DNA of 64,000 nucleotides from Paramoeba atlantica (lineage: Eukaryota > Protista > Discosea): positions 283,041-347,040 of the forward strand of contig CDRNVI010000148.1 of the NCBI GenBank assembly GCA_977017575.1. The letters are read 5' to 3'. Position 1 is the first letter of the stretch, and each line of letters begins with the position of its first letter. Below the pieces are notes generated by a model. It saw only the letters and a list, made by a program, of their open reading frames with translations. It did not search any database and had not been told where the DNA came from. The position numbers and the translations under genes are program-made. Below are positions 1 through 64,000 of this stretch, one piece after another.

Positions 1-751
1 AATCCCAGAGGCTCGGATAAGAATATTTTTTGACATACAGATCACAACCATCGCCACCCACCGGATTTATTTTCGTCAGGACCCATTCAATGGCTTCAAC
101 TGTTGAAGTTTCCATGAAAGAATAATAATCCCAGTTTCGAGGTTCGACCAAGCTTTCATAAATTTGTCCAGTTAAAACTCGAGTTTCCTTGAGAGCACAA
201 TTTTCTCCATTATATCCAGAGTAGCAATGGCAAGCCCCTTGGACGCACATCCCATTATATGAACAATCATCTGGACAAGCACCAAGAATCTCGACTGAAA
301 TCGCATAAGAGCAACCAAGATACCCATAAACGCCAGCATAGTAAGTCCCAGGCCTCACATCCACAATTATAAGATGAAGGTTTTGAAGAGTTGATATATT
401 TTGGGAGAGAAAGTTCGTACTCTCAGGGAGAGCTCCTTGTTCAACGTAAAGGTCGCAATCTTGTGTTTTGTCGTTCGTTGTTTGGTTCAACCACCAACTC
501 ATACTCACCCCAGAATGATGTAATTGGATCTGATAATATTTCCACTCAGTTTGCCGAACAGAGTTGGAGGCAGGAACACCTTCAATCAAAGGTTCGTCGT
601 ATACACTGCAATCATCTCCTTCGTAGTTGGCATGACAATCACAGACAGACCCTTTGCAAGTCCCATGGTTGTCGCAATTGAGTGGGCAATGACTCGATTT
701 CACAATCCTTCCAAATGAATAAAGAGAGAGAAACAACAAAGCAAGTTGCAT
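1..751 (-). CDS. Secreted EGF-like / PPC-type repeat protein (5' part; runs off the window start)
   Basis: Manual translation from ATG at 751: signal-like MQLALLFLSLYSFG, EGF CPLNCDNHGTCKGSVCDCHANYEGDDC, beta domain with WKYYQI..DCDLYV..P..PGTYYAGVYG, second EGF CPDDCSYNGMCVQGACHCYSGYNGENC, and a further WDYY..CDLYV domain. No stop before position 1. Confidence 0.8.
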   Translation of the reverse strand, partial: MQLALLFLSLYSFGRIVKSSHCPLNCDNHGTCKGSVCDCHANYEGDDCSVYDEPLIEGVPASNSVRQTEWKYYQIQLHHSGVSMSWWLNQTTNDKTQDCDLYVEQGALPESTNFLSQNISTLQNLHLIIVDVRPGTYYAGVYGYLGCSYAISVEILGACPDDCSYNGMCVQGACHCYSGYNGENCALKETRVLTGQIYESLVEPRNWDYYSFMETSTVEAIEWVLTKINPVGGDGCDLYVKKYSYPSLWD

Positions 752-1319
752 TCTTCTGCAAGAAAGAAGCGACGGCTGCCAAAATCAAGGAAACTTATGA
801 GTTCATTGCAATCAAAAAACGCACGAACCAGAACCAAAAAAAGACAAACCAATTTTTTCAATTATTTGTTTTGCTTCTTCTTTCTTTCCACATATTATTG
901 AAAGTTTTGAGGAAGAAGAATAAAAACCAACAGAGTGAAGAGAGCCGAGCTGTTGTGCGTCCTGAAGTTTGGGTGTCCTCTTATTTTTCTCGTTGTGTTC
1001 CTCAAACAGATTTGCCACGCCACAACCTCACAAAAGTTGTTTCAAGGGAGTTCTCTTTCAGGGTCATTGTGCTACTCCTCTCTGGTTTTCAGAGTCAAAA
1101 AAAAAAGAGAAAAAACAAAAACAAGGGACAACAAAGAAACAAGAAAACCAAAAAGATGGAAAAACAAACCGAAAAGGAGAAAAACAAACTCTTTTTATAC
1201 TTATTTAGTATCGAAAGGTTTTATTTCCTCTCACAATTCTTGTTCCACAAAACGAATGAGTTGCCAAATTGTTCGAGAAATTCTGCAAGTTAAAGAGGTT
1301 TTTTCAGAAACAATCGAAT

Positions 1320-3280
1320 TCAAGGAAATGGACCAATTCCATAGAGACGAAGCATATCACTTTGCCTCAAGATCCTTGTCTTCTGTTGAGTGCTATCGGA
1401 AAAGTAAACCTCACCACCATCCAAATTCTGTTTTTGTAAAAATCTTTGAGCCATATTGAAAGAAGCCAATGGCATATAACCTGGTACAGTATGTCCAGCT
1501 CCTTTGACAGTTGCATAAGTATATTGTTCAAATTGTTCAACATAACCAACTGTCGCTCCATTCACAAACCAAGGGCCCCACTCTCTCCCAGAAATAGGGG
1601 TACCATCCAACTCCTGCAAACAAGTAGTTGTAAATTGACCAGGAACAGTCGCAACATCAACATCACCACTGTACACGAAAATATGAACATCTGGTCTTTG
1701 ACTGATCAATGTTTGATAGTAAGGGATCATTGATCCAGCATCCGGAATGTAAACGAGAATGTCACACTCTTGCCATTCCCCACTTCGAGCAACTGGGGCA
1801 TGCGCATGGAGAGCTGCTTGGACATCAGATCTGCTGAGGTAAGTTTGCAAAGCTTCGTCGCCAGTTGGTTCCTTTATCAAAAAAAGATTTTTTGTTTAGA
1901 GAAAGAAAAATAGAACAGAGAGAGAGAAAGAATGAAGAAAGGAGAAAGAATTACATTCTCTTCAAGAGAGGTGGCCCAATCCAAAGTACCATTTTCAGTG
2001 ATAAAATCTTGGTACAAATCATCACTATCAAGTGAAGGTTGAGTTCCATTGAAGCTAAAATCCCCAATTTCTTGCTAAATTTGTCCAACTTGATTTTCAG
2101 CTTCCTTGAAAAGATTGTTACATTGTTGGGAGGAAGTCTGGGCACAACCAATATTTTTGTTAACAAAATAAAGAAATAAAGAAATAAAATTGGACTTTCA
2201 ATCGATAGAAAGAAAAAAAAATGGACCAGCTTCATTCCAGTTATCGATGGCTGATTGAGAAATAAGTTGATGCCAATAGTAAATATTGATTTGAACATTC
2301 TTTGACTTCAAAGAAGCGCAATCAAAAAGAGGGTTGCCATTCATGGTTCCTTAATAAGAAATAAGAACAACAAAAAACAAAGAAATAATCAAAATCCAAA
2401 AAGCCTTGAATTCATAAAAGAAGAAAAATAAACCAGCAAATTGTTTGTAAATGTTCGAATCTAGGTGATTGATAATTTGGGTCGACAACATTGGAATATA
2501 AACTCCGCCATAACTTTCACCAGCCAACCAAGCTTCACGACCAATAAAACGAGGATTTGCTTCCAAAAATCCCTCGACAAAGTTGAAATTGTCAGCAGCA
2601 GATTGGAAATCACCTTTTTTCACAAAAAAATCGAATTTTCTTCAGAAAAGAAATCATGGAAAGAGATGACAAAAATGAAAGGGGAACCTGTATGGTAATT
2701 ATAGCCTTCCTCGCCACTGAAAGAGTAACCAACACCTGTTGGTTGTTCCAAAAAAACAATATTTGCAAAGGAATTCCAAGTCATGTCAGCCAAGTCAACA
2801 GTTCCATCAAGATTCACTCGAAAAGGACCATTCTCTTGAAAAAGACCACTCAAACCACTGCAACCTGTGAGAAAGAATTTTAATGAACCTTTGAAAAGTG
2901 TTTTTCTCAAAAAGAAAAGAACAAAGTAAAAGAGGGAAAACCTGGTCCTCCTTGGAACCAAAAGATGAGGGGATCGGAATCTGGGGTGGGTCCTTGACTT
3001 TCTGTCAACCAATAAAAATTGTTGCGTTGATGTGTGGTATTGACAACAACATACCCAGTCGAACTATTGAAGGGGAAGGGGTTTGGCCCAATGTAGTCTT
3101 AAAAAGAAAAAGTTTCAGTTTTTCTTGTCAGAAAGCGTGAAAAATTGAGAAAGATCGAAATGGAAAACCAGGTAAAGTATCAGCAGTGACAGAAAAAGGA
3201 CCACAAAAATCACAAGCACCACTGACAACTTCTCCCCACACCGCAAACACCACCACCAAGAGTGCAACAACCTTTGCCAT
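1320..3280 (-). CDS. Serine carboxypeptidase, peptidase family S10 (multi-exon, secreted)
   Basis: Signal peptide MAKVVALLVVVFAVWG; GCSGLSGLFQENGPF; WNSFANIVFLEQPTGVGYSFS; catalytic GESYGG; YSGDVD; TVKGAGHTVP. Confidence 0.93.
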
Positions 3281-3463
3281 CAGAGGAAGTGTTGCACAAA
3301 CAAAATTGGAAAAGACCAAAATAAAACACAACGGTTTTATTTGACCAAATAAGGAAAATATTGATTTGTTTCCCTTCGAAGTTTTCTTTGCGTTTTTTCG
3401 CTCGGTTTTGGGGGGGAGTTTGTGGATTGGTTTGGTGCTTCACTTTGGTTGACGAAGATTCTA

Positions 3464-3529
3464 AGAGGAAAAGAACCTTTGATGACGATGTTTGAAAGAT
3501 AAAAGCATTTTCAGGAGTTCCAAATCCAT
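3464..3529. repeat. 66-bp direct repeat, left copy (partner 5321-5385)
   Basis: agagga(a)aagaacctttgatgacga(t/g)gtttgaaagataaaagcattttcaggagttccaaatccat is present at both sites with only minor differences. Confidence 0.95.
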
Positions 3530-3654
3530 AGGCCCTTTTTTCACCAGTTTTTTATTATGGCAGACAAAAAAACTGGAAGAGGAAAACAAAAAGCAAAAAC
3601 AACGACAACATTGTGTAAAAACTTAAAGTTTTGTCTGTGTGGGAAAACTAGTTT

Positions 3655-5202
3655 ATGCAAATCGCAAGAAAGCGAGAAAATGTGAAAAGGCGCGAGAAGA
3701 ACGCGTCGCGGGCTGATGGCCCATCAAATGGGCCAAAAGATCGGAGGGCCGATAATTTCCGTTATTCACAATTGGCTCCTTCTGCAACACGGAATTTTCC
3801 TGCAACCTTCTACATCCGTGGAAAACTTTTCAACGAAAAAAAACCAGATGAAATTATTCTTTTTCTGGCAACCGAGGGATCTAATCCAAAACTTCTCCGT
3901 GCGAAGGCCACTGGAAAAACGATAGCGTTGCTCCGGGAAATGAAAGAATCTGATGCGATCAAAGTTCTTCAAGGAACATTCTGCAAAGATAATGTATTGA
4001 ATCTCCTCGAAGTTGCAAAAGAGAAAGTTTGATCAATTTTCCGTTCCAATCGGCGAGCCAAACAACTGGAATTCCCTCGAAACGCAAACGGTTTCTTTTG
4101 AATCGATTGATTTTTCGAAATACACGGATAAATCCCAGCATCATGGTCCCCTCAAAAACCCCTTGAAGTTACTCTTTCTTGGAGCGACCGATTCTCTTTC
4201 TTCCATTGAGAAACCTGATATCGTCTGGAAAAAGGCACGGTTTTTAGATGTCAAGAATCTTGATAGTGATGGAGATGGAATCAATCAAGAAATTCGAGTA
4301 ACTGTATTCAATCTCCAGTTGCTTCAAGGACTTACACCTGGGATGGTGTCGTATTTCGAACGCGTGACTCCGACTGTCTATCAAAAATATCATCAGTTGA
4401 AATTCACAAATCTGACAAAATGCCGTTCGATTGAATCGAAGGAGACAAACATCTGGAGTGGTCTTAAAGCTCTGACTTTGGATGATATTGTGAAGAATGA
4501 CTTTCCTGTCTCTGTTCGAGTTAATGTCATTGGAGTAATGATTCAGAAGATGATTGCCCAGACTCAGGTGACGATCGGGTCATACACAACCCAGAACGCG
4601 ACCCGATCGTGATAAAAAGAGGAGAAATGCAGTGCCTCATGATAGACACCAATCCATGCGGAGTTCTGTTGATAAACGTGAATTTTTATCCGTGGCAAGG
4701 GCTCCCCTCATTATGGTTTGATGAATTCTCCTTTGCTTCTTTTGATGATTCTCGAGCGGTTTTGATGGCTGACTGGTTCCATGAAAACCCAAATACCCCA
4801 TTCCATTTCAAAGTGAAGAAAGTTGTGGAAACTTTTGAAGAACTGCAGGGGTTGACAAGCGAGCATGTTGAGTTCAAGGCTCGTCTTATGAAAGTTACCT
4901 TACTCTCAAAGTCAATTACTTGTGAGGATGGATCATGTCAGAGTCAGGTTATTGGCACATTTGAGGATGAGTCGGCCAAAAATTCGTTTGATGCGATTAT
5001 TCCCAGCTTTGTACTCGATTTTCTCCCTGGTTTTAAAAGTTGCATCGAATCCGAGACCACCACCACAAATAGGGGGCTTAGCAGCCTTGATACAGAGAGT
5101 GGTAAATATATTTCCAACATCAAAGCCTTCCAAACCATAAAACTCTTCCCAAACACCATCCACGTGGAAGCAGAAATCCACAATTTGGAATTCTCATACT
5201 AA
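3655..5202 (+). pseudogene. Divergent RPA70-like multi-OB-fold protein split over three overlapping frames (3655-4032, 4013-4612, 4609-5202); intronless; C-terminal ~50 aa derived from a duplicated fragment
   Basis: Segments recall RPA70 domains: N-terminal OB ending NVLNLLEV; IRVTVF..LTPGMVSYFERV..YHQLKFTNLT (DBD-A-like); LTLDDIVKND..VNVIGV (DBD-B start); C-EDGS-C..VIGTFEDES..FVLDFL (DBD-C-like). Motif recognition by eye only. Confidence 0.55.
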
Positions 5203-5252
5203 CAAATCGAAAATTTAATTATTGAATAAAAATAATTAAAAATAAAAGAATA
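5048..5252. repeat. ~205-bp segment near-identical to 13115-13318 (same orientation)
   Basis: aatccgagaccaccaccac...aaaataa(t)aagaata is shared; differences are a 2-nt indel (cacgtGGaag vs cacgtaag) and a 1-nt indel near the end. Confidence 0.97.
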
Positions 5253-5320
5253 CACGGAGTACAAAAAAAAGGAGCCATCAAACAAGAACATCCAAGGGTC
5301 ATACAATAAGTACAAGTAAG

Positions 5321-5385
5321 AGAGGAAAGAACCTTTGATGACGAGGTTTGAAAGATAAAAGCATTTTCAGGAGTTCCAAATCCAT
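5321..5385. repeat. 66-bp direct repeat, right copy (partner 3464-3529)
   Basis: Direct alignment with 3464-3529. Confidence 0.95.
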
Positions 5386-5706
5386 TCTTGTCGAAAGGAA
5401 AATTTGCTTGAGAAAAAAGCAAAAAAAAGGAGAGATGAGAAGAGAAGAGAAGGGGAAAGAGAAGGGGAGGAGGGAGAGATAGAGGGAAAGAGAGAAAGGT
5501 GGGAGGTAGAAAAAGAAAAGGGAGAGAGAACAAACTTTTCTTTTGTTTGGGGCAACTTTGGGGCAAAAAACCGTTCGGAGGTGCAAATGAAGAATAGAGT
5601 AATATCTGTTGTAAACGAAAACAAAGAGGTGCAAACGTTGTAGGTGGACACGAACCAACCAAGATGTTGTATTGTTTGTGTTTGTGTGGCTGTATTGTTC
5701 ACGGAT

Positions 5707-8700
5707 TCATTTGTTTTCCCCTTCATTTTTTGTTGAGTGAACGGAGTATTGCTCTGTCGTATACTGGGAAGTTTCACCCAACCCCGATTGGAAAAATGCT
5801 GAGTAGTTGAATTGGAGTTGTAAGAAGAAGAGAAGGAAGACTTCAGTGACCATCAAAGTAATAAACATATAAACCGAAGATACAAATTCAATTGCCAAAA
5901 TAAGAATAAATAGAAGACATCGAATGAAGAAAGAAAGAACAATTACACCCCCAATCACCATCACAAACCGTTTTGGTCGGCTCACTCTCTTTGACAATTT
6001 GATTAAAGTGTACGAATAAAAACAAAAGATAGCTCCCAAAACAAACGTCACAGAAATGATCAACGATTGATAAATAATGGACAATGTTCGTGTGCTTTCT
6101 TCTTGTTTGTCATAAGAAGGCGCAACTCGTCCAGGGCAAGGTGATTCTCCTTCTTCTTCTTTCAAGATCACTTCAGAGTAAACAATCGTCACAATTACCC
6201 AAAGAGACCACACAAAGATTAATCCCCAAATGACTACTCCTTCTAATTTGCCAGAATCACGCATAAATGTCTTTTGAGATGCAACCTTTTGCCAAAAAAA
6301 GATGGATGTAATCACCACACTGAATAACAAAAAAGTTGGAATCTCAAAAACAATAAACTCAGCAAGTTCATTTCCATCAAAAACCTCATTTGGATATCCA
6401 AACATGAAAACAACTCGAAACACACACAAAATAATCAACAAAAACGAGATGATTCCCAACATTTGTGAACTGTTACGATGTTGAAGGAAGTAAACGAAAT
6501 AGATCAACAACAGAGCAAAACAAATACAATAACAAACTCCCAATGTGTACATCAAAGCACGTGTCTCTCGAGAAGTATACCCTTCTTCCCTCTCTTCATA
6601 ATCTTCAAATCGGGAAATTGGATACAAACGAATTGTATTTTCAATCACTTCAGGAACATCTTCAACAACAATCGTACCACACCAAAACTGAGAACCAAAA
6701 ACAAAAGATGTGTTAAGATCTGATATCCCAAGAGGATAAATTGTTCCCACAGCTTTCTTTGAGTATCCAATATCTGGTACTGGGTATTTTAAAATCTCTG
6801 TTGTTAAATGTTTTTTGTCACTCACCAAAAGACAAACCAAAAAAGATTTCACATTCACCAAATTTCGAAAGGAAATAACACTCCCATCTCCACGAAGAAC
6901 ACCAACTGTTGCAGATTTTTGATTCAACACAATCCCAAGTTGAAGTTTCTTTTCAAATTCAAATGAAATACTTGGGCGAGGTGGAGGAACAACAAACCAA
7001 GCTTCAGAGACAATTGATAAATTCAATAAAGTACATCCTTCACTAATACTATCCAATGCAAAAGAAACTCTTGAAGATGGTCCTTTCACAAAAGATGTTT
7101 CACCCACACAAACACGTTTCACTCCAACTAATTCTTCCACCTCCTGATTTCCAACTTTTTGATTGTAACATTGGGGGGGATTGTCGTTATCTCCATCATC
7201 CCCCTCAACAACTGTCTCATTTGAATTGGAGAAACAATCACAGACTAACGAATTCAATGAAGAGGAAACATAATTATTTTCGCAAATCACTTCAGATTTC
7301 ACCGCAAAAGAAAATCGTTGTTCTTCTGTTGCTTCCAACCATTTTTGCAAAAGTTCAAAAGAGAGAGAAGGAGTCCATTGATATTTAACAACAGGTTGAA
7401 TTTCTCTCCAATGAAGTGTTCGTGAAACACCATGACTCCAAACACCTTGAAACCATTCCCATGGATACTCATTGATTCCACCACGACAATCACAATCTTC
7501 ATCATCAAGCCAAAGTAATTGATGTTGAATTAATGGTAGTTGACATCCATATCGACCATGATTTTTGTTTCTGCATTCTGTTTCGCTCATTGCTGGAGTT
7601 AACCACGTTCGCCACGTTCCTGTGACTGGATCTGAAATACAACTCTCAGGAGATTGAACATAAGCCTCTCGACATCCACTCACAAGGCGATCTGTTGCAT
7701 CTGGACAAAAAGTATATCTGAGTGTTGATACATAAATTCCAGATGTGAAACAAGCTCCAAACTGAACATCAATTTGATGGTCAGCATCAGATCGAATAAT
7801 TGTTGTTGAAGGTCGGTCAGTACAGTACCCAGAGTTTTCACACTCTTCTTGTGATTCACATTGATGCCATAAATCCACAAAACACTTCAAATATCGTTGG
7901 AATGTGGTTTTCCCATTACATGATGTTGTTTCCACAGATTCACATGTTTCCCAATTTGTGGAAGCATCAATCAATAAAGACAACTGCAAATTTTGTGGAG
8001 TGTTTTGTTTTAGAATATGTGGAAAACACACAAAAAGAGAGGAAAAGAGAAAAAAAAAGAGAGAGGAAAAGAATGGGCAATAAAAAGAGAAAAAGAACCT
8101 CAATACAACTCTCCAAAGTATTAGCATTTACAACACAAATCGAATCTTCATACCAAACAGCTCCAACATCAGAAATCCTGTTGAAACCTTCACAAAGACT
8201 TCCAGAATCAACAGTCACCAAACAAACACCACGAAGTCCATCCAAAGACCGACAACTTTCTCCAGGACAATCAGTTGAGCAATGCCCAGTTTGTGCATAG
8301 CAATTTTCTGCAGATAATCCAAAAATAATATCGTCATCTCCCAACTCACAAGCAACTGTATTCTCACAAAAATCTTGATCACCAGGAACATAGATACATT
8401 CTTCATCTTCTCCTCCAGGACAATAAACACAATAATTCCCTTCTTTACATTTATCATCAGCATCATTACCACCACTCTCACTCTCAGGAAGTCCAGTCAC
8501 TGGACAAACAATTGAAGATGAGGAACACTCAACTTCAGATGATGCATGAAACACATAAAGAGGAAGACATCGCGTGTAACATTGTGCTCCACTCTGTTTA
8601 CAAGAAGTTCCAAGACAATAACCAGGAGGACAAATCTCATTCACACTTTCAATATCATCAACAGGAAGACCAAGAACCTCTGCTTTGCAAGTTAAAGATT

Positions 8701-11700
8701 CTGAAGTAGTCCAAACATAACGAGATCGTAAAAAGATATCTAATGGTTCATTGGTTGCAACACAATCATCCACCAAAGCAGCAGATTTTAATCCAAGAAA
8801 GAATATTTCAGAATCACGAGACGCAAAGGAAGCTTCTTCAGGTAGAATATTCCATCGTAAATAGTCTTCCAGTGAAGGACTCATTTTCGAGATGTAACAT
8901 CGAAGGAATCCATCTTCAACCTCTGATGTTGTTCCTAACACACATTTTTTGGTTTGGTGATTGCACTTTCCAGACCATTGTTCGCATTGAAAATCAGCCA
9001 CACAATCAATTCCCTTGAAATTGTCTGTTTGTTATGTTGTTTAGAGAAAAAGAAAAGATAAAAAAAAGGAGGGAGGGGAGGGGGAGAGGGGGAGAGGGGG
9101 TGGTGAGAAGACTCTATCAATTTTCTTTTTTTCGAATTCACAAAAACAAAAACAAAATATTGGAGAAAGAAAAGGAGAAAGAAAAGGAGAAAGAAAAGGA
9201 GAAAGAAAAATAGAACCTCGAAGGCCTGCTTGATTCAGACAATCACGCACAACACGATTCAGTTCTTTATCAAGAACATGTCCCAACTCATTTTGAAAAT
9301 TCTGTGATAAAAAAATAAAGTGTCAATCTCTCTCAACAATAAAAAGCACTGAATAAAAATCTCAAAAAGAAGAAAAGGAAAGACCTTAATACCAGAGGAA
9401 CACCCTTGAACAAGATCTTTCACATGATTCAAAGAATGTGCCAAATCTTCAAAATAGGTATTGGCACATTCAGATACCCCACAAGTTGAAGAATTTGCTG
9501 TTGTAAACTGTTCTTGATTTTGTGCGATTGTGAAAGGAATACAACAATCAATTGCCTCCGCTGTAACAGCACAACAAGGACTCTTCTCATACTCTTCTGT
9601 TCCAAGTTCATATTGACAGAAACTTTGATCAACTAAAGTTACATTCTCAACTTGGGTATTCATCGCTTCAATTGCAGCTTCTTTACAAGAAGAACTCGCA
9701 ATCCCAGCACCTAATATGTCTACCACATACTTTGTTTTTTTTGGGGGGGGAGGGAGGGAGAAGGAGGGAGGGTGGAGGGAGGGAGGGTGGGGGTGTGGGG
9801 GGAGAGGAAAGAGAGAAGATTGAAAGATCAGTAAAAGAAATTAACAAAAAAACAATAAAACAAAAATACAAAAAAACAAAAACAAAAAAACAAAAACAAA
9901 AAAACAAAAACAAAGAAACAACAAACTTTGTAAAATTGAATTGTCTCTAATGAATCTGAGTCGAGGACTTCAGATAGCTCATCATTCACAATAATTTGGA
10001 GTCTCTCATACCTTGTTTGATCACACAATTCCGAAAGATTGATTTGAGTGAATGAAGATAGAGGGATTGTTGCCAAGTATTGACTGGGAGAAGCTGGAGT
10101 CTTCTCATTGAGATCAAATGCATTATTAGGAAGCTCTGGAACCTCCCCAAGCTCATTGGTGATCGAGAGAAGTGCAAGAGAAACTTGTTCTAATTGATTA
10201 CGAGGAAAGACCACAGAAGAATCAATTGCGAGAAGAATCACTGCAGTCAATGTGTTTTTGAGAGGTTGAGCGCCAATCGCATTGTAATATTGTTCATACA
10301 CATTAATCCCTTCAGTACCAAACTTGGGTAACTGTGGAGAAGGAGGCCAGAAGATTAAAGGATCAGAAGTTGAAGGTACCATCCAAGCTCGACAAACAGC
10401 TGGGAAGAAATCTCCACAATTCATCCCTGGAATTCCAAAGAGAGCAGGAGACATTGCAGACAAAGCTTCTTGGTAACTAAAACTCGCTGAAGGAGTGTTT
10501 GCACTTGGAGGAGCTAATGGAATTAAAAGAGGAATCGAAACTGTTGAAAAAATAACATGTGTTCGTGCTGGATTCCAGAAAGTTATCCCACATCGAACAT
10601 ATGAAACAACATCAGAACACATTGAGAATGAAACTCGATTCTCTCCTCGACTATATCGCGAGATTAGAGAATTACTCAAGAATGTGATCTGATTGGTATC
10701 TTTGGGCATGCAATGAATGTCTACAAAGGGACCTTTCTCTTCTAAAGTCCCAGAAAACGAAACTTGGTGGCATCCTGCAAGTACAAAAAGAGATCTATCA
10801 ATATAATGCAAAAGATTTTGAGAAAGAAAGAAATCAGGTAATTAAATTACCTGGTGGAATTGGTAAAACAAATCCAGCAACTGAAGAAAAAGATCTGCCA
10901 AAATCTAATGTGAGGGTTTCTGTATCTTGGAGACAAAAAGTTGGTTGATTAGTTCCTGCTTGCGCTCCAATTATCTCACTTTCAGGAACATCTTTACAAA
11001 GAATTCTTCCAGGAGGAGGAATCAATGGATATTCTTGAGGAGAAACTTCGATTTTGACATCAAAAGACGAACTAAAAAAAGAATAAACTGCAAGAGAATA
11101 CGTTCCTAATTGATAGTCAATGTGAGCATTTGGACAAACAACTAGGAGGTTATTTAATGCCCACCCAAGCCCCAGTGGAATGTCACCTCTTCTCCATTGT
11201 GTCTTTTCTGCAGTTGGAACAGCGTACAAATTCGAGAGATAGACCAGAGGCACGCCATAGAGTGGACGTAGAGAAAGTTTAAATGGTTTGCAAGCGTATT
11301 CTTCTGAAACAAAAAACCGGAAGTAAACAGTTTCATCAGGTTCAAGAGTGAAGACTTTTGATCGTTCGTTAAGATTTAAAGTGTGATAAGGAGGAATAGA
11401 ATCAGGTTCACACCATTCATTGACTTGATCCCAAGAATCATGATCACCTTTTTGAGCTGGACCACAGCACTGAACATCTTCACAATCTGTTGGCTTTGGA
11501 AGGTGGGGTGGGGGTGGGGATGGGGATGGGGGTGGGGGTTTAATGTCAGTTATGTATTCTCACAAGACGAAAAACAAAAAGTAAAGAACAGAAAAAACCT
11601 GTTGTGATGACCAATCACAAGGGACACAATTTGTTTCTGGACAATCCTTCTCAGATAACCCACAAATAAAAGATTCTCCTCTCAGATAAAGCTCTTGATC

Positions 11701-11871
11701 AAATTCCATTTGAACCACAGCTGCTTCATACTCGATATTTAAAACAGTTTGATTGATAAACCAAAGTTTTTCATCAACAAGACGAGGGCGAATTGCAAAG
11801 ACTTCAACAAACACAAAACCCAAAAATAACACCCAACCAAACGATTTTACAACAGCACCCATTCCCTTCAC
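5707..11871 (-). CDS. Very large multi-exon membrane protein: signal peptide, long Cys-rich ectodomain, C-terminal 7TM module of THH1/TOM1/GPR137 type
   Basis: ORFs 11560-11871 (signal), 10834-11253, 9828-10811, 9259-9726, 7967-9001 and 5707-8127 are joined by CT-rich introns. The C-terminus has about seven hydrophobic helices, including LCVFRVVFMF and FEIPTFLLFSVVITSIFFW typical of this family. Confidence 0.78.
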
Positions 11872-12357
11872 CGCTTCGCACCAAACAAACCCTCACACTT
11901 CCTCCGAAAAACTATCAGGTTTTCAACTGTCGAAAAAATCCTGAACGAGGAAGGAAGTTGTCCTTCGCACCAGCCCACCACAGAGGGGAGGAAGTGTTCA
12001 CGAGAACAGAGGCGGTTTTGAGAAATGGTTTTACAACAACAGGTTGAGCGGTAAACGGAAAAACAGAAAGGGGCAAAATAACCTTTTGGTTTTCCAAACT
12101 TTACCAAATAAGGAATTTCAAGTGTTGTTCAAAGATAATCCAAACAAAAAGCTTGAAAACCCGCGAGTGGTTTTCTCAAGCTTCTTTCCTCCAAAGAGGC
12201 ATCAAGGCATCAAGAAAAAGAACTTTTGTTCAGCAAAACAACTGATGGAGAAAGAAGAGAAAGCAACAAACTTAAAAATCTTGTTGGTGCTGGTGGGTCA
12301 TTGGTGGGGAATGAACGGGAAATTTTCGAAATTTTATTTTAAATTTAAAAATGTTTG

Positions 12358-15300
12358 TTACCAGAAAGCTGATAAATCACCCCCGATTTTAGTAAAATCA
12401 ATCGACCGTTCTCCCACAAACTCCCGGAAAGGAATTGAGACAGTCAGTTTGAAGGAAGGAACATCTCCCTCGATAAAATCAAAGAGAGAAAAATCTCCAA
12501 AGGTTAAGGATGGTTTTATTTGACCTGAAAAGTTAAACACTTTAGTAACAACCAAAAAAGAATGGTGAAAAAAAAGCAAGAACCAGTGAAGAAGTTCAAT
12601 GTGCCGCAAATGAGATCCAGTTCCTTCGGGCAGATAGTAGGATCATTAAATAGGACGTCAGCCAAAGTAGAGTTCAAAGATGTGGAATCCACTTCAATGT
12701 CATAAATTCTAACATCCTTCATAGTGACTCCAAGTACTTCTCTATCCAAGATTTCAATTCGTCCATGAGCTTTAACATTCTGGAAGAGCCTCAAAGTTCC
12801 ATCAAAGAGCATGCTAAAAGGATCTCCTGGAGAGTAATTGATATACAACTGTTCAAATTCGAGACTGCTGAGAATCAGATCCAAAACTTCGGGGAAATCA
12901 TTATCTACAAAAAGAAGTTCATTAATATTTCAAGAACCAAGGGACAAATATTTAAAACAAGGGCAACAACAAACCTGAGTTGATTTCATAAAAGAATTCA
13001 ACCAAAGAACCAAGACTCAGGTATTCAACATATGCACAGAACTCAAGGGATTCTGGATCACCAAATTCAATTTCACTCAAAAATTTAATTCGGATGTCAC
13101 CAAGTCTTGCATAAAATCCGAGACCACCACCACAAATAGGGGGCTTAGCAGCCTTGATACAGAGAGTGGTAAATATATTTCCAACATCAAAGCCTTCCAA
13201 ACCATAAAACTCTTCCCAAACACCATCCACGTAAGCAGAAATCCACAATTTGGAATTCTCATACTAACAAATCGAAAATTTAATTATTGAATAAAAATAA
13301 TTAAAAATAATAAGAATAGTCAACCTCAGCGACCCCAACCAATCCAAACATTTCTTCTTCCCCTGGAAAAAGGACTCGCAAGTTGATGGTCCCACTAATT
13401 TTGAGGCTAAATGGATGAACAGAAAGCTCAAACGAGTCAATGGTGACTTCATCGGAGACTACTTGAGCGATCTCAATACCTAGATCGAGCGAAACTTCGC
13501 TCAACCCTTCCAAAGCGGGGACACTCAAGAAGAGGCTGATCTCGTTCTCTGGGATTTTACTTGCAATTTCTGCATCTGGGAGAATGTCATCAAGGGGCGA
13601 AAGCAATGACTGTGTTGAAATGGGAGAGAGAAGAGAAAGAAGTGAGCAACTTTTTCAACAAAAGCAAGAAAGAGAGAATAATCTTAAAATATTTACCGTG
13701 ACAATTTCTTTTAAAGTACCAGTGCTCCGAAGAATAAGACCAGGAACCATCTGCTGTCCTTCAAGAGATTCGGGGTAAGACTCTGGCCAATGAGAGAAGA
13801 CAGTATAACCATTGGCAATTGCAAGATCAAAATCAGTGAGTCCTCCAAAAGAAACGACATCTCCTAAAGATTCAGATTGATCCTCACTGAATCCAACAGC
13901 ATCACCTACAGCCTCAATCAAATCGGAAATTTTCAGATCTGCAACCACAAAGGCAAGTTCAGAGTTCTCGGCATGGAATTTCAAAGACACTTCGAAAGAA
14001 GAAGATCCAAATTCAAGAGAGGCACCCAAAGTACCAGTAAGAATCAAGAGATGCGGTTTTACGGTCATAGCTGTATGGATGGATGTTGAAAAGTCTGCTG
14101 GGAGAAGCTATTGAAAGTTAACTTGAATGACAACTCCAAAATAAAATCTCAAAAAAAAAAAGAAAAAATAAAATAAAAATTACCTGTTTGCCATCAACTT
14201 CGAACATATTGAGGCTCTCAATCTAAAAGAAAAAATAACCCCAGTATGAGCGAAAGGTAACAAAAAAAGGACAAAAAATAAAAACAAACCGTTCCTTCCA
14301 AATATAAAGAGTAATCATCGGTTGTATATCCCACAAAAGAACCAGAGGTCGAGGGAAGGTATTTGTAGTTAAAATTGAAATCGAATGCGACCGCAAGATG
14401 GGGTACCTCTGTGTATAATGGTGTGTGAGTTCAAAATTTAAATTAATTTTATTTTTTAAAGGAACGAAAAAAAGTGAACCTTCTAGAGAAAGAACATCAA
14501 TTGTAACTCCAGAAAAACTGAAGACCTGATCCTCATCACGAGGAGCAATTTCTTTTCTCACATTTCTTCTTAACTCAGGTTCACAGACAGAACTGCTATT
14601 AATAGAATAGACGGAATCAAAGGGTGAGAAACCAATTGAAATTGAGTCAGAAGATAATTTCAGTCTGGATCTCTTCGAATGGAGCCATCCAGAGATTGTC
14701 AAATCATCTCCAAATTCAATAATCCCTGAATTATCATTCTTTTTAGAGAGAGCCACTTTCTTTGTTGGGCAATAACATTCGAAAAAAAAAAAGAAAGAGA
14801 CCACGATAGGCAGCACGAAAAGCGGCACTCAATTTAGCAACGGAGAACTCCAAATTAACACCTTTTACGACAGGACAATCATTCGAAGAAAAAATGGTTC
14901 GCGAAGAAACCATGAATTTCGTGACTTCTGAACTAGACACTAATCCATGAAGCCAAGAGCCTTTCAAGACAAAAATCAGATGCGAGAAAACATTTCATAG
15001 GAAGAGAAAAGAAAATAAAAAACTTTTTTTGAGAAATTTAAGTGAGCTGGGGCTCCATCCAATAGGGATATTACCAAGACTCAACACAAAGTCGGGCTCA
15101 GATCCCCCACGTTCTGTGGTTGTTCGAAAAAAGATTGTCAGATAATTCCAAAAAAAAAAAAGAAGAAAGATAATTATTGGAAAGAAAACTGGAAAAATGG
15201 GGGAAAATCAACCATCAAAACCAAGTAGAAATTCAATTGGCAAAACTTGTCCAAAAAGTTCGGTCTCTCCGACAATCCACACAGCGGGAGGGTGAGAACT

Positions 15301-15910
15301 AAAATAAAAAGAATTCAACCAAAGAAAGATATTTCAGGCTCTGTAATAGAAAGAAAAAAGACAAACCTTGAAAAGTATCCTCCTTTCTCATAACGAGCGA
15401 CATACTTTCGTAACGCACCACAATCATTGTCATGGTTATGAGTGAGTGAAGGTCGATTTAAAAGAGACGAAATTGATTGAACTCCGAGAAAATTAAAATT
15501 ACCCTCAATTGAAATACAATCACTCCCAAAAGTACTCAACAAAGTTTTTGCAACAGCTGGGGCAAGCAATTGGAGGGTTTCTGATTCTCCACAAATTTTA
15601 AAATTCTTTGTATCTTCATCATCATGTCGTCGAGCAGAACGACCTTTTTTGGAGCCAGCGTTTGTTAGGAAACTGATTGAAAAGAACAAAATTAATAAGA
15701 GAACTTTCATGAATACCAAAACAATTATAAAAAAATATACTCGCTCATGATCTCGTTCATCCTCTCTCCTTGGCTCACTTTGGATGATTCATCATCGTCA
15801 TCATCATCATCCCTCGTCAAACCAACAGACAACCCAATCACCAAAGCAGAAACAACAACAAAAGCAACCAGAGCCAAAGCCAGAACAGAACTCTTCTTTT
15901 CGTCACCCAT
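12358..15910 (-). CDS. Multi-exon type II membrane-anchored, beta-strand-rich protein of unknown function
   Basis: MGDEKKSS + hydrophobic anchor + poly-D (15725-15910) splices in frame (GA|gt..ag|T) to FLTNAGSKK. Further exons lie in ORFs 14743-14967, 14223-14828, 13655-14068, 13301-13606, 12952-13248, 12516-12884 and 12358-12609. A 61-nt intron at 13324-13264 keeps the frame. Confidence 0.72.
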
Positions 15911-16569
15911 CTTCTCAACGCCAACAAAACAACAAACAAGAACAACAAATGTGTGTGTTTCGGAGAACGCTGTTTTTGTTCAAAACCAAAACAACAAAAC
16001 GGAAAAAAGATTCGTTTTTGCGGCGTTCGGCAAGAGGCGTGACTCGGGCGGGCGGGGTTCTTTTTTTTGGGAGACTCCAAAACAGGCAACAGAATCATCC
16101 CCATTCTCAGTGTTTCGCTGAATCTCTTTCCATTGAACTTTCTTTTCTTTTTCTTTTATATCATATTTGAACAACCCCTGATTCTCCTTTTTGAACTCGA
16201 CAAACTCGCTCCACAAAAACCCATCTTTTTGTTTGCTAAAAAACTGAAGGAAAAACCTTTTTTCGTTGAGTTCCTACCGTTTGTGATCTGCAAGATTGAA
16301 CGAGCCAAAAAGATTGAAGTTTTCCACAAGTTTTCTTGGAACAAATCCACCAAGGATGTTTGTCAAGATTTCATCGCACAAACCACAAAACCGCAGGAAA
16401 AAGAAAAACCTTCTTTGGCCAATTAAGGAAAAGAAGCGTTTTTTTAGGTGGGAATATTTTCATTCATTTTTATTGTGGGAGTGCGAACTATTCTGTTTTT
16501 GTTTTTTTCGTTTTCCGTTCTTTGTTGGCCCAACGCTCTCGTTTTTTGTGTTGTCTGGGAAGTTTATGA

Positions 16570-18436
16570 ATGCGTTTGGTGTTCCTCTGTTGTTTGTTAT
16601 TTATTATTCTTCTCCTTCCTTGTTCTTTTTGTGATGACGTAAAAGGATGTTTTCGTTATTCTCTTGAAAATGAATGTTCGATTGTGTTGACTGGGAATGT
16701 ATCGATTGAAGAGAACGAACAAGAGGATTTCTTCAACCAGAATGTTTCTTTGGTTGTTTCAAACGTTCGAATGGTCCAAGAAAGTTGTCGAAGACCTTTT
16801 TTGTTTTATTATTGCCAATTGATGTTTGGAGGATTTTTGTGTGAATCTTCTTCTCTTCAAGAACAACATTGTTTAAAACAAGAATCTTGTTTTCAAGTTT
16901 CTTCTCTTTGTTCTGATGATTTTCAACTCAATTGTTCCCTCTCTCCTTCTCCTTCTCCTTCTTCAACAACAACAAATGGATGTGAAAGTGAAGTTGAAAG
17001 ACAAATTGATGAAGTGAAAGAAACACCAATTGAGGTTGAAACATGTTTGAATGGATCAAAAGAGAGAATTGAATGTTGTCCAGATCCGTTTACTTTTGAT
17101 GATAATGATGAATGTGTTGTTGAATGTTATCAATATCTTTTTGGACAATCTTTGGAGAATTGGGTCAGGATTATCAGTTTTTCATTTTCATGGTTCTCTT
17201 TATTTGCTTTCGCAGTGGGATTGATTCCTCTTTCTCTGATGACTGACTTAAGGTAAAACTCTTTTTTCTCAATTTTTTGAATCTCTTAACAAACTCTTTC
17301 TCGTTCTTTGATGAATTATTTTTTCATATGTAAAGGTATCCAAACTATGTCATTTTTATTTGTATTGTGTGTCTTCTTCTTTCGGATTTGTTGTGTCTCG
17401 ATTGGTCAACTTTTGTTGGTTTGGTTTTTTTTTTCATTTCAAAAAACAAACTCTTTCTGATTGATTAATATTGGGAAAAAGGTGGACCAGAATCTTTTGT
17501 TTGTGATGGGAAGAAGAATTATTGGAAATCAGTTGAGTCTTTTCAATCCTCAACACGATCTGCCATTCAGTTTTCGCTCTATGTCTTCTTTGTTCAATTG
17601 GGGTTTACTCATTGGGTTCTTATTTCCTTCAACTTGTTTTGTCATTCAATGAGGTTCACTTCTTTTTCTGTTCTCATCCCTTTTCCTCTCTTACCATTCT
17701 TTTTATTAGACCATTTTCAACATTCTTTGTAAGATTTATTGAACAACCTGTAAACCCAAGAATTATTTATTTGATGGAAGGATTTTGTTTTTGTTTACCA
17801 ACTTCAACATTTTTAGGAACTTTAATTTATTGGTTGAACAATGAAAACGATTCTTTTTCTTTCAATTCAAAACTTTTCCCGTTGCCTGTTTATTCTCTTC
17901 CTTTTCAAGGAAATGATCTTGTTTTGATTGGCCTTTTTGAAGTGCCAGCTATGATCTGTATGTTATTCAGTGCAATTCTCTGTACTGTTGCAATTTTTCT
18001 CTATCTTAAACGAGGAAGAGGAATCCTGTACTTTCAATGGTTTGTTTTTGATTCACCACCGTTTTCACTGAGAAAATTTATTGATCCAAAAACACTGAAT
18101 AGGAGAACAATCCTCCTTTTAATCTATGGGGTGATGGTCTTTTTCTTTTGTGCTATTTATATTGAAGTAATGCGAAAACTATCGAATCAAAACATTGTTC
18201 AGTTTATGGATTGTGTTGGTTCTCACCCTCAAGACAGTCCACCACCATGTGAGAGGCAATATAACAATGGATATTCCTTTATCATTTTCTCTCTAATGAT
18301 CATATTGCTTCCTGGAGGTTCGAGCGTGGTCATCTATTGGACCAATCCATATGTTTTTCTTTGGTGGAAAGAGTTAATCTTTTCACGAAGAGTCTTGAAA
18401 AGTGACCAAGAAGGTGTTCGATATTCTTCCTTGTGA
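16570..18436 (+). CDS. Frizzled/smoothened-like (Fsl, class F-like) GPCR, copy A, 5 exons
   Basis: Signal peptide; Fz-like Cys-rich domain (SCRRPFLFYYCQLMFGGF); CCPDPF linker; TM1 then spliced R|YPN; TM3 THW; ECL3 DCVGSHPQDSPPPC; helix-8-like VFLWWKELIF. All introns are GT-AG and in frame. Confidence 0.85.
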
Positions 18437-18680
18437 TCTCATGAATTCGTGAAAAACCCAATCGGAAAAGGACTGTCAGACCAGAAGGATGCATTGTTGG
18501 TGGTTAATTTTTGAACATAAACTTTTTCAAACTTTTCAAACAACCCAGAAACAAAAAAAGTGTGAACGTTCAGAAAACCTGGGAACAGTTTCTTCCCCAA
18601 TAAAAGTTTTTGGTGGATTGGACACATCAAAACTCGTTCGACTAATTTTTCAATTTTTTCAATTGGTTTAGTTTTCAATG

Positions 18681-19229
18681 TCAGGATCTTTTGGCTGGTT
18701 TGATATTCACTTCCATCTGTTTAAAAATAAAACTTGAAAACCCTTTCCAAAGAATAAAGAAAAGAAATCATAAAAACAAGAGAAAGGAGAGAGAAAAACC
18801 AATTCCAAAGATAAATGAGAATAGTCAAGATTCGGTGGAAAATCATAAATATGAGCGAGATGCTTTGACCAAGAACCAAAAGGAGGATACATCGATTCCT
18901 GATCCTTTGATAATTGACTGTAATTCCAACCTTCAAAAAGAAAAAGGAGAATGAATTGAAAAAAAAAGAAGATTGAACTTTTTTCCAACAACAAAAGAAA
19001 GAGAGAAGAAAAACAGAAAACCATCAGAAGTAATCCCAGTGTCAAAAGAAGAAATTTTCCAATAATTGCCTCTCTTTCCTGGGTGAAAAAATATCCCTCC
19101 TCCCCCTTGTCTGGTAAAACAGTATTTTCCGTTTCTCAGTTTTGGTTCAAGAATGAACTCTCCATCCACTGATGAAGAATGTTTTGAAGACCCTTTTACA
19201 ATGATTGTTTCATTTCCCAAATTACTCAT
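18681..19229 (-). CDS. Small (~125 aa) 3-exon protein of unknown function, copy X1, divergent from Fsl B
   Basis: Exon 1 ...NGKYCFTR..YWKISS.DTGITSD; exon 2 GWNYSQ..MYPPFGSW; terminal micro-exon MEVNIKPAKRS*. Paralog at 27195-27764. Confidence 0.7.
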
Positions 19230-19465
19230 GTGTGATTATTCTTGTCTCTTTCCTTCAAGAGCCGCAGACAAGATGAGAAAATAATGGCAAACCAAAACCA
19301 CAAACAAAAAAACCCTTTTTCTTCTTATTTAGGAAACCATCCTTCTGTGTGCGAACATTTTCATACTTTTTTATTGTGAGAGTGCGAACTCTTTTGCTCA
19401 ACCGTTTTTAATCTTATTTGGACTGCAACTTCTTTCGCGGATTGCATTTTGGGGAGCGTTTGTGG

Positions 19466-21364
19466 ATGGGTTTGGTGTTCCTCTCTTGTTGGTTCTTTAT
19501 TGCTCTTGTTCTTCTTCCTTGTTCTTTTTGTGATGACGTAAAAGGATGTTTTCGTTATTCTCTTGAAAATGAATGTTCGATTGTGTTGACTGGGAATGTA
19601 TCGATTGAAGAGAACGAACAAGAGGATTTCTTCAACCAGAATGTTTCTTTGGTTGTTTCAAACGTTCGAATGGTCCAAGAAAGTTGTAGAAGACCTTTTT
19701 TGTTTTATTATTGCCAATTGATGTTCGGAGGATTTTTGTGTGAATCTTCTTCTCTTCAAGAACAACATTGTTTGGAACAAGAATCTTGTTTTCAAGTTTC
19801 TTCTCTTTGTTCTGATGATTTTCAACTCAATTGTTCCCTCTCTCCCTCTCTCTCTCCTTCTCCTTCTCCTTCTCCTTCTCCAACAAATGGATGTGAAAGT
19901 GAAGTTGAAAGACAAATTGATGAAGTGAAAGAAACACCAATCAAGGTTGAAACATGTTTAAATGGATCAAAAGAGAGAATTGAATGTTGTCCAGATCCGT
20001 TTACTTTTGATGATAATGATGAATGTGTTGTTGAATGTTATCAATATCTTTTTGGACAATCTTTGGAGTATTGGGTTCGAATTATCAGTTTTGTGTTCAC
20101 ATGGTTCTCTTTATTTGCTTTTGTAGTTGCCTTTACTCCTCTTTCTCTGATGACTGAACTAAGGTAAAACTCTATTTTCTCAATTTTTTGAATCTTAACA
20201 AACTCTTTCTCATTCTTGATCAATTTTTTATAAAAGGTATCCAAATAATGTCTTCTTTATTTCTGAAGGTGCCTACCTTCTTTCACATTTATGTCTCAAT
20301 TGGTCAACTTTTGTTGGTTTGGTTTTTTTTTTCATTTCAAAAAACAAACTCTTTCTGATTGATTAATATTGGGAAAAAGGTGGACCAGAATCTTTTGTTT
20401 GTGATGGGAAGAAGAATTATTGGAAATCAGTTGAGTCTTTTCAATCCTCAACACAATCTGCCATTCAGTTTTCGCTTTTTGTTCTATTTCTTCAATTGGG
20501 AACGACTCATTGGCTTCTTGTTTCCTTCAACTTGTTTTGTCAATCGATGAGGTTCAATTTTTACTTTTATTTTTATCTCTCTCTTTCTTTTTTCCTCTTA
20601 TCCTCTTCCTTCTTTAGACAATTTTCAACATTCTTTGTAAGATTTATTGAACAACCTGTAAACCCAAGAATTATTTATTTGATGGAAGGGTTTTGTATTT
20701 GTTTGCCAACTTCAACATTTTTAGGAACTTTAATTTATTTGTTGAACAACGAAAACGATTCTGTTTCTTTCAATTCAAAACTTTTACCATTGCCTGTTTA
20801 TGGTTTTCCTTTTCAAGGAAATGATCTTGTTTTGATTGGCCTTTTCGAAGTGCCAACTTTCGTGTATGCATTCATCAGTGCAATTTTGTGTTTTATTGCA
20901 ATTGTTCTCTATCTTACACGAGGAAGAGTAATCCTGTACTTTCAATGGTTTGTTTTTTATTGATCACCATAAAAATTTCTTTTCTTCTTAGTGCTGAAAA
21001 AACACTGAATAGGAGGTCAATCCTCTTCTTACTCTTTGGAGTGGTGATTTTTGTTTGGGGTATTATTTATATTTTTGTCATGCGAAAACTCTCAAATAAG
21101 AGCATTGTTCATTTCATGGATTGTGTTGGTTCTCACCCTCAAGATAGCCCACCACCATGTGAGAGGCAGTACGATAACGGATATACTTTTAGCATTTTGT
21201 ATTTGGCTATAATATCAATTCCTGGATTTGGGACTGTGATCATTTTTTGGACCAATTCATATGTTTTTCTTTGGTGGAAAGAGTTAATCTTTTCACGAAG
21301 AATCAGGACTTCATCAAAGGAAGATTATCAGGAAATAGGCATCAATCGAGATTCTTCTCGTTAA
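19466..21364 (+). CDS. Fsl GPCR, copy B
   Basis: Same exon structure as copy A, open in all exons; ATG at 19466 (MGLVFLSCWFF). Confidence 0.85.
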
Positions 21365-21545
21365 GTCAGAATCCAAGATTCTTCCTTTTCCTCAATCAAA
21401 CAACTCTTTTGTAGACAACTAATGTTTATTATCTTTCTTTGAAACAAACATTAATCTCTTTGATGAATTTTTGTGTTCCGGAGAGTGAACATCTGGATCA
21501 TATCATTTTATTCTTATTTAGGTAAAAAGGGTTTGATTCCTCCGA

Positions 21546-22137
21546 TTTTTTTAGGTGGGAATATTTTTACCATTGCCTGTTTATGGGTTTCCTTTTCAAG
21601 GAAATGATCTTGTTTTGATCGGTCTCTTTGAAGTGCCAGGTTTATTGTCCGCATTCATCAGTGCAATTCTCTGTTTTATTGCAATTTTTCTCTATCTTAA
21701 ACGAGGAAGGGCAATTTTGTACTTTCAGTGGTTTGTTTTTTCTTAATTTCGTCTCTCCTTACCTAAAAACTCTGAATAGGAGAACAATCCTCTTTTTAAT
21801 CTTTGGAGGGTTCGTCTTCTTCTTAGCTGTTTTTTATGTTGAAGTAATGCGAAAACTATCAAATTGGAACATTGTTCATTTTATGGATTGTGTTGGTTCT
21901 CACCCTCAAGACAGCCCACCACCATGTGAGAGGCAGTATAACAATGGATATTCCTTTATCATTTTGTTTTTGATCTTGGTATTGCTTCCTGAATGTGCGA
22001 CTGTGATCCTTTTTTGGACCAATCCAAATGTTTTTCTTTGGTGGAAAGAGTTAATCTTTTCAAGAAGAGTTTTAACTTTAGCAAAGAAAAATTATCAGGA
22101 AATAGGCATCAATCGAGACACTTCTTCGAATCTATGA
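21546..22137 (+). pseudogene. Fsl GPCR copy C, internally deleted (only TM5-TM7 and tail remain)
   Basis: tttttaggtgggaatatttt (identical to upstream of copy A, 16441-16460) is joined directly to ttaccattgcc of exon 4. The remaining coding part is open. Confidence 0.85.
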
Positions 22138-22329
22138 CCTCACTTGTTTTGCGAAATTTTTGGACTGCCCGCTGCTTCAAGTTTCAAACCAAAAGAACAA
22201 GAACGAAGGGAATGTCCCAGGATTTGCCTATTTTTTCCTCTTGGAAAGAAAAAACGAGTGGGATGATTTGAAGAAAGAAAAGACAAAAAACAAGACAAGA
22301 GAGGAGATAGAAAAGTTTTCAAAAAAGAT

Positions 22330-22372
22330 AGAAAGTGTGGGATTTGAACCCACGAACCCTTGAAACCAGAGA
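22330..22372 (-). tRNA. tRNA-like 3' fragment (T-arm/B-box followed by a T-run); not a complete tRNA
   Basis: The minus strand reads ..TTCGTGGGTTCAAATCCCACACTTTCTATCTTTTTT, a Leu/Ser-type T-arm hairpin. No D-arm or matching 5' acceptor strand was found. Confidence 0.3.
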
Positions 22373-22568
22373 AAAGTGCGTTTTTTTCTTGGAAAAGAAT
22401 CTTATGAGATTTTTGTTCGGGAGAAAATCTTGTTTTTTTTTTTTTTTTTTGAGATTTTTCGAAGAGGGTTCAAAAAAAGAGAGAGCAGAGAGAAAAGAGA
22501 AGGAAAGAGAGATTGATCAATCTGGTGAACGGATTGGAAAAGAGAGAGAGAGAAGAGAAGAGAAGAGA

Positions 22569-24985
22569 ATGGCTCAAGGTTATATTTTTCTTTCTTTTGT
22601 TTTGTTTGTTGGGCCTCTTTTTTGATCGAAATTTCTTTTCCTTTTTTGATTCATTTTCTTTTTTTTTTTTTTGGCAAAACAGACGAAGAAGATTCTCTCC
22701 AAATCCTCTCTTCGGTCTCTCTTTCTTTTCTCTTTTTCTTTTCTTTTTCTTTTTGTTCTCTCTTCTCATTTCTTTTTGTTTTGTTTAGTATCAAGCAAAC
22801 GAAGATCAATCAACTGAAGAAGAAAGCATCGATGGAGAGAGTGAATTGAGGCTTCTTGAAGACATGAAAGAGAGAGAGGAAGATGAGAGAAGAATGGAAG
22901 AAGAAGAAGAGACAAGGAAGAAGGAAGAAGAAGAGAAAAGAAGAAAGGAGGAAGAAGAAATAAGGAGGAAAGAAGAAGAAGAAAAAGAAAGAAAAGAAAA
23001 GGAAGAGAGAATCGAAAGTGAGAGGAGAAGATTGGAGGAAGAGAGAAAAAGAGAGGAAGAAAGAAGAAGAGAGGAGGAAAGAAGAAGAGAAGAAGAGAGA
23101 AGAAGAGAAGAGGAAGAAAGAAGGAGGAGAGAGCAAGAAGAGGAAGAAAAAAGAAGAGAGGAAAGAAAGAGAAGGGAGGTAGAAGAGGAAGAAAGAAAAA
23201 GAAAAGAAGAGGAGGAAAGAAAAAGACAAGAAGAAGAAAGAAAAAAAAGAGAAGAACAAGAAAAAAGAAGAGAAGAAGAAAGAAAAAAAGAAGAAGAAAG
23301 AAGAAAACAAGCACTTTTAGAATTAGAAGAAGAAAGAAGAAGAGAAAGAGAAAGAGAAGACGAAAGAAAAAGAGGAGAAGAAAGAAAAAAAGAGGAAGAA
23401 AGAAGAAAACAAGCACTTTTAGAATTAGAAGAAGAGAAAAGAAAAGAAAAAGAAAGAGAAGAACACCTCCAACAAACCCTCCAATGGATCAAAGAGAAAG
23501 AGAGAGAGAAAGAAGAGAATAAAGAGAGAAGAACACAAGAAGAAGAAGAAGAAGAAGATGGGATAATGACAGAAGAAGAATCAGATTCAATAACCGATTT
23601 TAGAGACGAAAGAGAAGAGAGAAGGAGAGAAAAGTGGAAAGTTTCTTATCATTTGTTCTCTGATTCTTTTATTGAAGAAGATTTGGGTGATGAGAGAGAA
23701 GGAGAGAGAGAAAGAGAGAGGGAAATGGAGAGAGAGAGAGAGGAGAAAGAGAAGAGAAGGAGGATGAGAGGAGAGAAAGAAAATCAATTTGCTTCTTGGG
23801 ATCCTTTTGCGAAGGTTTTTTTGTTCATTTTTTTTCTCTTTTTTTTTCTCTTTTTCTCTTTTTTCCACTTTTTTTCCCTTTATTTTCTTCTTTATTTTCT
23901 TCTTTTTATTTTTTTCGAAAATATTTTCTCTTTCTCTCTTTTTAATCTCTCTTCTAAAACCAATTACCTCAGGAAACAAAAGAACAAATCGAAAAAGAAA
24001 CATATTTAGCGAAATTAGAGAAAATGAGCCAAAGTGCTCGCCAAAAATCGCCCCATTTTGTCGAGGTAAGTCATAAAATGAAAGAAAAAAGATAAGAGAG
24101 AAATTTTAGAGAATAAAACCAACAAATACTTATTTTAATTAACGAATAAGATGTTCATAAGAGGAGAGTGTTTTTGTACTCACAACAATATTATCCAAAT
24201 AATTAATAATAAGAAAAATAATCTTTTATCTTCTTTTGAATATTCTTAAGATTCGCTTCATATTGTCCCGTCTTTTTATTTTTAAAAAATCTGATGAATA
24301 ATAAAGAAGAATAAAAGATTAAGAAATCATATAATAATAGATGGGAGATGTAGTTCGAGCAGAAGATATTGTCTTACAATGTGAGAGTAACAATAACAGA
24401 TAATAATAAATAATAAATAATAATAAATAATAAATAATAATAAATAATAGATGGGAGATGTAGTTCGAGCAGAAGATATCGTATTACAATGGGATGAAAT
24501 GCCTCTTCTTCCTGATACTGAAATTGAGTCTGGAATGGAAGAGATGTCTCATGATGAATTTCTTACTTTTACGTTCTTTCTTTTTTTCTTTTTTCTTTTT
24601 TTTTCTTTTCTTTTTCTTTCTCTGATCTCTTTTTTTTCTTTTTTTTTTCTTTTTGTGTTTTTCTTTCCCTCTTAATTCGACATTTCTTCTGTTCCTTTTT
24701 CCTTTTTCCTTTTTCTTCAATTCAAAAATTGAATGGCTCTTTCGTTTGACAGAGATACTGAAGCAACACCATTATACCAAGAAGAACAAGAAGAATCAGA
24801 AGGAGAAGACGAAGGTGATTCGTTGATTCCTCAAACTCCTGAATCTTCTCAGCCTTCAAATAGAGTTTGTTTTTTTTCTTTTTCTTTTCGTTTTTTTTTG
24901 TTCGTTCTTTCATTTTTTTTGATCTTTTTTTTTCGTTGATTCTTTAGGGAAGGAGAAGGAGAAATTCCTCAAAAAAAAGAAATGA
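22569..24985 (+). CDS. Multi-exon E/R/K-rich low-complexity protein (long charged single-alpha-helix/coiled-coil region)
   Basis: Spliced start MAQ|DEEDSLQILSS|YQANEDQS.. into ORF 22846-24009 (EEERRR/EEERKK repeats; QALLELEEE twice), followed by short 3' exons. Confidence 0.65.
24403..24448. repeat. (TAATAAA)n microsatellite between two copies of a duplicated exon start
   Basis: Direct reading. Confidence 0.9.
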
Positions 24986-25157
24986 AAAAGAAGAAAAAAG
25001 TTGTTGTGATAATCTTTCTCAGTGTACGCTAATGTGAGAACAAACAAAAATAAATAAGAAAAAAAAATAGATTTATTTTTTGGATTATTTTTTGGATTAT
25101 TTTTTGAGATGAAAAAAAGAAAGAAAATTGTTTCAAAAAAAAAAGGAGATATATTTT

Positions 25158-26108
25158 TTAAACAATACCATCCATCCACAACGCATTCAAATTTTGAAAA
25201 GAATCAAAATCAATTTCCCTTTCCATCTCAGCTGCAAGTTCAGAAACATTCAAAAGAAGATGAGAATCTTGAGCACGATCAATAAGATTTCTTGCAAATT
25301 TCTCTTTTCCTTCCAAAACATATCTTTTTTCTCTCAAATCTTCCAAACGAGTTTGACTTTGTTCCAAGGCAATTTGAAGTCTTTCTCCCTCTTCTTCTTG
25401 TTCACGAATCGCAACACCCAAAAAATCGAGATGGGAGGTTACACTCTTCAATTTATCGAGAAGAAGAGCCCTTTTCTCTCTCGCAGCGACATTGATGGGG
25501 ATGATTTTGTGAGAATCATGGCTGACAATCTTACATTCCAAACAAACTAATTCAGAACATTCTGTACAGAAATATTTCAATTCTTGTTGGATATGAAATG
25601 AACAAGGAGGGTGGATTTCTGCCTCGGAGGGATCCACAAGTAAATGATTGAGAAAGATTCTCCCTCTGTGGTGGTTGACCAAGCAATTCGAACACATGAA
25701 AAGTTTGCAATTGTAACAATATCGATGTCCTTCATTTTCACAATCGAAACAAGTTTTGTCGATTGGTCCAAAAAAGTCATTTGGTGGTACATTCTTCTTC
25801 TCATCTCCTTTCTTTTCTGCCGCTGTCGGGTCGTATTTCGGGAGATGTTCTTTTGTTTGGACAATTGTATTATGGCGGCAGAGAGGGCAACAGATCTTCC
25901 ATGTCTTTTTGAAGCTCGAGTGAGTCACTTGAAGACAATCGAAACAAAACGCATGACCACACATTAATAGACGAGGATCTCGAAAATCATCGAAACAAAT
26001 GGCACATTTTTCTTCAGGAAAGTGCATAGGAATGCTCACAAAATCTCCCCCAGTTGTCGTTTCGTCTTGGCTAAAGGGCTCGACCGCCATTGGATTGGTA
26101 TCACTCAA
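25158..26108 (-). CDS. RING / B-box1 / B-box2 / coiled-coil (TRIM-like) E3 ligase, intronless
   Basis: CAICF..LMCGHAFCFDC..CPLCR; CFDCENEGHRYCYNCKLFMCSNC..H..H; CSFH..LKYFCTECSELVCLEC..HDSH; then a coiled coil. Confidence 0.92.
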   Translation of the reverse strand: MSDTNPMAVEPFSQDETTTGGDFVSIPMHFPEEKCAICFDDFRDPRLLMCGHAFCFDCLQVTHSSFKKTWKICCPLCRHNTIVQTKEHLPKYDPTAAEKKGDEKKNVPPNDFFGPIDKTCFDCENEGHRYCYNCKLFMCSNCLVNHHRGRIFLNHLLVDPSEAEIHPPCSFHIQQELKYFCTECSELVCLECKIVSHDSHKIIPINVAAREKRALLLDKLKSVTSHLDFLGVAIREQEEEGERLQIALEQSQTRLEDLREKRYVLEGKEKFARNLIDRAQDSHLLLNVSELAAEMEREIDFDSFQNLNALWMDGIV

Positions 26109-26459
26109 GATGATGTTGAGAAAAAGAAGAAAAAACTGAAAACCCCATCGCCATCACGACAGCAGTTACTACAATCCACCAAAAATGGTTCTGTTTTTAA
26201 ATTATTATTTCAATTTTTTTAAAGTGATTTTCTCGCTATTATAAAAAAATTAGGAAAAATCAAAAAAGGACGTGGAATTCAACGTGTTTGTTCTTTTGTG
26301 GTTGACACGTTTTGGTCTCCTCCCACTTTCGAAAAAAAATGAATGGGAGAATGAACAAAAAGAGAAATGGAATTGAACGTGTTGCTCCAAATGTCTTGCC
26401 ATTTTCAGAAGAGGTTCTTCTCTTTTTTGAATCTGACTTTTTCTGACTTAATTTGGCAA

Positions 26460-27006
26460 GTGAGTTCGAAGAAGTTTGAAGTCAAGATTCTTTTTGAAAA
26501 GATCAGGAAGAACCAAAACTGAGAAAGGGGGGAAAAAGGGAAATGTAGTTTTACAAAGAAAGAAGGACCGAGATATTTTCACCCAGAAAAGAGAGCCAAT
26601 TCTTGAAAAATTTCTTCATTTCACTGGAATTGCTTCTGAAGGTTTTCTTTTCTTTCCCCTCTTTCTTTTCTTGGTTCGGTTTGTCGTTGTACGAGTTGTT
26701 GGAAACTCTTCGTTCAATGAATTTTTAATATCTTCATTTAATTCTCCTTTTTCTTTTTTGAAGGTTGGAATTACAGTCAATTATCAAAGGATCAGGAATC
26801 GATGTGTTCAAAGCATCTTGCTCATCTGAGTATTCCAGTTATCTTTGGAATTGGTTTTCCTCTCCTTCTTTGAAAATTTGGAATTGGGTTTTCTCTTTCA
26901 TTTCTCTTGTTTTTATTTCTTTTCTTTTCTTTTTTCTTTGAAAAGGGTTTAAAGTTTTATTTTTAAACAGCTGGAAGTGAATATCAAACCAGCCAAAAGA
27001 TCCTGA
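26460..27006 (+). pseudogene. Inverted pseudogene copy of small gene X
   Basis: GKCSFTKKEGPRYFHPEKRANS*KISSF aligns to X1 GKYCFTRQGGGGIFFHPGKRGNYWKISSF (TGG to TGA). Introns, the GWNYSQ exon and the EVNIKPAKRS* exon are retained. The 3' flank 27007-27140 matches the reverse complement of ~18540-18680. 5' end approximate. Confidence 0.8.
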
Positions 27007-27194
27007 CATTGAAAACGAAACTGATTATTGAAAAATTAGTTGAACGAATTTTGATGTGTCCAATCCACCAAAAACTTTTATTGGAGAAGAAACTGTTCCC
27101 AGGTTTTCTGAACGTTCCCACTTTTTTTGTTTCTGGGTTGTGTGGGGTTGTCAACTTATCTTTTGATCATTACTTTTACTTTGAATGTGTTTTT

Positions 27195-27764
27195 TCAAGA
27201 TCTTTTGGCTGGTTTGATATTCACTTCGCTCCTCTATGGAAAATAAAATTTATTTTAAGAAATAATAAAAAAAAAGAGAGACAAAAAACAAACTAATTCC
27301 AAAGAAAGATTCCAATAATCAAGATCTGTTGGGGAATCATGAGGATGAGTCAAACTCTTTGACCAGGATCCAAAAGGAGGATACATCGATTCCTCGTCAT
27401 TTGGAAGTTGACTGTAATTCCAACCTTCAAAAAGAAGAAGTTTTATTCTTTGATCTTGTCTTAAGAGAATAATTCTTTGAATTAAATCTAACACCAAATC
27501 AATTTCCAGAACAGAAGAAAAACCTGTAGAAGTAATTCCAGTATTTCTTCCACTAATTTTCCAATAACTCTTCCCACCCCATGTTCGCTCTGTATCAAAA
27601 TATATGGCTCCTTCCTTTCTTTTCTTCTCCCCATCACAATCCTGATCTTGTTTTCTTGTAAAACAATATTTTCCATTTCTAAGTTGTTGTTCAACAACAA
27701 ATTCTCCATCAACAACGCACACCTTTGCAGACCCTTTTATAATAATCGATTCAGACTCACTCAT
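27195..27764 (-). CDS. Small 3-exon protein, copy X2, divergent from Fsl D
   Basis: MSESESIIIKGS..NGKYCFTR..YWKISGRNTGITST|GWNYSQ..MYPPFGSW..LSLEL|RSEVNIKPAKRS*. Confidence 0.7.
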
Positions 27765-28039
27765 TATGTTTTTGTTCTTTCCACAACGACAAAAGTTCTG
27801 GAGTCAACAGAAACTCTTTCTCTTTTTGTTTTTTTCACCCAAAAAGAAAGAGTCAACAAAAAAAACAAAATCTTTTTCTTCTTATTTTAGAAATAAAAGG
27901 TTTTATCGCAGATAACTTTTGGGTGCGAATATTTTCAATCATTTTTATTGTGGGAGTGCGAACTATTCTCAGAATTTTTGTCTTTTTTTCTATTTTTGTT
28001 TCGCTCTCAGTTTTGTGTTGTCTGGGGGGAAGTTTGTGA

Positions 28040-29961
28040 ATGCGTTTGGCGTTCCTCTGTTGTTTGTTCTTTGTTATTCTTCTCCTTCCTTGTTCTTTTT
28101 GTGATGACGTAAAAGGATGTTTTCGTTATTCTCTTGAAAATGAATGCTCGATTGTGTTGACCGGGAATGTATCGATTGAAGAGAATGAACAAGAGGATTT
28201 CTTCAACCAGAATGTTTCCTTGGTTGTTTCAAACGTTCGAATGGTCCAAGAAAGTTGTCGAAGACCTTTTTTGTTTTATTATTGCCAATTAATGTTTGGA
28301 GGATTTTCATGTGAATCTTCTTCTCTTCAAGAACAACATTGTTTGGAACAAGAATCTTGTTTTCAAGTTTCTTCTCTTTGTTCTGATGATTTTCAACTCA
28401 ATTGTTCCCTCTCTTCCTCTCTCTCTCCTTCTCCTTCTCCTTCTCCTTCTCCAACAAATGGATGTGAAAGTGAAGTTGAAAGACAAATTGATGAAGTGAA
28501 AGAAACACCAATTAAGGTTGAAACATGTTTGAATGGATCAAAAGAGAGAATTGAATGTTGTCCAGATCCGTTTACTTTTGATGATAATGATGAATGTGTT
28601 GTTGAATGTTATCAATATCTTTTTGGACAATCTTTGGAATATTGGGTTCGAATTATCAGTTTTGTGTTCACATGGTTCTCTTTATTCACTTTCGGAGTTT
28701 CATTGATTCCTCTTTCTCTGATGACTGATTTAAGGTAAATTTTTACTCTTTTTTCTCGATCTTTTGGCTCATTGTTTCATTTTTGATTGTTGAGAAAACT
28801 TTGATTCTTGATGACTTTTCTCATTTTTCTTTCGAAAGGTATCCAAACAATGTCATTTTCCTATCTGAAGGAAGTCTCATTCTTGCGTGTTTATGTCTCG
28901 ATTGGTCAACTTTTGTTGGTTTGGTTTTTTTCATTTCAAAAAACAAACTCTTTCTGATTGATTAATATTGGGAAAAAGGTGGACCAGAATCTTTTGTTTG
29001 TGATGGGAAGAAGAATTATTGGAAATCAGTTGATTCTTTTCAATCCTCAACACGATCTGCCATTCAGTTTTCGCTTTATGTCTTATTTCTTCAATTGGGA
29101 TTTACTCATTGGCTTCTTCTTACCTTCAACTTATTTTGTCATTCAATGAGGTTCAAATGAAAATTGCCTTCTTTTTTATTCTTTTTTATTCTTACTCTTT
29201 ATTCATTCAGGCCATTTTCAGCATTCTTTGATAGATTTATTGAACAACCTGTAAACCCAAGAATTATTTATTTGATGGAAGGATTTTGTATTTGTTTACC
29301 AACTTCAACATTTTTAGGAACTTTAATTTATTGGTTGAACAACGAAAGCGATTCATTTTCTTTCAATTCAAAACTTTTACCATTGCCTGTTTATTCTCTT
29401 CCTTTTCAAGGGAGTGACCTTGTTTTGATTGGTCTTCTTGAAGTGCCAGGTATAGTGTACGCGTTCATCAGTTCAATTCTCTGTTTTGTTGCAACTGGTC
29501 TCTATCTTAAACGAGGAAGGGCAATTTTGTACTTTCAATGGTTTTTTTTTATTCCACACCATTTTTTCAGTGGAACTTCAGCGCTCTAACAAACACTGAA
29601 TAGGAGAACAATCCTCTTTTTATCCTTTGGAATGACAGTGTTCTTCTTTATGGTTTTTTACGTTGAGATAATGCGAAAACTATCGAATCAAAACATTGTT
29701 CATTTCATGGATTGTGTTGGTTCTCACCCTCAAGACAGTCCACCACCATGTGAGAGGCAGTATAACAATGGATATTCCTTTGTTGTTGAGTTTCTGGTAT
29801 TGGTTTCGGTTCCTGGATCTGGGTGTGTGATCCTTTTTTGGACCAATCCATATGTTTTTCTTTGGTGGAAAGAGTTAATCTTTTCACGAAGAATCTTGAC
29901 TTCATCAAACGAAGATTATCAGGAAATAGGCATCAATCGAGACTCTTCTTCGAATCTATGA
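28040..29961 (+). CDS. Fsl GPCR, copy D
   Basis: Same 5-exon structure, open reading after splicing; the signal peptide resembles copy A. Confidence 0.85.
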
Positions 29962-30285
29962 CCTCACTTTCGAAGTTATTGGAGTGAATCAATACTCTTC
30001 TTGACCTTGATTATGGATGGAAACCCACCTTTAAAAGACAAAAATATTTATTTAATTATTTACTTATGAAAGGGAAGGGAATCATCGTTTCGGAGATTTC
30101 TTTTGTTTTGGCTGAGCAGCAAAACTGATCGAACAATCCCTTCGAGAAAATAAAAAATTGAGGGAAACTTTTCTTATTCTTATTTGGATAAAATCGGTTT
30201 TGTTTCCACTAAGTCTTCTTCGAAGCTTTTTCGTATCAACTTCAGCCGCAAAAGTTGCGTTGTTTGGTGGTTTGGGGGTTTGTGG

Positions 30286-32195
30286 ATGGGTTTGGTGTTC
30301 CTCTCTTGTTGGTTCTTTGTTGCTCTTGTTCTTCTTCCTTGTTCTTTTTGTGATGACGTAAAAGGATGTTTTCGTTATTCTCTTGAAAATGAATGTTCGA
30401 TTGTGTTGACTGGGAATGTATCGATTGAAGAGAATGAACAAGAGGATTTCTTCAACCAGAATGTTTCTTTGGTTATTTCAAACGTTCGAATGGTCCAAGA
30501 AAGTTGTAGAAGACCTTTTTTGTTTTATTATTGTCAATTAATGTTCGGAGGATTTTCGTGTGAATCTTCTTCTCTTCAAGAACAACATTGTTTGGAACAA
30601 GAATCTTGTTTTCAAGTTTCTTCTCTTTGTTCTGATGATTTTCAACTCAATTGTTCTCTCTCTCCCTCTCCCTCTCCAACAACAACAAATGGATGTGAAA
30701 GCGAAGTTGAAAGACAAATTGATGAAGTGAAAGAAACACCAATTGGGGTTGAAACATGTTTGAATGGATCAAAAGAGAGAATTGAATGTTGTCCAGATCC
30801 GTTTACTTTTGATGATAATGATGAATGTGTTGTTGAATGTTATCAATATCTTTTTGGACAATCTTTGGAATATTGGGTTCGAATTATCAGTTTTGTGTTC
30901 ACATGGTTCTCTTTATTCGCTTTAGTATTTGCATCAATTCCTCTTTCTCTGATGACTGATCTAAGGTATTGTTGTTTCATTTTGTTGACTTTGAGAATCT
31001 TTTGTTTTTTGATGACTTTTCTCATTTTTCATATGAAAAGGTATCCAAACAATGTCATTTTTATTTGTAATGGGGGTTTTGTTCTCTCACTTTTGTGTCT
31101 CCATTGGTCAACTTTTGTTGGTTTGGTTTTTTTTTTACTTTTCAAAAAAACTCTTTCTTTTGATTGATATTGGGGAAAAGGTGGACCAGAATCTTTTGTT
31201 TGTGATGGAAAGAAAAATTATTGGAAATCAGTTGATTCCTTTCAACACTCAACACGATCTGCCATTCAGTTTTCACTTTATGTCTTCTTTGTTCAATTAG
31301 CATTTACTCATTGGCTTCTTCTCACCTTCAACTTGTTTTGTCATTCAATGAGGTTCAATTTCTTTTCCTTTTTCTTCCTTTTTCTTCTTACCATTCTTTT
31401 TATTTTCTTTCTTTTTCTGTTCTCATCCCTTTTCCTCTCTTACCATTCTTTGTATTAGACCATTTTCAACATTCTTTGTAAGATTTATTGAACGACCTGT
31501 AAACCCAAGAATTATTTATTTGATGGAAGGAATTTGTTTTTGTTTACCAACTTCAACATTTTTAGGAACTTTAATTTATTGGTTGAACGAAAACGATTCA
31601 TTTTCTTTCAATTCAAAACTTTTACCATTGCCTGTTTATGGTTTTCCTTTTCAAGGAAATGATCTTGTTTTGATCGGTCTTTTTGAAGTTACTGCTCTAT
31701 CCGTGATGTTATTCAGTTCAATCCTCTGTTTTGTTGCAATTTTTCTCTATCTTAAACGAGGAAGGGCAATTTTGTACTTTCAATGGTTTGGTTTTTATTC
31801 AACAATAATTTTTGTTGCTCTAACAAACACTGAATAGGAGATCAATCCTCTTTTTAATCTTTGGAGTGATTGCCTTATTCATTGCCATTCTTTATGCTGT
31901 GATAACTCTGAAACTCTCAAATAAGAACATTGTTCATTTCATGGATTGTGTTGGTTCTCACCCTCAAGACAGCCCACCACCATGTGAGAGGCAGTATAAC
32001 AATGGCTATTCCTTTGTCGTTTTATTTTTGGTGATGTTCTTACTTCCTGGGAGTGCGTGTGTGGTCCTTTTTTGGACCAATCCAAACGTTTTTCTTTGGT
32101 GGAAAGAGCTGATTTTTTCAAGAAGAGTTTTGACTTCATCAAAGAAGGATTATCAGGAAATAGGCATCAATCGAGACTCTTCTTCGAATCTATGA
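30286..32195 (+). CDS. Fsl GPCR, copy E
   Basis: Same 5-exon structure, open after splicing; the signal peptide resembles copy B. Confidence 0.85.
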
Positions 32196-32434
32196 CCTCA
32201 CTTGCTTTGTGAAATTCTACAATTCGTTTTCTCTTTTTTTCCTCATCTTCGATTCTCCTTCTTTGTAATTTATTATGATCGATTATTTGTTAATTATTTA
32301 TTGGTGCTATGGACAATAATATTATTGTTGTCTTATTTTCTCAACAAAAGGGACAATCGACGGTTTGTTGTGAACAATTTGGGTATTTTCGAATTTAATC
32401 AGATGGTGAAGGTGAAGGTGGTGGGCTTGGAGAT
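32024..32434. repeat. ~410-bp direct repeat, left copy (partner 36793-37203): Fsl 3' end plus the 3' tail of the secreted-protein family
   Basis: atttttggtgatgttcttacttcct...gtggtgggcttggagat aligns with few substitutions. Confidence 0.95.
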
Positions 32435-32548
32435 TTCAAAAAAGGTTCCGGCAACCACCCCTCACAAACAACAACCAACAACCTTCCCAACCAACCAAAG
32501 TTAAAGTAAAAATAAAGCCTTTATTACAATTTCTATCACTGTCCAAAA

Positions 32549-35500
32549 TTAATTGTCCTCAACGGTTGTAGAGCCAGACACACTCACACTACATAAAGGG
32601 AGCAAATTCTTCTCTTTCAAAGGCTTATGTCTATCTTGAAACAACCCAACATGAACAAAACCAATAACAAGGAGAAAGATGGAAAAGAACCACAACCACA
32701 GACCCACCATAGCCAAAATCCACGAGAAGAAAGGCTGGTCATTCAAGGCCAAGATGATGGGGATGAATATGATCATCAAGAACACAGCGTTGTACAACGC
32801 AAAGCCAATGTGTTTCGATTCAGAGAAGGCAGAGGGTAAACTTCTTGATTTCCATGCGAGGACAGCACTCACGAAAATGATTAAAAATTTGTACAGGACC
32901 AAAATAATAAAGAAGGGCAAGAAATGATCTGCAACACAGAGTGCGTGGTACTCTCCGTCCACCTTGCGAAGACCCTCTTTTGGGAGATCAATTGCACTCC
33001 AAATTATCAAGATGAAACAATCAATCAGGACCAGGATGACTGTGATGGCAATCAAGCGTCGACGGAGGGAGTTGATGGAAGGGAAGAAGCGTTCGTAGAC
33101 CAAGACTCTCCAGGCTCTGTATTGTTTGGAGATGAGGGAGGCGATGACACATCCTGAAGGGACGACGATCCACCATGGCAGCATCCCACACTTTGCGTCT
33201 GAGGGTTTTCCCAAGAGGAGGAAGACACTGTGATGGAGTGTTAGAAGGGAAAAAGGGAAAAAGGGAAAATGTAAAAAACACAAAAGGAAGGAGGGGCAGA
33301 CCTCGTCATCCCCCACAACACACTCAGATGAAACTGGACCAAAAAATCAAGACCAGCTACCCGAATCCGCCCTCGATCCCGCTTCCATATCAGGACCACC
33401 AGTGAAGCAATAACAGCCAAGCATGAGAGAGAGATCAGGACTGAAAAGGCTATGATCGCTGCGGGGACACTCGGGGAACATCCCTTCTCATCCTCCCAGT
33501 TATCACAATCAAGAATTTGGTCACAAACTGAGGGGAAGGAGTCAAAGGAGGAGAGGAGAGGAGAGGAGAGGAGAGGAGAGGAGAGGAGAGGAGAGGAGAG
33601 GAGAGGAGAGGAGAGGAGAGGAGAGGGAGGAAACAAACCAAGTACATCTTTGATGAAGAGAGGGTCATCTGTGAGATCTGGAGGGACGATAAGTCCAGTG
33701 AAGTCAAGAAACTTCGTCCCATTTGAACAAAACATATACCTAGGTTGGAATAAGAGAAGAAGAGAGCAGACCAGATATGGCAGAGAAAAAGAGAGAGAGA
33801 GGAAAAGGGGAAGAGAAAGGAAGGAAGGAAGGAAGGGAGAGAGGGAGAGAGGAAGAAGAAGAAAAAAGAAAGAAGACCTGTTTTCGATCTTTGTCTGGCA
33901 AAGATCTCCCTCAAAGCCTTCGAAACAGGTACATGTTGAATTCTCACACACTCCTATTATACAAATTCAATACACACAACAACATAACAACACACAACCA
34001 ACAACCAACAACCAACAACCAACAACCAACAACCAACAACCAACAACCAACAACAACACACTACAACACACCACAACACAACACAAAAAAACAAAGCAGA
34101 ACAAGGCAAAGAGAAGGGGAGGAAGAGGTAAGAATGAGTTCTCCCTCCTCTCCTCTCCCCACCTCTCTCCTTTCTTACCTTGTCCAAAACAATCATTGGG
34201 ACAATCCCAGAACCATTTGGTCCACTTTTCCCTATTTTCCTTCACCCAGCTGCAGGCAGCATCATAGTAGGTAAACCCTTCTAAAAATAAAAATTGTTAA
34301 TTTGACAAAGAAGACAAAAGAAGACAAAGAAGACAAGGAAAACGAGAAGACAGGAAGACAAGACAGGCAAGAAACCTGTGTAAGCATATTCAGCAAGCAA
34401 AAAGCGTTGGTCTGCATTTGACATTGTGAATGATTGGTAAAAATGGATGAGTTCAGGATCCAGATCTATTCGGTTGGACATCACCTTTACAACAATACTT
34501 TGCTCGTAATCACAATTGTATCCATTGTTCCACTACACAAGAGGTGTGAGTATTTCTTATTCATAATCAGAGAGAGAGAGAGAAAATATAAAACCAGATC
34601 ATCACATTCAATGCTGTAATAAGGGAGAGAAACACGATCCAAAAGGTAGTCATCAGCATTTGATGTGTTGACGTATTTGTGCCTGAGTGAAGAGACAGAG
34701 AAGAGGAGGAAATCCGAAAAGAAGAGAAGAAAAGATTCCAGGGAGAGAGGAGAGAGGAGAGGAGGAATGAGAGGAGGAATGAGAGGAGAGATTCAAAAAC
34801 AGAATTCAAGAGAGAATCCAAGAAGAGAGAAATCAAAAGAAGAGAGAGATTACTTTAAAAAGATTTCAGTGGGTTCCCAATAATAAAACAGAATAGGTTC
34901 TCTGGCCTCTACTTTCTTAATCCAAGCATCGATAATACCAGTTGCGTTAGAATAAAACACTGCCTCCAAACACAAATTACCATTCTCAATGACTTGGAGA
35001 GAGGCTTTGCTGTCAGCCCACTCTGGGGTGGCGGCTGCAAGATTGTGTCAAATGAGTTCAGATGTGAGGAGAGAGAAGGAGAGGGAAGAAGAAGTGTTGT
35101 GGAGAGGGGAGATATTGAGGTTTTTTAGGATTTTTTAGGGTATGTAAAAATAAGAAAGAATAAAGAAGAAAAGACAAACAAGCAAGTTCTCCCAAATTGC
35201 CCTGTGTAGCGTTTGAGTCGAGCAGGACGACATTATTGCAACTGAGTAAGAAATGAGAAATGAGACAACAACTCCAGCCCCCAACAAAAAATCCAAAAGC
35301 AAAAAAAAAAAAAAAAAAATCCAAAACTCTTTGAAACCACGAAAAGAAGCCAATTTGGGGAGAGCATTAAGCGCATACTGAGGCATAAACCAACCACTCC
35401 TCCCAACCACCCCAAGCGACCCAGCTAAAGTCAACGATCGATTCTCAAACCAAATTGGTGTAGGGACAGTCGCGTAAGCCCAAACCTCAAGATTCACATC

Positions 35501-35770
35501 TGTTATTCCCTCAGCCATTCCCAGATAGTCATAGTCACCCGTGGGGTCGAGTCTGACTGTGACATTGAACCCACCGTATTCTCTCAACAAAATCGCAGCC
35601 ACTTGGGCATTGATCGCGCTGCTGTCCCAATGAGAATAAGCGATTCCTGCAGTGGGAGTTTTTGTGACCGGCACAGGGTCCTCTAAACAACTCTTCCCTC
35701 CAGCTCTTTCCAACAAAAAATAGATTCCAACAAAGAAAAAAAGAAAATTTGTCAATCCCGTTGAACGCAT
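32549..35770 (-). CDS. Class C (GABA-B-like, 7tm_3) GPCR with OpuAC/ProX-type substrate-binding ectodomain, EGF and LDL-receptor class A modules
   Basis: HWDSSAINAQVA..ILL; GITDVNLEVW; GVVGRSGWF; PILFYYWEP; CDYEQSIVVKV; AACSWVKENREKW; CPNDCFGQ|GMCENSTCTCFEGFEGDLC; VCDQILDCDNWEDEKGC; 7TM with SKQYRAWRV and LPSAFSESKHIGFALYN. Confidence 0.88.
33548..33626. repeat. (GAGAG)n microsatellite, intronic
   Basis: Direct reading. Confidence 0.95.
33995..34052. repeat. (AACAACC)n microsatellite, intronic
   Basis: Direct reading. Confidence 0.95.
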
Positions 35771-35837
35771 GTGGCTTTTGACGAAAGACGATCAAGAAAA
35801 AGGATCAATCTTTGAGGTGACAATTTCTCAAACGGCA

Positions 35838-35895
35838 GGTTTTCCTTTCGGAACAGGAAGGTTTTCCTTTCGGAAAAGGAAAGTTTCCTTTCCCG
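35838..35895. repeat. 22-bp tandem repeat (ggttttcctttcggaaMagga) x2 plus a partial copy, just upstream of the class C GPCR
   Basis: Direct reading. Confidence 0.8.
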
Positions 35896-36057
35896 TCAAA
35901 GATAATCCGGGATTTTGAAAGATATTTTTCCAAATTTGGCAAATCAGGGTCTTTTCTCTGTTAGTCTATTTTATTTGGTGTTTCTAAAAATGAACCTCGA
36001 AACCAGGTCCGAATCGGTTGGGGCTCTAAAAACACCTGAAGGAAACATCTAAAATTT

Positions 36058-36778
36058 TCATTGAGAGGCGGAGGAGATCGGGCATGAAGGGCCGGTGAAG
36101 AAGAGAGAAGCTGGAGAAGAAAATTTTGGGATTTGAGGTTGGTAGTCCAACCAAAAATCCTTTCTCCAAGTTGTTATCTGAAGTTTTGCCGACTTCAAAA
36201 CGAGTGGATTTGAGACCTTCTCTCCTGAAATCTCAGGAACGAAGAGGGACGAGTTGTGAGCTCGGATGACAGCCCGCCAAGAAATGACATCTGCCTCATG
36301 GTTGATGAAAGAACGAGCACGTCCAGAGGTGATACCTCTTGCCAAGGACCAGATGGGAAGGGCTTCTTTAATTTGAAGTGGGAGAAGAGCATATTGACGC
36401 ACCATCGACAGCACACAGACCCGATAGCAGGGATGCGAGTTTGTAAACCACAGGAAGAAAAACAAGTCGAGCAGCATGAAGAAGCTGGTAATTTTTTGAG
36501 TTGAAGGCTTTCAGCATATTTAACTCTTCATGCCCTGAACCAAGAATTGGCAGAGTATTTTGATATTTTTCTTTTTTTTGGTCCGCGAGCAGAAACCTTA
36601 AGGAACCCGTCTGTGCAGATTGGTAAAATTGAACGATACTCACCACCACCAACTGGGAAATCGGTGATTATCTGATTGAGGATACGTTTCACACTTTCTT
36701 TACTCGAAGGTTTTTCATTCATGGGATCAGGACTCACACAAGTCGGGTCGACACTCTCCTTCGAATTGTGGAGCACAT
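36058..36778 (-). mobile_element. Degenerate, frameshifted relic of a putative transposase-like gene
   Basis: Intronless fragments in different frames: DPMNEKPSSKESVKRILNQI..RSILPICTDG and YQNTLPILGSGHEELNMLKAF. These recall (from memory) the NPnS..cDG..pGxGHxExN motif order of DUF6589-like putative transposon proteins. The relic abuts a rearrangement junction. Confidence 0.35.
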
Positions 36779-36792
36779 TTGGTGATGTTCCA

Positions 36793-37203
36793 ATTTTTGG
36801 TGATGTTCTTACTTCCTAGGAGTGCGTGTGTGGTCCTTTTTTGGACCAATCCAAACGTTTTTCTTTGGTGGAAAGAGCTGATTTTTTCAAGAAGAGTTTT
36901 GACTTCATCAAAGAAGGATTATCAGGAAATAGGCATCAATCGAGACTCTTCTTCGAATCTATGACCTCACTTGCTTTGTGAAATTCTACAATTCGTTTTC
37001 TCTTTTTTTCCTCATCTTCTATTCTCCTTCTTTGTAATTTATTGTGATCGATTATTTGTTAATTATTTATTGGTGCTATGGACAATAATATTATTGTTGT
37101 CTTATTTTCTCAACAAAAGGGACAATCGACGGTTCGTTGTGAACAATTTGCGTATTTTCGAATTTCAGCAGATGGTGAAGGTGAAGGTGGTGGGCTTGGA
37201 GAT
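36793..37203. repeat. ~410-bp direct repeat, right copy; includes Fsl fragment F (TM7/tail, to 36964)
   Basis: Aligns to 32024-32434; a short ttggtgatgttc duplication sits at the left junction (36779-36808). Confidence 0.95.
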
Positions 37204-37246
37204 GGGGGGGTTTTTCTCAGAGAAATAATGAAAAGGAGCGGTTGAT

Positions 37247-39566
37247 TTAGCCAGATGGTAATGGTGAAGGTGGTGGACTTGGAGATGGGGGATTTTGTCC
37301 TGGTTGGAGTGGTAGAGATTGAAAAGAGGTAACTTTTGCTCCATATTCTTTCTCATTGTACTGAACCACAATAAATCCTTCTTTGTTTTGGATAATTGGG
37401 GTGGTTACCACGTTCAAACTTCTTTTGACATTCGCTATCAATCGAACAGGAACTGGATTCTTGGTTTTCTCGAAAAATGCGAGTGACAAATCAGCACACC
37501 AAATGGAAGACCCTCTTTGATAAATCAAACGAACTCCTTCACTCATTGCAGTCAAACTTAACATTCTTCCAGAAAAATCAAAAACTTCATCAACAACAGA
37601 AGTTCCTGGCCAGGACAACTGCACTTCCCCTTTCTTTTGGACAGTACTTTCCAAACAAAAGTATTTCTTCTGATTCTCAATTCCAAACACCATCGATTGC
37701 ATTTTAAATCTGAAAATATAAAAAAAGAGTAAATCATTTTGTTGTTGTTGTTCTTCTATTTTAGATGTTTGGTTGGTTTGAAAGAATTTAAAATAAAAAA
37801 AAAAGAAAATGGAACCCGCTTTTAGTGGGAAATAAGAAATTTTGGAGTGGATCTAGTTTCCATGAGAGAACATGAAGTTCTCCTTTGGGAACAGAAAACC
37901 CAACTATTTGTTGTGGAGAACTATCACCAAGAATTACAGGATTTCCATAACTTCTCATTTGAAAGCTTTGAACACCATCATTTTCTTGAAAAGCTGCCAA
38001 AGTAAACATCTCATTCGCTTCCAATGAGAGACAAACTTTAAAATGAGTAATATTTCCAAAAACTAGTGCACTCTTTTTCCCATCTGTGTTTTCTGTTTTG
38101 TTTTTCAAAAATACAATTAATAATCTCAAATTGAAAAGATAATGTAAAAATCAAATCAAATCAAAATCAAAAAAAGAAAGAAAAAAAGAAGACCTGCAAG
38201 AGAATAAAAATCAAGTGATAAAAAGTTGTCGAAGAGCGAACGAAACTCAAGTTGTTTCGAAAATTCGTTGTTTTCATAAGTTTGAATAAGAATGTCCCAT
38301 TTTGAAGCAGTCTCATAATACCAAAATCCTGTCACAACACCATTCTCCTTTTTAAAAAAAAAAAACATTTCAACAAAAATGAAAAGAGAAAAATGAAGAG
38401 AAAAAAAAGAAAGAAGGAAAAAGAAAGAACTTGAAGGAGACCCAAACAACTGCTTTGAATCAAAGGTTCATCAATGGGGAAAACCACACTCATTGTTTCA
38501 ACCTTCTCACCCCTATTTTTGAATGAGTTAAAAAGCAATTTTGTGAAAAAGAGAGAAGAAAAGAGAGAAAAGAGAGAAAAGAGAGAAAAGAGAGAAAGAA
38601 AAAAACAAACTGAAATGACACTAAACAATTTTCAATTTGAGAGGAAGGTTCTCTCATTTCAGTGTGTTCTTTCATTTCAATATGGGAGAGAAAAAGAGAA
38701 CAAGAACAGGATGTACTTGTATAAAATAGAGCAACTTCCTCCTCATCAATCACCACACTCCCTGAGAAATTACATTCTCCGAATGCAAGTGGACCCAAAA
38801 ATGTTGGTACTGTTTCTCCATCCTCTTCTTCTTCTTCTTCTTCATCTTCCCCAAAATTATCAAATTCTTCTGGACATTCAATACAACTGTATGGTACGTC
38901 TCGTTGCTCCCGATCGTATTTAACCCAGGGAATTTTCCTCCCCAAATCAGCTTCTGCTTTTTCCCATACATCACGGCGACAATTTGACAAAGCTAAAAGG
39001 CTACTCTCGCGCGCTGGTTTGTACAGATTGTCCATGTAAACAGTTGGATCCATGAGCAACTCAGTGTTAATACTGTGGAGAGCGACTTCAAGGAAACGGC
39101 GGAGGTCTTCTGTTTTGTATGGTCCTCTGGAGCGACACGATCCAGTGCACCATTTTGGGTGCCAGACATTCTCTGAAATCAATGTCGAGCATCCAGGGAC
39201 ACAAGTGGGGCTTGGTCCAGGAGGACGACACCAGCTCGCAGAACCAGTACCCCCATCATTCGCGTAGTAACAGAAGAAATGATTGTTTTTCACATTCAAA
39301 ATAATACCAGCAGAACCTCCACCAAAAGGGATATTCACTTGATTGCACAGGGCACATGAGACATGGTCAGTTGTGAGATTGTTGACTGTCCAAGGTTTAT
39401 GGCTACTTTCTTGTCCATCGAAGGTGTGGGTGAGAACGCCAGCGTCTGCGAGTGTGGGAGCATCGACAGTCGCTGAGTATCTTACTTTGTTGAGGTAGTC
39501 AGCCAAATCTGAGGAAGCTAATGATATCAGGAGTGTTCCCACAACAACCACACTGAAAACATGCAT
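37247..39566 (-). CDS. Secreted protein copy 1: Cys-rich N-terminal domain, acidic linker, beta-rich (propeller-like) C-terminal region, Pro/Ser tail; 5 exons
   Basis: Signal MHVFSVVVVGTLLISLASS; exon junctions checked in frame (CA|g..ag|G, G|g..ag|AA, GG|g..ag|A). Confidence 0.8.
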
Positions 39567-39744
39567 CCCCTCTTTCTCTTCTCTTCCCTTTTCTCCCTTC
39601 CTTTTCTCTTCCCTTGTCTCTTTGCTCAAAAAACCCAAACCCAAAAAAAAGACACAGTTTTACAAAAAAGGAATTTGCCTAAAAAAGGAATATTCTCTCT
39701 TTTCTCTTCTCCACAGACATAAAATCAACAAGAGAAGAAGACGA

Positions 39745-39990
39745 AGAAGAAGAAAATAGAACAGAAAACGAGAAACTATTTGATGCTGTTCTGAAAGGAC
39801 GTATTCTTTCTTCAAAACAAGATTCAACGATTGGATGTAAACTTCCAAGACATGTTTTCTTAAACTCTATTCTTTTCTTTCTCTTTCCTCTTTTTCTTTT
39901 TTTTCTTGAAGATCAACATTGAACATGGATTCAATGTTGCTCTTCAAGATATTGTTTTGATTTTCTTCTTTGATTTTCTTTTTTCTTTTT
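39745..39990 (+). pseudogene. Relic of the ankyrin gene (exon 1 and part of one repeat exon)
   Basis: ENEKLFDAVLKG..ttcttcaaaacaagattcaacgattggatgtaaactt and gaacatggattcaatgttgctcttcaagatattgttttgatt match 45740-45830 and the repeat exons. Confidence 0.7.
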
Positions 39991-40187
39991 TTTATTTTGT
40001 TTTCTTCAAAAATAAAATTTTGTTCAAGGAGGAGCAGTTTCTCTTCTCCTTCTTTGTAATTTATTATGATCGATTATTTGTTCATTATTTATTGGTGCTA
40101 TGGACAATGATATTATTGTTGTCTTATTTTCTCAAATGAAAGGGGGCGATTGACGGTTTGTGGTGAACAATTTGGCTATTTTCGAAT

Positions 40188-42530
40188 TTAGTCAGATGGT
40201 GAAGGTGAAGGTGATGGTGATGGTGAAGGTGGTGGATTTTGTCCTGGTTGGAGTGGTAGAGATTGAAAAGAGGTAACTTTTGCCCCATATTCTTTCTCAT
40301 TGTACTGAACCACAATAAATCCTTCTTTGTTTTGGATAATTGGGGTGGTTACCACATTTAGACTTCTTTTGACATTCGCTATCAATCGAACAGGAACTGG
40401 ATTCTTGGTTTTCTCGAAAAACGGGAGTGACAAATCAGCACACCAAATGGAAGACCCTCTTTGATAAATCAAACGAACTCCTTCACTCATTGCAGTCAAA
40501 CTTAACATTCTTCCAGAAAAATCAAAAACTTCATCAACAACAGAATTTCCTGGCCAAGACAACTGTACTTCCCCTTTCTTTTGGCTGGTACTTTCCAAAC
40601 AAAAATATTTCTCCTGATTCTCAATTCCAAATACCATCGATTGCATTTTAAATCTGAAAATATAAAAAAAGAGTAAATCATTTTTTTGTTGTTGTTCTTC
40701 TATTTTAGATGTTTGGTTGGTTTGAAAGAATTTTTAAAGAAAAGAAAAAAGAAAAGAAAAAAAGAAAATGGAACCCGCTTTTAGTGGGAAATAAGAAATT
40801 TTGGAGTGGATCTAGTTTCCATGAGAGAACATGAAGTTCTCCTTTGGGAACAGAAAACCCAACTATTTGTTGTGGAGAACTATCACCAAGAATTACAGGA
40901 TTTCTGTAACTTCTCATTTGAAAGCTTTGAACACCATCGTTTTCTTGAAAAGCTGCCAAGGTAAACATCTCATTCGCTTCCAACGAGAGACAAACTTTAA
41001 AATGAGTGATATTTCCAAAAACTAGTGCACTCTTTTTCCCATCTGTGTTTTCTGTTTTGTTTTTTTTACAATTAAAATACAATTAATAATCTCAAATTGA
41101 AAAGATAATGTAAAAATCAAATCAAATCAAAATCAAAAAAAGAAAGAAAGAAAGAAGACCTGCAAGAGAATAAAAATCAAGTGATAAAAAGTTGCTGAAG
41201 AGTGAACGAAACTCAAGTTGTTTCGAAAATTCGTTGTTTTCATAAGTTTGAATAAGAATGTCCCATTTCGAAGCAGTCTCATAATACCAAAATCCTGTCA
41301 CAACACCATTTTCCTAAATTAAAAAAAACAAATCAACAAAAATGAAAAATAAATGAAAAGAAAATGAAGAGAAAAAAAAGAAAGAAGGAAAAAGAAGAAC
41401 TTGAAGGAGACCCAGACAACTGCTTTGAATCAAAGGGTCATCAATGGGAAAAACCACACTCATTGTTTCAACCTTCTCACCCCTATTTTTGAATGAGTTA
41501 AAAAGCAATTTTGTGAAAAAGAGAGAAGAAAAGAGAGAAAAGAGAGAAAAGAGAGAAAGAAAAAAACGAACTGAAATGACACTAAACAATTTTCAATTTG
41601 AGAGGAAGGTTCTCTCACTTCAGTGTGTTCTTTCATTTCAATATGAGAGAGAAAGAGAGAACAAGAACAGGATGTACTTGTATAAAATAGAGCAACTTCC
41701 TCCTCATCAATCACCACACTCCCTGAGAAATTACATTCTCCAAACGCAAGTGGACCCAAAAATGTTGGTACTGTTTCTCCTTCTTCTTCTTCTTCCTCCT
41801 CTTCTTCATCTCCAAAATTATCAAATTCTTCTGGACATTCAATACAACTGTATGGTTTGTCTCCTTTCTCCTTATCGTATTTAACTAATGGGATTTTCCT
41901 TCCCAAATCAGCTTCTGCTCTTTCCCACAAATCATGGCGACAATTTGACAAAGCTAGAAGGCTACTCTCGCGCGCTGGTTTGTACAGATTGTCCATGTAA
42001 ACAGTTGGATCCATGAGCAACTCACTGTTAATACTGCGGAAATTGACTTCAAGGAAATGGCGGAGGTCTTCTGTTTTGTATGGTCCTCTGGAGTGACACG
42101 ATCCAGTGCACCATTTTGGGTGCCATACATTGTTTCCAATCATTTTCGAGCACCCGGGGATACAAGTGGGGCTTGGTCCAGGAGGATGGCACCAGTTGTC
42201 AGAACCAGTACCCCCATCATCTGCATAGTAACAGAAGAAATGATTGTTTTTCACGTTCAAAATAAAACCAGCAGAATTACCACCAAAAGGATAATTATAT
42301 CGATTGCACAAGGCACATGAGATATGGTCATTTGAGCGATTGTTGACTGTCCAAGGTCCATGACCACCACCTTCTTGTCCATCGAAGGTGTGGGTGAGAA
42401 CGCCAGCGTCTGCGAGTGTGGGAGCATCGACAGTCGCTGAGTATCTTACTTTGTTGAGGTAGTCAGCAAAATCTGAGGAAGCTAATGATATCAGGAGTGT
42501 CCCCACAACAACCACACTGAAAACATGCAT
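40188..42530 (-). CDS. Secreted protein copy 2
   Basis: Same exon structure as copy 1; open. Confidence 0.8.
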
Positions 42531-42669
42531 CCCCTCTTTCTCTTCTCTTCCCTTTTCTCCCTTCCTTTTCTCCCTTTCCTTTTCTCTTCCTTTTCTCTTC
42601 CCTTGTCTCTTCCCTCAAAAAACCCAAACCCAAAAAAGGAATTTACCTAAAAAAGGGTTACTCGAAATG

Positions 42670-42760
42670 AAAACTGAAAAAAAGGATTGAATCTCTCTTG
42701 GTGGGGAAAAATATCAAAACAGCAGCTCAAAAAAATTGAAAACTCAATTTTGAGAGTTTG
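42670..42760 (+). pseudogene. Relic of the 3' end of the ankyrin gene
   Basis: aactgaaaaaaaggattgaatct..aaaatatcaaaacagcagctcaaaaaaattgaaaac matches 47561-47632. Confidence 0.65.
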
Positions 42761-43082
42761 AGATATCATATCCAAATATTTCAGCAAAGGAAAACAAGAA
42801 AAATAAATCCCAAAAACACCAACTCACAACTATATCTGAAAATACATCCTGCCACCTTTTACAAACAAAAAATCCAGAGATCAATTCTGTTAATTATTTA
42901 TTGATGTTATAAGTTACGAGAACAATACTTGTTGCTTCTCAATGAAATGGCTGGTTTGTGAAGAGTAATTTGGGTATTTTCAAATTTAACCAAAGAAGGT
43001 GGAGGTGGTGGGCTTGGAGATGGGGGAGTTTTTCTCAGAGAAATAATGAAAAGGAGCAGTTGGCAGTTTGTGGTGAACGAAT

Positions 43083-45412
43083 TTAGCCAGATGAAGGTGA
43101 AGGTGGAGGTGGTGGACTTGGAGATGGTGGATTTTTTCCTGGTTGGAGTGGTAGAGATTGAAAAGAGGTAACTTTTGCCCCATATTCTTTCTCATTGTAC
43201 TGAACCACAATAAATCCTTCTTTGTTTTGGATAATTGGGGTGGTTACCACGTTCAAACTTCTTTTGACATTCGCTATCAATCGAACAGGAACTGGATTCT
43301 TGGTTTTCTCGAAAAATGCGAGTGACAAATCAGCACACCAAATGGAAGACCCTCTTTGATAAATCAAACGAACTCCTTCACTCATTGCAGTCAAACTTAA
43401 CATTCTTCCAGAAAAATCAAAAACTTCATCAACAACAGAAGTTCCTGGCCAGGATAACTGCACTTCCCCTTTCTTTTGGACAGTACTTTCCAAACAAAAG
43501 TATTTCTTCTGATTCTCAATTCCAAACACCATCGATTGCATTTTAAATCTGAAAATATAAAAAAATTAAATCATTTTTTTGTTGTTGTTCTTCTATTTTA
43601 GATGTTTGGTTGGTTTGAAAGAATTTAAAATAAAAAAAAGAAAAGAAAAAAAGAAAATGGAACCCGCTTTTAGTGGGAAATGAGAAACTTTGGAGTGGAT
43701 CTAGTTTCCATGAGAGAGCATGAAGTTCTCCTTTGGGAACAGAAAACCCAACTATTTGTTGTGGAGAACTATCACCAAGAATTACAGGATTTCCATAACT
43801 TCTCATTTGAAAGCTTTGAACACCATCATTTTCTTGAAAAGCTGCCAAAGTAAACATCTCATTCACTTCCAACGAGAGACAAACTTTAAAATGAGTGATA
43901 TTTCCAAAAACTAGTGCACTCTTTTTCCCATCTGTGTTTTCTGTTTTGTTTTTCAAAAATACAATTAATAATCTCAAATTGAAAAGATAATGTAAAAATC
44001 AAATCAAATCAAAATCAAAAAAAGAAAGAAAAAAAGAAGACCTGCAAGAGAATAAAAATCAAGTGATAAAAAGTTGTCGAAGAGCGAACGAAACTCAAGT
44101 TGTTTCGAAAATTCGTTGTTTTCATAAGTTTGAATAAGAATGTCCCATTTCGAAGCAGTCTCATAATACCAAAATCCTGTCACAACACCATTCTCCTAAA
44201 TTAAAAAAAAAAAACATTTCAACAAAAATGAAAAGAGAAAAATGAAGAGAAAAAAAAAGAAAGAAGGAAAAAGAAAGAACTTGAAGGAGACCCAAACAAG
44301 TGCTTTGAATCAAAGGTTCATCAATGGGAAAAACCACACTCGTTGTTTCAACCTTCTCACCCCTATTTTTGAATGAGTTAAAAAGCAATTTTGTGAAAAA
44401 GAGAGAAGAAAAGAGAGAGGAAAGAGAAAAGAGAGAGAAAGAAAAAAACGAACTGAAATGACACTAAACAATTTTCAATTTGAGAGGAAGGTTCTCTCAC
44501 TTCAATGTGTTCTTTCATTTCAACACGAGAGAGAAAGAGAGAACAAGAACAGGATGTACTTGTATAAAATAGAGCAACTTCCTCCTCATCAACCACCACA
44601 CTCCCTGAGAAATTACATTCTCCAAACGCAAGTGGACCCAAAAATGTTGGTACTGTTTCTCCATCCTCTTCTTCTTCTTCTTCTTCTTCTCCAAAATTAT
44701 CAAATTCTTCTGGACATTCAATACAACTGTATGGTTTGTCTCCTTTCTCCCGATCGTATTTAACTAATGGGATTTTCCTCCCCAAATCAGCTTCTGCTCT
44801 TTCCCACAAATCATGGCGACAATTTGACAAAGCTAGAAGGCTACTCTCGCGCGCTGGTTTGTACAGATTGTCCATGTAAACAGTTGGATCCATGAGCAAC
44901 TCACTGTTAATACTGCGGAAATTGACTTCAAGGAAACGGCGGAGGTCTTCTGTTTTGTATGGTCCTCTGGATTGACACGATCCAGTGCACCATTTTGGGT
45001 GCCATACATTGTTTCCAATCATTGTCGAGCATCCAGGGATACAAGTGGGGCTTGGTCCAGGAGGATGGCACCAGTTGTCAGAACCAGTACCCCCATCATC
45101 TGCATAGTAACAGAAGAAATGATTGTTTTTCACGTTCAAAATAAAACCAGCAGAACCCCCACCAAAAGGAATATTATGTCGATTGCACAAGGCACATGAG
45201 ATATGGTCATTTGAGCGATTGTTGACTGTCCAAGGTTTATGACCACCATTTTCTTGTCCATCGAAGGTGTGGGTGAGGACGCCAGCGTCTGCGAGTGTGG
45301 GAGCATCGACAGTCGCTGAGTATCTTACTTTGTTAAGGTAGTCGGCAAAATCTGAGGAAGCTAACGATATCAGGAGTGTTCCCACAACAACAACCACACT
45401 GAAAACATGCAT
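43083..45412 (-). CDS. Secreted protein copy 3
   Basis: Same exon structure as copies 1 and 2; open. Confidence 0.8.
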
Positions 45413-45726
45413 CCCCTCTTTCTCTTCTCTTCCCTTTTCTCCCTTCCTTTTCTCCCTTTCCTTTTCTCTTCCTTTTCTCTTCCCTTGTCTCTTCGCTCAA
45501 AAAAAAACCCAAACCCAAAAAAAGACACAGTTTTACAAAAAAGGAATTTACCTAAAAAAGGAATATTCGTTTTTCTCTCTTTTCTCATCATCACCAGAAA
45601 TCTCCCCACAGACATAAAATAATCAAGAGAAGAAGACGACTCTTTCTCGTCACAACACACGCAGAGTCGAAAAAACCCCCGTGGAAAGGAAAAAACAAGA
45701 AAAACAACATACATCAAGAAAAGAAG

Positions 45727-45894
45727 ATGGATAAAACAGAAAACTTATTGAAGCGATTGAGAAAGGAGATGAAGAACTTGTCGAAGTTCTTCTTCAAAAC
45801 AAGACTCAACAATTGGATGTAAACTTTCGAGATGAGGTTTTCAAAACCTGTTTTTTCTCTCTTTTTTTCTTTCTCCTATTTTTCTTTCTCCTTT

Positions 45895-45962
<68 letters not shown>

Positions 45963-47633
45963 GAAGTTTGTTTCTTTGTTGTTAAGTATGGAGGGACCCC
46001 TCTTCAGTTTGCTGTTCAGAAAGAAAGTAAACAAATGATGAAAATTCTTCTTGAACACGGATCCAATGTCGATCTTCAAGATAATGTTTTGATTTTTCTT
46101 ATTTTCTTTTTCTTTTCTTTTTGTTTTCTCATCTTTATTTGTTTGTTGTAAGAACCTCAAATTAGTTGAGATGGAGTGGTGAAGAGGGTGAGAAATGGTT
46201 GTGATGATATTTGTTTTGTTCTTTTTTTTGATTCTTCTTTTTGTTTTCAGGGTGGATGGACTGCTCTTCACAGTGCTGCTTCCAGTGGTTGGGAAGATAT
46301 TGTGAAGACTCTTCTTGAACATGGATAAAATATTGATCTTCAAGATAATGTTTTGATTTTTCTTTTTTTTTTTCTATCTGTTTTTCTCATTTTTATTTTG
46401 TTTGGTTTTTCTGATGTGATGGGGAGAGGTGAGGGTGCGAGATGGTTGTGTGTGATGAAAATTGTTTTATTCTTTTTTTGATTTTTTTTTTTGGTTAAGG
46501 TTGGAGGGACTGCTCTTCACATCGCTGCTTTCAAAGGTTCTGAAGAAGTTGTGAAGATTCTTCTTGAACAAGGATCCAACATTGATCTTCAAGATGATGT
46601 TTTGATTTTTCTTTCTCTCTTTATATCTGCTTTTCTCATTTTTATTTGTTTGGTTTTTTCTGATGTGATGGGAGTGAGAGTGAGGTGGTTGTGTGATGAT
46701 GAAAATTGTTTTGTTCTTTTTTTGATTCTTCTTTTTGTTAAGTGTGGTCAGACCGCTCTTCACTTTGCTGCTTTCAATGGTTATGAAGAAACTGTGAAAA
46801 TTCTTATTGAACACAGACCTGATGTCGATCTTCAAGATGATGTTTTGATTTCTTTAATTCTCTTTTTCTTTTCTTTTTGTTTTTTCAAATTTACTTGTTG
46901 TTGTTTGAATCTCAAATTAGTTGAGATGGAGTGGTGAGAGACGGTTGTGATGATAATTGTTTTGTTTTCTTCACTTTTTTTAAAAACTTCTTTTTGTTTT
47001 AAGGGTGGATGGACAGTTCTTCACAGAGCTGCTTTCCGTGATAGTGAAGATATTATGAAGATTCTTATTGAACATGGATCCAACATCGATTTTCAAGAGA
47101 GAGTTTTGATTTTGATTTTGATTTTCTTTTTCTCATTTTTATTTGTTGTTGTTCTTGATCTGATGGGAGGGTAAGATGGTTGTGTGATCAATTGTTTTGT
47201 TCTTTTAAAACTTCTTTTTGGAAAGAATGGATGGACAGTTCTTCACATAGCTGCTTCCAAAGGTTTTGAAGAAATTGTGAAGATTCTTCTTGAACATGGA
47301 TCCAACTTTCGCCTTCAAAATAATGTTTTGATTTTCTTCTTTTTTTTCCAGTTTTATTTGTTTTTACTGTTTGATTGTTATTGTTGTGAATTGGGGGGAG
47401 TGTGGAGTGATTCTTTTTTGAACTTTCTTTTTTGTTTAGGAAGGGAAAACAGCCTTTGATATTGCACTAAATGAAAGAATTGTTGAACTGATTACCAAAT
47501 TTGAAGAATGGGTTGATTTAAGTTTTTCTTCCTCTTTTTCTTTTTCATTTTAATTTGGGAAACTGAAAAAAAGATTGAATCTTTGTTGTAGGGCAAAAAT
47601 ATCAAACCAGCAACTCAAAAAAATGAAAACTAA
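45727..47633 (+). pseudogene. Ankyrin-repeat gene with one 99-nt exon per repeat; apparent frameshift near the start and an in-frame stop in one repeat exon
   Basis: Exons 45987-46085, 46251-46349 (TAA at 46326-46328), 46500-46598, 46743-46841, 47004-47102 and 47226-47324 are each 33 aa (G.T.LH.A..). Cap exon 47440-47511, terminal exon 47592-47633. The ATG at 45727 is one base out of frame with KLIEAIEKGD. Confidence 0.8.
45897..45961. repeat. (TTTC)n microsatellite, intronic
   Basis: Direct reading. Confidence 0.95.
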
Positions 47634-47710
47634 ACTCTGAGAGAGAGAGAGTTGAGGAAAGAACTTTCAGAGCATCAGAAAGCGACACTCACAAATTCAA
47701 TCATTGCCAA

Positions 47711-47784
47711 AAACTTTATGAAAGTTCATCCAATAAACTTTATGAAAGTTTATCCAATAAACTTTATGAAAGTTTATCCAATAA
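47711..47784. repeat. 24-bp tandem repeat x3 (aaactttatgaaagtttatccaat) with an internal inverted repeat
   Basis: Direct reading; taaacttt-atg-aaagttta is a perfect hairpin. Confidence 0.9.
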
Positions 47785-47949
47785 AATTGTTTTTGTTCCC
47801 TTGAAAAAGAAAGAACTGAAAACAAAAAGACAGTGCAACAAACAACAAAATTATTTTCGAAAAATTGAAATTTTTATCGCAGTTTTAAAATTTTTGTTTT
47901 TGTTTCTCTTCTCTTTTTCTGTTGTTTGTTTGTGTTTCTTTTGAGAAGA

Positions 47950-52589
<4,640 letters not shown>

Positions 52590-52617
52590 CTCCCAATAAT
52601 AATAATTTAATGAATTA

Positions 52618-55450
52618 CTAAAATTCGGATTCCTTTTCTTCTTCTCTGAGTTTAATAACTCCTAGTTCAACCAATTTGAGGAGAGCAGACGTCGCTGTCT
52701 GAAGAAAGGTGAGTTCTTTTCAAAGAAAAAGAAAAGAAGAAATTTTGAAAACCTCTTGAAGAGCATCTTTCTTGGATTCAGAAGACCCAAAGACCCAAAT
52801 ATCCTGATCTGGCTGAAAAAAAAATTGACATAATTTACCAAATTACAAAAAAAAAAGAATTTTTTACGTTTGAGTTCTCTCGAATTGGGAGAGAAGTTGC
52901 AGCAGTATAAACGCAAGAGTGAGGAGGTCCATTAGACTAAAAATCAAAATTAAAGAAAGAAGAAAGCTCAAGCAATTTTTAAAAAAATTCAACCACAAAA
53001 TAGTAAGTTGGCAAGTAATCAAAGTGGGTGGTGCAATAAGTCCGATAAATTTCCTTTGGAAGGCAAATGATCTTTTCATCCAACCGAAAAGTGTTCTGAA
53101 ATAAAGAGGGAAAAAGAATTTTTCAAAAGTCAAAATCATATCGAAATTGAAATTGGCACAGAAAGAGAAAAATACATAAATTTTCTTCAGAATTTCTTGT
53201 CCCTGTGATTTTTCTGAAGGATGTGGCAAGATTGGCTTTCGAAGGACTAAAGACCTATCAAAAAGACTTAGATAATCGAACCTTCGAAGCAAAAAAATTA
53301 CCCAAATTAAAACCTTCGAAATCGATCTCCCAAACCGAATATATTTTTCTCACAGGAAACATTCCAAACATGTAGATGTGCCCTCTTAAGACAAAAAAGT
53401 TGTTAAAAATCAAAACAAACAATCTTTCCTCCCTAAATAAGCTCAACCTGATGGGCTTCTGTTTTCGTTACACCAGTCCCATAAGCAACCAGGGTTTTCT
53501 GATTTCGAAGTGAAACTCGCATCTAAAAAAAAAAATCTCAATAAAAACTTCAGTTGTTTCGGCTTCTTCTCAAAAAATACCTCACAAGTAAAAGTCTTTG
53601 GGGATTGAGAAATTTCTTGATGATAGTTCACTTGGATATCATCCACTCCATTCTCAGAAAAGATATTTTGAACCATTTTTTTTATATGTTGAAGGACTTG
53701 ATCTGGAATAGAAGGAAGAGCCTGAATTTTATCCCTCTAAAAAGTCACGCCAGTGAGTCAAAAAATAATAGAAGAGAAGAAAATGAGAAAAAACTTTTTG
53801 GGGAGACATTTCAGGAGAAGGGTCTCGCTTCCTACAGAATTTATTCTGAGAAAAGAAAGAAAAAACAACAATGTAATGAAAAACCTTTTCTGTCCAGAAT
53901 TTTGAGGCTCATCATTTGTTGATTCAACCCTGTGGAACCCAAAGATTAAAAAAGAATTCGATAAAAAAATGAAAAAAATGGAATGGTGAAACTCATTTTT
54001 GTTTTTCTCGAGAAATTTGTTTTTCTGAATTAAGAATTCAAAATCCACAAATTCTGGAGGAGGTTCAAGCTTTCCCAGAGATCTATCCCAAAGCACTGCT
54101 AAAATAGTTCTTGCTGCTTCAATTTCTGCCTGCTCTCAGCCGAATAAGATTCAAAATTTCGAAAATTATTTTCAATGAGATAAAAAGGAACCGCTTTTCT
54201 TGATCTTGCAACCCCATATCCTATTTCTGGTTCACAATTCGGATAATTTGGTAACACGACCTGCCAAACATTGAGAAAGAAGATCTCCAAATTAATTTGG
54301 GAAGGTTAAATTGGAACCTGGGAAAGATAGTTTCGAGGGTGTTCATCGGTGTAAGTGGTCCGGTATAGAGGTGGATTTTTAAAATATCTCTGAAAGCACA
54401 AAAGTGAGAAGAAGAAAAAAAAAAGGGGGAAATCTCAGAGTACAAAAGAATACAAACCAAACACCACCCATTCAAAACAGACTTATTTTTAGGATCAAAG
54501 CTATCTCCTTTTGAGCTTTTTTTCGCTTTGGAATTCTGATCCTTTGGTCCAATTCCTTGAAACTAAGAAAATTTAAATTAATGCAAACAGATGGAGAGAA
54601 GGGCGAAAAGGAAGAAGAACTTTGAGAATCTCCAAGGCTTTTGCGCATGCAATCTTTTCTGCTTTTTTTTTCGAAAGTGAAGTCCCCTACAACAAAAATC
54701 AATTAACTCTTGAATTAATTGGTTTCTTTGAGAACATAATAATACCTTGACCATAAATTGTTCTGAGTGTTGAATTGGGGGAACAACGAGCTATTTCAGT
54801 TCTCATTATCAAATTAAGCCACCTCATTCAGAAAAGAAATTTACCTGAACTAAAAAAATATTCGAATCTCCAATGAGCTTTGAATCCACTTTCACATTCT
54901 GCAAATTGGTATTTGAGAGCTCGAATTTGAATTAAAAATAGAAAAAAACACAAACTCCCCCAGATCGAAAGACTAAATCGTACAAAATTCCTTGCGCCTC
55001 GGCCAGTCTCCGTGGCCCAAAAAATTCCTTTGAAAAGAAAATCTCTCAGAAAAAAATATCTTTGAACTGAACCATCACAACCACAAATGTCACCTGCGAG
55101 TCCTTGAGATCGATATCCCAATGATCCGTCATGCGTCAAGTCGACCAAAAAACAAGAACTCGAAAACAACAAACGGTTCGAAAGGAAGAAAAAAAAAATG
55201 TCAAAAAAGTCTCCAAGAATAAGAGTAGCACAGCCCAACTCCAAAATATTCGTCGATAATCTCCCACCTGCTTCATTTCTTTTCGTTCTCTCATCCTACC
55301 TTCTTGGAATAACGAAAACAACATATCTTGCAAATGTGTTGACATCAAAATCGTCTCCAGGTTGGAGTCTGGGAGTTTTGGCCCTCTTTTTAGTTGCGAC
55401 CTACACGTCAATCTCACATCCATTGCTCACCCCACTTGGTTCTGGTTAAC
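52618..55450 (-). CDS. Protein with four double-stranded RNA-binding domains, in many short exons (5' end uncertain)
   Basis: Spliced motifs: ..KKAEKIACAKALEILK; PKNKSVLNGWCL|RYFKNPPLY..|VVL..GYGVARSRKA|AEIEAARTILAVL; VNYHQE..FTCE|MRV..GTGVTKTEAHQ|RA; NGPPHSCVY..|..GSSESKKDALQE|TATSALLKLVELGVI. Stop TAG at 52618. Confidence 0.75.
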
Positions 55451-55705
55451 AAATTTTCTTGTTGTTTTCTTCAGTGTTTATTTGGGGACTTTTTTGAGCC
55501 AACCAAAGCTCAAAGTCAATTAGGAGAGAGAACAAGTGATCGATTCATTATCTCTAACCAAAAGAGAAGATTCGCCATAAAACCCTTTCAAACCCCAAAG
55601 CGAACCTTTTTGTTTTCGTTCACTCTCTCTCTCAACCCCATTTTTGGGAAGAGGTAGTTTCCTCTTTGACAGAGATACCACAAGAGATACCAAAAGAGAC
55701 TTTTC

Positions 55706-57599
55706 TTATTCGCTGCTGTGTTTGTGACAAAGTTCTTTCAGCCGAGCATCCGAAAAATTCGGGAGCTTTGTGCCCAGAGTTTGTTCAATCAGTTTCATTC
55801 GTTTTTTATCTTCCGAATTAAGCTGCAGTCAAAAAATTTTAGATTCAAAAAGAACTCTCTTGTTGTTTTGAAAAAATGTTAAGAAAAAAATAAAAAACAA
55901 ACGCGTGACATAAACGAGATTGCAACACCACTCGTACCAGCTCGAGCTGTCCTTCCAATTCGATGGACATGAGACTCTGGATCCTGGCTTAATTCATAAG
56001 CGATAACATGGCTAATATTTTTGATATCTAACCCACGAGCAGCAACATCGGTAGCCACTAATGTTCTCACTTTCCCTCTCTTGAAGTCATTTAACCCATA
56101 TTGACGAGCATTAAAGCTGAGATCGCCATGAAGAGGTTGGACCTGAAACCCTGCAAGATCTAATAATTCTGTGGTTGTATTCACCGATCTTTTCATGTTA
56201 CAAAATATGAGAACCCGTGGATCTGTATTGAAAAAAAAAAATTAGGAAAAAAAACAATTCACCCCAATAAAAAAAAAAAAAAGAGCTCTTTCTTACCTTG
56301 ATGTTGCGAAAAGATAACTTTCAAAATTTCAACTAACTTAGTAAACTTATCAGCCATCCTACATGACAATGCCATTTGTTCGATATTATTGACTGTAACC
56401 TCATTTCCAGTCACATCAATTTCAACTGGATTATTCAAAATTCCTTTTGCGAGTGCCTTCACTCCTTTTGGGATTGTTGCAGAAAATAACATTGTCTGTC
56501 GATCTGTTGGAGTTGCATCAAGAATGAAATCAAGTTGATCCTTGAAACCCATCTCAAGCATTCGATCCGTTTCGTCAACGACTAAATGAGACACTTGATC
56601 TAAAGATACAGCTCCGGTATTCACAAAGTCTGCAAGACGACCAGGGGTGGCGACCAATACTGAACTAGAACGGATAGTTGGAAGTTGTCGGCGAGCGTCC
56701 TGTCCTCCAACTGCACAGCCACACCGTTCGTCGAAGAGTTTGAATACTTGTTGGATTTGAACTGCAAGCTCTCTTGTTGGACAGAGACACAAAGCCCGGA
56801 TTGGAGTTCTTGGACGAAACCTTGAAGAAAATTTTGATTTTCTTTCACTATCTTCCTGTGCCTTTTGTTCATGCAGAAGTTGAAGTGTAGGAAGGACAAA
56901 TGCAACAGTTTTTCCTGATCTATTATTTTGCCAAAATAATATTTTAGGTGAAGGGGGAAAAAGAGAGAATTTAGAGGGAGGAAGAAGAAGAACCCTGTAT
57001 GAGCTTGACCAATTACATCATCCCCACGAAGGAGAGCAGGGATACACTCAGCTTGAATTGGAGTCGGAGTTGTAAACCCCTTCCTTTCGAGAATTTTGAG
57101 GTATCTTTCAAGCAAGAATTAACAACGGTTTTTTAAAAAAAGTCAGTGAAAAATTGAAAAGAAGATGAAACCTTGAAGAAACACCTAAATCGCCAAATGC
57201 TTTGGATGATTTTGGAGAAGATTCACTTGGAAGAGAAACGAAATCTGTTGGGTCGAAATCGAAATTTTTTTGTGGTGTGTTATCAAATCTTTCCCGAATA
57301 AACTTTTCCAATTCTGATTCACTTTCCCTTGAATATTTTCTCTTATCATTTCGCCCAAATTTAAGTTCTTTTGGTTTTTCATGATGTTCTTTTCGATTGG
57401 ATCGCCAAGGTCTCCTCTGTTCCCGAAAATCCTTCGAATGACCATCTGGTCTATACTCGACATCTCGTCGAGAGAGAACTGAAGAGCTTGCAAAAAATCG
57501 GCTTTGAAGAGGAGTTGGTGGAGTAAAACCCAAAGGGGATGCTCTAATCAAGAAAGGGTTGACATGAGACCGAAGGGAAAGGAACGAACGAACGGACAT
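55706..57599 (-). CDS. DEAD-box RNA helicase (motif II reads DETD) with a probable mitochondrial targeting peptide
   Basis: Q motif FTTPTPIQ; AHTG|SGKT; CPTRELA; ATPGRL; DETD; SAT; HGD; ATDVAARGLDI; HRIGRTARAG. The N-terminus MSVRSFLSLRSHVNPF is R/S/L/F-rich. Confidence 0.93.
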
Positions 57600-57843
57600 C
57601 GAGCTCAAACGGCTCAACAACAAGAACACGTCAAAAAGAAAAGAAGAACGCAGAATTTTTCGAAGAAAGGAAATCAGCAACCCAGTAACTCAGGAGCTCA
57701 GTTTTGCTTTTCCGTGCGAAAACTGGGCTCTTCTGTACCGAGCTCCTTATTTTTTTGCGTTTGTTTGTTTTTCTCTCTGTCTGGTTCGGTATTTTGCATT
57801 TCACCTCGGTTCTGTCTTGAGACACACAAAAAGGACTGAAAAC

Positions 57844-60800
57844 ATGCAGTCAAATTCCGTCACAATGCTAGATTGGAGTCCTCGAGGCGACAAAAAGGGG
57901 GAGGATCAAAAACCTCCGCAAACTACAAGAACTCTCTCCACCAGCCAAACGGACTGGACAAAACCAAGTGCGCCAGCAACGGGTCGAAAACGGTCTTCAT
58001 TAAGTTTAGAAGGTGAACCATTATCTCACAGAACTCGAAATTATATGTTTTGTGTTCGAAGTGCCGCCACTTATCTTGTTAGGTTTGTTTTTTTTTCTCT
58101 CTTACCCATTTATTCAAAAGAAGATGACTAAGAACAAATAGATTTGGACTCTCACGAGCTTTACTTCTTGAAAAAGATGATGGTGTCCTCTTCGAACTCC
58201 TGGCTCCTTTAATAGCATCTGATGACGAAACTCAAGTGGGACTCTCTTCGATGACAGATGTCTTTGATTTTCTCGGTTCCCCTCTCTTTTTCTTCTTTTC
58301 TTTCTTTCTTTTTTGAAGACTTATTTCTCCATAGATAGCCTCACACCAACTCCTTTCGGTTTTTCAGCACTTGTCACGTCGCGTCTTCAGGTTGAACCTC
58401 AAAAACAAAATTGAAAACTTTTCTGTCCAATCACTGACTCTCCTCTTTTTTTGTCCAAAATAGCAAGCTACCTCCAGCCTTACTTTGAGACTTGACAAAG
58501 CTTTTCTTCGGGTTTACTATTTCACTTGAAAAAAAAAAAAGACAAATTGAATCACAAAATACTATTCTTTATTTCTAAAGAACGTTCTTGTTTTCAGGGT
58601 TTGGGGGGAGTCTCTGTTGCCGGTTCAACTCCTCCACCTGTTGGTTTCTCCCGTGAAGATTGGGTCTTAACAAATGGATTGTTTCTGATTAATTTTATTG
58701 GTAAAATATATCGAGGTAACTTCATTTCTTTTTGAACATATTTTTTTTTGAAATTGTCTGAATTCAAGTGTTCCTAGTTGTGGAATTAAATTGTACCATA
58801 AAAAACTGCCCTGAAATGGACGTATCTGATGATATTTTTTATAAATGGAAGGATGAATCATTTGGGACACATGTGAGTTTTTGTTATCTCCAGCTATGAA
58901 ATTTTCTTTTTGTTTTCTTCTTTCTTATATTTTTTTTCTAGGAAGGGCTTATTGTGTCAGCATCAGAATATATTCGAAATTTATTTCGATGGTTTGAAGG
59001 AAAGCTTGCTCGCCCAATTATTTCAAAGGGATTATTACAAAATAAGGTTATTCCCTCTTTTATTCTCATTCCTCTTTCTCCCTCTTTCTCCCCTCTCAAC
59101 TGTTTTCTGGTAGTCAAATTATGTGGACTATCACAATGCTTCTGAAGGATTATCCTGCTCGATTTTCAAGAAGTTACTCCGAATTCTTGCACACATACAG
59201 TTCAAACATCTTTCTGAAGAGAAACTTAGGACAACTATTCCACCAGGCAGGTAAGAATTCTCTATTTTTATCGAATTTCATTTTCTGAACCTCTCAGAAA
59301 ATTTTTACAGGACTTATCAATCTGACGATCTCAAACGAAATCCAAGCATGGCTATTCGAGGGAACCCACTTAAAGATGTTTGTTTTCGTTTACAAGGATG
59401 TCTCTTTTAATTAACTAATTGTTATGAGTTACAGTTTGAAAAGAAAGAAAGTTTTGACGATGCTCTGAGGAACGTCCAAAAAGAGCCAAAAACGAGTCGA
59501 AAGAAAACTCGATCTGGGAATATTCCTCTCCCTCTCTTTGAACTCACTGAATATCTCAGCTCAGAGGTCCTTTTTTATTACTTATTATTTTGAGCTCATT
59601 TTGAGTTTAGCTCTTGATTTCAGGAAATGAAATTATCGTTGAAGATCGACGTCCGAAAATATCAAAGACAAGCAAATCGATTGTTAAAACAATATCAAAA
59701 AAATGAGTTCCCTGATTTGGTTGGCGTTAAACCTGGTTCTTCCATTTTCATTGTTTTACTTTCCTTCAACTTTTCGTTCTAAAATCTACATTTTTTTTGT
59801 AGCTGTAATTCTGTCAGCAATCGCGCTCTTTTTATCTCAAATGAACGATCCTCTAATTCCTTCAGAATATCACGAGGTTTACTTCTTCTTGTTCCTTCGA
59901 CAAATCTCTTAAAAGCTTCTTTTTTTTCCTTGCTTTTTTTTTTCCTTTTGCTTAAACAGTAGAATAGTGCCTGTCAGTGACGTTAACACTCGCCACAAGA
60001 GATATTCGTATGACATGTTTGAAACGAACAATCGGTTTAATCGAGGGAAAGAGTAAAGAAATTTTAATCTTTACATTTAACTTCTTCCACTTCCTTTCCA
60101 AGGTTTGATTCTCCTTTTCCTCTCTCATGTATTTTTAAACAATAATCAAATCTTTGGTTCGCAGATTCTTGATATATATGATATTTCGACCTTTTTCGGA
60201 CCTCGAATTCTTCGTCCAGCCGAAAAAAACCCTTTTCTTGCCCCAAAGGTTAAGACTTTTCATTTTCAAAATTATTAGTCTAAAAAACAAATAAATTGAT
60301 TTTCTTTATTCAAAGGGATACGAAGGCCCAAAATTGACAGAGACTCTTGCAACAGCCCTTGTGTCATTAATCCTATCTGACTTCCATTTTTTCTTTCCCC
60401 CTCCTGTTGTCAAAGGTTCTTTATTTATTTTTTCAATGTCTCTCTCCTTGTTTAAGTAACCCCTTTTTTTCTTCCTCCCTCCAGTTCTGACCCAAAAGTC
60501 AAAAAACCTTGCACAAGCAAGACTGCCATCATATGGTGCTGTAAATTACAAACGGGAAAAAGGATCTCGAGATTTGTTGAATCTTGATTCTGACGAAGAC
60601 GTTTCTCGTGTAAGACCAAAATTAGATCGAACACCCAAAGTTTCTGCAATGAGAACTGAAAGTGCTCCTTTGTCGTCTCAGGTTTGGAGGAATTAGTGAA
60701 GCCTTTTTTTTATTTTTTCTTTCTAATGTAGAATTTTTTCAGGCGGAGACAAAACCGAAACTTACCCGATCTTCTCTTCGGTTTTCTTTCTTTTTATTTG

Positions 60801-61921
60801 TCATATTCTTTTCCTCTCTTTCCTAATTCCTTTTGTACTCAGATCTGAAGCCAATAGAAAGTTTGAAAGTTCAGAGAGGATAGATACGAGTAGTGCAAAA
60901 TCAGGCGGGCGTAAATCAGATCTAACTGAAGACGATCTCATTTCAGAAGAAGAAGATGCATTTGGAACTTTTGTTGTGAAAAAGAGCGAAAAGAAAAAGG
61001 CTCCTCCCCCTGAAGAAAATTTCGGTACATTCGTTATCAACGAAAAACCAACACAAAAAGCCACACAAAAATTGAAAGACCGAGGAGAGAGAACAAGTGG
61101 TTCTGAGAATAGTGGAGATGAACAATTTGGTACTTTTGTGATACATGAAAAGTCCAAAGCAAAAAATAGCGGAGGAGAAAGTCCTTCAAACCCATTTGGA
61201 ACCTTTGTTATCAAATCTGAGGAGAGCGAGGAGGAAGAGAGAAAAGGTGAAGAAGCTTTTGGAACTTTTGTAGTTGATGATTCGGATGCAGCAAGGAGTG
61301 TCGCCGATGAAGTGGTCAGTAGTCTCATCGAGTCAGTCGATCCCAATAGGTTCTTTTTCTAAAACCCACACTTTTCACTTTTTTATTATCTTACCCTTTT
61401 TCTTTATCTTTCCCTCCTTTCTTTTTCATTTTTGGATCGATCCTCACTTTTTTTTTTGGACACACAGCTCATCATCAGAGTTAAAAGTAGGCTACAGAGA
61501 ACCTGACAAATGGGAGAAAAATTTAGTGAGTTTAACAAAAGGAGAATGGGGAGAAGAAATGGAAGATGCTGCCTTTCACAGATATAAAAAATCTCGTCGA
61601 GGAATTGGAGGTTCTTCTTTTTTCTTGTATTTTCTTGTTTTGTGGAATTAAGTTGATGGCCAAAAATAGATATGAAGTGGTCAACAAAAGAGAACTCCAA
61701 AAAAAAGAAGAATGTGGAACACTTACAGCGACAACTTGGAGTTGGAGAGGTTTCTTTGTGTTTTTTCTACTCCTCTCTTTTAAACCAATTTAATTTGATT
61801 ATGATATGTGAAGGTCAATGCAATGTGCTCATTTGCTGCGTCGTTTAAACGAGCAAGTATGTTGGTCGATTTCGAACAATTATCCCATGATTTATCCTCA
61901 CTGAATGAAGAAGATATCTGA
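57844..61921 (+). CDS. Multi-exon protein: Mob1/phocein domain + degenerate RhoGAP-fold domain + low-complexity tail with five FGTFV repeats
   Basis: Mob: EDWVLTN..NCTIKNCPEM..YKWKD..SASEYIRNLFRW..IFKKLLRILAHIQFKH. RhoGAP fold: IPLPLFELTEYL; IALFLSQMNDPLIP; KRTIGLIEGKSKEILIFTFNFFHFL; ISTFFGPRILRP; LVSLILSDFHFFF. Splice phases traced continuously from 58598 to 61330; last exons less certain. Confidence 0.72.
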
Positions 61922-62349
61922 TCACAAACCTATTTTCCTTTGCGACTTCCATCCAACAATCATGTACATCTTTATTTGAACCAATCGACCAATAACTCAA
62001 TCTGAAGTCGGACTTTTTTCCTTGTTGTTTGTATATAAATTATTTTGATAGGACCAAAACCTTTTTTTTAGTCTTATTCTCCAAATTTCCATCTCCTCAG
62101 AGTGTTAAAATTAACCTCCACAAATTCCAACAAGACACTCAGACAGACACAGAGAGAATCCGGTGTCCCTCAGATTGATTTATCACCAATTTTCTTTGAG
62201 GGACACCAATGACCTTTCTCGGAAAGGTCCTCCTCCTTTTTTCATTCCGGCGGGACAGTTTTCTCGTGTGGCGGTTCGTTCGTTGTTCGTTCGTGGTTCG
62301 TTTGGTTCGTTCGAGTTCGTTTTCGTTTGTGTTTCGGTTTAAATTCGCC

Positions 62350-64000
62350 ATGGGTTTTTCTCTTGATGATCTTGCTTCTTACCAAACCCCACGTGTTGCC
62401 AAAATTAAGGTTTTGGTTTTGATACAGAGAAAGATTTCTTTTTTTTTTCTCATCCTTTTTTCTTTTTGGGTTTGCAGGATCGCCGTTTGGGCCTTCTCTG
62501 GTATGGTGGATGTTCTCTCGTAATCTTGTACATTGTTGGATATGCTTACTTGTTTGAGAAAGAATATCTTCTTCTTGAACCCCCTCTTGGTGCTGTTCGT
62601 ACTTCTGCAATGTCGCCTCGTGATGTGAATTCGTTTGCCTCTTTTTCATTTTTTTGAGTCCTGAGACTTTCTCTCAAGTTCTTCTTCTTTTTCTTTATCC
62701 TCAATTCTTTTGTTTAACAGATCATATGAAAACCCAACACCAGATCAACTCCCATACTGTCGCGTCCCAGGAAGAGATTCTTTTAATGGCTTCCCCACTT
62801 ACCCTTGTCTCTATTTCGACCAAGATTTAGCCGTTTTTCCCATAGGAGAAGACAGTGTTTGTCTTTTCTTTTTCCCATTATTAATCAATCTTCTTTTTTT
62901 TTTTTTTTTGATTTCATTTCCCTAATAATTTTTTTTTGATAGGCAATTTCTCTGTCAACTCGCCTCACGAATGACACTGTCGAGCTTGAAGGTTGTACGG
63001 CCTTTGATAGTAATTGTCCTTGGACCCCAGTTTGTTTCTCTTGTAACTTCTTGGTTTTATTGCCTTTCAATAGATTGACCTCTCTTAAACTTCAGGTGGA
63101 TGATGAAGCAGATAATTTCATTGCAAACGTTGAAAATTTCACGATCATGATTGAACACAGCTTTACTGCTACAGAAGTTGGTTATACGATGAAGTCTTCG
63201 ACTGATTTATCAGGTACCTATTGCCTTTATTCAAGAGAAAAATGAAATGAAGAAATTTACATTACCTTTTTTTAGGAAGAATTGTCAATCGGAAGGGGAA
63301 AAAAATGGAAACACCCAGTCCCAATCGTGTTGGAGAAAAAGGAGAGACGGATATTATGACTGTTTCTTTACTTTTGGAAGCTGCTGGAATCGATTCTCTT
63401 GATGATGAATCTCTTGCTACTGAAAATAGGAGGTTTTTCAATATTTTTTTTCGAATTCCATTTCCATCTCTTAAGCTTAATTGTTCTCTCCGTTTTCAGC
63501 ATTCGAGATGATGGAATTGTAATCTTGGTTTTTATTACGTACAGCAACACTTTCACCTACAATACGTATAAAACACGTTATGAAATAAGTGCCATCCCAC
63601 AACCAACCAAGTTTAAGGTTAAACTTGATTTTCAAGAACAAATTTCCTCCTTCTCCTCTCTCTGTTCCAGCTGAAGATTTTCATCATCTCTCCAATTTTC
63701 TTTCTGATTTTTTTTGATGGCAGGTGGAGCAACCAATTTACTTGAACGAAGACAGCATTCTTCGGTGGAATCGCCATGGGATCAAATTTATCTTCATTCA
63801 AGCAGGATTACTTGGTATTTAATTCATTATTTGTTTTTTTTAATTCTTTCAAAAGCTCCAGGCTGGTTATTAATTTATTTATTTTTCACTTTGGAACAGG
63901 TGCTTTTGATTTTTCTGTTTTTCTACTCACCTTTATATCTGGAATTGGGTTGGTCGCTGTTTGCTCCGTATTTGTTGATATGTTGGCGGTCTATCTTGTT
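62350..64000 (+). CDS. P2X-type ATP-gated cation channel (Dictyostelium P2X-like), runs off the window end
   Basis: SYQTPRVAKIK|DRRLGLL..TM1..EPPLGAVRTS; ENFTIMIEHS; SIRDDGIVILVFITYSN; RHGIKFIFIQAG; TM2 FLLTFISGIGLVAVCSVFVDMLA. Confidence 0.92.

Follow-up and report, generated by a model that had tools for sequence, protein, structure and literature searches.

The window, a stretch of 64,000 nucleotides from the protist Paramoeba atlantica (Discosea), carries a tandem array of divergent class F-like receptors (copies A to E) in which the ectodomain and some of the loops are nearly identical between copies whereas the transmembrane (TM) helices differ in whole blocks. The explanation that we favour, with a probability of roughly 55%, is that the array was shaped by ectopic gene conversion together with a weak constraint on the side chains of the TM helices.

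Copies A, B, D and E are intact five-exon genes on the plus strand, encoding proteins of 534-545 amino acids (Table 1); their 16 introns are all canonical (GT..AG) and their reading frames are open. The peptide strings quoted for them in the earlier note were all located at their places in the window. Some introns are themselves in frame, namely intron 3 of copy B, intron 4 of copy A, which gives a contiguous TM4-TM7 reading (17711-18433), and intron 1 of copy E, which gives a 327-amino-acid open reading frame (30184-31167). An RNA-type contig contains the exon 1-exon 2 junction of a close paralog exactly as modelled. Upstream of copy C exons 1-3 are absent; the remaining part has TM5, TM6 and TM7 blocks of its own, with ECL3 and helix 8 still conserved.

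Table 1. Features of the receptor array, in positions of the window.
Feature	Position	Strand	Description
Copy A	16570..18436	+	Signal peptide, two Cys-rich modules with Ser/Pro linker between, 7 TM helices, helix 8
Copy A exons	16570-17252, 17336-17418, 17482-17653, 17710-18039, 18103-18436	+	534 aa; canonical splice sites, single stop
Homogenised block, copy A (same in B, D, E)	16570..17190	+	Signal peptide, Cys module 1 (putative divergent Fz CRD), Ser/Pro linker, Cys module 2, outer half of TM1
Exon 5 of copy A (same in B-E)	18103..18400	+	TM6 and TM7 variable; ECL3 (two Cys), WTNP and helix 8 conserved
Copy B exons	19466-20163, 20237-20316, 20380-20551, 20618-20947, 21013-21364	+	Intact 5-exon gene, 544 aa
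Copy C (truncated)	21555..22137 (approx.)	+	Only 3' half of exon 4 (from ECL2), intron 4, exon 5
Copy D exons	28040-28734, 28839-28918, 28979-29150, 29211-29540, 29604-29961	+	Intact 5-exon gene, 545 aa
Copy E exons	30286-30965, 31041-31120, 31181-31352, 31459-31785, 31838-32195	+	Intact 5-exon gene, 539 aa
Gene fragment	36793..37203	+	411-bp copy (98.3%) of E 3' end (32024-32434): second half of TM7, tail, 3' flank

The class F-like identity proposed in the earlier note stands by way of chained profiles, with zero direct matches to the Fz and Frizzled models of Pfam. Pfam Fz (PF01392) matched 0 of 20 ectodomain pieces at E<=10, and a direct search with PF01534 (IPR000539) found nothing in 25 TM pieces or 10 full-length relatives; neither the ectodomain profile nor the TM4-7 profile (A3) matched an entry of the PDB, and a fold search with the poor AF2 model of the ectodomain (pLDDT 56) gave no matches. 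The ectodomain profile (A2), on the other hand, retrieved 56 relatives, and those bearing an Fz domain were found at E values of 1e-5 to 1e-25. Full-length relatives score on Pfam Fz, within the aligned region, 33.2 bits (P0066), 31.0 (P0045) and 24.4 (P0029), the cut-off being 32.1 bits, and P0029 also reaches 22 bits on 7tm_2. A profile of 15 relatives (A4) has Frizzled-4 as its best match (8wm9_A, E=4.5e-17), followed by FZD6 (7e-11) and by FZD3, FZD5 and Smoothened (about 1e-9 to 4e-8), and its alignment to Frizzled-4/6/3/5 and Smoothened spans TM1-TM7 (E=4.5e-17 to 1e-7) and the CRD of FZD4. The link from the window to this profile is given by hhalign, both for A2 (probability 100%, E=3e-42) and for A3 (99.4%, E=1e-21). 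By transitive homology only, the genes can thus be assigned to very divergent class F-like receptors.

The KTxxxW motif which directly follows TM7 and defines class F is kept, among the Fsl proteins of D. discoideum, by only two, according to sections of a survey of amoebozoan receptors (PMC10445921), so that its absence is compatible with Fsl-type membership. In the window genes TM7 is followed by (Y/F)WTNPxVFLWWKELIF, of which only the final Trp matches, in the chained alignment, the W of KTCTEW in FZD6. Two residues that we take to be the class F switch positions R/K6.32-W7.55, namely the Arg of QWR (TM6 base) and the Trp of WTNP (TM7 end), show no variation among A-E or the paralogs; in an approximate alignment, chained through A4, they fall on residues of FZD6, the former on the Arg of MIRIGVF and the latter on the Trp of VFW. 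As for the cysteines, that of ECL1 and the two of ECL3 are present in A-E, while the disulfide pair formed by the Cys at the top of TM3 and that of ECL2 is missing in A-E and in the paralogs L002-L006 but kept in the relatives P0032-P0045, a paired loss specific to this subfamily. The family comprises at least 20 genes in several arrays of this genome.

The contrast between a near-identical ectodomain with its loops and divergent TM patches, on which the earlier note was built, was confirmed by counting: 80 of the 184 amino-acid columns in TM helices vary, against 8 of 171 in the ectodomain (Fisher p=6e-19) and 21 of 120 in the loops (p=2e-6). Variability is concentrated in the inner half of TM1, in TM2, in one block of TM5, in TM6 (17 of 23 positions) and in TM7 (16 of 25), with TM3 and TM4 almost constant in the A-E array. 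Exchanges occur mostly among F, I, V, L, S, A and T; acidic, His and Asn residues are found within TM2, TM6 and TM7 of some copies only, and hydrophobicity and length of the segments are retained among copies. Across subclades of the family, amino-acid identity is 0.64-0.67 in the Cys modules, 0.55 in ICL2, 0.65 in ICL3 and 0.58 in helix 8, compared with 0.21-0.34 in the TM helices.

The constancy of the ectodomain and the shuffling of blocks, both attributed to gene conversion in the earlier note, are borne out by the synonymous divergence. Among A, B, D and E the ectodomain has a nucleotide p-distance of 0.031, a dN of 0.013 and a dS of 0.10, and dS is likewise low in TM4 (0.065) and ICL2 (0.06), whereas it is uniformly 0.33-0.39 in exon 5. 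Introns 1, 3 and 4 diverge by 0.24-0.32 per nucleotide, a level similar to that of TM6/TM7 (0.29-0.32); intron 2 is identical among A, B and D. The copies are mosaics, with alternating and mutually incompatible partitions: the signal peptide groups them as AD|BE and intron 1 as AB|DE, and the grouping AE|BD is seen in exon 2, in intron 3 and in the TM5 block. The longest runs common to copies are significant by permutation (p<=0.002). The same pattern recurs in a second array on an independent contig of the genome (L002), in which copy e differs from copies a-d by a dS of 0.8-1.9 in TM regions and of only 0.11-0.17 in the ectodomain. Lower dS in the homogenised segments together with mosaic tracts is what concerted evolution by domain-restricted gene conversion would be expected to leave, and we regard these genes as an instance of it. 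Conversion appears to cover exon 1, intron 2-exon 3 and the initial two thirds of exon 4, so that the Fz-type ectodomain, the linker module and some of the loops would be alike in all copies.

Mosaics could also arise artificially, if haplotypes were mixed or if paralogs were collapsed or joined into chimeras during assembly. Positions 18197-38676 of the window align colinearly, at 98.3%, with a second assembly (L001; ERZ24900291 ctg3779l), and the differences between the two assemblies do cluster in the paralogous genes: of the 46 single-base differences within B, D and E, 31 lie in exon 1 and 33 correspond to the base of another paralog (chance 0.083, p=7e-26), with zero differences in 3.3 kb of adjoining unique DNA. 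Such conversion-like differences could be due to paralog cross-talk during assembly or polishing. An artefactual origin of the mosaic itself is nevertheless very improbable, because both assemblies agree on gene order, the copies are 3-5% apart even in exon 1, and the pattern is repeated on the independent contig. Within the divergent TM blocks just two to three bases differ, all in TM6/TM7 codons of B and D (21183, 21185, 29819), the other blocks showing no difference between L001 and the window, and DNA contigs from three further runs, which cover several blocks, show none either. The "hypervariability" of the earlier note has to be restated as fixed differences between paralogs, and not as variation between haplotypes or samples.

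What distinguishes the helices is their rate of protein evolution. At equal dS, omega in TM6/TM7 is 0.71-0.79 (NG86) or 1.2 (YN00), against 0.11-0.14 in ECL3 and helix 8, which corresponds to a protein-level evolution about 7-8 times faster than in these adjoining segments. For TM5-7 the estimates are 0.71-0.82 (NG86), a mean of 1.05 (YN00) and 0.59-1.55 (ML), with 1.2 for TM6+7 by corrected estimators; acceptance of any membrane-compatible residue would give 0.70-0.75. Depending on the method, then, omega of the TM region lies about 1 (0.71-1.2) and is not clearly above it. As about 40% of the positions in TM5-7 do not vary, omega at the others must be above the mean. For exon 5, each of the 15 topologies favours model M2a over M1a (LRT 5.8-8.4, chi-square p 0.015-0.055), with 13-16% of codons at omega 3.1-4.4 in M2a, and 0 of 85 replicates simulated under M1a reach the LRT of the best topology (8.39); codons with a posterior >=0.8 for omega>1 lie mainly in TM6 and TM7. 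This result comes from five sequences of an array in which recombination is proven, and from in-house code with a constant synonymous rate and no multi-nucleotide changes. Of the diversifying selection claimed in the earlier note, a modest site-level signal thus survives, and it only weakly suggests that the changes in the helices are adaptive.

These figures bear on the proposal of a ligand pocket in the TM core, like that of Smoothened, on which diversifying selection acts, so that a repertoire for membrane-soluble or small ligands would combine a constant ectodomain with pocket blocks shuffled by conversion. The kinship with class F, the contrast in omega with the adjoining loops, the site models, the mosaic sharing of blocks, the polar substitutions inside helices and the position of the TM5, TM6 and TM7 blocks in the outer or middle portion of the helices all speak for it. 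It also counts against the favoured explanation that very divergent short blocks, such as the eight codons of TM5, within long homogenised flanks are more easily explained if selection rejects their conversion. However, neither the variability nor P(omega>1) has an alpha-helical periodicity in TM6/TM7, where nearly every position varies, so that a diversified pocket is not demonstrated and the assertion that variable sites line it is not upheld; the predicted structure of the TM4-7 piece has a pLDDT of 62. The TM1 and TM2 blocks sit in the inner half of the membrane, the exchanges are mostly among the small or hydrophobic residues listed above, TM omega in the second array is only 0.3-0.7, and the blocks are nearly unchanged across assemblies and samples. 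We consider this proposal a tentative contender. Rather doubtful is also the version in which a conversion-fixed Fz-type ectodomain and selection that diversifies and reshuffles the TM5-TM7 blocks would let a single extracellular ligand be coupled to varied signalling outputs, partners or intramembrane ligands (sterol or lipid), and a chemoreceptor function would be conjecture.

An omega near 1 in the helices could alternatively reflect birth-and-death decay, in which redundant copies are becoming pseudogenes and TM divergence is a loss of function. The truncated copy C and the fragment of copy E fit such a process, as do the +1 frameshifts in exon 1 of copies B (insertion at 19840) and D (insertion at 28638, in P0001, the copy D exon 1 of L001) of the second assembly. 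Assembly error may account for the two frameshifts, which fall in a CT-rich run and in a G run. Decay is nonetheless improbable in view of the four intact genes with all their introns canonical, of the roughly half of exon-5 codons at omega ~0.03, of the low omega of ECL3 and helix 8 despite a dS of ~0.35, and of TM segments that remain hydrophobic, constant in length and, in every copy, anchored by the same Arg and Trp. On this evidence the array genes appear to be functional.

In the favoured reading, exon 1 would be repeatedly copied between neighbours by ectopic gene conversion, which in the A-E array would also take in intron 2-exon 3 and all but the last third of exon 4. The TM helices would be subject throughout the family to a weak side-chain constraint and to near-neutral drift, filtered mainly for compatibility with the membrane, while strong purifying selection would hold intracellular loops 2 and 3, ECL3, the TM6-base Arg, the TM7-end Trp and helix 8. 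The "hypervariable TM patches" would then mostly be what remains, that is, helices neither homogenised nor constrained. A minority of TM6/TM7 codons may additionally be under positive selection. We infer that the copies share a ligand and have different membrane cores.

Work on class F receptors has been almost confined to animals, in which the membrane core is strongly conserved; in this genome the core appears to run free with the Fz domain fixed, and it does so in several arrays. If the positive selection holds, the arrays are a natural experiment on binding and coupling in the class F 7TM cavity; if it fails, the class F bundle would need little side-chain information beyond its anchors, namely the TM6-base Arg, the TM7-end Trp, the loops and helix 8. 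Because the family is invisible to exon-wise Pfam scans and requires transitive profiles, GPCR censuses of such protists will under-count it.

Among the closest known systems are the amoebozoan Fsl receptors (GPCR family 5), described in Dictyostelium, Physarum and Acanthamoeba, which according to the relevant sections of the survey share with the window genes an N-terminal Cys-rich domain with a 7TM core, lineage-specific tandem expansions, a CRD that is often barely recognisable and the lack of KTxxxW in most members (PMC10445921). The keyword-searched sections of that survey contain no mention of ectodomain homogenisation or TM-specific divergence (PMC10445921). The window genes differ from these receptors in that their exons have no Pfam Fz or Frizzled score at all, membership being reached through transitive profiles, and in the lost Cys pair of TM3 and ECL2. 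With animal Frizzled and Smoothened (structures 8wm9, 8jhb, 6xbl and others) they have in common a putative CRD of the Fz type, a linker with Cys ahead of TM1 and an extended TM6/ECL3 containing two Cys, and with FZD6 the TM6-base Arg and the TM7-end Trp, the latter aligning with the FZD6 Trp that precedes KTxxxW. In animal FZD paralogs, however, the TM helices are highly conserved, and in the window family they are the fastest-evolving part; we know of no Wnt or Hedgehog context for receptors of this type. Odorant, TAS2R and V1R repertoires likewise combine tandem arrays, gene conversion and variable TM residues, but there the variable positions are arranged about conserved motifs in a helical pattern that faces the pocket, and a large constant ectodomain is lacking, whereas in the window array whole blocks vary without periodicity. 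The earlier note saw here the opposite of the usual pattern, which is overstated, since the consulted parts of reports on paired immune receptors of vertebrates, CD300A/C (PMC12447643) and CEACAM (PMC2832619), and on TLR1/6 (PMC2077338) describe conversion restricted to part of tandem paralogs, which keeps the ligand-binding ectodomain alike and leaves the membrane or signalling part different. Those receptors, as portrayed there, are single-pass, and their differing parts carry known activating or inhibitory motifs, unlike the 7TM bundle of the window. If one ectodomain is indeed joined to diversified cores, the array would stand as the 7TM counterpart of paired receptors and as a relative of Smoothened in which the pocket diversifies.

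DNA alignment resolved the array into a five-exon gene on the + strand, of which four copies (A, B, D and E) are complete and a fifth (C) is truncated. According to splice-site mapping, the reading frames of A, B, D and E are intact (534-545 codons) and 16 of 16 introns are of the GT..AG type. Exon 1 covers a signal peptide, two Cys-rich modules separated by a Ser/Pro linker, and transmembrane helix (TM) 1; exon 2 encodes TM2; exon 3, extracellular loop (ECL) 1 and TM3; exon 4, intracellular loop (ICL) 2, TM4, ECL2, TM5 and ICL3; exon 5, TM6, ECL3 with two Cys, TM7 and an amphipathic helix 8. In an RNA-type contig from run X5, the end of exon 1 is joined to exon 2 of a close paralog precisely where the gene model places the junction, which shows that at least one member of the family is transcribed and that its splicing follows the model. 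The contig shares 96% identity with the end of exon 1 of D, and its exon 2 reads YPNNVVFLSGG, matching none of A-E and therefore pointing to a further close paralog, located elsewhere or in that strain. A role of C as an alternative 3' cassette for B was discarded, since the frame from exon 3 meets a stop and TM4 would be absent. The G+C content of the window is about 36%; for P. pemaquidensis, 43% G+C and introns of 50-150 bp have been reported (PMC5601477).

Exon-by-exon Pfam scans of 53 pieces (8, 25 and 20) gave no Fz or Frizzled score, and PDB profile searches with the family's own ectodomain and TM4-7 profiles found nothing. The AF2 models were weak (pLDDT 56 for exon 1, 62 for the TM4-7 piece of A), and the Foldseek/PDB and VIA-wide fold searches started from them returned generic helical matches only (Z<8). 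An ESM Atlas feature search provided leads only, namely Frizzled-4 clusters (0.82) and Dicty_CAR/7tm_2/Frizzled clusters (0.88-0.91), while a word search yielded 17 ORF-style calls, all from the same assembly. An exhaustive HMMER search with the ectodomain profile recovered 56 relatives, including full-length cDNA-type proteins (MMETSP, JGI metatranscriptomes, Logan). Several of these carry Pfam Fz at or close to its threshold, with 33.2 bits in P0066 (cut-off 32.1), 31.0 in P0045 and 24.4 in P0029, the last with a 7tm_2 score as well. A profile of 15 relatives matches Frizzled-4 (E=4.5e-17), Frizzled-6, -3 and -5 and Smoothened, the alignments spanning CRD to TM7, and in profile-profile comparison the window family matches the relatives' profile with a probability of 100% in the ectodomain and 99.4% in TM4-7. 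On the strength of these Fz-bearing relatives and profile-profile ties, A-E are assigned by transitive homology, at the level of sequence, to the predicted class F receptors as very divergent members. The chained alignment pairs the invariant Arg of QWR, at the base of TM6, with the Arg of MIRIGVF in FZD6, and the invariant Trp of WTNP with the Trp preceding KTxxxW; we take these residues to be the class F switch positions 6.32 and 7.55. The window subfamily lacks the KT of KTxxxW, and both cysteines of the TM3-ECL2 pair, kept in the relatives, are lost in it. The same assembly contains at least 20 genes of the family that share this exon structure, arranged in several tandem arrays (contigs L002 to L008). 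L004, which carries two members of the receptor family, also encodes a Wntless-like TM domain (PF06664), noteworthy in view of the class F kinship.

The peptide strings quoted in the earlier note are all present in the copies, and its description of variable TM helices beside a conserved ectodomain and loops was borne out by column counts: 80 of 184 amino-acid columns vary in the TM helices, against 8 of 171 in the ectodomain (Fisher p=6e-19) and 21 of 120 in the loops (p=2e-6). Variation is concentrated in the inner half of TM1, in TM2, in an 8-codon block of TM5 and in most of TM6 and TM7; TM3 and TM4 are near-constant in the window array. Across subclades the TM helices are likewise the least conserved part (identity 0.21-0.34), with 0.64-0.67 in the Cys modules and 0.55-0.65 in ICL2, ICL3 and helix 8. 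Collapsed or mixed haplotypes, which the note had named as an alternative source of the variation, were examined in a second assembly of the same organism, whose contig L001 is colinear with part of the window (see table) and differs from it by just 2-3 bases within the TM6/TM7 codons of B and D. Moreover, several blocks were matched by contigs from three further DNA runs with zero differences. Given this agreement across assemblies and runs, the blocks are fixed paralog differences rather than collapsed haplotypes or ongoing hypermutation.

Among A, B, D and E, dS is 0.10 in the ectodomain, 0.065 in TM4, 0.06 in ICL2 and 0.33-0.39 over all of exon 5; A, B and D share an identical intron 2, and introns 1, 3 and 4 diverge by 0.24-0.32. 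Along the gene, one phylogenetic partition gives way to another incompatible with it, and the longest runs shared between copies are significant (permutation p<=0.002), which, together with the dS contrast, upholds the proposal of mosaic sharing and of an ectodomain homogenised by gene conversion. The array on L002 is an independent replicate of ectodomain homogenisation: its copy e differs from copies a-d with a dS of 0.8-1.9 in the TM regions and 0.11-0.17 in the ectodomain, the boundary falling where TM1 begins. B, D and E show 46 single-base differences between the window and L001, and at 33 of these the base is that of a different paralog (chance 0.083, p=7e-26); 31 of the 46 lie in exon 1, and the adjoining unique DNA (3.3 kb) has none. 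The pattern has two candidate sources: conversion that is ongoing and very frequent, or cross-talk between paralogs in one of the assemblies. In L001, +1 insertions in exon 1, within the CT-rich Ser/Pro linker of B and a G run of D, break both frames; these are either haplotype-specific pseudogenes or assembly errors.

Several other features were observed around the receptor genes (see table). The small minus-strand gene adjoining A occurs again before D (about 76% DNA identity), so that the duplicated unit consists of receptor plus minus-strand gene. The piece derived from E, a recent fragment duplication, comprises the second half of TM7, the tail and 240 nt of flank, and lies 4.6 kb downstream without upstream exons. 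An EGF-like Cys-rich exon is found further up on the same strand as the class C GPCR exon. The stretch following the low-complexity ORF shows the peak variability of the 20 kb shared by the two assemblies (54 substitutions and 56 gap columns), and differences between assemblies also cluster in the downstream tandem family.

Features of the window and of two further contigs
Feature	Window positions	Strand	Other contig	Details
Segment colinear with L001	18197-38676		L001 (ERZ24900291 ctg3779l)	98.3%
Small gene adjoining A	18537-19229	-
+1 insertion, B exon 1	19840		L001 1644
Low-complexity ORF, then stretch differing between assemblies	22846-24500			E/R/K-rich, 387 aa
Intronless ORF in mid receptor array	25158-26108	-		316 aa; RING and two B-box, TRIM-like N-terminus
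Small gene before D	26510-27764	-		ORF 27255-27764, 169 aa; no Pfam match
End of D exon 1 matched by X5 contig	28501-28737	+
+1 insertion, D exon 1	28638		L001 10521
3' end of E	32024-32434	+
Class C GPCR exon directly downstream of E	32549-33951	-		7tm_3, E=3e-27
Copy of 3' end of E	36793-37203			411 bp, 98.3% identical; open frame 36680-36961
Second tandem family	38490-45412	-	L001 19055-20611 (matches 40186-41637 and 42953-44519)	ORFs 384, 356 and 344 aa; no Pfam match; copies ~95% identical in DNA
Wntless-like TM domain		-	L004 14286-15164	PF06664

Exon 5 provides a clean test of selection because dS is uniform across it, and codon site models were confined to this exon; whole-gene site models were avoided since the 5-fold dS gap between homogenised and other segments would mimic omega (dN/dS) >1. 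Old divergence imported into TM6/TM7 was rejected as the explanation of their high dN in exon 5, where dS is equal in TM and non-TM parts. NG86 estimates of omega were 0.79 in TM6, 0.71 in TM7 and 0.11 in ECL3; YN00 gave 1.2 for TM6+7 and 0.14 for the non-TM remainder of exon 5, and ML values for TM5-7 ranged from 0.59 to 1.55 (mean 0.93). If all membrane-compatible residues were neutral and all others lethal, an omega of 0.70-0.75 would be expected; positive selection is thus not needed to account for the region-wide values. Furthermore, nucleotide divergence in TM6/TM7 (0.29-0.32) equals that of the introns, and TM omega in the L002 array is 0.3-0.7. Models M0, M1a and M2a were run with our own code on the 97 codons of exon 5 in all five copies, with a single synonymous rate and single-nucleotide changes, on an array with proven recombination and a nearly star-like tree. 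Under M1a, 52% of codons have omega 0.02 and 48% omega 1; in these five copies M2a assigns an omega of 3.1-4.4 to a further class of 13-16% of codons. The likelihood-ratio statistic of M2a over M1a in this small set was 5.8-8.4 across all 15 topologies (chi-square p 0.015-0.055), and of 85 parametric-bootstrap replicates simulated under M1a, none reached 8.39 and two reached 5.8. Sites with P(omega>1)>=0.8 are exon-5 residues 11, 16 and 21 in TM6 and 65, 73 and 74 in TM7, plus one in ECL3. Almost every position of TM6 and TM7 varies, and no 100-degree helical periodicity was detected in any helix, either in raw variability (p 0.24-0.87) or in P(omega>1) (p 0.46-0.75).

The dN/dS analysis called for in the earlier note therefore has a divided outcome: M2a is modestly favoured over M1a, but the region-wide omega is explicable without positive selection. 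The diversifying intramembrane pocket envisaged there stays an idea, a candidate reading. Decay of the copies is unlikely, since A, B, D and E are all intact and purifying selection acts very strongly on half of the exon-5 codons. The most economical explanation is that the ectodomain evolves in concert and that TM side chains are under a weak, family-wide constraint, and a minority of TM6/TM7 sites may possibly be under positive selection in addition.

A class F identity fits the expansions of Frizzled/Smoothened-like receptors already known in Amoebozoa (PMC10445921, in excerpt). Domain-restricted conversion that keeps ectodomains alike, as in the window array, is described for vertebrate paired receptors and TLR1/6 (PMC12447643, PMC2832619 and PMC2077338, in excerpt). 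New with respect to the literature searched are the pairing of such a conversion pattern with a class F family, its repeated occurrence across several arrays within one genome, and a TM core evolving at an approximately neutral rate next to loops with an omega of about 0.1.
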